Positions 1-64,000 of a stretch of DNA of 64,000 nt are shown here, piece after piece. Each line of letters opens with the position of its first letter. Position 1 is the first letter of the stretch. The notes beneath the pieces were generated by a model. It was not told the origin of the DNA. It was given only the letters and a program-made list of their open reading frames with translations, and did no database searches. The DNA lies in contig NC_068983.1 of assembly GCF_001194135.2 (NCBI RefSeq), forward strand, positions 142,778,264-142,842,263, read 5' to 3'. This DNA comes from Octopus bimaculoides. Taxonomy: Eukaryota. The translations under genes and the position numbers were made by a program.

Positions 1-1640
1 CTTTATATAACAAAATTAATATAAAATAAGATATTAAAAAATATTGGACACGAACGTCATTAAATTTTCTAAAGCAACAAATAATGTTTCAAATGCTTTT
101 AATGTCTATCTATTATAGATATTGAATCCCAGACTCTTCGAAAGTTTGTGCAGAAATTTTTGTTTCACCATCTTTACAAAAAGAAGTCAAAATATGAATA
201 GATATTAAAAAAAAAAAAAAAGCTCAATCTAAAGTAATCACTGCTACATTGGATAAATCTAAAATGTTTTATATAAAAATTGTGACTCTTAAAAAATTCG
301 TTAAATATATTTGAAATATTCTTGTTTGATTCTTTACAAAATTTAATGTTTGCGATTACTATTGTTGTAGCGGTTATTATATAGATCCGCACATAAAAAA
401 CCGTTGTAGCAGCGACAGACTGGAATCCTTTTATCATGGGACTTCAACAATATGCTGCGAAATGTCCCCTTTGTGGTTCGGATCAGCCTTATCTTCATTG
501 TTAGCCTCGTATGCTGTTTTAAATGTCTTCAGTGACGGGATAAACAAAATGCTCACCGGTTAATAGCATAATACAAAGCCCACCACCTTTTCTTGTATTT
601 CCATATACTGCACCGTGATCTGTGCGATGATGTTCGTTGTCACAATCCGACAGCCAATTGTCACGAAGAGATTATATGTTTATGCATATAAAGATGAAGA
701 ACAGTTGAAGAATAAGTCTTTGTGATCCTGATAGACGGATTCGAGTATCTCAAATCGCTGCTGAAAGGTTTAACCAGTTCACTGAAGATATTAATGGTGC
801 TATTACTGTTCTATATGAACATTTGTATTTACCACACAATGTGTAGTAGATACTTGGAAGGAGCTTTTAGCTCGGTTAGTAAGATTATAAAATGAGAAAA
901 ATAAAATAAATAATCAAGGAGAGAACCTTGTACAGCAACAAGTTTGAAGAAGAGATTGGATCACTAACTTCTCTTCAGGATTCAGTCTTGAACGGAACTT
1001 CAGAATAAGAGAAATACAGATTAAGGCATAGGGGACTAAGATCTTGACTAACTAGCACAAGTCCTAATAAGAAAACGTTCGAGTTCTTGGTGGTTGAGAA
1101 CAAATTCTATTTTTTTAACGTTTCAATGCTCTCGTAATATTCGACGAATGGCATTTTCCTTTTTTCTCTAATTTAATCTCCGGCTGTGATGAAAAAAGTG
1201 GATTAATTTCTCTCATTTAAAAAGTTATTTAACCTTGTTGAACTGGAACATTATTGAAACCAGTTCATTGTGATTGATAGTTAGGTAAAAATAGGGAGCC
1301 GGATAGTATTTGGGGATGGGGGGGGGTGCCGAGAAAAATGCCGGCCGGTGCCAAACAAACAAATTGTTGCTGAGATTGAACCCAATCCACAATTATAACT
1401 GAATAAAATTAATTTTCTACTCGCTTCTTTTGAAACACATGGCCTTATTTTACGTTACGAAAATGAATCAGGTACTCTTGTAGTGTAATTGTGCATCACG
1501 GACCCCATTGATGAACTTTTAATAACGAATTCTTGTCTTTCATACTAAAATATGAAGACACTGGCTTGTTGATTGTATACACGTTTAGCGGAAGACAATC
1601 TTAGCACTCTTGAGTAAAGGCCAAATCTAGCACCGTTTTG

Positions 1641-2201
1641 GGCACTATCATGCTATTAGCTGTCAGAAGTGAAAGTGCTCAATGCTAGTGAAGTATCTGT
1701 CTGTCTGCCTGTTGCTGGCCTGTCGATTCTTTGGCGACTGACAGCTAATACCATGACTGGCCGGAGCGAGCTATATGTCTGTCTGTCTGTCTCTCTATCT
1801 ATCTATCTATTACTCGAAAGTTCGCGCGTCCGCGCTAGCTAGTCGTGAGTGGTCGATCCTATTATTTTTAAACTTCAAACTTCATTTGTTTTCTATTTTG
1901 ATAAATTCTCTCTGTTGAAAATTATATTTTTATATTTTAAATAATTTGCAATTTCAGGAAATATGTTTTTATATTAAATTTGTGTTTTCTACTCACGACT
2001 AGCTAGCGCGGACGCGCGAACTTTCGAGTAATAGATAGATAGATAGAGAGACAGACAGACAGACATATAGCTCGCTCCGGCCAGTCATGGTATTAGCTGT
2101 CAGTCGCCAAAGAATCGACAGGCCAGCATGCAGGCAGACAGATACTTCACTAGCAGGCAGTGAGCACTTTCACTTCTGACAGCTAATAGCATGATAGTGC
2201 C
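1641..2201. mobile_element. Non-autonomous foldback/MITE, Merlin-like (GGCAC termini, 8-bp TSD)
   Basis: About 210-bp near-perfect inverted arms (1641-1850 and 1991-2201); TSD CCGTTTTG at 1633-1640 and 2202-2209. Confidence 0.85.
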
Positions 2202-2669
2202 CCGTTTTGAAAATTTTCAGATATAGTACATCTAACACTGAAAGAAAGTATTGAATAATGAACATTCTCGTAATAATTTTACCCCCTAAAAAATATTTTC
2301 TTCTGTAGAAGAATTTTTAAAATGTAAAATGCAGCAACGGTATGTTCCCGTTGAGTTACGTCTGATATCCGTCGCCACAATCTCTTATACCAAATAAACT
2401 AATCTCAATACCAAAGTAGAAGTATCTTACACGACTGCCTAACAAACTGATACCTAATTTAAAGCAAATAAATATAGAAACTTTCGTATGTCGCTTTCCA
2501 TATTTGGTAAAAATAATTTTTTCTTCAAAGTTCCATTTTTTAACATCTTTCCCACCATCGCTAGCGACCTATTTTTCTTTTCTGTAGAATGTTTTTTTTT
2601 TTTTTATGACAAAGAGTAAATGAATTCATACTGCGCAAGGTTGCTGCTAAAAATAATGTTTACCATGTG

Positions 2670-3400
2670 GGTACTACTAAAGCAGCGCGGACCCGAACGC
2701 GCAGTCGCGCGTCCGCGCTAGCTAGTCTTGAGTGGTCGATCCTAACCCTAACCCGCATGTGCAAATGAATACGTGTTTAGGGTCAGGGTTAGGATCGACC
2801 ACTCACNNNNNNNNNNNNNNNNNNNNNNNNNNNNNNNNNNNNNNNNNNNNNNNNNNNNNNNNNNNNNNNNNNNNNNNNNNNNNNNNNNNNNNNNNNNNNN
2901 NNNNNNNNNNNNNNNNNNNNNNNNNNNNNNNNNNNNNNNNNNNNNNNNNNNNNNNNNNNNNNNNNNNNNNNNNNNNNNNNNNNNNNNNNNNNNNNNNNNN
3001 NNNNNNNNNNNNNNNNNNNNNNNNNNNNNNNNNNNNNNNNNNNNNNNNNNNNNNNNNNNNNNNNNNNNNNNNNNNNNNNNNNNNNNNNNNNNNNNNNNNN
3101 NNNNNNNNNNNNNNNNNNNNNNNNNNNNNNNNNNNNNNNNNNNNNNNNNNNNNNNNNNNNNNNNNNNNNNNNNNNNNNNNNNNNNNNNNNNNNNNNNNNN
3201 NNNNNNNNNNNNNNNNNNNNNNNNNNNNNNNNNNNNNNNNNNNNNNNNNNNNNNNNNNNNNNNNNNNNNNNNNNNNNNNNNNNNNNNNNNNNNNNNNNNN
3301 NNNNNNNNNNNNNNNNNNNNNNNNNNNNNNNNNNNNNNNNNNNNNNNNNNNNNCAAACCCTAACCCTGACCCTAAACCTAACCCTAACACTAGTTTTGTG
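2670..3400. mobile_element. Partial relative of the 1641 element with telomere-like TAACCC repeats, interrupted by an assembly gap
   Basis: Shares CGCGCGTCCGCGCTAGCTAGTC(G/T)TGAGTGGTCGATCCT with 1824-1860; starts GGTACT; internal hairpin 2730-2804; TAACCC-type repeats on both sides of the gap. No right TIR or TSD found. Confidence 0.55.
2807..3353. other. Assembly gap (N run)
   Basis: Ns; flanked by TAACCC-type repeats. Confidence 1.
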
Positions 3401-3699
3401 AGATTTGACTGTTATTTCTAGCATGTAAATAGCCTGCTTGGTGGGGGCGGGGAATTGAAATTTTTCAAAAAATTTTTTTTCAGAATCGGAATCTCCATAG
3501 ACTAAAACGTGGGATTCCGTAAAAAAAATTAATAAATAAGTGGGGGGGGGGAAGGTTCAGATTACATATAGTCCATCTCTACCAAACGATAATTTCAGCT
3601 GTTTGAAATACAGAAAATAATACTTTTAGTTGCAGAAAAGTATAATATAATGGGACCACAAAAATCTCTTGCTTTTTCCTCTCTTCGTGCATAACAACA

Positions 3700-3965
3700 A
3701 ACAGGTGGTCGCAAGCATCTTTTCTCACCAAAAAGGTATATTTCTATATTATTATTATTGTCTTGTGTAGGGAAATGAAAAAAATGTTATGTAAAATAGA
3801 ATTTCGTGGAATTTATGTTCATTTCTATCTCAACGTTTTCTCAGTAAATATTTCTTTGGGTGGAACTGGGAAATCATTATTTTCTTGTCCGCGAGTCAAA
3901 ACGTCGTAATGGAAAATAAGTCAAGTTCACTATCAGCTGATGTCGAACTTGAACTGGTGAAATAG
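3700..3965 (+). promoter_or_regulatory. Possible promoter and non-coding first exon of KICS2, ending at a donor-like TAG|GTGGGT
   Basis: Coding exon 1 has an acceptor, so an upstream exon is needed. This region has non-repeat CpG-containing sequence and a plausible donor at 3966. Purely inferential. Confidence 0.25.
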
Positions 3966-4976
3966 GTGGGTCTTAATTTTTTTTTTCTTCCTTTAATTTT
4001 CATGTCGTACAGAAAAAAAGTGTCTACAGAATGGCAGAAGTTTAACCATCCCCCAGTCCTCCACACAAAAGTGGATGGTGGTAGGAACAAAAGATGAAAA
4101 AAAATATTCTTCAAAATTTCATTTTTTAACAAGACTGAAATGGTAATTTCAAGATGAAAGATGGAGAGGGAGTAGGAAAAATTGATTCTTTGAAGAAAAA
4201 AAATATTTTACAAGTCTATCAGATGTGTTTTAGACTGGAATACCATTAAATGAGGAAAAATAACGAAAAAGAAGAAAAAATTTAATTGTAGAAGCTATTC
4301 GGAAAGCTGGTGGAGGTGGTTGAGACTGTTGGAAAATTTTTTTTTAAGAACCGATATACAATTGTTTGGCAATGTGGGATACTATAAGATGTCGAAAAAT
4401 CCCGGGAAAAGAAAAATTCAATTCTATTCGTGACAGCTATTTCGAAAGCCTTTTCCGCATTACACTTTTCTGTTTGGCTTGATTGAAATTTTAATATTTC
4501 TTATGAGGAGAGTGTTGCGTAACAATAAAAGGTAATCAACCGGCGAATTAAGTTCACGTCACGGTTTCGTTTCCCCATAGTAACCAATTCATTTACACCC
4601 TTAGTATCCTCGGGAATGGGATGTCACGTTTTCTCGCAACTTCTGTCACACACAACTCTTCGTAGTTTTCGTTGTCATTCCATGCTGACCTTGAGAACAT
4701 AATGTGAAAACTACCACCTGTCTATCTACTTAGAATTACGATGACATCATGGCAAATTACACCCGGAAACGACGGATTGCTTAACTAGACCGATTTGAAA
4801 AGAAATTAATTTTACTAATGTAATCAAGACATCATTTATTGTAACCCGTTTAGTTATATATATATATAACTATATAAATTATTATAGTGTGCTTATTTCA
4901 GTTATGTGTAGAGAATAATTTTCCATATCTTTTTTCTTATGGAAAACTCTAGAAAAGTGAAAAGAATTCATTTTAC

Positions 4977-5765
4977 GGCACTGTCATGGTATTAGCTGTC
5001 AGAAATGAAAGTAGAAAAATCCAAACAAGGAATGTTACTGCTGGTTTGAGTTGAAGTCTGTTTCTTTGGCTACTGACTAGCCGGAGCTATCTGTCTGTCT
5101 GTCTCTCTCTGTCTGTCTCTGTCTGTCTCTCTCTTTCTATCTATCTATCACTCGTCCACCTTCATTTGTTTCTGTAGAATTTATCAAATTAGAAAATGCA
5201 TTTCCGTAGAATTTATCAAATTAGAAAATGCGTTTCCGTAGAATTTAAACAAATGAAATTCAGTTTAAACTTTATAAATAAATATATTTCATTTCATGTT
5301 CAGTTTAAACTTTATAAATAAATATATTTTTGCATTATACATTATTGTTTTTAAAAACAAATCACATACACCAATCAGCACCACCAATGACCACCACCAC
5401 CACCACCACGCGTAATCCAAAGTTGGAATTAATCACCGCGATATTGCCATCGTCACCGCTACAACAGAAAATAGTATTAATTGGCTTAAGAGACATGGAC
5501 TTTTAAATACCCCAAAAATATGCCCCTCGTGTGGAGCTAGCATGATGGAAGTAGCCAAAAAGTTTTTTTTCCTAATTTGATAAATTCTACGGAAACAAAC
5601 GAAGGTGGACTAGTGATAGAGAGATAGACAGACAGATAGATAGATAGATAGATAGCTCCGGCCAGTCAGTAGCCAAATAAACAAATTTCAACTCAAACCA
5701 GCAGTAACATTCCTTGTTTAGATTTTTCTACTTTCGCTTCTGACAGCTAATACCATGACAGTGCC
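4977..5765 (+). mobile_element. Merlin-like internally deleted DNA transposon (GGCAC termini, 8-bp TSD) with transposase N-terminal remnant
   Basis: TIR GGCACTGTCATGGTATTAGCTGTCAGAA at both ends, imperfect arms of about 200 bp; TSD CATTTTAC at 4969-4976 and 5766-5773; frame 5416-5580 reads ...TENSINWLKRHGLLNTPKICPSCGASMM (CxxC zinc-ribbon-like). Confidence 0.85.
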
Positions 5766-5967
5766 CATTTTACTGCATTGATATTTTTAGATAGCTATGT
5801 AGGCCTTCTTTGTCCAACTTGTGATATATAAATAGAAACGGTCATACACGTTATGTTTTTAATATATGCTGTAGGGATAAGATATTTACAAGTGTAAAAT
5901 TTTCGACGAACTGGAAAGGAATTAACAATTTAAATGTACACAGCTTAGTAACTGTAGACCAGGCTTG

Positions 5968-6605
5968 GGATCTATTTTAAAACGGGGGCGCCAGTTTTCA
6001 TTTATGTTTTATGTAGTGCTTTTGGTACCGAAAGACCTACAAACTTCGTATACTTATCTATTTTGTGTTATAGAACAGAAAAAAATTTTTGTATTCGAAT
6101 TTATTTCATGTAAAAAATTGTCTTATTTCGATAATTTCTACTAATCACTGACGTCTATTCAGTTGAAAACAGTTAGCGCTGTAACGGTGTATATCGTATT
6201 AATCCCCTAACCCTAACCCTAACTAGACTGTTAACCGTAACCGTAACCCTAACCCTAACTCTAGAATCCGAACTCTGAAATTGTTACACACATAGATACG
6301 CACAGCGTAATTTATTATATAAACAATATATGCGTATAAATTACGATTAAACCGGATGAAATATGTCACAGGGAATAACATTTTTATGACCGCCCAGCAG
6401 TAACTCTATTCAGCTGAATAGACGTCAGTGATTGGTTGAAATTACAGAAATACGACAACTTTAACATGGAATAACTTGCGAATTCCTTTTTTTTGTTAAG
6501 AAGACTAAGAGTAAAAGATGTTTTATATGACACATTCTACCAGTGTCCCAAGCTTCAAAGTGTTTCGTTAAGAAAATACTGGCGCCCCCGTTTTAAAATA
6601 GATCC
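5968..6605. mobile_element. MITE, GGATCT family (28-bp TIR, 8-bp TSD) with central TAACCC/TAACCG array
   Basis: TIR GGATCTATTTTAAAACGGGGGCGCCAGT; TSD CAGGCTTG at 5960-5967 and 6606-6613; near-identical copy at 62517. Confidence 0.9.
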
Positions 6606-6989
6606 CAGGCTTGTTTTCGAAATTAGCTGTTTATGTTAATTAGCACCACTTAACCCTGATGGTGTAAGGGTCAATATTCTTTGCATATAGCGCATCTTTT
6701 CTTTCAAACTTGGTTTGTCAGTGTGCAGCAGCAATAAGAATTGAACTTGTTGTTATCGTATTATATATTTTAAAGACATATCACAAAAATAATTGTGGAT
6801 AACGTGTTATCTCTTAATTACAGTTTGGGTAACCATTGCCTATAATATGAAATATAATGAAGGAAGTTTTGAAAATCCCTACTTTTGTTGACTGCGAAGG
6901 AATTATCTTCCTGTGACAGTTTTATGAGATGTGCCAGAAGTCTGGTGCGAAAACGTGACAAGATTTATTGCGAGTTTGGTTTCACTTAT

Positions 6990-7790
6990 CGTCATCATCA
7001 TCATCGTTTAACGTCCGTTTTCCATGCTAACATGGGTTGAACGGTTTGACCTGGGTCTGGGAAGCCAGGAGGCTGTACCAGGCTCCAGTCTGATCTGGCA
7101 GTGTTTCTACAGCTGGATGTCCTTCCTAACGCCAACCACTCCGTGAGTGTAGTGGGTGCTTTTTACGTGCCACCGGCACAGGGGCCAGAGGAGGCTGGCA
7201 ACGGCCACGATCGGTTGGTGCTTTTTACATGCCACCAGCACGGAAGCCAGTCAAGGCGGCGCTGTCATCGGCCACGTTCGGATGGTGCTTTTTACGTGCT
7301 ACTGGCACGGGTATCACAACTACAATTTCCATTTGATTTTCATTTTGATGTTGATGTATTTGACTCGATAGGTTTCCTCATGCACAGCAGGTCGCCCTGG
7401 AAAATATGCATGATTTTGATGAAATCTCCCGCACCACTCGTTTCATTCCATTGTCATCTCCTCGACATTCAGTCTCTTGAAATCCGTCAAGTACCTCTTC
7501 CCACGTCCATAGCCTTCCTCTTCTGCAGATTCCATCTGTATGGATCGCTTGACATATTGTATGTCGTCTAAGATACATATCGCTTCCTTTCTTTCTAGCT
7601 TTCACACTCCATTCAGTGATCCCCTCATGCACAGTGAATCCTTTTGTTTGCACCAAAAGATAATAATCCCCTGAACATCTTCCACCCATGCTCTGGCTAT
7701 AATGCTTCAGAACAAGAGCCTTCCAAGCATTTGAAATAATTTATTTCATGGCTTATCCTATTATAACTACTTCTTTGCATCTTCAAGTTA
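6990..7790 (-). mobile_element. RTE-clade LINE 3' fragment with (GAT)n tail
   Basis: Tail and 3' UTR match the 9953-10129 end; degenerate RGR...WEEV...LNVEEMT-like C-terminal coding remnant on the minus strand. Confidence 0.65.
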
Positions 7791-7860
7791 TAGAGTCCTC
7801 TGTCAACTTGATTGTGATCCCACTGCACTAGTACACTTATAATTTGCACTGAATATACTA

Positions 7861-8052
7861 TATTCTTTTACTCTTTTACTTGTTTCAGTCATTTGACTGT
7901 GGCCATGCTGGAGCACTGCCTTTAGTCGAGCAAATCGACCCCAGGACTTATTCTTTGTAAGCCTAGTACTTATTCTATCGGTCTCTTTTGCCAAACCGCT
8001 AAGTTACGGTGATGTAAACACACCAGCATCGGTTGTCAAGCGAAGTTGGGGG
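7861..8052 (-). mobile_element. SINE-like dispersed repeat (family B)
   Basis: Clearly homologous to 49517-49725 and 57505-57695 (ACTTGTTTCAGTCATT...TACTTATTCTATCGGTCTCTTTT...GGTTGTCAAGCG). Confidence 0.75.
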
Positions 8053-8690
8053 GAATATATTTTCCATCTTGCTGGGAGCTATTGAATGTTGTCCCAGTTT
8101 TTAAGAATAATGATGAGCCATCTGAGGTACCACAGGGTGAGACAGTCAAACCACTTTATCATCTGATCTTGGGGTTCTTATATTGGTAGGTCTGCTTCTC
8201 ATAAGGCTGGGTTGTTGTATTGGTCAAAGGACTACCTCACATCCAAGGCCATTTTGTATCTTTACAAGTCCACAATTCATCTGTATATAGAATACACTTG
8301 TCATATTTGGGCAGGTGCAGCATCTTTTCACTTGACCAGGTTCAGAAGTGAGTCTCTAATTTGATTGGTCCTGCTCTTACTTCAACTCTACAACTTTTGT
8401 CGCATTGATGTGACATCACCAATCTTAGTTTTTTTCTATCATTATCGCCACAGAAAGTGCTCTGATGAACTTTCACTCTTAGTTCCAGATCACCTTGTTC
8501 CATCTCGCCTTACTTGAAACTCATAGTGTCTTCATCCAAATGCTATTGTGTTTTCATGAATAATAAATCTTTCTACGGTTGTAGCTTTTTTTCTCGAGCT
8601 GCCAGACTTTGGAACTCTCATCCATCTCATTGTTTTCCTCCTTATGACCTGAATTCTTTCAAGTTGAAAGTAAATTCATTCCTTTCGTTT
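8050..8690 (+). mobile_element. Degenerate Crack/L2-group LINE 3' fragment
   Basis: Hand translation LYLYKSTIHLYIEYTCHIWAGAA...LDQVQK...LIGP...LSFFYHY...CSDELSLLVP resembles the post-RT region of L2/Crack/Daphne elements; contains stops and frameshifts. Confidence 0.65.
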
Positions 8691-8749
8691 TAATTTCTCT
8701 TTCTTCATAGTCCTTTACACTCAATGGTTTCTTGTCTTATTTAGGGCTT

Positions 8750-10129
8750 TCATATAGTTTTTGTATGTGGCAGATGCTCAGGAGCAATAAACACTGAAAA
8801 TGTGCAGAAAACAACCTTTGCTACACTCCAGGGAGGGAGAAAAACTAGAAGTAGTTGATAGCTTCCACTACCTAGGTGACCAAGTTTGTAGCAGGGCGGG
8901 TGCGCTGAAAGTGTAGCTGCTAGAATAAGAATAGCCTGGGCAAAGTTCAGAGAGCTCTTACCATTGCTGGTGACAAAGGGCCTCTCACTCAGATAAAAGG
9001 CAGACTGTATGATGCATGTGTACGAACCGCCATGCTCCATGGCAGTGAAACGTGGGCCGTGACTGCTGAGGACATGCGTAAGCTCGCAAAAAACGAAGCC
9101 AGTATGCTCCAATGGATGTGTAATGTCAGTGTGCATACTCAACAGAGTGTAAGTACCTTGAGAGAAAAGTCGAACCTAAGAAGCATCAGTTGTGGTGTGC
9201 AAGAGAAATGATTGCGCTGGTATGGTCATGTGGCGAGAATGGATGAGGATAGCTGTGTGAAAAATTGCCACACCCTAGCGGTTGAGGGAACCTGTGGAAG
9301 AGGTAGACCCAGGAAGACCTGGGATGAGGTGGTGAAGCACGACCTTTGAACTTTAGGCCTCACCGAGGCAATGACTTGTGACCGGGACCTTTGGAAATAT
9401 GCAGTACGTGAGAAGACTCGGCAAACTAAGTGACAGCATAATCTGTGGCCTCTGCCAGAAGTGTAGCCAGCTTACTTATTCGTATCTTTACTTCATTGGA
9501 CACTAAACTCTGCTTGCGAAGACTTGTTGAGACAAGTGAATTTGAAATTGAAATCAAACCAGATTCGATGACTGGCACCCATGCCAACCTCTCCTTCATT
9601 GGACACTAAACTCTGCTTCCGAAGACCTGTTGGGGCAAGTGAAATCAAAATCGTAATTGAACCATATTCGATGACTGGCACCTGTGCCTTGGATCACTAA
9701 CAGCACTGTCCGAGCGTGATCATTACCAGAGCAGCTGTCTGGCTTCCATGCTAGTGGCCTGTAAATAGCACCATTTAAGCATGATCGTTACCAGCGTCGC
9801 CTTACTGGCACTTATGCCGGTGGCACGTTAGAAAATCATTTGAGCAAGGTCGTCAGTGCCGCTGGACTGGCTCCTGTGCAGGTGGCACGTAAAAAGCACT
9901 ATTTTGAGTGTGACCGTTGCCAGTACTGTGTGACTGGCCCTCGTGCCAGTGGCACGTAAAAGCACCCACTACACTCTCGGAGTGGTTGGCGCTAGGAAGG
10001 GCATCCAGCTGTAGAAACTCTGCCAGATCAGATTGGAGCTTGGTGCAGCCATCCAGTTCACCAGTTCTCAGTCAAATCGTCCAACGCATGCTAGCATGGA
10101 AAGCGGATGTTAAACGATGATGATGATGA
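8750..10129 (+). mobile_element. 5'-truncated RTE-clade LINE with complete 3' UTR and (GAT)n tail
   Basis: Remnant EVVDSFHYLGD...RIRIAWAKFREL...GRLYDACVRTAMLHGSETW...LRWYGHVARM...GRGRPRKTWDEVV (frameshifts, stops); 3' UTR with an internal duplication of about 100 bp (9491-9690). Confidence 0.9.
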
Positions 10130-10618
10130 ATAATTACTAATTACTCATGATAGCATAAAAGGATAATTACACGTGCTTGTTTGAAGTAATGATAAAATAA
10201 ACTTGTACACTGGTGGTTGTTATATTTCTAAAAAAATATTTCATTCAAGAACTTAGTTTACATGGTTTGAATTGTTGAAAATTTAATATACTCTTCAATG
10301 AGAACCAAGTCATTTTAGACATCAAGCAATTAAGTAACATGTCCACGGTGCCATAATGCTAAAATGTTAAAAGAAATGGGGCAACAATAGTTTATTATTA
10401 TAAAAATAAAATCAAAATACCCTACAAAATAGATCAAATGCTTTCATTTATGTTCTGGATTCATGTATCATTACTGTTTGCTTTATCTTTCATCCTTTGC
10501 ATGTGTTTAAGTACTACAAGTTTGACTTTGTGCTTTATCAAAACAAAATATTTAAATAACTTTAAATGCTACATTAAACTGTGTTGGATTGATGATCAGG
10601 AGGCATCATCATCTTCCT

Positions 10619-10815
10619 CATCATCATCATTGTTTAACGTCCGCTTTCCATGCTAGCATGGGTTGGACAATTTGACTGAGGACTGGTGCAACCGGATGGC
10701 TACACCAGGCTCCAATCTAATTTGGCAGAGTTTCTGCAGCTGGATGCCCTTCCTAACGCCAACCACTCAGAGAGTGTAGTGGGTGCTTTTACGTGTCACC
10801 CGCACGAAAACGGCC
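10619..10815 (-). mobile_element. RTE 3'-end copy
   Basis: Reverse complement of 9953-10129 over about 175 bp with few mismatches. Confidence 0.85.
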
Positions 10816-13360
10816 ATCAATCAATATATAAAGATTTTGACTCTATTATCTATGGTGAAGTACATGTGACCATAGCATATTGAAAAGTGTTAAGGAGTGG
10901 GATGGTAAAGTGCTTCACTACAACATCAGTTCAGCTGTTTTCATGTCAGCTGCCACATACAGTTCTCTCTTCTTCATTGAATAGCAGTAGTAAAGCTGCA
11001 ATAGTCCAATGATAAGATAAATTTTCATTATCATGAAATCTTAGAAATTATATACGATTAAAATATTTAAAGAATATCAGGTTTTAGTATTTCTGCTAAC
11101 CTTACCAAGAAGAATGGACCACCCAGTATCATACAAAGTAATTACACAAATTTCAAAGTAGTAAGAGTTTCTTTATTCAAACTGAAATAACCCTCTATGA
11201 GGTGGTAGGGCCAAATTTGTAAATCACTGATCTAACTGATTAAGCTGTATTTTATCAGGGGTTATAGCTATCTAAAAGTTTAGGATGTTGGCTTGTTTGG
11301 TGGAGTTGACTATTTATATCCCATTGCTGGAATGATGCTGCCTCACAAGCAAAATGCAAAATTCTAGTTCATATAGCCAAAGGGAAATAGTTCACAAACT
11401 GTAAATGAATTCAAGAGAGTAATAGTAAATGATTAACTAATAGGCACCATTAGCTTGTTTGAGGAAGGTCTTCAAAGTTAGTTTTGAGCATTCTGTGACA
11501 TATCTGCATCATCTTATTTGTAAAATTTCAGGATACTGTTAATTTTCCACATCACTGGATCTTTCAGCATTGATGCCTCCTCATAATCATTCTAACAGTT
11601 GTCACAGTAGTGGATTTTGCTGCCACTTTTGATTGTGCATTGTCGATTACTGTAGAGTATTATGAAAGCAAATGCCACTGAAACTGCTTTGGCAAGTTAA
11701 ATATACCATTCCACTTTGTTAATCAAAAGATAAAACAAATGGATAAGAAAGTTTGAAGCCACATGTTATCTTCAGCATCTCTTCAATTCAGCAAGAGATT
11801 GATCATTATTAACACCTTTAGCTGAGGAGTTTATTCAAGTAGAGGTGTTGGTCATTCTATGCATGATCTTCAGATCATGTTGAATGGGTTTGTAGGTACT
11901 TAAAGGCATATTGGTCTGAATTAATGAAATCTGTTCTGCTTGCTTTACAAGCAATTGGCTCTTAATCACATCTAGATACATTGGGTGAAATTGTTTGGGG
12001 ATGTATACCCTGCCAAGTTGTCAATTTAGGAATTAAAGTAAGCAATACTTCAGCCTAGTCTCAAATTGAGATCAGTCTCACAAATCCATATATTCCAAGC
12101 ACAGGTACACTCAACCCTTATCTAAATCTGTAAAACTTAGAGGTATTGAACATTTACCAATACAAATAGTAAACAAAGATTGCACATATACTAGTATTGC
12201 ATAAACATAAGTATTGTGTTAATTTGCATTACTAAAAACATTAAGAACTAATCCAATATATCCTCATTTGAATTACTAAATACAGCAGGCACTTTTCGAT
12301 GGAGAATCTATGAAAACATTAACTTGTTTTTTTATATCAGCACCTTACTCAGCTACACAAATTAACTCTGTAAACATCTCTGAGTTTATTTACAGAGTTA
12401 ATTGTATTTTACAGAATTCTTCTAAGATTGATAATTAGCTATACCATGTATTTATAGCATATAATTACTGAATAGTGAATGGTTTTTGCTAAATCTACAA
12501 AGATTTGAACATTTAACTCCCTATATGTAGTTGTGAGCAGTTTTATTAGTTAGGAAAGAAAAGAAACCTTCAAAGTGCAGGTATCTATTCAGTCAGTGAT
12601 CAGTTCTAGTTTCCATAACATTGAGTGGATATGAAAATGTTCCTTTAGGCAGGATGTTGGTTTATTCTTGGTAGGTTTTTTTTTCCTGCAAGAATGTTAA
12701 ATTAGCCATGTGCTATGCAAATACTGGTAACATCACAAACTTCCACAAAATTGACTGTGACGTTGAAGTTCTTTATGGAATAGTGTAGCAGCTGTCTTGA
12801 AATGGTGTTGAGAAGTATCATGTATTGTAGTGTCCTGCAATACAGTATAGAAGGCTAATGGAGTGTGATGTGCATAAATATGGCTATGTTAGTATGGTTT
12901 CACAAATACATGATTCTGGTTTCAATGGCACTCTGTAATACCTCGAGTAAGTATCTCCTACTGTAGCCTTGAGTTGAGAGGAATTTGGCAGGTAGAAGCT
13001 GTACTGAAACTTGTGTGTATGTGTGTAACTAGCAGTGAAAAAAAAAAAAAGAAACCCAGTAAACTGACTGTTTTCAATCAAGGTCTTCTGTGATATTTGT
13101 TCTGCCAGAGCGTCAGTGACATGATTTGTCATTTTCTTATAAATTCAGTGCAGTGATTGACCCTGTAAAACCTATAACCAATGATGCTATTGTCCACAAA
13201 ATGTGATTTATGAAATAAAATTATAAAATGAATAATGTAGCTGTATATTGATGTGCTTGCTACATTTCCAATATTTTCATGCTTCAAGCAAATGTTTTGA
13301 GATATTTGCATTTTAACAAAATTAATAAAAGCTATGCTCAGTTCCAGTTTATGGCATTAA

Positions 13361-13581
13361 CCCTTTAGCATTTAAACCGGCCATATCCGGCCAAAAGTAT
13401 TCTGCCTCTTTTATGTTCAAACTGGCCAGATCTGGTCTCTCATACCAACCCTACAATATTGTTTTAAAAATTAACAGCTACCTCATCGAAATCTCATAGC
13501 TACAAGATAATGCATGGTTAGTTCAAAACAATGTGGATGAAAAAGCATCAATTTTGGCAGAATAATGCGAACACTAAAGGG
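13361..13581. mobile_element. piggyBac-like MITE (TTAA|CCCTTTAG...CTAAAGGG|TTAA)
   Basis: TTAA at 13357-13360 and 13582-13585; CCCTTT termini; inverted diverged copy at 30642. Confidence 0.8.
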
Positions 13582-15759
13582 TTAAGCAGATTGTTGAAAT
13601 GCTTCAGATGGTCTGTTAGCTATTCTCAATAGTTTAGTGATCTGAGTTCTGTAGATTTGTGTACTGTCACAAAAAACAACTGATCTCTCAGTTTCTGGCT
13701 TAATATATGCACTCAGCTATTTTGCTCTAATGATATTAGTTTATATCTTAAAGCCAGAACTTTTCTAATATCTCTACATTAATTATATGATTCGATCCTT
13801 TTGTAGAAGTTTGTTACTTCTATTTTGTTAGACATGGAATTAGAAATTTTGTCAGTTGCATGAAAACATTTTCTATTATTGGGTTTCTTTTTTTTTTTCT
13901 CTTTTACCAGCTATTCTTTAATGACATGCACTTTTTATCAGAGACAGTTAATATAATGTTGTTCATATGAGTAATAAAAGAAGGGGAATGGTTGTGTATA
14001 TTTACTATTGGACCATCAGCTTATGGAGTTTGAATCCAATTCTGCTTCAAGTAGTTCATTATTCCTTGGCAGTATACATTGTTTCATCAAGCTACAAAGA
14101 ACAGTAACCAGATCTTCAGGATAAAGTCTCCTATTCAGGGAAAGATTCATCTTATTTGTTTAACACTATGAAACTGGGGCTAAGTATTAGTTCCAATGAA
14201 CCACTTGGATCTCCAGGAGATATTCAAATTACTATATTTTCATGGAAGTATTTACATAATAGTATTATTGCTGTAAAGTGATTTGAACTGTATCCTCTGG
14301 AGAGACAATATGAATTTGAACAATGTATTAGTAATTTATATTTATTCCTATGTGCTTATGCCTTTTGTAAAATTGCTCTTTAAATCATTCTTCATTCTGA
14401 AATAATTTAGATTCTCATTTTTTTTTTACTGTGTGTCTAAAGATGGAACCCGTGACTGACTGATTATAATTTGTTTTATTGTGTGAACATAAATCCATGT
14501 GCATACAAATACATATTCATAAATACACACATATATACACAGCAAAAAATTGCCTTGGAACTTTGTTGTTTTGGAATAGTGATATGGGTCAACCAATATA
14601 ATAAACAAGTAAAAGTACAAATGTTAGAAATCATTATGAAAAACCTGTATTGAATGTAAATAAATAGTTTACTCAGTTGACTGTGTGAAGTATCTTTTGT
14701 TTAAATTCTGAATAGAGAAATTAAATAACAACAATAATGCTAAATATTAGAATACATCTGTTCATAAGATAATAATTTTTTTGACAACTATCCTCATGAA
14801 AGGTTTTTGTTTAATATTCCCACCTAAACTGTGGTTTCATTAAAATAAAACACCCGATGACAAATATCAAATTGATTGAAACAGCATATTGAAAAATTTT
14901 TCATCTCTAAAAGATATCATTAGTCTGAAACATAATCTTATTTACAACTCATCTCAGACATTTAATTTTTAACCATTCTTAGCAAGGATTAATTTTGTCT
15001 TTGTAGGAGATTGGTTAGGTTGAATGAATTAAGACTAGTATATGACTGAATATTTTTATTTTATTGCTTCTGTTAACTGTGGTATAATTTACATGTAGAA
15101 TATAATGGGTGCAGCTAAACAGTGTAATTCAATTTAGCAAAGCCCTTGACTATTTTTGCCAAGAAACTGTGTTTTTCTTAATGAGAGTTTCTACTGATCA
15201 AATCCAAAGTGATAGTGGTCTGCCAACCTTAGGCTTGGCAGTTTATATACAGTTTATAATCATACAACCAGCATTATTGCTTCTGTGTCTCTGACAAATA
15301 CTTTTCACTTTCATTAATTTGCTTAATACAATGAAGTACAGTTCACCATTACAGTAGAACAAGTAGAATATTTGAGCATGATACAGCTGGTTTAAATGCT
15401 AAAGGGTTAAATCACATACTTCCATCTAAGAAAGGGACACATTAGATGTGATCCAAGGTACACTGCATTTAGGAAAAAAAGTGAGATCTTTAAGCACAGG
15501 TTTGCTTGATTAGAAATCCCTTGAACAATAAAAAGAGCCTTGAAAATTTATGATCAAATTCTCTAATGGTTTTAGTGAGAATGTGTGGAAGCTTAAGAGA
15601 ATCACCCTCATCACCAAGCTGAAAGTCTGCCTTGCAGCTGTTGGAATTTTAAATGCCTATGATCCTGGATTGTCTATAGGAGACGTACAAGATAACAATT
15701 TACACATGAGGTGTCTCCACATATTTAGCACATTCACCTGAAATTTGACATGGAGGGTT

Positions 15760-16100
15760 TTCAAGCTAACCTCTCATGCCTGTACACTCTTTTTTAGAAG
15801 GCCCATGTGAAATGGACTGAGAATCTTACTGCAGCTTCTCTGTGACGAACTCTGTCAGGGAATGTATACTGTTGGGAGTGCAAAATACTCCAAGAAACTG
15901 CTTGCTCTAAACTGACCCAACTGGCACTTGTCCAAACTACTGAAAGCAAAAGAACTAATGTTACTGAGAAGAAGCATTCGTTTTCCAAAGCTAAATGCTG
16001 CATCTTTTATATGTGTCCTTCATGTGAGAGAGGATTCTTAGCCTTGGATAGGCCTCATCAACCCATCAGACCACACCTGCAAGCTAATCCTGAGTTTTGA
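15760..16100 (+). mobile_element. Old RTE/BovB-like LINE 3' remnant
   Basis: Degenerate CPSCERGF...IGLI...H C-terminal zinc-finger-like motif near 16012-16075. Confidence 0.4.
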
Positions 16101-16898
16101 TCATCTTTGACAATGAAGGACATGCAGGAAAGGAAGGAAAATATTTAGACATGAGAAATTTATGTAAAACCATGTTCACTATTAGAATACAGCCAAAGTG
16201 ACAAGACCTTTTTTCACTCTTCCTTACTTTCAGATGAAGGGTAAAGGTTTGAATTGTTAGTCTTCCTCATAGCAATGAACTTATTAAACACTTCTACAAC
16301 TTCTGATTATAAGTTATGACTCTTCCCAAGTATAAATCATATAGATTTATTGTTTCTGTCACAGACCGTCACCATTTTCCTTGGACTCTGGATTTTACTC
16401 TGCATAAAATCAACATTCAGTTCTGTCCCACTTTGCTAAAAGAAGGCTTTAAAAATTTTTTCTTTTGGTTAGGCTCTTGGTCTAATTTTGTAAATGCAAG
16501 GAAAAATTGATTGAGTTGTCCTTTATGTATTACTGACATTTGTTTTATCAATTCTAAATGAATAAAAGACAATGATAACCACAGTGGTATTTTAATTTAG
16601 AGATCAGTTGGCAGAAATGAAGGAACACCAGAGTAAATATGTTATGATATTTAATTTTGTCTGTCTACATTCTGAATTCAGTGCCAGTTTGTCATTAAAA
16701 TAAATACCGGAATTACTTGGAAATCCAGTAAGCTTTCTCCTTGTGTTGGGGAAAAATTGATCAGGTCTTATCAGGAAAAAAGTATTTTAGTATTACTATA
16801 GAAGTAACATAAATAGAAACAGTGGAAAGAATGAAAAAGTAAATATTATTATTTATGTATTTATAATTTTCTTTTTTATAGTTTTTGTAGTTTCCAAT

Positions 16899-17042
16899 AT
16901 GCGTGGAAGTGGAAGTAACAGTAAGGTACAATCACCAGTTTCTCCCAAGACCCCATCAATGTCTCTGCGTGAAGAAAAAATTATTGAGGACTATTTTCAG
17001 CTTATCAGTGAATTCAATTTTGATCAAGCCAGAGAGTTAACT
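16899..17042 (+). CDS. KICS2: KICS2 coding exon 1 (MRGSGSNSKVQSPVSPKTPSMSLREEKIIEDYFQLISEFNFDQARELT)
   Basis: T-rich acceptor candidates (AG ending 16881 or 16890) upstream of the ATG imply an upstream non-coding exon; donor ACT|GTGAGT at 17043; phase 0. Confidence 0.9.
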
Positions 17043-20000
17043 GTGAGTTTTGTTGTATTTTGTTTCATTTTTATTTTTATTATATGTTTTTTTTGTTTTT
17101 TTTTTAAATTTCTTATTTCAATCTTTGTCCTTTTTGAATATATTTCATATTTTGATATGCATCAAGAAAAATGACTCTTTGTGGATGGGCAAGTTAAGAT
17201 GTTGCATTATAGTTGAAAGGCTGATAGTTCATATCCTCTAACCAGAACTAGTGTCCAAAATTAAGATACGTAACACTTGCAGGCACAGTTCAACAATCTA
17301 TATCATATAGTTTCAGTGAAAGAACAGAGATGACATAGTGTATAGGAACTCTTTAGTCGTGTAAGAGATCAGTTCTCTCTGTTGTCATTTTTACAACTGG
17401 ATGTCCATTCTATCACCAGCCACTCCACAGTGTGGACAGGGTGCATTTTATTGTCACACACAACACTTTTACATTTTAGCTAGTGTGTATAAAATGTGTG
17501 CTGTTATTGTTTAGACTCTGGGCAGCTTTGATTGAGCAACATATAATGCAGATCCTATATAAGAAGCTGCTCTGACCACCACTCCTCTTCTCATAGTTTA
17601 GCCTCATCCCCTAGCAAGAAGCTGACCTCCTCCTCTGCCACATCCCCAGGGTTCAAAATCCTTCGTGCTGCATGGCAACCTCAATAGTGCAGGTGACATG
17701 GAAAAAAGCACCCAGTACATGCAGTAAAGTGATTAGCATTAGGAAGGGCATTCAGTTGTAAAGTAAAAACCATACCAAAGCAGATATTGGAGCATGATGC
17801 AGTCCTTGGTCTCATCAGATCTTGTCAAACCATTCAACCCATGCCAGCACAGATCATGGACATTAAATGAGGATGATGATAATTATATTCCAGTTTTATC
17901 TATTCCTACAAAGTGTATTTAAAGCATAGTGCATTTAAGACTATATTGTCCAATGTACCTTTCCTATTTTCAGATGATAGATATGGTCGAAGACGATTTG
18001 GCTGTTATTTCTAGTAGGTTGAGCAACCAACTCTGTTGTTGGTTCGTATTTTTATATGTGTAGTGACAGCTTGTCAATCATCATTTTGTTTTCCCTGAAG
18101 TTGTTTTTAACTAATTGATCTGACATGTAAATACATAGTTTATTGCTGAGCCAGTATTGTATAATACAGAGATTATATAATACTGTCAAAAACAGAGCTT
18201 CTATTTAGTCACGTGACCTGCTAGAGTAGCCAAATCTTCTTTGAATCACACTTTACCATTGTAAAAATGAACTTATTGAATTCTAGATATACTATAGCTA
18301 GGAAAAAAGATAAGATTGTCCATTGCTGTAATGCCTTTGAATATAGATCTGCTTGATTAGGGCTATGTAGCAACATTATCTTAATTTCAAATATACTTTT
18401 CCTTTTTTAAAGTTTTGTTTAACTATACCTTATTCCTCCTCCAAGATGCTTTATTATAATGTTAAACCGATTCAGTACTTGACTGCTACTTTATTTTATT
18501 GACTCAGAAGTATGGAAGGTAAAGTTGTCTTGGCTGTATTTGAACTTGGAATATAAAGGGCTATCAATAAATACTGCATACATTTTGTCCAATGCTCTAA
18601 CAATTCTATCATTTCAAAATTGTTAAAAACAATTCTCATCTAATCTTCATTACCATGTTTTTTGTTTTGTTTGTTCAATGCAGGAAAGAGAAAGAGATTT
18701 CACAAAATCGAACATTACTTCACATTGGCATATGTTTGTCAATGCACTGATTTTGTTAGCAAATGATGAGAAATCGTATATGTCTTTATCATTTCTTGGT
18801 CCTAAATGGTTTTCAACTAGACATAAAGATGTGAGTAAATATATTTATATATTTAATTTTCATTATAATGCTGATGTGGTGTTTTAAAAGTTTAGTTTTG
18901 TTATTTAGTTTTAAAATAATACCCACTGTCTTTTGAAAATTGTTCTACTATTATTGCATTATGAATTGGGTACTTAATTATTTGATGATTGGTAAATAAC
19001 TTGGCTAAATTTTTCATTATAGCTTAAACTGTAAATGGTGAATGATGGCATATCTGTATAGACATGCCATCCAGTGTTCACTTTTGTACATTTATTTGAT
19101 TATTCTTCCACCATTTTTTCAGTTTCAATGATTCTCGTAATGATTCAATCTGTAATGACTCAAGTGAAGGAAATAATGATTCTTCCATCATTACTTTTAG
19201 TAGAAGTATGGTGGAGTCTGTGCTTTGTCAATGAAGTTAGTATAGAACTGAGATATATCTTTTGTAACTGCCAAATAATATTGGTTGTTGACTGATATTT
19301 TTCTCACTGCATATTTATTTCTAGTTAGAATTTTTAATGAAGTCTTCATTGAATGTATTAATACTAACTTAATATTTAAATAAAAAGGCAGGAATAACTA
19401 TAAACTGAACATGTTGATAAGTTAGTCAGAGGAGGAGTACCTACAATTGTTGCCAGATACTCTTAGACTGATAAGATCAGTGTGGTTACTATTCTATTTG
19501 AACATTAGATGTCTACTGGAAAAATATAGCTATGGTGGAACATATATAGAGGGTTGCTGTACAAAAGAGAAAATTCGAGGATAAAAACTGGTTTAGTGGA
19601 AGATCTGGGAGGAGGAATACAGTTGGAATTATAGGAGGGAAGAGGAGTTACTGAAAAACTGAAGAATGTTTGTATTATTTTTGTTATAGACTAGTGCAGA
19701 GAGTAAAGCAGCACTCATGACCTTTACGAGATCTCTGAAACATATGAAGGACAAAAGGTGGAAGAAACCATGATTCATGGATTGCTTTCATAGGAAGCTA
19801 TGTATTAAGATTCTGAGTGATCTTTAAACAAGAACTTGTTCTGACTGTTGGCAACTGAGTGAATTCTGCTAAAAGCACTCAAAGATCAGATAATGTCAGA
19901 TAATGTTAACACCAGTATCAGGCCACAGCTTTGGTTTTAGTCTAGTAGGCAATCCAGAAGAGAAGAAACTGCTTTAGTTCACAGAGGATGGCAGAGTTAT

Positions 20001-23000
20001 TCCACCACAACAAAACTACTCACATTTTCTCAACAGAAATTTAATAAAGGTCATAGAAATCGGAGTTAGTTCTGGGAGGAACATTTGCTCTCTGGCTGAA
20101 GTTGAATACTTTGAAAAGTAATTACAGGAAGCAGAATTAATAATTGATTGGTCTGTATTTTACCAACCTCACAAGAATAAAAGTTAACCTTTCAGTTGGT
20201 TGGCAAGCACATTCACACATATGCACACACACATACACGTACAAATATATATACACACATTCATACATGCTCCCACATACACATATGTATCTATGTCACT
20301 TTAAATGAAGTGTGCAGTAATGCACAATAGGTCATTTTGTCATCACTGATAACCTGATTTTCTTGTGTAATGTATCCAGGCAAATTGTATGCAGATACCA
20401 TACCTCTTCAAGCTATAGACTATGCCTGGTACTAAAAATCACAAGCTGTAGTAAATAAAGTGCTTTAAGAAATAACCAAGTCTTTTTATTTCAGATTTGG
20501 TTTGTTGAAAATCATTCTATGATGTATACATGTACACGTGCTCACATACATGCACAGATGCGTGCACACACACACACGCCCCCCCCACACGCCCCCCCAC
20601 ACAGAGTGGTGAGTTGTTTCTACCCAGCAGCGCCTATTTTCATCTATATGTAGTGGGCATCATGTGAGTTAAATATCTTAGCTGTAGACACAACAGTGTC
20701 ACTGGCAGGCCATGAAGCACCAACCTTTCGACCAAGTGTTTGTGTATGTGTTAGTGTGTTTTTGTTCATTTGTTTTATGCCCACTTTTTCTTGGTAACAT
20801 AGGGTAGATATATATATATATTATTGAAGCATTGTTTTATAGTCAAATTCTCTTCCTGACACTAACCCTTACCTGTTTTCAAGTAAGGATTCCCTTATTT
20901 CACTCTTCTTTAAAGGTGTGAAGTGAGTAGTCAATTTGTTGATAAAAGTGACTGCAACACCATTGGCACTTTCATTGAGTACAAATGTAAACACATAGGC
21001 ATGTGCATTTGCATGCTCACACACACATACACAGAGACTTCTTTCAGTTTTTAGCTGCCTAATTTACTTACAAGGCTTGGTCAAGCATGGCAATGTGGTT
21101 CAGTCATACTGTGTGACACCTTGGATGTTTTTTACCGCAGTTAACCAAAGCCGTGTGATTTGGTAGATATAAAAAATGTTTGCATGTGTGTATGTTTTCT
21201 TGTCTTGACATCATGTGTTAATTGCAAACATTTTTCATTGTCTTACAAGCTGTGACATCTGTTTGCAATCCTCTCTGAAAACATGTCCTGACTAGAGAAA
21301 AATATTACTTTGTTTGGAAACAGGTGAAGGTTGGTGACAGAAAAGCATCCAGCTCTAGAAAATCTGCTTCTACAATGCTCATCTTACTCCGACAAGTATG
21401 GAAAAGTAGACGTTAAAATGATGACAGATTTGAAACTGTTTAGTTTTGTATTTCCATCACTTTTCAATGTGACTAGTGTAACATTAGTCTTGTTAAAAAC
21501 GGGAAATGCAAAATTCTTGAGTAGTAATAGAGAAAAGCTTCAGTTTCAAATATATAGAATCTATTGGGTCATCCCATAAATAATGTGGTTTTTTTAATAC
21601 TTCTATTTTTCAAAATTAAGATAAACAAAGTTCTTTTTTAATTTAAAATATGCTCTCTTTCATTTTCTACAATGCTTTTCCATCTATCTGATAGACTTGC
21701 AAGGCCCCCTCTTCTAAAATTCACTTGTCTGTGATGAAAAATACTCCTCCAGTACTGTTCTGACCTTTGGGTTTAAAAGTTCAAAGTGGACTAAACCTTT
21801 CATATCCCACCAAACAGATAACAACACCTTACGTGGGTGAAGACCTTCTGTAGCCTGGGGTGCCGATGTTTCTCCTTTCCCTACCCATTGTCTTCAGTGC
21901 TAGACATTTTTATATAGAACCCATTTCTCATCACCAGTCACTATTTGGTCCAAAAAAGGTTCATTTGTGATGTAACAGCAAAGAAGAGCACATATTCACT
22001 CTCTGTGTGCGATTAGACACGGAAAGTTTGGGAGGAACTCATTAACCCAATTTACTGACTTTTTCAATAGTACACAGATGTCGATGAATGGTTGAATGAT
22101 CAAATCCAAGCTTCTCTGTTAGTTCCTCAACAGTTACGATGGAATTTTGTTCCACCAGGGTTTGCAGACATTCTTGTCAAGATCTACAGATCTTCCAGGA
22201 TGATCTTTTAGGCTGTAATTTCTGGCTTGGAATTTCTGGAATTACTGTTGACACTGGCTTACATTTATTGTCTGATCTTCATATACTTCATTAATATTCC
22301 TCACACTTTCCATTGCGTTGTTGCCTTTATTGAACTCATAAAGCAAAATATGCTGAATATGCTCCTTTGTCACTTCCATTATAGCTTTGAAAAAATAGCT
22401 GCTAAAATTGAACTGCACTCTTCAAAATTTGCACTAAGAATAATTATAAAGTAAAATTACTACCTGCTTTTATAGCAAGTTGATGCAGGTAGTTTATCCT
22501 GTCCTGGTCTGATTTTTAACTCATACAATTGAAGAAACTGCATTATTTATGAGATAACCCAATACTTAAATGCTTTTTTTCCTTTTTGTTTGTAAATTCA
22601 AATGTGTAAATCGTCATCATCATTTAACGTCCATTTTCCATGCTGGTATGGATTGGACAGCTTGATAGGAACTGGTAAGGCCAAGGGCTGCACAAGGTCT
22701 CATCTGTTTTGGCTTGGTTTCTACAACTGGATGCCCTTCCTAATGCCTATCATTTTACAGAGTGTACTGGATGCTTTTTTACATGACACCAGCACTAGTG
22801 CTTTTTATGTGACACTAACACCAGTGCTTTTTACATGACACCAGCACCAGTGCTTTTTACGTGGCACCAACACCAATGGTTTTTATGTGGCACCTTGATT
22901 TTAGGATATCATTTCTGTTGTGGTGGGCAGTTCTTCTTAAGTACAGCAATGTGCCACATATCTAGATCCTCTGTCATCTCCTTTGTAAGGCTTAGCGTTT

Positions 23001-26000
23001 TGAGATCTGCCTGCAATACTTCATCCTGTGTCTTCCTGAGTCTCCCTCTTCAACAATATCCCTCTACTTTAAGTGATTGACACTTGTTTATGCAACTATC
23101 CTCTTCCATCTGCTTCAGGTGACCAAACTGGTGCAGTCTCCTCTCTTGCATACTGCATGTAATTCCTATTATGTCTAACTTTTCTCTCAATACAATAGTG
23201 CTGTGTCACACATATACACTGACATTCCAATCTCTTCTTGTTTCAGCCTGGTCAAAAGAAATCAGTTGTTAATAATAAACACCTTGTGAGATTTTTAATG
23301 TTTTGTTTATATGTCAATATTTATTTAATCTTTTAACAAATTTGTTTTTTGTTTGTAACTCAGACCCTGCGGAATTCATACCAAAATTTGATTGCAGACT
23401 TTCGAAAGATCTATGAGAATGTTCAACAAAATGAACCACATGTTAACTTAGATGTGTTATTGGGTCATTTGTGTGAACACCTTGAACACTTTCCAATGGC
23501 TCGCTTAAGAACTATGGATCTGTATCCTTAATACTTTTATATTTATGTGTTTCTGTACCCCTCACTTCTATATTAATTTTTGTTCTTTTTCAGCTCCACA
23601 TGAACCTTGATTGAGTATACCTTGATAGTTATCATTTCTTGACATGACCACCCAATCTTTTTTCAAACATCATGTATCTAGGACTACAACATCTGATATG
23701 TGCATTTTTTCTAAGTTAACAGAGTGTGTTTTGAGGGAGATTTGACTGATGCCTAAAGGAAGACTTGAACTTGGTACCATAAGCTAAAGAACATGAAGAA
23801 TTGATAAAATGAAGTTTTAGTCAATTACTGGGGTACCATGTAAAAGGCACTCTGTCCCCTCTGCTGGGTGGTTAGTATTAGGAAGGGCATCCAGCTATAA
23901 AAGCTATGCCAAAACAGACACACAAGTCCGGTGCAGGATGGAAGGTGGATGTTAAATGATGATGATGATGATGAATTTATCAGCCATTCCTCTCCCGCAA
24001 AGTCCTGGTTTTGTGCCTGCAGTAAAAGCAATTATGAAACAGTGTATGCAATGTTATTAACAAAAAGTTCTTATGTAAAATTATGATGGAAGATTTGAAT
24101 TTGGATTTGAACACTTTAAAATGAAATTTCATGTCCCTGATTGAAAGATGGTCTAAAGTTGGTTGGTATGAAAAGGGTTAAAACTAAATAAATGCTTTGT
24201 ACTTTGAAGTCTTCCTTGACTCTGTTAGCTATGAGCAGCTGACTACTATTGGCAACAATAGAAATTTCAACTATGAAGATCCAGTTATAGTTTGTACTGA
24301 AATTGTTCACACATACCAGAAATGCTTTCATCATCCCTTGTTAAGCCATCTGAAAACAAGCTTTAAGTATGTAAAGAATTTGCTCTTTCCTAGTATTTTT
24401 TTCTTCTGATTGTTAAAATTCTTACTTGATGTGAAGTAAAATAAAAACGCTTTTTCTTTTATTCCATGAAAGAAGTTTATCTCAAAACTAAACCGAACAA
24501 TTTATATGTTGATAGCTTAACGTTCTTTAGTCAAGGGTGGTAGGTGAGGATTTTACAAGTCAAAGGGAGACAATTTATACTTCTGTCTGGTACTGCATTG
24601 TGTCTCCAGGGTACTAATTAATGTATTTTTAACTTTTAGGAAAGGAATACAAGCCTTATCAAAGGATTACTTTTGCTTAGCGATAAGTCAACCCTGATTG
24701 ATTAGACTTATGATTAAAGGCGTTCCACTCACGCCCAGATTATACTGGCATTATTATTATTAGAAATGGGTGAAGCAACTTAAGCCATCCCTATATATAT
24801 ATNNNNNNNNNNNNNNNNNNNNNNNNNNNNNNNNNNNNNNNNNNNNNNNNNNNNNNNNNNNNNNNNNNNNNNNNNNNNNNNNNNNNNNNNNNNNNNNNNN
24901 NNNNNNNNNNNNNNNNNNNNNNNNNNNNNNNNNNNNNNNNNNNNNNNNNNNNNNNNNNNNNNNNNNNNNNNNNNNNNNNNNNNNNNNNNNNNNNNNNNNN
25001 NNNNNNNNNNNNNNNNNNNNNNNNNNNNNNNNNNNNNNNNNNNNNNNNNNNNNNNNNNNNNNNNNNNNNNNNNNNNNNNNNNNNNNNNNNNNNNNNNNNN
25101 NNNNNNNNNNNNNNNNNNNNNNNNNNNNNNNNNNNNNNNNNNNNNNNNNNNNNNNNNNNNNNNNNNNNNNNNNNNNNNNNNNNNNNNNNNNNNNNNNNNN
25201 NNNNNNNNNNNNNNNNNATATGTATATATATATACATATATATTTATTTATATATGGTAAATGAAAGACGGAAGATGGAATATACAAGAATTTCTTATTA
25301 ATCATGACAATTGTTTCGATACATCTCGCATGTGTGTATATATTGTTACGTGTCAGACAAAAGGCATCAGCGAATGAAACAACAACCCGTAGGATTTTAG
25401 ATGTGTATTGATATAAATGAATGGTATAAAACACAGATTGAAGGCAGTTCAAAGCTGTTATAACCATTTGAGTCCAAAACACAAGCTGTCATATGTAGTT
25501 TGAATATATATATCAGTTCTTAATGACAGGTGGATTTCCTTGATTCATTGCGAATCCTCAAAAGGCCATCGAAACAAAAGGGAGGTCACCGTTACCTTTT
25601 CTTCTTGTGTTGTAGTTTACTGTTTATGTCATTAGTAGTAGTAATAAGCCCTTAAAAGGTGATAGTGGTAGAGAGAAAAGAGGAAGGAAGACAGAATGGT
25701 ACTTCATTCTGCGTGTCATTTCAACAGCTGTGAAGAAAGACAGAATGACACTTGACATTTTGAAATGAGCTAGTGATAAACATTAGTCGTCTCTGGTCCT
25801 GGTCATCTCATTAAACTCCCTCCACTAACTGCTCTTGGCTTACGAACCTTCTGTATTTATAATTCTTGCAACACAACAAGAAAGAGGGACATATCACTCT
25901 GAAAACAATGGAAGCTGCTGTAGGTATCTTCCTTATCTCCTGTCAACTATTGTTTGCATAGGAGGGGTTAAATCAGCTTGGTATAGGCCGTGTTTTGGAT

Positions 26001-29000
26001 GTCTCAGCAGTCAATTATTGGTGTCCATGAGCAAGTGCTGTGGTATGTCAAAAGGGAATTATGTAGATTCAGGTTTGAATCAATATGCTTAAATGAAAAT
26101 CCACTTTTTTCTTTCCAAGTAAAACATTTTTGTAATAATATATATTATATATATACATATATATTGTTTGTGTATATATATGCCCAGTTTAATAAACACA
26201 GGATTTGTAGGTAAGCTACTATAAATTTTGTACTTGAATAGTATAGTAATCAGTTGGGCTTGTATTGCATGCTGTGTGCTATCCTGAAAAATTGCGGGCT
26301 AGTACAGGACACACTACTGAAGCCGATCAGATTATTGTACTGCCCAAATATCAAGCATATGGTAGCTCAACTATAAATATTGTGTTTATTATATGATACT
26401 TATCTCTCATTGATTGGAGTATTTTTTTCTTGATACTACCAACAACAAAACAGCACACACATGCACATACCAAGCTTCTGCAGTTGCATCTATCAAATTT
26501 TACTCATAAAGACATCAGTCAATCCAAAATTATGGTAGAAAATACTTGCCCAAGGCACTGTGTAATGGTATTGAATATAGAAGCATGTACTTGCAAACTG
26601 AATTGCTAAACCACTCATCTATGCCTGCACCTATATTTTTAAGTACTTATAGTCATCTATATTTTTATTGATACAGCTACGAGTGTGAAATTATTCAACA
26701 TTTGCTGACCACACAAATTCTAGTTTCAGAACTTGATTATTTACCAGCATTGTTACAACTTCATCAAGCACACACAAAGTTGGCACAATGGGGTACTTGC
26801 TTACCAGCTAAAGAGGTAAACAAAATTCATCTTTTTTCTAATTAAAAAAAAACAAAAAAAACTTGCTTATTTTTCACTTTAAGAAAATTCTTATGTTTCA
26901 AAAACTATAATTTACACATGTGATACAAAGGAACATTTTTATCATTAAACGCATTATGTTGATTTCTGTCTGAGAATTTCATTAAAGTCCCAAGTCTCTG
27001 TTGAAGGCTCAGTCATTTACATTTTAATTCAGTGAATAGGTACTGGAGCAGGCTGGTTACACTTAACACAAAAACTAATGTTAGGGTGCATTGGCATCAT
27101 TATTTGTCGAATCTTCTTTTGAGCAGAGTACTGGTATCTGTTTTATTAACACTGGATAAATGAATGGCAAAATTTGTCCTTGCAGTATTTGCACTCAAAA
27201 TCATGAAGCACCAAATTAAATACTATAAATAATGGTTTCTGTAAGTTGAGTTGCTGAGATCCCAGTCCCCACCCCATCAGCTCCATGAACTACTATATTC
27301 TATCAGAAAAGGAGAAAATAGTCAAGTGACTAAAGTTTTGAATTCAAATTGATTATAAGAATGTTATTGTGTTCAGAGGTAATATACTTAAAACTTCATG
27401 TAACCTTTCATTATGCTATTGAGAAAAAGTATTATATCCAGTAGCAATGATACTTGAGATAAACCAATATCATGTTACTGAGGTCAAATTTGACAACTCC
27501 AGTAAGCACCAGCCCTTAAATATCTCTGGATCATTAACTTTTATAGAATTGTAACAAATTCTAAAATTTGCAAACCAAATTCTTGTGATACGAAGGCATG
27601 AGAAATGTGTAAATGAAATAGCCTTTATTTAATGCTCAAACTTTTTGTTTCTTAGCAAAAGGGTCTTGTCTGAAACATCAAAACATAGTTTCTCGCAGCA
27701 CACAAGCCTATTGGCTTTTTTTCCCCACTGCAAATAAGGAATAATTTCATTGGACTCGTGTTTTTCCTAAATTAACTTTATTTTAAATAATTATCAATAA
27801 TTGATAAAATTCTTGGTGAATTGACTCTTTGACCAATTGCATTTCCAGCCTGAAACTACTTTCTTTGGTAAATGTCTTTCATAAATTCTAAAGTTACATA
27901 TATAATCAAGAAATAAATATAAAATATTTTTTAATAATCAAATTTTTTTGATAGATTTAAAAAAAATTCCTATTTATAATCTTTTTTATTTTGTTCAAAT
28001 TTGATCTGTGTTCTAATAGAAGTGAAATGGTTTTGAGATTAAGATGTTGAATTACTCTCCTCATGGTCATAAGTTAAAAATCTTACTAAAGCCATTGTGT
28101 TTGTACTCTAGAACAATTATATATCATTATTTGCTATAGTAAACAGTTGGTTTTACTTCTACATCATAATTGGGTAGTTTTCAATAAGAAAAGCATTTAA
28201 TTACAAAATTACTCCTACAAAAACCATTCTATTTATGCAAGCATGCAAAGATGGATTTAAAAAGGTAAGAATTGAAGAAAAAATATTGGTGTTTCGTAGA
28301 ACTCATGGGATCCTCAAAAAAACTAGTTTGTTGGGGAGAAAGAGCAAGTGAAAGACAAATGTAATATCGACTGACACTTAGCTTCTTCTGGACTAGTTTA
28401 CATAGCTATACATAGATGTTGTAGGTAGACAATGCTCATCTTTGTAAACAGTGGGAGCACTGCAGTGTTAATAAATGCATTACTATCTTGTAATATTAAA
28501 TCCAAGTCCTGTTGTGGGACTGGAGAAAGCAAAATGATGCTCTGAGTTTAGTTTCAGACCAGTCACTGTTCCAGTTAGAATCTGAACAATGGTTGTCATA
28601 GGCTGCATGTGCTGGCTGATACGCAGCAGTTCAACTTGTCAGCTGAAGATAGGCAATAGCCATGATCCTTTTCAGAATCTTCAAGACTGGTAGAAAGAAT
28701 GGAGGGTGTTATCCTCAGACATGAATGACTCTTAGTTTTGAATGCACACAACAGAATGGACCTCAATCCATCTCCTAGCTCAACACTACCATGATGCCTA
28801 AAAGCAAACGAAAGGCAATGTGATTAGTTGTAATTAGCTGGTTGATAGTTTCAGCCTACAAACCAAAAACTGGCTTCTATACACTTCCATCAACCGAATT
28901 TCATTGGCAAAGCTTTGGTCAATGTGAGGCTATCATGAGAGATAGGTACTCTAGATTCCATATGCTGGAATTGAACATAAAACTAGATAGTTGCGAAGTG

Positions 29001-29730
29001 GACTTCCTGAACCACTTGATCATTGCTGCTGACAATAAAGTCACTTGACTAAAAAGAATTTTGTCAAAGCTTCAGTTTGCATGGCCTGAAGCTACAGTGT
29101 TCTAATAAATAAAATCCCATCTAATAGTTAAACAAACACCTTTATTGATTTTTAAAAACTCTTTTTCTTACTTATTGTCAGCAATAGAGGAAAGACAATG
29201 CAGCTGGTATCATCTAAATATTGTTTAATTATTTCACATAGATAATCAAATAATGACCATGATGCAGCTCTCTCTCTCACACATACACACACACACATAC
29301 ACAAACTCACTCACTCACACATGCACACACACACACAGTTATTATTTGAGACATATGATATTTCAGGTTGAATGTTTCTTTTATGTATTCTTTATATATT
29401 TTTATAATTATCATTGTTATTTTTTTTTCCTTTTATAATTAAATTGTTAATGAGAAAAACGTTTATCTTGATTGAAAATGTTCCAATAGTAGTTTACCAC
29501 TTATTTCTCCTATTTACAAGTTAGCACCAGTGCCCAGTGTTGGTCCTGTAGTGGCCAAATGCACTGTGCCTGCTGCTGACCCTATGGCTCACACTGCTAG
29601 TCGGGTAAGTAGTTACTTGATGCTTTTAAAATTAAAGTCATGATGCTGAAATTGTTGCTATAGAAACACATAGTTGGTATTTTTCAATCAGGATTACTTT
29701 CCTTTCGTTTTATTTTCTTTGTCTAAAAGT

Positions 29731-29768
<38 letters not shown>

Positions 29769-31695
29769 TCACAAACGTCTGTCCATTCAGCCTTCCACAT
29801 CCACACAGTTATAACCCTCACCATACATACACCTACTCATACACACTGTAAAGTCTTGTACAACTATGATGCATTTGAAGTTCCACAAAAGAATTCTTCT
29901 TTGTGCATTGATTCAGGAGAGGATACATGACAGCAGTTGCACTAAACTTTCTTCAAGCCCATGGGAAGACTTGAGATCAGTGCTTGCTGTTGAGTGAGAG
30001 ATAAGTTCCCATTGAGTCGATACTCTGATAGTTTCAGTTTCTGGTTGCAGTTATTTTACATCACATCACTAATGCTCCATTTCCCATCACAACCTTAAGA
30101 CATGAATATCACAACAGCCATTTCTCCTTCTTTTATAAATTAAAGTCTTGGGTTTACTCAGAAGAGAAAGTAGTTATTCAGTGCTACTCTGATACTTAAT
30201 AAAAGTTTAAGTGTCTTTGCCAAGAGCCAGTGAGAAACAAACATGCTTTCAGTCTTGTTACTTGTAAACTCTCTAGTTATATAGCTGATCATTTTTAAAA
30301 CCATGAAGGTACACTACCACCTTGCCCTTGGATTTTTTTTACAGAGTCCACTTTGTTGCAAGTATTTTGACCAAGTCTCCGGTCTAAGGATGACTCACAC
30401 CTTTCCTCACAGTGTCTAGGAGGATGTAAATCAGAAAAACAAAAAAACAAAAATTAAGAAATAAAATCAGTATTTATTATCTAGCAGTTTATTAACATGT
30501 TTTTGCTGTCAGTGTTTATAATCATGCTGCCTGGCATTCTGTATAATCTTATCTTAAAATTTCACAGATCTATATCTGTTTATCATTTGCTCTATGCTAC
30601 AGTCAGCAAGTTAAATGGTAATTTCATTTTTGACTCTTAAACCCTTTAGTGTTCAAATTAATGTCAAAAGTAATCCTTATTCATGTACACGTTAAAAAAT
30701 TAATCTGGTATTATCTTGTAACTTCAAGATTTGAGAGATGTAATTGTTTATTTTTAGAATGACATTGCAGGGTAGATGTGAGATACTGGTTCTGGCCAGT
30801 TTGGGCATAAAAGGAGTAGAATATTTGGTCCGGATATAGCCGGTTTAAACACTAAAGGGTTAAAGAAGTTAATAACTTTCAAAACTGGTAGGGGGCTTAG
30901 TTGGAGTTATGCCATTATTAATATTTTGCATTAAGACTAAATATGGTTTTAAAAATATTAATAGTATGAAGATTAAATATGCTTTTACATAGAGAAACAT
31001 TATACACATTCTTTTATTATTTCATCAGTTCCATTTAGTGTGTGTGTATACATATGCATACTAAATTTTATTCATAAAGTTTAAATTGACCAAAGACTAG
31101 AAGATATTTGCCCATAGTTCTACACACTAGATGTGTGGTTGTGAAGCGAGTTTTTTCACCACACATTCATGCCAGTACATCATGATCATCATCGTTTAAC
31201 ATCCACCTTCCATGCTGGCATGGGTGGAACAGTTTGACAGGAGCCTGAACCAGATTTCTGTGTCTGTTTTGGCAGGATTTTTACAGTTAGATGCCCTTCC
31301 TAACACTAACCACTCAGCAAAGTGGATTAGTGCTTTTTATGTAGCACAAGCACAGGTGAGGTCAGTTTTGGCAAGGTTTTTACAGCTGGATGCTCTTCCA
31401 AATGTCAACCAGTTTACAGTGTGGAGTAGATGCTTTTTAAGTGGTACCTGCACTGACGGGGTTACCAAGTAACTTGCAAGACAAAAATCTCTTGAGAGGG
31501 GAGGGGGCATTGGAAGAGGTAATCTTGTGTTAGATGATGAAAGGTTATAGTGCGACAGAAACAGGTGTCTTGCTGTAGAGAAGATACAAGGTTACCTGGT
31601 CGGAGAGAGAAAGAGATCTGGAATGAGAACAGAAACAGGTGTGTTGCCACAAAGGAGATACTTGGTTACCCAACCTGAGGGAAGTGCAGGAGAAG

Positions 31696-31766
<71 letters not shown>

Positions 31767-34700
31767 AGACAGCTGGATAGAGATGGTAGCAAAGTGCTGG
31801 GCATACTCACAAGGGACAAGGATCAGAATATAAACAGGATGGTCGAGTAAAGACAGAGATAGGTATAGATGGTGGCAAGTGCCAGGGCATACCCTTGAGG
31901 TTTGAAAGTCATAGTATAAATGGCTGGATATTACCAAAGAAGCATGATTAGAAAGTGGTGAGGGGAAGTGAGTGGTGAAAACCTGAGTACATAGAGAGTA
32001 GGGTGGAGCTACCAGATAGCAATGATGCAGAAAAGCAGGGCTGTGAGGACAAGATTGAGAAGTGTGAGTTAGGCATAGTGCATGAAGGAGGAAATGTGAG
32101 GAAGAGAAAAGATGTGAAGATATAAGATTGGTTTGTTGGGTTGTGGTGTGTGAAAAGTTTTCTTGTTATGTGTGGGTGGAACACACAGGTCAGGGGCTAG
32201 CAGATAGCAATGATACAGTGAGACAGGGTCAAGAGAACAGGATTGGGGAGTGACCCATATATATATATATATATATATATAATGATAACAAGAACTTTTG
32301 GATGGAAATTCATAAATCCTTTAATTCATTGCTATGTACATTTTCACAAACCTCATGTTTTAATTGCTGTATTTCCCATCTATAAGATATTACAAATATG
32401 ATTTGCAAAATTTATGGATTTCCAAACCAGTCAAATTTCCAAACCATGAAAGAACATTCTTATTTAGAGCACTTTGATTGTGAGCGAGCAGGACAATTTG
32501 AAAGAATTAAAATACCAGTTAATTCTGTACTCCGAAGTTTCACCATTAACGATTAAATAAATCAATTAATTAATCAATCAATTGATGAATTAACCATCTG
32601 TGGATCTTCAGTAGAATCGCTGGGATATATAATCAAAGTGCTCTAAATAAGAATGTTCTTTCGTGGATTGGGAATTTGACTGCCCTTTTTAGCATGTAAG
32701 AAGACCATGTATAAATTTTATACACTCATATATATTGTAAAAATATTTATGTCTACTGTCATTTTCTTACACGTGCTAGCCACTGGTATAAATTATTATT
32801 TTTAATAATTTTTACCTTTTATATTTAAATATTTTAATTTTGGGGTCAGATAATTCACTGTTGAATTTATATTCACTGCTATATTATTCTGGCTCGGCAC
32901 AATGATTGAGGTCATTTGATTTGAATTCTTGATGTGTAAGGATGAAACTCAGTATGCACATGTTTCCTTTGTGTTTCGGTACAGATAGATATGTAAATGG
33001 AGGGGGAGCAAGACAAAGGCAGAAAGGGAGAGAGAGAGAGGGATATAGGTGAGAGGAAGAAAGAATGTATGAATATTATTGTAAGAAAATGGGATAGTTT
33101 TGTTTGTTTGCATAGAAATCTATGTAAAATTGATGATCAATTATATATGTGTGTGTGCAATCCATTTTAATGGGGTTAGATACCCAAGCGTGTAAGTCAA
33201 GAGTCAAACATTTCAAACTTATTTAACAGAATGTACAGTTTGAGAGTCTTTGATGTTAAGTTCGTTTCTTACTGATAAGTTTAAAAAAAATTTCTGGATG
33301 TTGTGATTTATACCACACTTCTCTATACAAAACATAACAGAAAATATTTTTAAAGTACTCTTCTCATGTGAAGAGCTGCATCTCTCTATGGTTTACATTA
33401 CAATGATTTCAGCATCTTCACACCACTATATTATTAATATAAGCACTATTAGTAGCCTGAAACTATATCTATTGTACTTGTAGCTTGTTATTGTATGTGG
33501 CTCAGTTCTTTCCTTTATGTTTTCTAATTATTTTGATGTTGTAATCGTATATATAAACAATGATGAGAGAGAGAGAGAGGAATACTAATGTTCCATGTAA
33601 TCTCTAATAATCTGTGTAAAAAAATGCTATAATGTGCAAATTCCTCTTCTCTTCCTGTGATAAAACAAATAATGTAGGAAATACCTTTTTTCAGATTGCA
33701 CTAGAGTATGCCTTTATTTTAGTTTTTACATTGTCTTTATTTTTAACTGAATAAAATACAGCTGTATATTTAACATCATTAATATTAGGAATGCTGAAAT
33801 AGTAAGACATTGATTTATATTAATACGCAGTGAATAGGAATTAGTTTATTAAATGTGTTGTTTTTGCTGTTATTGTTGTGGCTGTCACCATCACCTACCA
33901 CCACTGTCGTTGCTACCATTGTTGTATATTATTGGTCCTTCTTGACTTCATCCAGTTTTTTAAAATGTGTTGAAGAAAAGTTGAAAATGGATTTGTCAAA
34001 ACTGATATATATATATATATATATAATTATGCACATGTATGAATTAAAATTGTTATTAAAAGAAGTATATAAATGGCTGATCTCAAAATGTTGAGCCTCT
34101 TGGAGGAAATGACAATAGATTGAAATGATTGATGATTTGTTATACCCAAGAAGACCTGTTCATCTTGACAAAAGTGAAGCTCTAAAAGCATTATGTTTAT
34201 ACACTCACTGGGCACCCTGTCTATCCCTGTCAAGCCTTCCCAACCCCCTCCTCTTTCTAACACCCATACCTCTACTCATCTGTATTCATTATTCAGCTGC
34301 TATAATTATATGAGCAGAGTATGCACATACTTAATCCTCACTTGTGCTGCAAGTTGCCTCCCCTTCTCCCTGGCACTATTTCCTTCTAAAATCCATCCCT
34401 TATTCCCAGTATCACCCCTTTCCACTTTATTATCTACTAATAACACTTTTCCAAGCCTTCAGTTATCTCTCCCTCTCCTCTGAATTGCATCTTAGGACTG
34501 CTATGCCTCATCTTTAATACCCTCTTGTATCTGCTATCATTCTCAGCACACTCTCATATCAGCTGTTGATAACCTCCCCCAACTTTGTCACTGATTCACT
34601 GTAGACATCCCTTTGTACCTCTGTCATCCATCTCTGTCACTGTACATCTGTCTGTCTGTCTCTCCTACCACCCTCCACATCATCTCCCTATTTTCTGATC

Positions 34701-37700
34701 TATTTACTCATTTCTACCCTTCCTGTACTGCTACTTATCACCTCCTCCTTTCCTAGCTATTCCTATTTCTTTCCCCTTCATTTCCTACATACTGATCAAC
34801 CATTCAGCGCACTTCCACTCTTCACTACATTCACCTCTATCCCCATCTCAAACATTCTGTTACTTTCCTCTCACACTCCAATGAACTTATCCTCCTACCC
34901 TTCCCAATTTTTTGTCTGTAGTCTCTCTTATACTTGTTTTCTTGTATCTTGAAAATACTTTGACATCTCATCACCATTATCATCTGTCTTTTTTCAGCTG
35001 CTCCTACCCACCTTCATATAATGTGAGGTAGCCATATATCTCCTCTATAACCAGACCCCTGTGTCTGTCTGTCATAGTTTAGCTTCTCAACACCTGGCAT
35101 AAAGCCACCTCCCTCTCTACCACAGTCCCACTCAGTTGAGGGGATCTTTTTCTTTGTCTCACAAATTATATGTGCCTGTCATGAAAATGGCACTCTGTAA
35201 ACTCTATAAAGTGTTTAGCATGAACATATTACATGCAGAAATTCTATGTATTTGATAGGGCCAGCTATTTGTCACTTTTTAAGTTTTATTTATTGATATA
35301 AACCAGTGCTTCCCCAAGTAGACAGCACTGCCTCTCGGAAGGGCAGTAATAGATAAAATAGTTTCAGGGAATGGTATAGCATGCAAATGTTCTATAGGGA
35401 ATATTTTAGACACATACTGAAAGAAAAATACTACTATTATCAGAATCTTGTTGTTGAACCTCAGCTCAGACTTGACTAAGTAGATCTATGATTAAAACTA
35501 TTCCAGACATAACTTTCATGTCCTTTTAAAGACATGTATCATTACACTATCCAATGTATCCTTACCATTTTTTGAGACAGTAGAGTGTGAATTGAGTGTA
35601 GTTTGGTTACTATTTCTAGTAGGCTGAATGACCACATAGAAACACCCTTGTTAATTCAATACCATATTTTCTGGTATACAAGTTGACTTAGTATATAGTG
35701 TAAACATGTAGTGTAAATATTCAAACATCATCACTATCTTTCCAAATCCTGATGCATTTAACATGGAATTTTTGGTACTTCAAAGTCATATGGATATAAG
35801 TCAACCTACTTTTTCTCATTGAAAATTTTGGTTTGAAAAATTTGATTTGTATGCTGGAAACACAGTATTGCAAATTATAGCCATGTGGTGGAACTTGCTA
35901 CCAGATTTAAAAAATTGATGAGATTTCAAATTGTCTGTAGGGGTACTGAAGCCATTGATACACTTAGTTGTGATAGTACTGCCACAAGTGATTTTAACCA
36001 GCAGTCATTGGTTTTTGAATATCTTCTAAAAGAATTTTGAATATTATTGTACTTTTACTGTTATCATGTAAGGTGCCATTCAAACTAATATTCTTGATAA
36101 GGTTTCACAAAGGACGAGTTAGAAGCTTTGGAAGATAAGTTATTAATTCCATAAGAGTTTTGGATCTACTTTTTGAAAATATTGTCTGAAATCACAAATT
36201 ACTTGATAAATATGTGTTTGTGTATGTTATTCTTTAAAAACATCAGGTATTGTCTGTAATTATAATGAATCAAAAATATGCAGAGATTTTGAAACATTTT
36301 TAATACTGCATGCTGTACTAGTTCACGCATGTTTCTAGTAGAGATGTCTTTTAAAATATCATAGGTAGTTTATAAATACTCAACTGATATTTGATGGCAG
36401 AATGCTTTTTTTCATTTGTCAGTTATGTTTTTAATTTATTGAGTATCTTGCTATTATTTTATGTTCTTTTTCTACTGGAATTTTCTTTCTCTTTTTCTAT
36501 CCTCTATTTTCTCATCTGAATATTCTTTTTAAAAATAGAAAGTAGTTTTGTATGTTGTCAAAACATGTTGTGATGGAAATTCATTTTTATTGAGTTTATA
36601 TACTGTGTAATGTAATTCATTTTCAAAGTCCCAATTTTAATTCCCTAGGGCTTAAAAATGTATTAAATTTTATTCATTCTATATTCTAATGTATGGAGAA
36701 ATTAGCAAGTTTATTATATAACATGCAGCAAAACAGTGAAAGCATGTTGCCTGGTTGTTGGGGTGTTGTGCTCACAATCATAAGATTGTAATTCAGATAT
36801 TTAATCTGGGAAGTATGTTGTATTCTTGAGCCAAACACTTCATTTTATGTTACTCCAGTCCACTCACCTGTAAACGACTAACCCTGTGACAGACTAGCAT
36901 CCCATTCAGAGAGAATGTTGTGATCTTGCTCACTTATACTCCATGGAAAGTGGGTAACTGGCCCTATGAATCCTTGGACCTGAAGACAGTTATGTTCAGG
37001 GAATTATTTCACTGTTTCACAGCAAAACATCTATAATAATAAGTGCAAAATTCTGTCTGTCTCAGTCTACACTTGCTCTACATAGACATATACTTTTTTT
37101 ATAATGGAGATGATCCTGGGATTGAAAATTTGCTCTCCATTGAACATCCATCATTGGGATCTGATTTAAAAGCTTTTGGGTTGCTATTTTTTGCCGGCAA
37201 AGCTTGGCTGATTCACACCATCTTAGTTGCTGTTTGTCAGATGATGTCAGAGATTAAGGGGGAGATAAATGACATTCATTTCGTTAATTTTTCATCGAGA
37301 TAAGAACATTGGGAAAAATTGGCCAACAGTTGGAATTCAACTTGGGACTGGAACAATAGAATGATTGCATTACAGAATTAATTCTCATCCGTCCTTAACC
37401 TCTGATCAAACACCACCAGGGCACATAGTCATTATAGACATATTATAGTCAGGCTATTTAGCTCTCTTCAGAAGCTAGCTTAAAAGTCTGCATGGAGTGC
37501 GGCTTTTAAGCTATATGAACTAATGCTGTTTTCAAGGATTTTTATTTGGTTTTGTAAATTTGAATGTTCTGTAACATGTTTGCATTTTCAACATGCACAT
37601 ATATACACACTAGTTCTTTCCCTGTTTCTCTCTCTCACTCACTCACACACACACACACTCTCAATCATTTAATCATACACACAAACACAATATTGTGATA

Positions 37701-40700
37701 ACTTATTTTCCAATAAACATGAAAAATTTCATATTGATTATGGACTGTATATTTTGTTTTGGATTTTTACTTATTCAGTACAGCTATTTATTTATTTCAA
37801 AAGTTGTATAGGTACTAAACAATAAGCTATAGTTATTTACATTGGATTAACAGCTCCTTAGCACATTCCTTGAATTCATAAATGTGACCAACTGACTGAT
37901 TCAACACCAAAAATATGCTATTTTTCCATCTTGTCTAATTGTTTTAACTCACTACATTTGAATATGTTGGCTCTCCAGTTAACTATATATTCTCCATGCA
38001 GGATACATCCTTGCAAAAATTTCCACTTTAAATTACTTAATGATTGTTTTACACTCAGAATCTCTAGTCTTTGTCTTTTTAAAACTTTGGTAAGTACACA
38101 TAAAACTGTGCTTTGCTAGGGAGGTCAGATGAGACTGAAGTGTGTTCAAGGTGTCACTCTACTTAACAAAGATCAGTCTCATTTCCTCACTTCTGACTGC
38201 ATGTCCCCATCAGTTTTTAATCAATTTGGATTTCAGAGTTGTGCCCCTTAACTTTCTTGGTTATAATTTTCATTAATGCTTATGATATTTCTCTTCATTT
38301 CAGGTGAAATTTGAATTGATTGAAATTTTTCTGTTCACTACATTGTTATATATTGATTTCTTATATTAGCAGAAAATCACAGATTTGTAAGGGAGGGATT
38401 GTAATTGAATTGATTCCAGTGTGTGACTGGGAATTATACATATCACAGTGGCATGAAAAGAGAGGTCAACTGTCAGTGTATATGAACTGAGAAAGTTACA
38501 ATTTCCTTGGATTTTACTGTTTCCTTTAGAGTTTATTATAAATTTTTGTGGAAGCTGAAATATTTCCATGGCCAAGACCATCTCATGTAATTGACAACAC
38601 AAAGTGGTATGTTGTATGCAATACTGCTGCAAAATTGAGTTACTTTTGCAGCGCTGAGTCTAATTCCAATGCATTCTTGTTGTTTAGCCTTAAAACATTC
38701 CAGCCTTGATCAAAAACATTCCATCCATGATCAAAAAACATTCCAACCATGACCATCCTCTCTTTTCACAGTTACATAGGACTATATTATCTATTTTGTC
38801 CCGTCTTTATAGAAGATAATAGGGTGTGATAATAGGAAGATTTAGCTGCTATTTCTAGTAGATTGAGTGATCAAGTAGTAGCTTCATCATTTTAGATATT
38901 TCAATGATACTGCTACAAAGCTAAGTTATCATCCTCTGAGTATTTTCTGGAACTTTTTCTGCATCACAAGCATCATGATCACTATCACCCCTATCATTAG
39001 TATGTTGTGCTTTTCCATCCAACTAAAACTTCATGTTGGATTGGGTTGGGCAGGTCTTCAGCTTACGGTTATGTAGCCATTGCCCTGTCTTAGGAAAAAG
39101 TACATAAATTTGCTTCCTGAAAACAGTTTTCAATCCTTTACCACAAATTCTGATTTCATAGCCACTTGTTTTATAGTTACTTCAAGAATATGCTTGATTC
39201 ATAAGAAAATGGTCCAGTATTGAAAATAAATTTAAACTATTATGGAAAATGGATTAAAAAAGTAAAAATTTTCCAAAAGCTAATACATCAAACAATACTG
39301 TAGAGTCATCATTATTATTTACAATATATTTTATTTCATTTCAGACAAAACGATCAGCATTCAGTGTTACTTCGAGCCGACAGAATTCTTGTTTAACTCT
39401 TTTCACATGGCTCCTTAAATACAAGAATTTACTCCTGTCCAAAGTGAGTTGTTGTTATTATTATTATTATTATTATTAATGTTTGGAAAACGAGGACACT
39501 TGTTCATGGCTCATAAGTTTTGTTTGAAATTTGTTGTTTTAAAATTTAGTATTTGAATTTTTGCTGGCCTGTTTACTAAATAAGCCAGCTCACTTTTCTT
39601 ACAAGTTGGTTTAGTAAAAATGGGGGAAAGAAATATTGAGCTGTAGAGGTGAGATTCGCCACAGAGGATGAGACCAAAAAGCACTCGACAACCTCACTAA
39701 TGAATGACAAACTGATACTCACCCACTTTTAGTTTAGCTGAAAGGTCTTTCAAATAAAAATGATAAACATGATCCCTGAAATCAACATTTGCTGGTTGGT
39801 GGCAGTGGTCCTCTTCAACATAGAACAGAATACCAGTATTTTGCGGATACGAAGACTACAGAAACAAAATTGGTTGAGCCAAGGAATGGATTTGTTGATC
39901 CAAACAAATAGAGCTAAGTGTCAAAGTAATTCCAAACGTAACAATCCTACCTGATGGCACAAAGCTTCATGTGACTGTTGAGAGTAAAAGGGTTATTATT
40001 ACTACTATGGCTTGTGAGCTGGCAGAATCGTTAACACGCTGGACAATTCGTCTGTCTTTATGCTCTGAGTTCAAATTCTACTGAGGCTGACTTTGCCTTT
40101 CATCCTTTTGGGGTTATTAAATTTACCAGTGAAACACTGGGGTCGATAAAATCAACTAGTCTCCTCCCCTCCAATAGGTCTTGTGCCTATAGTAGAATGG
40201 ATTATTGACCTGGCAGAATTGTTAGCATGCTGGGCAAAATGCTTTGCGGTATTTCATCTGTCTTCACATTCTAAGTTTAAATTCTACTGAGGTCAGCTTT
40301 GCCTTTCATCCTTTCAAGGTTGATAAATTAAGTACCAGTTGTGCACTGGGTCAATGCAATCAACTGCTCCTCCCCCTCCCCTAAAATTTCAGGCCGTGTG
40401 CCTAGAGCAGAAAGGATTTTTATTATTATGAAGTATACAAACTGGACAAAAGTACTTAGCAGCATTTCTTCTGGCTTTGCATTCTGAATTCAAATGCTGC
40501 CAACGTCAACTTACTTTTCATTCCTTTTGGGGTTGATAAAATAACTACCTAGGGTTGATGTAATTGACTAACCAATTATCTGAAAATTGATGACCTTGTG
40601 CCAAAATTGAAAAGAATTATTATTATTATTACTACTACTTCAAGGTGGAGGATAGTTGATGAGCAGACTCAGTAGAGCACTGAACATAATGCCTTGAGGT

Positions 40701-43700
40701 ATTAATGTTTTCAATTCAAATCCTCCCAAGGTCAACTTTGTTTTCATCCTTTCAGAGTTGTTAAAATAGAAATCCAGTCATATACTAGGTTAATATAATA
40801 TCATCATCATCATTTAACATCTGCTTTCCATGTTGGATGGTTTGACTGAGGGCTGGTAAGCCAGGAGGCTGTACCAGGCTCCAACCTGATCTAGCAAAGT
40901 TTCTACAGCTGGATGCCCTTCCTAACGCCAACCACAAGAGTGTAGTGGTTGCTTTTTATGTGCCTCTGCACAGCATGCCAATTCCCTATATTTGAAGCCT
41001 TGTACCTATGTTAAAAATCATTGTTACTTATGGATAGTAAATGGCAGAATTAACAGAATTTTGTTTATATTGTCTTTTGGAATTTTGTTACATCACACGA
41101 GGAGTGAGCTTGATGAAATAAGAACCAGTCAAGTACAGTCAGTAAAATGAACTGTACCCTCTGTCTTCAAATTCTGGGTTTTATCTTATATCAGAAATCA
41201 TTGTTTATTATTATTGAAGTGTAGTGGATGACAGAATTGGTTAAGCATTTTGAGTGAGATGACAACCATCTCAGCTAAGTTTATCATCACAATAACTTGT
41301 GGAATGTATAAATATTTATCTCTTATGACATTAAAGGAACAAACATCTTCACACTATAATAATACAGTGCTTGCCTTTACATGTTCAGAAATATCCATCA
41401 ACAGACAGGCAAATATAATATTGATTTTAGGAGAGAGACAGAAGATAGTTGGGATCTTTTCTTTTTGGCTGCCACTTTTCAATTTCTTCAGTTTTGTTCC
41501 AATTGATTTTATATTTGGTGTATCGACGAAATTTTTGTATTGTAATTATTGACATGAAATTCATTTTTGCCATAAATCAATAAATAAAGAGTTAATAGCA
41601 TTCAAAGTTTGCAAATTTTGGGTAATTAAATCAAAAGCCATAGACATATAGGTGCCTTTCCATAGTAATAAGCCAAACTGTTAACCAGCTACTTACTCCT
41701 CTGTTGCTGCCTTGTCAAGCCCCATGGTCATTCTTCGCTTATGAAATGCTTAAAACATGAGGTATGAAGTGGTTGTGAGATGTGCTAAAAATAACAGCTA
41801 AGTAGGCCTTAAATCATGCACCAAACTTTTTTTTTTTTTGCAAAATCACGAATTCCTGTGCATAGAATACAAATTCACAAAAAATTTATGAGGGGTTATA
41901 TGCAAGCACAAAACAGAATTCCACCAATATTTCATTTGTTTACAGTTTGATATTAAAATGTACAAAATGACAGCTTCCAAAATCCTGTTTTCTGACTGGG
42001 TAAAAATGATCAAACTTTAAATCTATGTAACGTTTTAAAACAAGTGAACAAGTGAATTAAGCCCTGAGATTCAGCATGAAAAACTACATCAATACATTTG
42101 AAAATCACTTAATAATAAAACTTCAAAAAGTGCAACCAAACAGAAAAAAAACTGACTACTGCAATGTTCACATTCTATTGAACACTATCAGTCGTGAAAG
42201 TGTCATTAAATAGCTATAAATAGATCGAGAGCATGCCATAGGAACTTATATTGTATTTTCCGTTGGTCGCTACGTTTTATGACGAATGTATATCTCAGTA
42301 ATTATTGTAAAGATCAGGATGACTCAACTTTTAATGTAGAGTCACCCTATTTGTGAGTGATCTGTTGTTATTCTAAGCATGGAATTTTGTCAGTGAACAG
42401 GTCACGGTCTCAAAGCAACGAAAATATTTTGACAAATTAAATTTAAATCTTGAAGTGAATCTAACGATTTTTGTGTTTTTTAAGTGGCTTATAAACACCT
42501 TCCACGCTGCAATTGTTTATTTTAACATTTAACTCAATAATTATATATTCGTTCTTTCAGTTTAGTATTTACTTCTACGAAATCATTAACAAGAATGCTA
42601 ATTCACCTTTAGAAATGAGGAATCTTTGTTCTAAACTTCCGGAAGATTATTACACACGGTAATAAAGCATTTCATTTGTTTGTTTTGCAATTAGAAAGTT
42701 ATCTCCCCTGTACTTTTTAATGAAAATTTTCTCAAATCTACTGGGAATACGACCATCCTTGTGTAACCATTTACCATTATTAAGAATTATTTGTAAATAT
42801 ATACATTTAAATTTTATTGAAGTTGGTTTTATATAATCTTTCACAATTCCTATGAACACAATGATATAGTTTTTTCCCCATCCTTACAGGAGTTAAATGG
42901 TTTCGTAATTTTAAACTTTTGTAATTCAATACAGCCCATATCAATTTCTCTGCAATATAGGAAAAGTTTCTTTTAAGATTTTAGCTGTGCGTATTCTGCG
43001 GTAAACAGAGTTATCTACCCTACTTTGTGATCACTGCTTCTGATTTGATATTTGAATTTTAAAATGTTCGTCTGTTAATTTAATAACCTGTCACATTCTA
43101 ACAGTTATTAAGAATTTTTATTCTTAACATTTTAATAGAACTGATTAAATACTGATATATGACAGCCTTGAGATATATAACTGCTGTGAGTATGTTATGT
43201 AGTCCTAGTTAGCTCTACTTGAACCTACAGTTTGCGTACCCTGTATATGATAGCCCTGTTCATCCTGAATTATAATCTATATTTAGATCTTATCTCAAAT
43301 TCAGATAAATTAGTTTTCAGATTATCTTGTGAACCATACCATCATTGGTTATAGGTTTTCAATGCGTCAAATAATTTATTGTATTTCTGATGATAAGAAT
43401 GGAAAGAGAGTCTTTGCAACTTGAGCAGGATAAATACTACAAGGTATAGGAAAGTAGGTTATACATCATTAGATGTATACCTGACTTTCCTATATAAAAT
43501 TAAAAATATAAACGGAACGCTGAACTCCAGACTATCAACACTAACAACATTTATTCAGGTGGTAAATATATACATCTTTAGCTCTTGTTTGTTGTTACAG
43601 CTTCTGTGTGTGTGAGCATGGTTGTTGGGACGTTGGTATGTAGATGTAAGCGAGCTGTCGAGCGTAAGTCCGAAAGATGGAGAGAGACAGCTAAACACGT

Positions 43701-43980
43701 CCATGCTCAATCGCTGGCCAGCAAGAAAGAGACAGAATAGAAGCGGGAATGCTTGGTTGTTGAATTCCACGCATGCGTGAGACTACGCATGCGCACAGCG
43801 TTACTACAAAGGTATTATTTGATGCACCAGCTTTTCATCAGTTTTCTGACTGAAATGTGCATCTTTCACATAGACATACAACAGGTTTCTGTAAGATTCC
43901 ATGGATCAAATTTCACATTTGCTTAAGGTGCAGCATAGTGGGATCAAACAAATACCACATTGTTGCAAAATAACTTCTTA

Positions 43981-44023
<43 letters not shown>

Positions 44024-47000
44024 TTGCACCCAGATAGGCTGTACTTCAGCCTTTCCTGAAAGTTTGTTATTTTCTTCTTTACAAAGGTTTGCTTCACCTG
44101 GTGTAGCAGTAAATAATTAAAACAGAGATAGGCTTGTTTAATGCATATAACAATTTTAATAATTAGAAAGTCACATGGAGATATATGTTGATCTAGAACA
44201 GAATTTAACCTGTCTTGTTTCTCAGCAGCTATTTTACTGTACATGTGTGTGCTTGGATTTAGTGGAATAGATAGTGTTTCTAAAATGAAGATATAGTATT
44301 GCTGATAATATATATATAGCCTTTTTTTTGTGTGATAAAACAAACCATCTTTGTCTTCGACTGTATTATTCATTATTTTAACAGTTCTCAGAGTGAGTAG
44401 TAATTCTCATTCTTTGTTCACAGAATCACTAATTTTGAGAAGAAAGCAGACATTTTTGTATTTCTCATAGTTGCCGACACAAATGGTTTAAATCACTGTT
44501 ATACAAACAATGGTTATTTTCACCCCAGTAGGAGTTTACCTAAACCTCAAGGCATCAACTCTTTCCCTTCAATCTTCAAATACCCTGCAGTAAGTTTGTA
44601 TTTATTTGTTATTTTAAATGTATTTTTATAAAATTATTTTAATACATATCTCTGATTGTCATTCTATCAATATTAATATTAATCATTGTCATTTAATGTC
44701 TGTGTTCCATGCTGGCATGGGTTGGATGATTTGACAGGATCTGATGTGTCCAATAATTGCATTGTGCTCCAATTTCTTATTTAGGAATGGTTTCTATGGA
44801 TATTCTTCCAAATTCCAACCACCTTACAGTATGGACTGGGTGCTTTTTTGTGCCACCTGTACTATTGTGGTTGCCATGCAGCTTTGCAGAACTATGAACC
44901 CTGTGAGAAGAGGTCAGCTTCATACTAGGGATGAGGAGATTGAACTATGAGAAGGGGGCACAGTGCAGGTTCTTGTAGAAGATCTGCTTGACTACTTGCA
45001 TCTAGTAGGGGAAGAGATAGGTAATGGTGGCCTCAAAAGGCATAAGGTGATTCTTCAAATCAGTTTGCAAGATTGTGTGGGAAAGATGGGGAGGCAGACT
45101 GCCAAAATGAGTAGGGCTGAAGGGTGGATGAGCTTGATGGATTTGTATTTTGTCACCTGGTCTTTGCTATGTTTGGTCAAGAAATGTCATTCTAAATTGG
45201 CTCAACTGATCTACCTACAAACTAATACTAAAGAAAAGGAACAACTCACCATCTCTGTAAAATTTAGAACTGTGTCTTTAGTTTGTTGTGTTTATTTTCA
45301 ACTTCTCTTGTATTGATTGCTTGGAGAGGTGACTATCCATTGGTACATTAAATGAAGGTATACTTCAGTGGTGCACCATCAAACCTGTGTTGTTGTAGGA
45401 TTCATAATCACAAGTTAGCCTTGAATGTCTATGTTTTCAGTTCAAATTCTGCTGCAGTTTTTCATTCCTCACATGTCAATAGTGTCACATACTGAGGTCA
45501 GTTCAGTCAACCTAAATCTTGTTCACTGAAAGTAATTTGCATAGTGTTAGTTAAATGAAATCAGTATTATACTGATATGGTGACAAGTGACATCCACAAA
45601 CTTAAAATTTTATTTGCTGCTGTTTTACTCCATTGAGATCTTTAATGCTTTGAGAAAGGCACTACTGTAACAATACATCTTATCTGTAAATCTAAGATTT
45701 AGTGTCTGTATATGAGAAATCAATATTACATTGATTTGGTAACATTTATATTTGCAAACATAGAATTATATCTGCATGGAATATTATTTCATTTGGGAGG
45801 TGGGGGGGATCTTTTTACTACAGATAAAAATAAATTGTATAGGAGAAAGTGTATGATCAATTACTCCTGTCTTCTCAGTATATTACAGGTGAAAGATGCA
45901 GCTGGTTGAGTCAATAGTTGCATCAGCTAAAGAGTTAGTTGTTAAAAAGTTCAGTCAAGTCACCAGTATTATACTAACCAGCTGTATAAAGATAATTGAG
46001 TAAACTCACTTTTGAAAGAGGTGGAAGCACTGTGTAATTGACAAGTGTTTCATTAACTTGAATTGCAGACTTCTAATCTACTCATGAATGTTGCTTGTGG
46101 ATAGCTGGCTTAACTTTATACACAATATTTAAGGTGTTTTCAAATGGTGTCCTTTCACTTCTCTGATGGTACTCACATTTATTATTTGTAATAACAACAA
46201 TTCGATTTGTTTTTCATTTAGGATCGCAATGTTCATAAGCACTGGCCAAATATTTTGATGATAATCAACAGAAAGAAGTCCCATGATCAAGGATCACAAG
46301 AAAAAGTGATCTGGTTTTATGACAAAGTAAGCATAACATTTTTATTGTATTTAATTCTTTTTATCACAATCCTACTTTCATTAACCTTTTTCATACCAAT
46401 CCACCCAAGGCCACCTCTGATTTTTTTATATGAAATCACTTGTATTCATATTTAATTTAAATCCTTCTCTCGTAGTTTTGTGTAAGAACTTTTTGTTAGG
46501 CTATGTTCCAAACACCAATTAATACATCAATACATAAAAAAGTTATTTTATTGAATACCTAAACACACTTGTTATTTTCAAAATTACTTGAAACCATATT
46601 TCATTAGAAAGAGGGTCACAAAAGGCTTAAGAAACTACACTCACACACATTGATTGATTTTTTTTTTTAATTAGTCTGGGTACCTTTTTGATTACTCAGT
46701 GATGAAATAGGAATAGAATCTATTTTGTTAGATATGTATACTAAAGTAAGTAGTTCTGAAACTCTTGATCAATTCTGGTTGAGCAGTCCTATAGCATGCA
46801 GCTTTTCAAAGTAATGGCTAAATGTGACCTAAGAATGTTGTTTCAGTTATGCCAGACATATGCAGTGTGTGCAGATCACACAGGGTAGCTATTAGGGAAG
46901 TAGGTGGCCAATTTAGCTACTGCATAGGTTAATCAAGACCCAAGCTCACACCATTGGATTCACACTCTAACATGTACTGATGAAATGTATAGGGGTTCCA

Positions 47001-48892
47001 TATGACAGTCTGGGTATGTTGTACTCTCTCCACAGCCAGTTGAGATAGGCTAGGTGGACTAGAATACAGCAGTTCCAATTTCTCTGCATTTATTTTTGAG
47101 TTTTTTTTCATGCAGTCTTGTTTTTTGACAGTATCCACAAAAGATCATCATTTCAGATCTATTTTGCATGCTTGCATTGGAAGGTTTGATATGGTTTGTG
47201 TTAGTTCTTGTATGGAGTTACTGTTCTAGAGAGGTCAGAAGACTACAACTTACTCAGATGCCTATTTTAGTATGGTTTCTCTGATTGAATGCCCTTCTAA
47301 ATACCAACCACTTTACAGTGTGCTTTGTGTGCATTTTATTGTTGCATCAGCACTGGAGAAGTTGTTGTGTAATGTCCTCAGCAAGTCTAAAGAATCCTCT
47401 CAATACATCATCATCCTTTAACGTCCATTTTTGATGCTGGCATGGGTTTGATAGTTTGACCAGAGCTGGCAAGCAGGAAAGCTGCACCATGTTCCAGTCT
47501 GATTCGATGTAGTTTCTACGACTGGATGCCCCTTCCTAATACCAACCACTTTACAGAATGTGATGAGTGCTTTTTATGTGGCACCAGCACAGGCACATTT
47601 ATGTGGAACAGGTGCTTTTTATATGGCATGCTGCAAAAAATAGTTTTCTGACAAACTTAAGCATTCAGCTAGCATTCAAGCCATGACCAATGGAAACTTC
47701 TTCACTGTTTCATGAAACAAATAGTTATACTCTCTGACACTTCAGAATACTTGTACAAGATTTGAACTTATGAATATATCTGTAGTTCAGTTTATTTCCC
47801 AACAGTTAAATCTGATTTTAGTAAATAAAAGAAAAATGTTAATCAAATACATCAATAAATGGATCATTCATCTGCTGCCTCTCTAATTTGTACATGTGGA
47901 AGGATTTCAGCCGTCAACAAGGTAGCAGATTGGCAGTTGATTGTGTTAGATAGAATAACAGTATTTGTTGCCGCTCTCTGTTCCCTGACTTCACATCCCA
48001 CCTTTGCCTTCTGTCCCTACGGTGTTGATAAAGTACTAGTCATTTACTGGGGCTTGTTTTACTCTACCTCCTCTCTGAATTGGTTACATTGAACAGGCTA
48101 AGAAATGTATATTCATATTGCTACCCCACCAATCCTTTCGTCACCACTCTGGACCCACTAAGAAAGAAATATCAATGTACAGTTCATTTACAGTTTTAAC
48201 CAAGTTTCTTGAGGATAACCTACTTATAAAGCATATGTAGAGGACCAGTAAATGTTAGTGTCTTAGACTCTAGTGAACTCAAAGGAACATGAATTACTGA
48301 TACACAATCCAGTAGGCTGACTCACTATTGAATTCTCTCAGTTGTGACTTCACAAGACATAAATATTTTTGTAATGTCAGATTGTAAGAAAATAGTTTTA
48401 GTTCATTATAATTGTGTTTAACATTTCATGAAAATGTTCCAAAACACATAATAAATTGTTGTGACACTATCAAATGTTTAAAAAATTTTTTTAATGACAA
48501 GTCAATCTGACAGAATCGATTCTTCTCTCAGATACTGACTGTCTGCATATTATAAATACAAGAAGTGAGGTGCACTTAACTAGGAATGAACTCTGTTTCA
48601 AACTCTGCCATGAGGTTAACACTGGCATGTATTGCTTATATGTTTGATACAAAATAGCAACCAAAATATTAATTCAATTCTGTTATATGTAAATGATGAC
48701 ATTTATAATTTATTTTATTTTCAGAATGCTCACAGTACATATTTTATTACTCTTGTGGAATTTCGTATTTCTCTGGTTGTCATTACTGATGGAAAGAGGT
48801 CAGAGCGAGACTCTCCTATTAGCAACTTTTTGGCCGAATTCACAACCCAGTTAAGATGTAACAAACATTTTGCATCACTAAAACCTGGTTAA
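16899..48892 (+). CDS. KICS2: KICSTOR complex subunit 2 (C12orf66 orthologue), spliced CDS join(16899..17042,18684..18830,23364..23521,24229..24366,26677..26815,39345..39443,42561..42658,44424..44589,46222..46326,48725..48892), 453 aa
   Basis: Ten exons with GT/AG boundaries join in one frame from ATG 16899 to TAA 48890-48892. The translation is collinear end to end with human KICS2 as recalled: FHHPLLSHLKTSF vs FHHPILSPLESSF; LLSKFSIYFYE vs LLAKFSFYFHE; HWPNILMI vs HWPNVIMI; KRSERDS vs KKSERDS; FASLKPG identical. Comparison from memory, not a database search. Confidence 0.95.
17520..17880 (+). mobile_element. Non-coding-bodied repeat with RTE-type 3' tail
   Basis: Tail ends GATGATGAT at about 17880; body is the reverse complement of about 44870-45000. 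Confidence 0.65.
18684..18830 (+). CDS. KICS2: KICS2 coding exon 2 (ERERDFTKSN...FSTRHKD)
   Basis: Acceptor TGCAG|GAA, donor GAT|GTGAGT; 147 nt; aligns to human EKEREANK...FSRKD. Confidence 0.93.
21564..22562 (-). mobile_element. Internally deleted mariner transposon fossil
   Basis: TA flanks at 21562-63 and 22563-64; TIR TTGGGT(C/T)ATC(C/T)CATAAATAATG; minus-strand remnant from ATG 22379: MEVTKEHIQHILLYEF...WVP...IVTGDEKW...KVLLSVWWD; later catalytic motifs deleted; stops present. Confidence 0.9.
22614..23255 (-). mobile_element. 5'-truncated RTE LINE copy
   Basis: (CAT)n tail and 3' UTR, then degenerate C-terminal coding sequence homologous to 9100-9430. Confidence 0.75.
23364..23521 (+). 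CDS. KICS2: KICS2 coding exon 3 (TLRNSYQNL...ARLRTMD)
   Basis: Acceptor CTCAG|ACC, donor CT|GTATCCTT (U12 type); 158 nt, ends phase 2; aligns to human SIRTIY...ARMEIADF. Confidence 0.92.
23522..24228 (+). other. U12-type (minor spliceosome) GT-AG intron, KICS2 intron 3
   Basis: 5' end GTATCCTT matches the U12 consensus RTATCCTT; branch site TTCCTTGAC at 24212-24220 matches TTCCTTRAY; AG at 24227-24228 follows closely with no polypyrimidine tract. Confidence 0.85.
23832..23973 (+). mobile_element. RTE 3'-end copy inside the U12 intron
   Basis: ATTAGGAAGGGCATCCAGCT core and (GAT)n tail. Confidence 0.8.
24229..24366 (+). CDS. KICS2: KICS2 coding exon 4 (YEQLTTIG...FHHPLLSHLKTSF)
   Basis: Acceptor GTTAG|C, donor AA|GTATGT; 138 nt, phase 2/2; conserved FHHP motif. 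Confidence 0.93.
24803..25217. other. Assembly gap (N run) within a (TA)n microsatellite, KICS2 intron 4
   Basis: Ns flanked by TA repeats; exon 4 to exon 5 alignment is contiguous, so no conserved exon is hidden. Confidence 1.
26677..26815 (+). CDS. KICS2: KICS2 coding exon 5 (YECEIIQHLL...LHQAHTKLAQWGTCLPAKE)
   Basis: Not in the ORF track (no ATG); translated by hand. Acceptor ATACAG|C, donor GAG|GTAAAC; aligns to human LPSLVNLHSAHTKLQTWG. Confidence 0.93.
29521..29604 (+). CDS. KICS2: Candidate in-frame cassette exon of KICS2 (LAPVPSVGPVVAKCTVPAADPMAHTASR)
   Basis: 84 nt, stop-free in phase 0, GC-richer than the flanks, pyrimidine tract plus ACAAG acceptor, consensus donor CGG|GTAAGT; lies in a phase-0 intron. 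No transcript evidence available. Confidence 0.55.
30642..30859. mobile_element. piggyBac-like MITE, second copy in opposite orientation
   Basis: CCCTTTAG...CTAAAGGG|TTAA; interior is the reverse complement of 13361-13581. Confidence 0.75.
31183..32270 (-). mobile_element. Long non-coding-bodied repeat with RTE-type tail, containing (GA)n at about 31703-31762
   Basis: Tail at 31183-31450, then a purine-rich body homologous to the reverse complement of about 35020-35165 and to 44870-45000. Confidence 0.65.
32428..32682. mobile_element. MITE-like element with about 52-bp inverted repeats (CAGTC...GACTG)
   Basis: GAAAGAACATTCTTATTTAGAGCACTTTGATT is inverted at both ends; no TSD identified. Confidence 0.65.
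34200..35250 (+). mobile_element. Diverged copy of the pyrimidine-rich-bodied repeat
   Basis: 3' part is reverse-complementary to 31470-31600; followed by a decayed RTE-type tail. Confidence 0.5.
39345..39443 (+). CDS. KICS2: KICS2 coding exon 6 (TKRSAFSV...FTWLLKYKNLLLSK)
   Basis: Acceptor TTTCAG|ACA, donor AAA|GTGAGT; aligns to human TKKHLF...FLWLMKLKNMLLAK. Confidence 0.93.
40009..40800 (+). mobile_element. Head-to-tail array of at least four tRNA-derived SINEs (family A)
   Basis: Units start at about 40009, 40207, 40428 and 40640; each has a B-box-like GAGTTCAAAT or variant, the TTTGCCTTTCATCCTTT..GGGGT.GATAAA core or variant, and (for the first three) an ATT-rich tail. Confidence 0.8.
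40801..40975 (-). mobile_element. RTE 3'-end copy inserted into the fourth SINE of the array
   Basis: (CAT)n tail and GCTGGATGCCCTTCCTAACGCCAACCAC core; SINE tail-like sequence resumes at about 40980. Confidence 0.75.
42561..42658 (+). CDS. KICS2: KICS2 coding exon 7 (FSIYFYEII...PEDYYT)
   Basis: Acceptor TTTCAG|TTT, donor CG|GTAATA; ends phase 2; aligns to human FSFYFHEAL. Confidence 0.92.
43507..43808 (-). mobile_element. Possible solo LTR
   Basis: Minus strand begins TGTAGTAAC, is CpG-rich, has AATAAA near its 3' end and ends CGTTCCGTTTATA (a CA end would need one substitution); no convincing TSD. Confidence 0.35.
44424..44589 (+). CDS. KICS2: KICS2 coding exon 8 (ITNFEKKAD...NGYFHP...FPSIFKYPA)
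   Basis: Acceptor CACAG|A, donor GCA|GTAAGT; aligns to human ISSFIRKYD...HGYHHP...YPAVVSLPS. Confidence 0.92.
44683..45150 (-). mobile_element. Non-coding-bodied repeat with RTE-type tail, just downstream of exon 8
   Basis: Tail plus body homologous to 17520-17880 (inverted) and 31450-31600. Confidence 0.6.
46222..46326 (+). CDS. KICS2: KICS2 coding exon 9 (DRNVHKHWPNILMII...KVIWFYDK)
   Basis: Acceptor TTTAG|GAT, donor AAA|GTAAGC; conserved HWPN motif. Confidence 0.94.
47406..47630 (-). mobile_element. RTE 3'-end copy
   Basis: CATCATCATCCTTTAACGTCC start and CTGGATGCC-CTTCCTAATACCAACCAC core. Confidence 0.75.
48725..48892 (+). CDS. KICS2: KICS2 terminal coding exon 10 (NAHSTYFIT...FASLKPG*)
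   Basis: Acceptor TTTCAG|AAT, stop TAA; aligns to the human C-terminus STYFLT...KKSERDS...FASLKPG. Confidence 0.95.
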   Translation, partial: NAHSTYFITLVEFRISLVVITDGKRSERDSPISNFLAEFTTQLRCNKHFASLKPG

Positions 48893-49516
48893 CCACCATT
48901 ATTTCTGTTAAATGCTGTATATGAATCACTATTCAAGCTTTGGGTATTTCTTGTAAAGTGAGGCTGCTCAACAGATTTTTTTTAATGAAATATATAAAAG
49001 AAGACACTGTGATAATAGGAAAAAAAAACAACAAATTAAAAAAATCCAACAGTTCAAATTCATACTTGTTTTATTGATATTTTTCAATTTTATATTTAGA
49101 ATATTGAAATTATTATTTTATTACAAAACAGTAAACATTCAGGGAATCATAGCCTTTGCATTTTCATACTGGGTATTGATAGCCAGTTTGATAAAACAAA
49201 TCGTAGTGAAACATGTTGCTTCTTGCTTTTACAATGAACTTCTTGCCTACATTAATTAGACTTTCAACTAATCAGCCATCATCTTTATATACTTCATTTA
49301 CTTTATTTCTGTTTGTAGTACCAATGAACCTGTTAAAAACAAAAGCTGTGTTGTGATGGTAAGCTCTTGTGGAAGACAACCTTTAATGTTCAACTTCAGT
49401 GATTTGTATATGGTCCGTGGTATACAAACTTTTTACTGTCTTGATGTGTTGTCTACTGGCATCAGGCAAATTTGACAGATTGGTGTGTTTGAGACTTATG
49501 TTTTTCCTTTAACATT

Positions 49517-49725
49517 TACTTGTTTCAGTCATTGGACTGCATCCATGCTGGGACACCATCTTGTGCTTAGTCGAATAAATCAACCCCACTACTTATTTTT
49601 TTAACGTCTGGTACTTATTCTATTGGTCCTTTTTTTTTTTTTTACCAAACTGCTAGGTTACAGGGGCATAAACAAACCAACACAAGTTGTCAAGTGGTGG
49701 TGGTGGACAAGCACAAAGACATACA
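49517..49725 (-). mobile_element. SINE-like repeat (family B)
   Basis: Homologous to 7861-8052. Confidence 0.7.
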
Positions 49726-49754
49726 TATATATATATATATATATACACACACAC

Positions 49755-50940
49755 TCACACACGACAAGTAAACAGACACCCTTATAATCATCAAAATTTC
49801 TTTAAATCTGAAATTATACATTCAAATTATTTATCAATTGTTATAATGTGAATATTTAATATTTAGTAGACATGTCTTTTGCATTTTTCAATGCAAGGAC
49901 CCTATTAGGCATGTTAGTGATCAGATGACGCATATTCTTTCATGGAAAATCTTGCCAAGTTTCATGCAGTAATCACAAAAGATCTGGCTTTGAAGATGCT
50001 TTCTTGTTCTTGTTATGGCTGGGCCATGGAAGTTTTTTAATGCCATTCTCATCCAACAAATCTTGGGTCATTTTAGCCATGTGACAAGGAGCCCCATCTT
50101 CCATAAATAGTCTTCTTTAATCATTTCACCACTGGATAAAATTGGAAGGAATCCTTCTGGAATATGAACACACATCTGTGTTTGTTTCTCTCACACTCCA
50201 TCAGCTCTGATCAACCATTGCTCCAAATTGCTCCCCAGACCATCACAGAATAGCTGCCATATTTCATTGTTGGCTGCAATCTTTTCACATCAAATTCTTG
50301 ATCACAGAATCTCCAGACCCACACTTGACCACTGTCAGGAAATACAGCAAATCTGGACTCATCAGAGAATATGACAGTGTCCCAAAAAGCTAGTGACCTC
50401 TTCACCATCTCACTGGCCCAATCTTTTCTCTGCTTGATGTTGGCTGGTCGAAGAAGTGACTTCCTTCTTGCTGCTCTGCTATTGTAACCAAGTTTATGGA
50501 GATACCTGACAGCTGTTCTGGGACTGACATCAACTTGTTCTGCTATGTCAGAAGCCTTGCAACGAAGATTATCCTCCACACTTCTCTTAGCAAAGAGAAG
50601 GGTCTTGTCAGAAGACCCTGGTTGATCTGGGTGAAGTGATGTGGACTCCTTCCCCCCTCTCTGGTGAATTGCACAATCACTACTAACTATAGAAAGTGGG
50701 ATCCCAAGGTTTTCTGTGATTTTACACTGACTATGCCCACCTTCAGAATGACCCACAATACGGCCTCTTTGAAATTCAAACAGTTCCAAGGCTTCTTTTG
50801 TACATGGCATGATTAAACTGTCACATGTAGAACCTGAAACATAAAAATGTCAATTAATAAAAGATATAAATCTTTACAACTTAGAATAACATAAAACGAT
50901 GTTTTATGGGGTGTCTGTTTACTTCTGTCATGTTTATGTA
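49755..50940 (-). mobile_element. Tc1-family transposon fossil
   Basis: ORF 50810-50211 with HTH region, VIFSDESRF and SVMVWGAI; downstream FMEDGAPCH and PWPS in broken frames; inverted AAGTAAACAGACACCC at 49766-49781 and 50908-50923. Confidence 0.9.
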
Positions 50941-51827
50941 TGCACACACATGTACACAACAGGCTTCCATGCAGTTTCTATCTATGGAATTCACTCAAAG
51001 CATTGGTCAGCCTAAGACATAAGGCATACCTAGGGTGCCATGCAATAGGACTGAAACCAAAACCATGTGGTTGCTAAGCAAGCTCCTTAATTATTAAGCT
51101 GCGTCTGTGCAAAATATTGTTTGCAATGTGACTGGTTAAATATTTTTTTCCATTGTTTACTGACAAGAACAGATTTGTCTGCCACTGTTATCACATTCGT
51201 GCAAGTATTCTTGTACTTAGAGGGTTATAGCTCTAGTGTTATGTAAAAGAATTCCTATATTATTTGACAGGGTGATTTTTAGATGACAGCGTTTGAATGT
51301 AAAGGAATTTTGGAGGAAGGAAATATTCACTGCCTCGAACAAATTGGACTACTTGGAGGATAAGGGTTTGTCCCAGCATGATTGTTTCATTTAATTCTCT
51401 GGGAAAACTTGAATGGAAATTTCTTTCTATATAGCAAGATATTTGTTCAAATTTTTTCTGGAATATTCAGAAGAAAAAATAATGTTTCAAATATTGCATG
51501 AATAAAAGAGAGATAAGAAGATAAGTAGATAAATCTATTTTTTTCATTGTATTCCTCAACTACACAGACTGCCTAGGAGGGAACATCATACTCAAGCATT
51601 ATAGAGTATTACTGAATATGGGAACAGTATGGTTATCTGTACAAAGAGATTTTAAGATATTTATTTGTGTAAGCAAGGAGAACAAATTTTACTATTGCTT
51701 TTGTTTTTGTTAGACTATGCTTTGATTCAAATTCAGGGGTTGATAAAATATGTTTCAGACACATAATGAAGTTCAGTTTACAAGATTCCTATTTTACAAA
51801 TTTGAGGTGTTGTACCAATGATGATGA

Positions 51828-51945
51828 TCATCATTTTTATGTCCACTTTCCATGCAGTATGGGTTTGAAGGTTTGACAGGATGTAACGGGTTGAAGAACT
51901 ATATCTTGCTCCAGTGTCTCAGTTTTGACATGGTTTCTGTAGCTT
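51828..51945 (-). mobile_element. Short RTE 3'-end copy
   Basis: CATCATTTTTATGTCCACTTTCCATGC start. Confidence 0.55.
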
Positions 51946-52798
51946 CCTAGCTTCAGTCCATGTAAGAAATCATTTTCTAGTATTATTATTGGATTTTTTT
52001 GTTTCTAAGGTAGTGAGAGGGTGAAAGAAATAGAGCATCGGACTAAAAGCAACACAATATTTTACTTCTATCCCTCTATGCTCTAAGTTCAAACCTTCTT
52101 ACCAGAATCAATAATTTCCTTTTATCTCATCTGAATTAATAATTATCAAGAACTTAATAATTATCAGGGATTAATTCAGTTGACTTTTTAAAATTAGAAA
52201 CAATTATTATTATATAAAGGCTGTGGGTTGTTTACATAAATCAAAGAAAGAGGGGAGTGACTATGACCTTTTCAGTCTTTCCTAGACAAGTAAAATTTAT
52301 GCAGATGATATAGGGAAAATGTGAGCCTAGAAGGATCTGGAATCCTGCTTCGAATATTTGCAACAAAGTGAACTCTGCTAACTGCACCCATAGATGAAGT
52401 TGTGGTGTTAAAATGGGTGGCTTGTAAGGCTGACACCACTAAAAATGGAAGTTCTAAGGTGTTTTTCTTGTGACACTAGCATTAGAAAGGCTGTTTTAAT
52501 GGATTGAGAGCCATCCTCGGGCTTATGCTAGTTGTTTGCAATTTGTAGTAACCAAGGATCCTAGATAGGTTTGTCTTCTCTGTGCATAGAACCAGTGATT
52601 TCCTGAGAGATGATTCAAGGTTATGAGAAGAATATTCAAGAAGAGTAAAATGACAAAAAAATGAAAAGGATAGAGATGAAAAAAAAAAGTGAATAATTGC
52701 AGAAAAAAATAGTAAATAAAAATATCTTTTAATGGTTGGTTCTTTAAAAATTGAAAAGTTTACTTTCAAATGTCTCATTTTTCAGTGAATAGCTGTTT

Positions 52799-53090
52799 CA
52801 TCATCATCATCATTGTTTAATGCCCTCTTTCCATGCTGGCATGGGTTGGACAGTTTGACAGTAGCTGGCTAGGCAGGAGACTGTATCAAACTTTTGTGTC
52901 TGCTCTGGCAGGGTTTTTATGGCTGGATGCCCTTCCTAACACCAACCACCCAGCAGAGTGGACTGGGTGCTTTTTACATGGCACAAGCACAGGCAAGGAC
53001 AGTTTGGCATGGTTTTTACAGCTGGATACCCTTCCAAACACCAACCACTTTGCAGTGTGGACTGGATGCTTTCTAAGTAGCGCCAGCACT
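52799..53090 (-). mobile_element. RTE 3'-end copy with duplicated core
   Basis: (CAT)n tail; the GCTGGAT(G/A)CCCTTCC(T/A)AACACCAACCAC core is present twice. Confidence 0.8.
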
Positions 53091-55520
53091 GACTGTTTGG
53101 ATTTAGTAATTTCCAATTTATATATTGCAAATAATTTTATTGTTATCAATGTGCCAAACTTTATTTGCGAAGACACACACACACACATACAAAAAGCCAG
53201 AAATTTGAGAAAACTAATGATGGTTTGCATTGGTTTAAAAAAAGTTACAATTTCTAAAATAAGTCTGGGTTTTGAATAGAGTCCTTCTTCCCTGTTACCC
53301 TTTGATTTATTTTGTATGAATCTTTTTACCTTTTCTGTTCCATTTTTGATCCAAAAGCAAAAGATCAATATTTGACAACCAGTTGAAGAGTCAATAGTTT
53401 ATAAGTACATTATATACTATATTGTGATTTGACAAATCACAAGTATTGTATAGTATTCATGGCTAAGATTTGAAGTTGTCTAGAAAACAATACTACATTT
53501 ACTCTTGTACACATTGCGCTATTTAACATTTAAAAAAAACTGGTGTACATCTTATACAAGGGGCAAAGTTAAAACTATGAAGAAAATGTACAGATTTCCA
53601 AAATATTTTACATTTAAAAGATTGATTCTGATTGTACATATTTTGAGAAGACTAAATATCTCTCTTTCTTCTTCTTAAGCCTTTTGCCTTTGCACCCCAT
53701 GGAGCATGGGCCATCCACAACTTTTCAGCTCTGCTTCAATCATGTTTTGAAGGAAGGTCTTTCTTTCCCAGGAGTTGTTGGTTTTGTATTGTCATTGATG
53801 CTTCTGTAACTTAGCTTTTTTTTGTAGGAAGGGGTTTTGGTCCTTTCACAAACCCATTTTCACTTCAGGAAAGAGGTGGTCCGTATCAAAATGGCCTCTA
53901 ACTTTTGATTTGTCCAGCATGGGAGGCCCTATCAGGAATTTGCATTCCATTAGCACAGCTCTCAGTCATCGAGGCACACAAGCCACCACATTGCAACAAG
54001 GACTGGACCTTGTGGTGGTAAATATATCTCTGGCACATCATAAAACAAGGCTACAGGAGCCTTTATTGTATTGGAGAAACTTTGAGAAAGTCATACATTA
54101 TCCAAGTTGATGAAAAGGAGCCATTGGTAAAAATGGATTGGCTTGTGTTGGGTATACAACACTCCTTATATTGTGGACTACACCTTATAGAAACAAAGAA
54201 TATCAAAGACAATTCTTAAGGAATGAAGGTCATCAGGCTGTTAAAACAAAGGAAAAAAAGCAGTAAAATGAATTTTTAATTAATCAGTGTTGTGTTAGAT
54301 TTCTGTATTGCAGAAGGTAGGTAAGGGCCCACTCCTGTGTATCTCTTGAAGCACCACATAAAAACAGTCTTCAGTGGTTGGTACTACAGCGACCTAATTA
54401 TTTTTTTAACATGCAGATGTACAAATGGAAAAAATGTAACAGTATCATTTAAGGGCTTATATTAACCACTCCCCTTTCTTTCTATTTTTTCATGCATCGT
54501 TTTTGTTAATGGTAGTTGAAAGCTTCGTCAGGAACATGTTTATCAGAAATGAAAAAAAATACTGCGCTATTTGACTTAAGATATAGCCTGTCCCAAAACT
54601 ATAGCAGGCAGATTCAATTACACCATTTATGTGTACTTTGTATACACATTAGTATTCATAGTAACAAATACTGATAAATCACTCAGTCAACATTGAAATA
54701 TATGTATTCTTTTAAATGCAGATGGCTAGAATTTTCAGGAAATTTTTTAATGTTTTTTGAACAGAAGAAAAACATGCCTTTTGCATCACTACAACCACAC
54801 GCGCACACACATATACTAAGTTACAGAAAGAGCCAATGAAGTACACTGCTAGAAATAGTAGCTAAATTTTCCTCAGATCACACACTACCTTCTTAGAATA
54901 AAAGAGTGCATTGGATGATATTATTGGCTTGTGTGCATTGTGCCTGGGAGAAAGCCAGGAAAGTCATGGCTAGAATGTCTTAGATCAGGATTGTCAGTCT
55001 GATCAGAAGTAAAAGGGACTGAGCCACAACTAAATAATAGGGTATTGGTTTATTGGCAGTTAGAAGTGTAGGCAGTTAGAACTGTATTCATTTGTGAATT
55101 GATGCAAGTTTGACTAAAGGGTTTTAAGTTGATTGTAGAAGTTATAAGATCTCCATAATAGATACAGGTCAAATAATAATTAAGAGGGATCAATCTGGGT
55201 AATACTGGAAACAGTGGACTTTCCGGTGAAGGTGATGAAAGATCAAAACTTGTTGAAGGCTGCTGTATTACAAATGAAGTTGATAATATACTAGATAAGT
55301 GAACTACACAGGATTTCTAGTACATCAAGCTTATAACCACTAAACATTAATGTCTTCAAACCTATACTCAACTTCCATTTATTATACATTATACAGCACC
55401 TAATGAGGTAAGGCTAACTTTGTAAGAGAAGAAACCAGCATATGGAACTTCACTTATCCAGAGCTTGTATATATAAAATCCTTTATATATACTGGATTTT
55501 ATATATAATATAATATATAG

Positions 55521-56030
55521 AGGGTTAGGGTTCGGGTTATGAGTATTTTTGCCAAATTTGGTGAAAAATTTATGGCGGTGTATTGAACAGAATTTCACCA
55601 AATTTGGTAAAAATACTCATAACCCGAACCCTAAACCTAAAACCTGAACCCTAATCCTAACTCTAAAACCCGAACCCTAAACCTAAAACCAGTACAAACG
55701 CACGAACGATGTCATAAATAACAGTACCACCGATAGTTGTTGTTGACAAACAACTGCACTAATTTTATTCAAGGGAAAAGATCCCATTACACCGCCACAA
55801 CATGTTGTTTACAATCCACAGCAGTAAATGTTTTCACTTCAATAGACGTCAGTGATTGGTTGAAATTACCGAAATACGACAATTTTAACACGAAATAACT
55901 TTAAAAATATAAACTTTTCTCAACAACACTAAGAGTAAAAGATGTTTTATATGACACATTCTACCAGTGTCCCAAGTTTGAAAGTGTTTCGTTAAGGAAA
56001 CAAGTGGTGTCCGCCAAATCAGAAAGATCC
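55521..56030. mobile_element. Partial MITE related to the GGATCT family, with a telomere-repeat hairpin and a variant terminus
   Basis: About 55842-55996 matches the right subterminal part of 5968-6605 but ends CCGCCAAATCAGAAAGATCC; 46-bp-arm hairpin at 55521-55638; degenerate TAACCC array to about 55690. Confidence 0.6.
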
Positions 56031-56701
56031 CTGGGGATCGATTCATTCGACTAAAACTTCTTTAAGGTGGTGCCCCAGCATAGCTGAAACAAGTAAAAGA
56101 TAGAACACACGCGCACACACCAGACAAGTTATGGGTAATGGTCATTACATATTTTTCCTTTATGTGACTGGATAAACCAATCAACCATATACTCTATATA
56201 TGAACGTTGGTTGGTTGATTTATCCAGTCACGCTATATGCATCGTAAAGGAAAAAGACAAGATTTAAAAAGAAAAACGAAGAAAGTTAACATAAGAGGCT
56301 CAGAATGAGTCTTAAAACTACACATCTTTTTTTAAAATGAAATTTTGCAGGGGCAGGTGTTGGACGAAGTAGATAATGATTGTACTGATAAAACGGTAGA
56401 AAAATGACATATTTATTGCAAACGTACAAATGAAAAATTTATTTTATTGCATTTTATTTAAAGATAATAAATATTTTTCTTCTGAAAATTAGTATTCATT
56501 TCATCATTTCATGTAAGCACCATGAAATTTGATAAAAGATAAGATATAATTGATAAATATCACATATTTCTGGTTATTACGCGTAATGGCAAAAGTATAT
56601 TTCCAAAGTTACCTGCCATATGACGGGTAATGCGTATGTATGTATGTATGTATGTATGTATGTATGTATGCATGCATGCATGCATGTATGTATGTATGTG
56701 T

Positions 56702-56933
56702 GTTATTTCTTTACTACCCACAAGGGGCTACACACAGGGGACAAACAAGGACAGACAAACGGATTAAATCGATTATATCGACCCCAGTGCGTAACTGGTA
56801 CTTATTTAATCGACCCCGAAAGGATGAAAGGCAAAGTCGACCTCGGCGGAATTTGAACTCAGAACGTAGCGGGCAGATGAAATATCGCTAAACATTTCGC
56901 CCGGTGTGCTAACGGTTCTGCCAGCTCACCGCC
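56702..56933 (-). mobile_element. Young full-length tRNA-derived SINE (family A head) within a (TATG)n microsatellite
   Basis: Minus strand GGCGGTGAGCTGGCAGAACCG (A-box-like)...GAGTTCAAATTCC (B-box)...GCCTTTCATCCTTTCGGGGTCGAT core; CpGs retained. Confidence 0.85.
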
Positions 56934-57431
56934 GTATGTATGTGTGTGTGTGTGTGTGTGTGCGTCTGCGTGCACGCGTGTGTGCGTGCGTGCGTGCATA
57001 CATGTATGTAGTGCGTGCGAGTGTACTAAACTCAGTGTTTTACATTAAAGCAAATAGTAATGTGAACTCTTGTCATCCAGCTCACCTACCCAGCTTCATC
57101 CTTTCTGTCTTAACACTAAAAGTGTTTTACGCACACACGTACAACTTGAGTTTGCCTGCACGTAAATTTACGACACAATCGCGCGAAATATCATCCTGTT
57201 ATTATCTTCAAAAGTTGCCCACATTTAGAGCTGTAACGAATTGTATGTGTATGCGCCATAAAAAATATGTACGCCAAGACCGAAATGTGTGTGTGTGTGT
57301 GTGTGTGTGTTCGTGCGTGTGCATGCGCTTGTATACATTTAACATACTCCTATAAGGCATCTAAAATGCGAATGAAATTATAAAAGAAGGAGTTATGTTA
57401 CGTATTATGTATGAATGCATGCATGTATGCT

Positions 57432-57504
<73 letters not shown>

Positions 57505-57506
<2 letters not shown>

Positions 57507-57695
57507 TCTTTACTTGTTTCAGTCATTAGACTGAGGCCATGGGGAATTAATAGTCGAATGAATCGACTCCCAGTGCTTTTTACTTTTTGGTAAGTCTGGT
57601 ACTTATTCTATCGGTCTCTTTTACCGAACTGCTAAGTTACGGGGCCGTAAACACACCTGCACCGGTTGTCAAGCGGTTTTTGGGGACGACAGAGA
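57505..57695 (-). mobile_element. SINE-like repeat (family B) next to (TA)n at 57434-57502
   Basis: Homologous to 7861-8052. Confidence 0.75.
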
Positions 57696-57743
57696 CATAT
57701 TCATACACATACATACATACATAAATACACTCACACACATATA

Positions 57744-58480
57744 CAGGGTGTAACAGGTAAATTGGGACCATTTAAATATTTTTATTATAATTGGTATAAC
57801 TCAGAAAAATCAAACAGTACAAATTTTATGCTTATACCAATTTATAGTGGAGTGTCTAGCACTTATTTCAGTTCAATGTAACCGCCATTTGCTTTCTTTA
57901 CCAGTTCAATCCATTCATGAAATCATGCACATGCCTTAACTATTTCTTTTTTTGTCATTTTACCGAATGCTCGCTTGATCGAAGCCTTTAGTGAAGACAC
58001 ACAGTTGTGAGAAGTTGTATTGGGTATTGCTTCAGCTGTGCCCCATAGCCAACAATCACACGGATTCAAATCTGGTAAGCTAGAGGGCCAGGTATCTTTA
58101 GGGACAAAGATGGGCAATTCCTTCTTCAAAAATTCTTGCACTCTTTACGAAGAATGGACGGGCGTAGAGTCCTGTACAAACAGGACTCTACTTGCATAAT
58201 AATGCAACAAAACTTTTAAGATTTTGAGATACTCTGCTGTGTTCATTTTAAGACCTGCTTCAATAAAATGAGGAGGCATCAATTTCTCATCACTTGGAAC
58301 AGTTCCAAAGACCTTAATGGTAACCGGATTCTTGCTATGCATAGTTGAAGGAACTTGGGAAGGGTCGTATGCCATCACTCGTTCCAGCAGGTCACTTGAC
58401 CCCGTGATTAACCGAACTTGTTCTTTGTATTGGTTGGTTTCCAGCTGTCCAAACGTGTTGGCGCAACAATTCATTTTCCT
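57744..58480 (-). mobile_element. maT/DD37D-like (Tc1/mariner superfamily) transposase fossil, one end only
   Basis: TA|CAGGGTG terminus at 57744; remnants KNPVTIKVFGTVPSDEKLMPPHF...FVQDSTPVH and WPSSLPDLNPCDCWLW. Confidence 0.8.
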
Positions 58481-60569
58481 TATGCGGGAAATTAATCACC
58501 AGCTTTTGGCACACGTCACTGATCACACGCAACTCGTCTCCGGCAACGATTGTATCTCAGCCAGTCTCCGCTTTCATCTTCCCCACCAGACACTTGCTTA
58601 CATCGTTGCTGTATGAAGACCACACAACCAACAGAACAACGGTGCCTGTACACACCACCAAACAGAATGTCAACTACGTCTACTATACCAACAGTCCAGC
58701 CTAACCACGAAGTTCTCTCACACATCTTTGTTGTAACCTGTTATGTTACTTCATGTATGGCAATCATTGTATTTTATAACGGAGAATAAATCGTCGCTCA
58801 CCAGTTCAGTTTCATCTCAAGTCGTAACACATTTCCCTTATTAACCATTCTCGTTATATACTTTTCCTTTTCCCTAGTGTGACCGATGAACACACATTGC
58901 GTTTTATTATATGTAAGATTCCCCAATTTCGAAGTCATTCCAGTATTAACTATAAGAGAAGTAAAGTTACTCTTACTAATTTATCTTGGCGATTGAAACA
59001 AATCTAGGTCGAAAATATTGTTTACAATTGATTAGTCATTGTCCCGAATGACGAACTTTGTTAGAACTGCATAAGTAAGCTTAATTTTGCTCCTACAAAT
59101 GGCTTGAAGGTCACATCTCATTCATTTAAATCCCTGACATGAAGTTGTCCATGATAGAAATTCAAATGTGTAACAAATTCCTTCATTTCATTCATTGTAA
59201 TTTAGTTTATAGTAAATTAAATATTTCTTACACAGGCACAACATCTTCGATTTATAGGATATGTTAATGAGATACTATAACATTCCTACTTTCCTAAAAA
59301 GTATTAGTGGTGTAACTGAAGTGGTGGGTTACAAAAAGGAATCAAAATATAAGTTGCCGATCTCGCTGGGAGCTCACCTCATTTCACTGCTTTTAAATAA
59401 GAACTTAACAGTATTTTTAAAAAATATATTATTAGAGAGCTGGAAACTATGAGGACAGCAGCTGAATGAAAACAGAATTAACCAAAAGTTTGCTAAATGT
59501 TGTCTGTGTATCTCAATGGCTTTTTCAATTAGCACACATCTGTGAATGAATATTATTCTCGTCACTGGCTCGACTAATCTCCTACATGTCACGTCCACTA
59601 TCGTTGTCAAGAATAAACGTATGAGTCAGAAATTATCTTAACGACCTACTCCTTGTTGTGTGGCATGAACATAAATTTACTCTCCAGTTTACGTTATTCA
59701 TTCTTCCTTCATCCCAATCCCAATTCCTGTCGAGACCGAACAGCTTCAACGTGGCTTATTTCAAAGCTCGTAGTTGCAATAATAGTTTCCTAGAGGAATA
59801 ATACCGTTAATGAAATATCTTAGAGGATCGACATATCTACATTTCTAATCAATATTTGATAAGAATCAGAAGGAAAATCAGAATGGTTGAAGTTGTTTGT
59901 TAAGCGTGACGAAACTTTCTTGAAAGATCTTACGAGTTTAAGACAATCCCCTTCTAAAAGATTCGATTGAAATATCATCCAGAATGAAATGCCTTGTCTT
60001 TGGATTTTGTTCAAATATTGTCTTTTCTCGCAAACTGATTAGAGTGTTAGCATAAAGATAATGAAGATTAAACCGGATCACTTTTGTGTGAATAAATTAA
60101 AACAAAAAACTCTTCATTAAAGTGTTTTGACAAGTGGGCCAATTTTTTATCACGCAAATCATGGAAAAATCAAATGAAGCACACGCACGCACACAAATTT
60201 AATTTCTTGAAAGTGAAATAAAAAAAAACTGGAATGAAAAGAAATATATTTTTTAAGCAATAAAATCAACATTGTTTTAATCAATTCATTTTAGTGTGCG
60301 GTATTGATGGAATTGGGTTGATATAAAAAAAAAATTGAACATTAAGCGTTTGTGGAACTTGATTTCAGTTTTCACTGAAAACTAACGGAATAAACACCTC
60401 AGGGTTTTAACAGATAAGAACACGGTTACCTTTAATTTAAAAACAAGGTTCGTCATTTGAATGCAATCTGGGAATAGATACATATCCAGAAATAAGACAC
60501 CTAATCGATCGATGTATGTATATAAACTTAGTGTAAAAACAAACGGTGGACATTGGGATTTGACACTGA

Positions 60570-61560
60570 GGGTAGATGCCTAGTGGCTGATATCCGTTTG
60601 GTGGCACGTTTTTGAACAGTTTCTAGAAGATTGATATACTGAGCAAGATAGGGGTTCCAGACTGGTGATGCAAACTCTAAGTGTGGACATATATAGTCAC
60701 ATACAGTTTTAAATAGATAGTTGGAAAGCAGCTGACAAAGGTCTTACTGAGTGATACTAAGACACCATCAGCCGTTTTGACAATCTTAGAGATGTGGTTT
60801 GTCCAACGTATATCGCTGTTTACAATAATACCCAGATCACATTCACTAACAGACTTCTTAAGATTGGTGTTGCTGAGGGAGTATGCAAAAGTTGAGTTTT
60901 TCCCCCCAAAGTGCATGGCGACGCATTTATCTACAGCTAGTTTGAGTTGCCAGTCAGTAATCCATTGCTGCATTGTGTCCAGGTTTGATTGCAGGAAAGA
61001 TCTATAGCGTACAGAATTTGTTCTTTTTATCTCAAGGTACAGCTTGATGTCATCTGCATATTTCAACACTGTAACATTCTTCAAGTTAGCATCTATGTCA
61101 TTAATATATGCAACAGACAGTAGGGGGCCAAGAACGGATCCCTGTGGTACACCAGATGTCATCTCATGGGGTGAAGAATGATGTTCTAGAACCGTAACTG
61201 TTTGACCGAGAATGAAGGACTCCAGTCTGTTATAGAGATCATCTTTCACATCTATTGCAGAGACTTTTGCCACGAGTTGTTTATGTGGCACAGAATTGAA
61301 GGCTTTAGCAAAGTCAAGATGGATAACATTCACCCATGAGCCGCCATCAGTAATTGGGGTGATGTCCTCAAGAAACTCGATGAGTTGGCTACAGCAGCTG
61401 GAGTTAGGGATAAATTCAAATTGTGAAAGGCGAATAAGGCAGTGAGAGCTCCAAAAGTTCCTGAGTATTTTTCTGACACTGGACTCCATCAGTTTGGCGA
61501 TGCAGCTAGTAAGGTTGACTGGACGGTAATTGACAGGTGGGTGACATTGATGGGATACAA
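60570..61560 (-). mobile_element. CR1-clade LINE reverse transcriptase fragment
   Basis: ORF 61489-60677 with LDFAKAFNSVPH, SGVPQGSVLGPLL, YADD, CDLGI; upstream NYRPVNLTSC; downstream LEFASPVWNPY...ETVQKRATK. Confidence 0.92.
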
Positions 61561-61741
61561 TTCATAAACGTCCAGCTGCGACTCACAATGGGGAGATATT
61601 TTCGATCGACTCGGCGCTTGCATACATCTGAGGTTATTTTATCGACACTCAAGATATCTGAAATTAAAAATGACAATCCTTTTGACTAGAGTACTTGATT
61701 CGTCCTTTAATCAAATCTACACAAGTATGCCTTCCCCCGAT

Positions 61742-62240
61742 TTTGTTTCCTCTCAACTTCCAGAAAGATGGACATTTTTAAATGAAATTTTCTACAACTA
61801 CGCTTCAGATGGTGTAGATTCCGATAATATCGGAATTTAATATGAAAAACAAAAAGTGATGGGCTTGCTGACATGCATATTGACACACATCACATATGTC
61901 TACAAAATGAAACTTGAAATCTCGAAAAAAAATTGTGTTGTGTCAGTATGTATGTGTGCGTGCCCAACAATTTTATTTTTCGTTTTAAATTCCGATATAA
62001 TCCTAATGTACACCGTCTGAAAGGTATTTGTAGAAAATGTCATTAAAAAAGACACATTTTCTGAAAGTTATGAGGAAACAAACCCAGCCTTGTGAACTTT
62101 CCGAAACTCCTCTCTCTCTACCCTCGGATAAAATTTTTCCCAACAAATTCCGATGTAATCGTAATGTACATAATCTGCGTATTTGTAGGCAATTTCACAA
62201 CAAAAAAAATGTTCCTTTTTCTGGAAGTTATGAGGATACA
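61742..62240. mobile_element. Old foldback-like repeat with one inverted and one direct copy of a module of about 105 bp
   Basis: 61742-61855 is an imperfect inverted repeat of 61970-62082; the module recurs at about 62140-62240. Confidence 0.55.
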
Positions 62241-62269
62241 AAGTCGAGCGACTTTGTGTAGGTATGTCG

Positions 62270-62397
62270 GTTCTTTATTTGACCGATCCTGAAAAGAATA
62301 AAAGCTAAGTCGAACTCGGCGGGATTTGAACTCAAAACGTGAAGAACCAGAAGAGATACCGTAAGGTATTTTGCATGACGCTAATGATACTGCTAAT
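62270..62397 (-). mobile_element. tRNA-derived SINE fragment (family A)
   Basis: Contains AAGTCGAACTCGGCGGGATTTGAACTCAAAACGT, homologous to 56834-56867. Confidence 0.7.
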
Positions 62398-62516
62398 AGG
62401 TACAAGGCTTGAGACGTGAAATGGGTTTGAGGTTAAATCGACCTCAGTGCTTGACAGATACTTTATGTTGTCGACCTTGAGAGGGATAAAGGGCGAAGTT
62501 GATTCAGTAAGATTTG

Positions 62517-63322
62517 GGATCTATTTTAAAACGGGGGCGCCAGTTTTCATTTATGTTTTATGTAGTGTTTTTGGTACGGAAAGACTTTCAAACTTCGTAT
62601 ACTTATCTATTTTGTGTTATAGAACAGAAAAATATTTTTGTATTCGAATTTATTTCATGTAAAAAATTGTCTTATTTCGATAATTTCTACTAATCACTGA
62701 CGTCTATTCAGTTGAAAACAGTTAGCGCTGTAACGGCGTATATCGTATTAATCCCCTAACCCTAACTAGACTGTTAACCGTAACCGTAACCCTAACCCTA
62801 ACTACACTGTTAACCCTAACCCTAACCCTAACCCTAAAACTAACCNNNNNNNNNNNNNNNNNNNNNNNNNNNNNNNNNNNNNNNNNNNNNNNNNNNNNNN
62901 NNNNNNNNNNNNNNNNNNNNNNNNNNNNNNNNNNNNNNNNNNNNNNNNNNNNNNNNNNNNNNNNNNNNNNNNNNNNNNNNNNNNNNNNNNNNNNNNNNNN
63001 NNNNNNNNNNNNNNNNNNNNNNNNAATTTATTATATAAACAATATATGCGTATAAATTACGATTAAACCGGATGAAATATGTCACAGGGAATAACATTTT
63101 TATGACCACCCAGCAGTAACTCTAGTCAGCTGAATAGACGTCAGTGATTGGTTGAAATTACAGAAATACGACAACTTTAACATGGAATAACTTGCGAATT
63201 CCTTTTTTTTTGTTAAGAAGACTAAGAGTAAAAGATGTTTTATATGACACATTCTACCAGTGTCCCAAGTTTCAAAGTGTTTCGTTAAGAAAATACTGGC
63301 GCCCCCGTTTTAAAATAGATCC
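62517..63322. mobile_element. Second copy of the GGATCT-family MITE, inserted into a SINE
   Basis: Same TIRs; TSD AAGATTTG at 62509-62516 and 63323-63330; longer TAACCC array running into the gap at 62846-63024. Confidence 0.9.
62846..63024. other. Assembly gap (N run) within the MITE telomere-like array
   Basis: Ns. Confidence 1.
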
Positions 63323-64000
63323 AAGATTTGAACTAAGAACGTAGAGACGTAACTAATGTTCATTTTTAGTATAGAAAAAAGATGATTTTTCACGTTAGCC
63401 ACAATGCTTAGATCTCTTCTAAAATGTTAACATTTTTCACTGATTGTACTCAGTACCCAGTGTAATAGAAATCTTTTATCGTGGATCTAAATTAATCCAC
63501 TCCATAAACATGTCCAAGATATTAAATGGATTAGTGAAAACCGTGTATAAAAACATGTAATTTATATTTGAAAAAGAAGGAAAAGAAAAAAGAACAAAAA
63601 GCAGCTTCTAACAATACTATTTCCCAACATTTAGAGATCAAAGAACGAACTGATCAAAGGCTCATCAATGTCTATTACTTGTTAATATTTTAAGATATAT
63701 ATATTTATATATACACACACATCTCTCTCTCTCTCTCTTTACACGGATACATACATGCACGCAAAAAATCTCCAATAAGCAACTTTCATCGAGTGAGCCT
63801 CATTCATTTGTAGAATGGAGACAAGTTTAACCTTTACTAGTTAACCATTGTTTATGATGGCAATTTAAGGCAATGAGCCAGTATCCAGTAGTCATGTCTT
63901 TTCTGTCTTTTTCATTTGACGTAGAGAAAGACTGGTAGCGAGCTTAATCAATGATTTTATTCAGAGCAATTACTCGTATTCTTCCTCGCGTCCCTTTTCT

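Follow-up and report, generated by a model that had tools for sequence, protein, structure and literature searches.

KICS2, which restrains the mTORC1 growth pathway, is KICSTOR subunit 2, the C12orf66 homologue. A reading made from the letters of a 64-kb window (the whole stretch of Octopus bimaculoides DNA analysed here, 64,000 nucleotides) had proposed that one intron of the octopus gene carries the signals of the minor, U12-dependent spliceosome. Is this intron, intron 3 (positions 23522–24228, + strand), a true minor intron, and if so, how old is it? The matrix scores of its splice signals and the orthologous introns of other animals, described below, make it very probable that it is a genuine U12-type GT-AG intron inherited from the cnidarian-bilaterian ancestor.

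The octopus KICS2 gene and the boundaries of intron 3

Exon positions were found with an approximate human KICS2 sequence (used as a lead only) and inspection of splice sites, and the resulting model was then verified against PDB, Pfam and RefSeq. The coding region lies on the + strand at 16899–48892 and is divided by nine introns, the number given in the sequence-only reading, into ten exons (16899–17042, 18684–18830, 23364–23521, 24229–24366, 26677–26815, 39345–39443, 42561–42658, 44424–44589, 46222–46326 and 48725–48892, all on the + strand, the last including the stop codon) that encode 453 amino acids. This product is letter-for-letter identical to Octopus bimaculoides RefSeq XP_052822561.1, “KICSTOR subunit 2 isoform X2”, and the human KICS2 chains 9o5a_F and 25gf_D in PDB both match it with E about 1e-86, residues 24–453 aligning to 9o5a_F with E = 1.8e-86. 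The 99 amino acid peptide encoded by exons 3 and 4 matches Pfam PF09404 (C12orf66_like) with E = 9.8e-21, and by itself it also matches human KICS2 chains in PDB. The Pfam match and the full-length human match bear out the earlier identification of the gene as KICS2. A homologue search with the 99 amino acid peptide gave no match, and searches with the full-length query and with an alignment query returned six proteins each, none of them vertebrate.

Intron 3 is 707 nt long and lies in phase 2. Exon 3 ends ...ATG GAT CT, so that the boundary at 23522 reads ...ATG GAT CT/GTATCCTTAATAC (a slash marks the splice junction here and below), and the other end of the intron reads ...GAAGTCTTCCTTGACTCTGTTAG/CTATGAGCAG, with its AG at 24227–24228 (+ strand) and exon 4 beginning C TAT GAG CAG (..L YEQ..). 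When 23364–23521 is joined to 24229–24366 the result is one open frame, ...HFPMARLRTMDLYEQLTTIGNNRNF..., whose translation across the junction, ...ARLRTMD-LYEQLTT..., aligns to ...ARMEIAD-FYEKMYT... of human KICS2 with no gap, and junction 23521/24229 is also the one used by XP_052822561.1. Because of this gap-free alignment and the RefSeq identity, the position of the junction is fixed independently of any splicing motif.

Could the junction be an artefact of the gene model, with the true splice sites elsewhere? One faulty model of this gene does exist, UniProt A0A0L8G9Z0, which lacks exon 9 and is hence wrong there. Against an artefact at intron 3 stand, in addition to the human alignment, the AG itself, since four AGs lie between the in-frame stop at 24185–24187 and position 24260 and the one at 24227–24228 is, as had been claimed, alone in preserving the frame; RefSeq, whose models for Argonauta and for three Octopus species use the same junction; and the interruption of the same codon in six other genomes (below). 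A related-cephalopod protein, P0003 (72% identical), is moreover encoded unbroken on contigs from four sequencing runs. These contigs are 1.9–2.4 kb long and each has an uninterrupted 1362-nt CDS, for which reason we take them as mRNA, and across the junction they read ...ACAATGGATCT/CTATGAACAA... (...ATGGATCT/CTATGAA...). With this evidence a misplaced junction has next to no chance of being the explanation.

Splice signals of intron 3

The U12-type 5' splice site occupies 23522–23530 (+ strand) and reads tct/GTATCCTTA; within it GTATCCTT, the U12 5' splice-site consensus, is matched exactly at 23522–23529, directly 3' of exon 3. The intron is preceded by T at −1 and C at −2, with no AG before the junction. 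Toward its 3' end the 12-mer TCTTCCTTGACT (24210–24221, + strand) contains the core TTCCTTGAC at 24212–24220, with a predicted branch A at 24219; the 12-mer thus contains the branch consensus TCCTTRAC with an A at position 9 or 10, and it also has CC at positions 5–6 and C at position 11. Both the donor and the branch signal recognised in the sequence-only reading are therefore where it had placed them.

For a quantitative measure of these signals, log-odds matrices were built from the 12-mers at human 5' splice sites and branch sites of the 77 minor introns in Olthof 2019 Table S2 part 1 (PMC6717393), with the base composition of the window as background; 44 human GT-type minor 5' splice sites went into the 5' splice-site matrix. 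On these matrices, which represent 77 mammalian introns and are neither intronIC nor a mollusc training set, the octopus 5' splice site scores 14.4 bits (training minimum, median and maximum 6.9, 15.1 and 17.8) and the branch site 13.7 bits (6.0, 11.5 and 15.3). Scoring by position weight matrix thus puts the intron in the U12 class, within the range of the human minor introns. The eight other KICS2 introns score −17.4 to −2.6 bits for their 5' splice site, with no more than 2.5 bits for their best branch site; they start with GTGAGT, GTAAGT, GTATGT, GTAAAC or GTAATA and finish with a pyrimidine-rich tract and CAG or TAG, so their description as ordinary U2-type introns holds. The U2 consensus MAG/GTRAGT is matched at 6–8 of its 9 positions by these eight, whereas intron 3 matches it at 3 of 9.

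Apart from the branch motif, the sequence before the AG of intron 3 has only TCTGTT and no distinct polypyrimidine tract, and the earlier statement that such a tract is absent is fair. The distance from branch A 24219 to the intron end is 9 nt (10 when the first exon base is taken as the end point), which is below the optimum of 11–13 nt (PMC3584512, Turunen 2013; PMC6717393, Olthof 2019) and inside the classification window of 8–30 nt (PMC1557818, Sheth 2006); a short spacing had been noted as a caveat, accurately. A −1 base other than G (U is favoured) and a phase other than 0 are traits enriched in GT-AG U12 introns (PMC7367187), and intron 3 has T at −1 and phase 2. At the level of sequence, then, the 5' splice site, the branch site, the spacing, the missing tract, the statistical traits and the class of the orthologous introns (below) are all those of a GT-AG U12 intron.

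Individual human minor introns come very close to the octopus sequences. TMEM150C has a GT-AG U12 intron with 5' splice site TCTGTATCCTTT and branch site TTTTCCTTGACT (Olthof 2019 Table S2), and the octopus 5' splice-site 12-mer TCTGTATCCTTA differs from the former at one base (+9); the octopus branch 12-mer likewise differs at one base from that of ZDHHC11, TCTTCCTTGACA. The published scores of these human sites on a 0–100 scale are 98.4 (TMEM150C 5' splice site) and 88.6 (ZDHHC11 branch site) (Olthof 2019, PMC6717393). Intron 3 resembles the human minor introns in its T at −1, its non-zero phase and its lack of a pyrimidine tract, and differs from them in lying in another gene and phylum and in its spacing of 9–10 nt rather than the optimal 11–13 nt. 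Another KICSTOR subunit gene, KPTN, is listed as a “HumanOnly” minor-intron gene (Olthof 2019, PMC6717393) and so, like octopus KICS2, belongs to KICSTOR and has been marked as having a minor intron; the two genes differ, however, the signals of KPTN are weak (CAGGTATCCCCA and TCTTCCTCAGCT, branch-site score 67, AG at −2/−1) and human-only, and it is not comparable to octopus KICS2 in strength or conservation.

An ordinary U2-type intron might have acquired U12-like ends by chance, and each motif alone does occur in the window at background frequency: GTATCCTT is found 2 times where 2.1 are expected, and TCCTTRAC 4 times where 4.2 are expected. Scores as high as those of intron 3 are rare, with 2 of 7051 GT sites on both strands of the window at 14.4 bits or more on the 5' splice-site matrix and 3 of its 127,976 12-mers at 13.7 bits or more on the branch matrix. 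Intron 5 does contain a fortuitous pair, GTATCCTT at 35556 with TCCTTAAC at 37392, which we rejected as a second U12-type candidate, since there are no flanking open reading frames and the next AG is 21 nt away. The pair in intron 3 differs in that both motifs sit at boundaries defined by homology; the joint chance of finding both at one such intron, with the branch site rightly placed, is about 1e-7. The motif words are not enriched, but that they fall on exon ends defined by homology seems not to be fortuitous. The 5' splice site furthermore matches U1 at GTA alone (3 of 9), its +5 base being C and its −1 base T, and both motifs have been retained at the same codon in several phyla despite diverged intron interiors (below). 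We consider it very improbable that intron 3 is a U2-type intron with fortuitous ends.

Other elements of the window may be recorded here. A further U12-like pair lies upstream of the start codon at 14290/15140, where similarity to the upstream region of Argonauta is not detectable. Intron 3 itself contains a copy of a short interspersed repeat with a (GAT)n run at 23831–23977 (no strand assigned), outside the splicing signals; blastn against the window places other copies at 52890–52984, 31178–31339, 10614–10801, 9953–10135, 22610–22744 and 40800–40935. An Rfam scan of the 64-kb window gave no hit at all, and hence no minor snRNA gene, a result that is uninformative either way.

The same intron in other animals

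Genomic loci of KICS2 orthologues were retrieved, their exons were mapped, and their 5' splice sites and branch sites were scored on the same human-trained matrices. Seven species, the octopus included, have an intron at the same codon and in phase 2. The values for the octopus, a cephalopod (tct/GTATCCTTA, TCTTCCTTGACT; 14.4 bits, 13.7 bits, 9 nt), may be compared with those for the others, given in the order 5' splice site, branch 12-mer, 5' splice-site score, branch-site score and distance from the branch A to the intron end. They are, for the cephalopod Argonauta hians, tct/GTATCCTTT, TTTTCCTTAATT, 16.7 bits, 12.0 bits and 11 nt; for the bivalve Mizuhopecten yessoensis, gtt/GTATCCTTA, ACAACCTTAACA, 14.8 bits, 6.6 bits and 10 nt; for the decapod crustacean Panulirus ornatus, ctt/GTATCCTTT, TTGTCCTTAACT, 16.0 bits, 14.8 bits and 12 nt; for the sea urchin Diadema setosum, agt/GTATCCATT, CTTTTCCTGACA, 11.6 bits, 5.1 bits (slightly under the training minimum of 6.0) and 14 nt; and for the cnidarian Nematostella vectensis, ttt/GTATCCTTT, TTTTTCTTGACT, 15.1 bits, 11.2 bits and 15 nt. 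The intron is U12-type in these five species, which with the octopus represent four phyla. The seventh, the gastropod Bulinus truncatus, has a degenerate copy (att/GTACCCCTT, TTAACCTTATCG; 4.8 bits, 1.2 bits, 9 nt). The comparison of orthologues suggested by the sequence-only reading thus found the position, phase and U12 class of the octopus intron again in five species, and found no intron at the site in sturgeon (below).

In the five U12-type orthologues, as in octopus, the intron cuts an L, F or V codon after its second base, in the context ..M-x-[LFV] followed by Y-E/D... They differ from the octopus intron in length (375 nt to 12.8 kb, against 707 nt) and in spacing (10–15 nt, against 9 nt), and their branch variants are TCCTTAAC, CCTTAAC, TTCTTGAC, TTCCTGAC and TCCTTAAT. 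The interior of intron 3 has no conservation even between octopus and Argonauta; since the interiors have diverged, it is the splice signals that were maintained. The Bulinus intron is only 134 nt long, has CCTTATC as its branch motif, and seems to be a copy in decay or conversion.

This last case bears on the possibility that intron 3 is of a minor-like or hybrid kind, removable by either spliceosome, in which case KICS2 would not depend strictly on the minor spliceosome. The classes of introns grade into one another and U2AF1 is bound by some of the minor-like ones (PMC11347168), the branch-to-AG spacing of intron 3 is short, and the degenerate Bulinus orthologue (GTACCCCTT with CCTTATC; 4.8 and 1.2 bits) indicates that the intron can drift from consensus. 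On both matrices, however, the octopus intron scores at the median for bona fide minor introns or close to it, and it has neither A at −2 with G at −1 nor a pyrimidine tract, while its branch site has CC at 5–6 and C at 11. Features of this kind accompany binding by ZRSR2 alone or branching at the minor branch point, and for the CC at positions 5–6 and the C at 11 a link to ZRSR2 binding or to use of the minor branch site has been described (PMC11347168). Removal by either spliceosome is, in our judgement, unlikely, and we retain the assignment of intron 3 to the U12 class.

Several animals have no intron at this site. The KICS2 protein of vertebrates can be aligned end to end with that of the octopus, but the sturgeon gene, which has three coding exons only, reads ...ATTGCTGACTTCTATGAAAAG... 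uninterrupted there. We rejected the idea that the sturgeon introns flanking the lost site are octopus introns 2 and 4, as their positions are a few codons apart. In the ostracod Notodromas the site lies within a large exon, and in the nematode Ancylostoma the intron is also absent, an ordinary GTAGGT...TTTCAG intron being present nine codons downstream. The names C12orf66, KICS2 and mouse BC048403 are missing from the complete lists that Olthof 2019 gives of minor introns in human and mouse, which is what a loss in vertebrates would lead one to expect.

Read most simply, this distribution would mean that the cnidarian-bilaterian ancestor already had a U12 intron at this KICS2 codon. By the same reading it would have been kept in several phyla and lost independently in vertebrates and in some ecdysozoans, and possibly also in further lineages.

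Splicing of intron 3 and its significance

The U11/U12 di-snRNP recognises a minor intron's 5' splice site and its branch site together, and U6atac then replaces U11 (PMC3584512, Turunen 2013). In octopus intron 3, by analogy, U11 and U6atac would pair with /GTATCCTT, U12 would pair with TCCTTGAC and so bulge A24219, and the AG at 24227–24228 would be picked by its distance from the branch site with no polypyrimidine tract to assist. Joint recognition by U11/U12, exchange for U6atac and choice of the AG by distance are the most likely course of events for this intron.

What would follow for the gene? An in-frame TAA at 23529–23531 (+ strand) lies three codons into the intron, the phase-2 reading of GTATCCTTAA being ..G TAT CCT TAA, and translation of a transcript that retains the intron ends ...RTMDLYP*, after residue 152. 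Unspliced transcripts therefore cannot yield functional KICS2, and such RNA would be expected to be kept in the nucleus or degraded. Because of the class of the intron, production of KICS2 mRNA would appear to require the minor spliceosome, as is equally so for every gene with a minor intron. That octopus KICS2 would assemble into KICSTOR and restrain mTORC1 is carried over from mammalian work.

Removal of U12 introns is reported to be slower than that of U2 introns by a factor of two to five (PMC3584512). One could imagine that slow or stress-tunable minor splicing sets the dosage of KICSTOR, that cnidarians, echinoderms, arthropods and molluscs have for this reason retained the intron over more than 600 million years, and that vertebrates lost a layer of control with it; the KICS2 minor intron would then set the threshold of mTORC1 nutrient sensing. 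We think this quite improbable. The largest survey argues that neutral evolution is compatible with most of what is seen in the retention of minor introns, and the evidence at present leans toward retention that is largely neutral (PMC10639083).

In the literature searched, no paper connects U12 or minor introns to KICS2 or C12orf66. Genomes of this kind have hundreds of minor introns. The IAOD covers 24 genomes, and the text of its paper makes no mention of molluscs or octopus (PMC7367187). Genome-wide intronIC and MIDB surveys do take in molluscs and Octopus sinensis; in a pan-eukaryotic survey, O. sinensis is one of the species whose minor-intron conservation was compared, and molluscs are reported to be comparatively rich in such introns (PMC10639083).

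The octopus junction is already in RefSeq and the class of the intron is an ordinary one; the addition made here, a modest one, is the comparative finding of an ancient origin and a loss in vertebrates. KICS2 intron 3 opens no new kind of biology. It provides one well-supported entry for the catalogue of ancient minor introns, and one that, being lost in vertebrates, is easily overlooked when humans are the point of reference. The states found at this one site, strong in lobster, octopus and sea anemone, degenerate in snail, and deleted in sturgeon, ostracod and nematode, form a series that is useful for the study of minor-intron loss and decay. The splice signals of its orthologues would, finally, place a negative regulator of mTORC1 among the minor-spliceosome-dependent genes of many invertebrates.

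Alternative exons and gene models of KICS2

Within intron 5 of KICS2 lies a cassette exon of 84 nt (LAPVPSVGPVVAKCTVPAADPMAHTASR; window 29521-29604, + strand), which is bounded by ...ttacaag| on its 5' side and |gtaagt on its 3' side. In O. bimaculoides, the 481-aa isoform X1 includes it and the 453-aa isoform skips it; the models of O. sinensis, O. vulgaris and Argonauta contain it as well. Exon 9 (46222-46326, 35 aa) is missing from the UniProt model of the same gene, A0A0L8G9Z0 (418 aa). Since human KICS2 and every other orthologue retain this exon, that entry was most likely annotated wrongly.

Repeats, mobile elements and assembly gaps

The window carries copies of a short interspersed repeat family (~100–150 bp, copies 75–94% alike, often with (GAT)n after them) at 9953-10135, 10614-10801, 22610-22744, 23831-23977, 31178-31339, 40800-40935 and 52890-52984, and the copy at 23831-23977 is inside KICS2 intron 3. 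The copies repeatedly contain spurious ORFs, for example LAGFLQLDALPNTNH. Two ORFs on the - strand have recognizable domains: a 199-aa ORF at 50211-50810, downstream of KICS2, contains a Tc3-type transposase HTH domain (PF01498, E=2.5e-08) and is a Tc1/mariner-like transposase fragment, and a 270-aa ORF at 60677-61489 contains a reverse-transcriptase domain (PF00078, E=2.1e-26) and is a retroelement fragment, non-LTR-like. There are three assembly gaps (runs of N), at 2807-3353, 24803-25217 and 62846-63024; the second is within KICS2 intron 4, and the length of that intron in the window is therefore nominal rather than true.

Further U12-like signals in the window

A second U12-like pair is found 5' of the KICS2 start codon, at 14290-15163 on the + strand. 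Its putative donor, ACT|GTATCCTCT at 14290, scores 15.8 bits and is one of just two GT sites in the window that reach at least 14.4 bits, and its putative branch site, AAGCCCTTGACT at 15140, scores 10.6 bits and has an AG 14 nt past its A. The pair has no coding support, and comparison with the Argonauta upstream region detected no similarity; it could be a chance occurrence or a minor intron of the 5'-UTR. In KICS2 intron 5 (+ strand), GTATCCTT at 35556 and TCCTTAAC at 37392 are separated by 1.8 kb; this pair was rejected as a U12 intron and judged to be due to chance (flanking ORFs are absent, and an AG follows only after 21 nt), and it served as a negative control.

Other KICSTOR genes and KICS2 orthologues

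Among the other KICSTOR genes, KPTN is listed as having a minor intron in human only, and its signals are weak (CAGGTATCCCCA / TCTTCCTCAGCT); SZT2 and ITFG2 are absent from the minor-intron list (Olthof 2019 Table S2, PMC6717393). KICS2 of the sturgeon Acipenser ruthenus (locus L008) has only three coding exons, whereas the octopus gene has ten. In the deposited sturgeon protein, exon 1 ends with an unexpected insert, GRPCLTTRHRRRIEVKMR, that looks like read-through into the intron. In Bulinus truncatus the orthologous intron (locus L011, 3589-3722) is only 134 nt long and its signals are degenerate (att|GTACCCCTT, and AACCTTATCG with an AG 9–10 nt downstream); it may be a minor intron that is undergoing decay or conversion.
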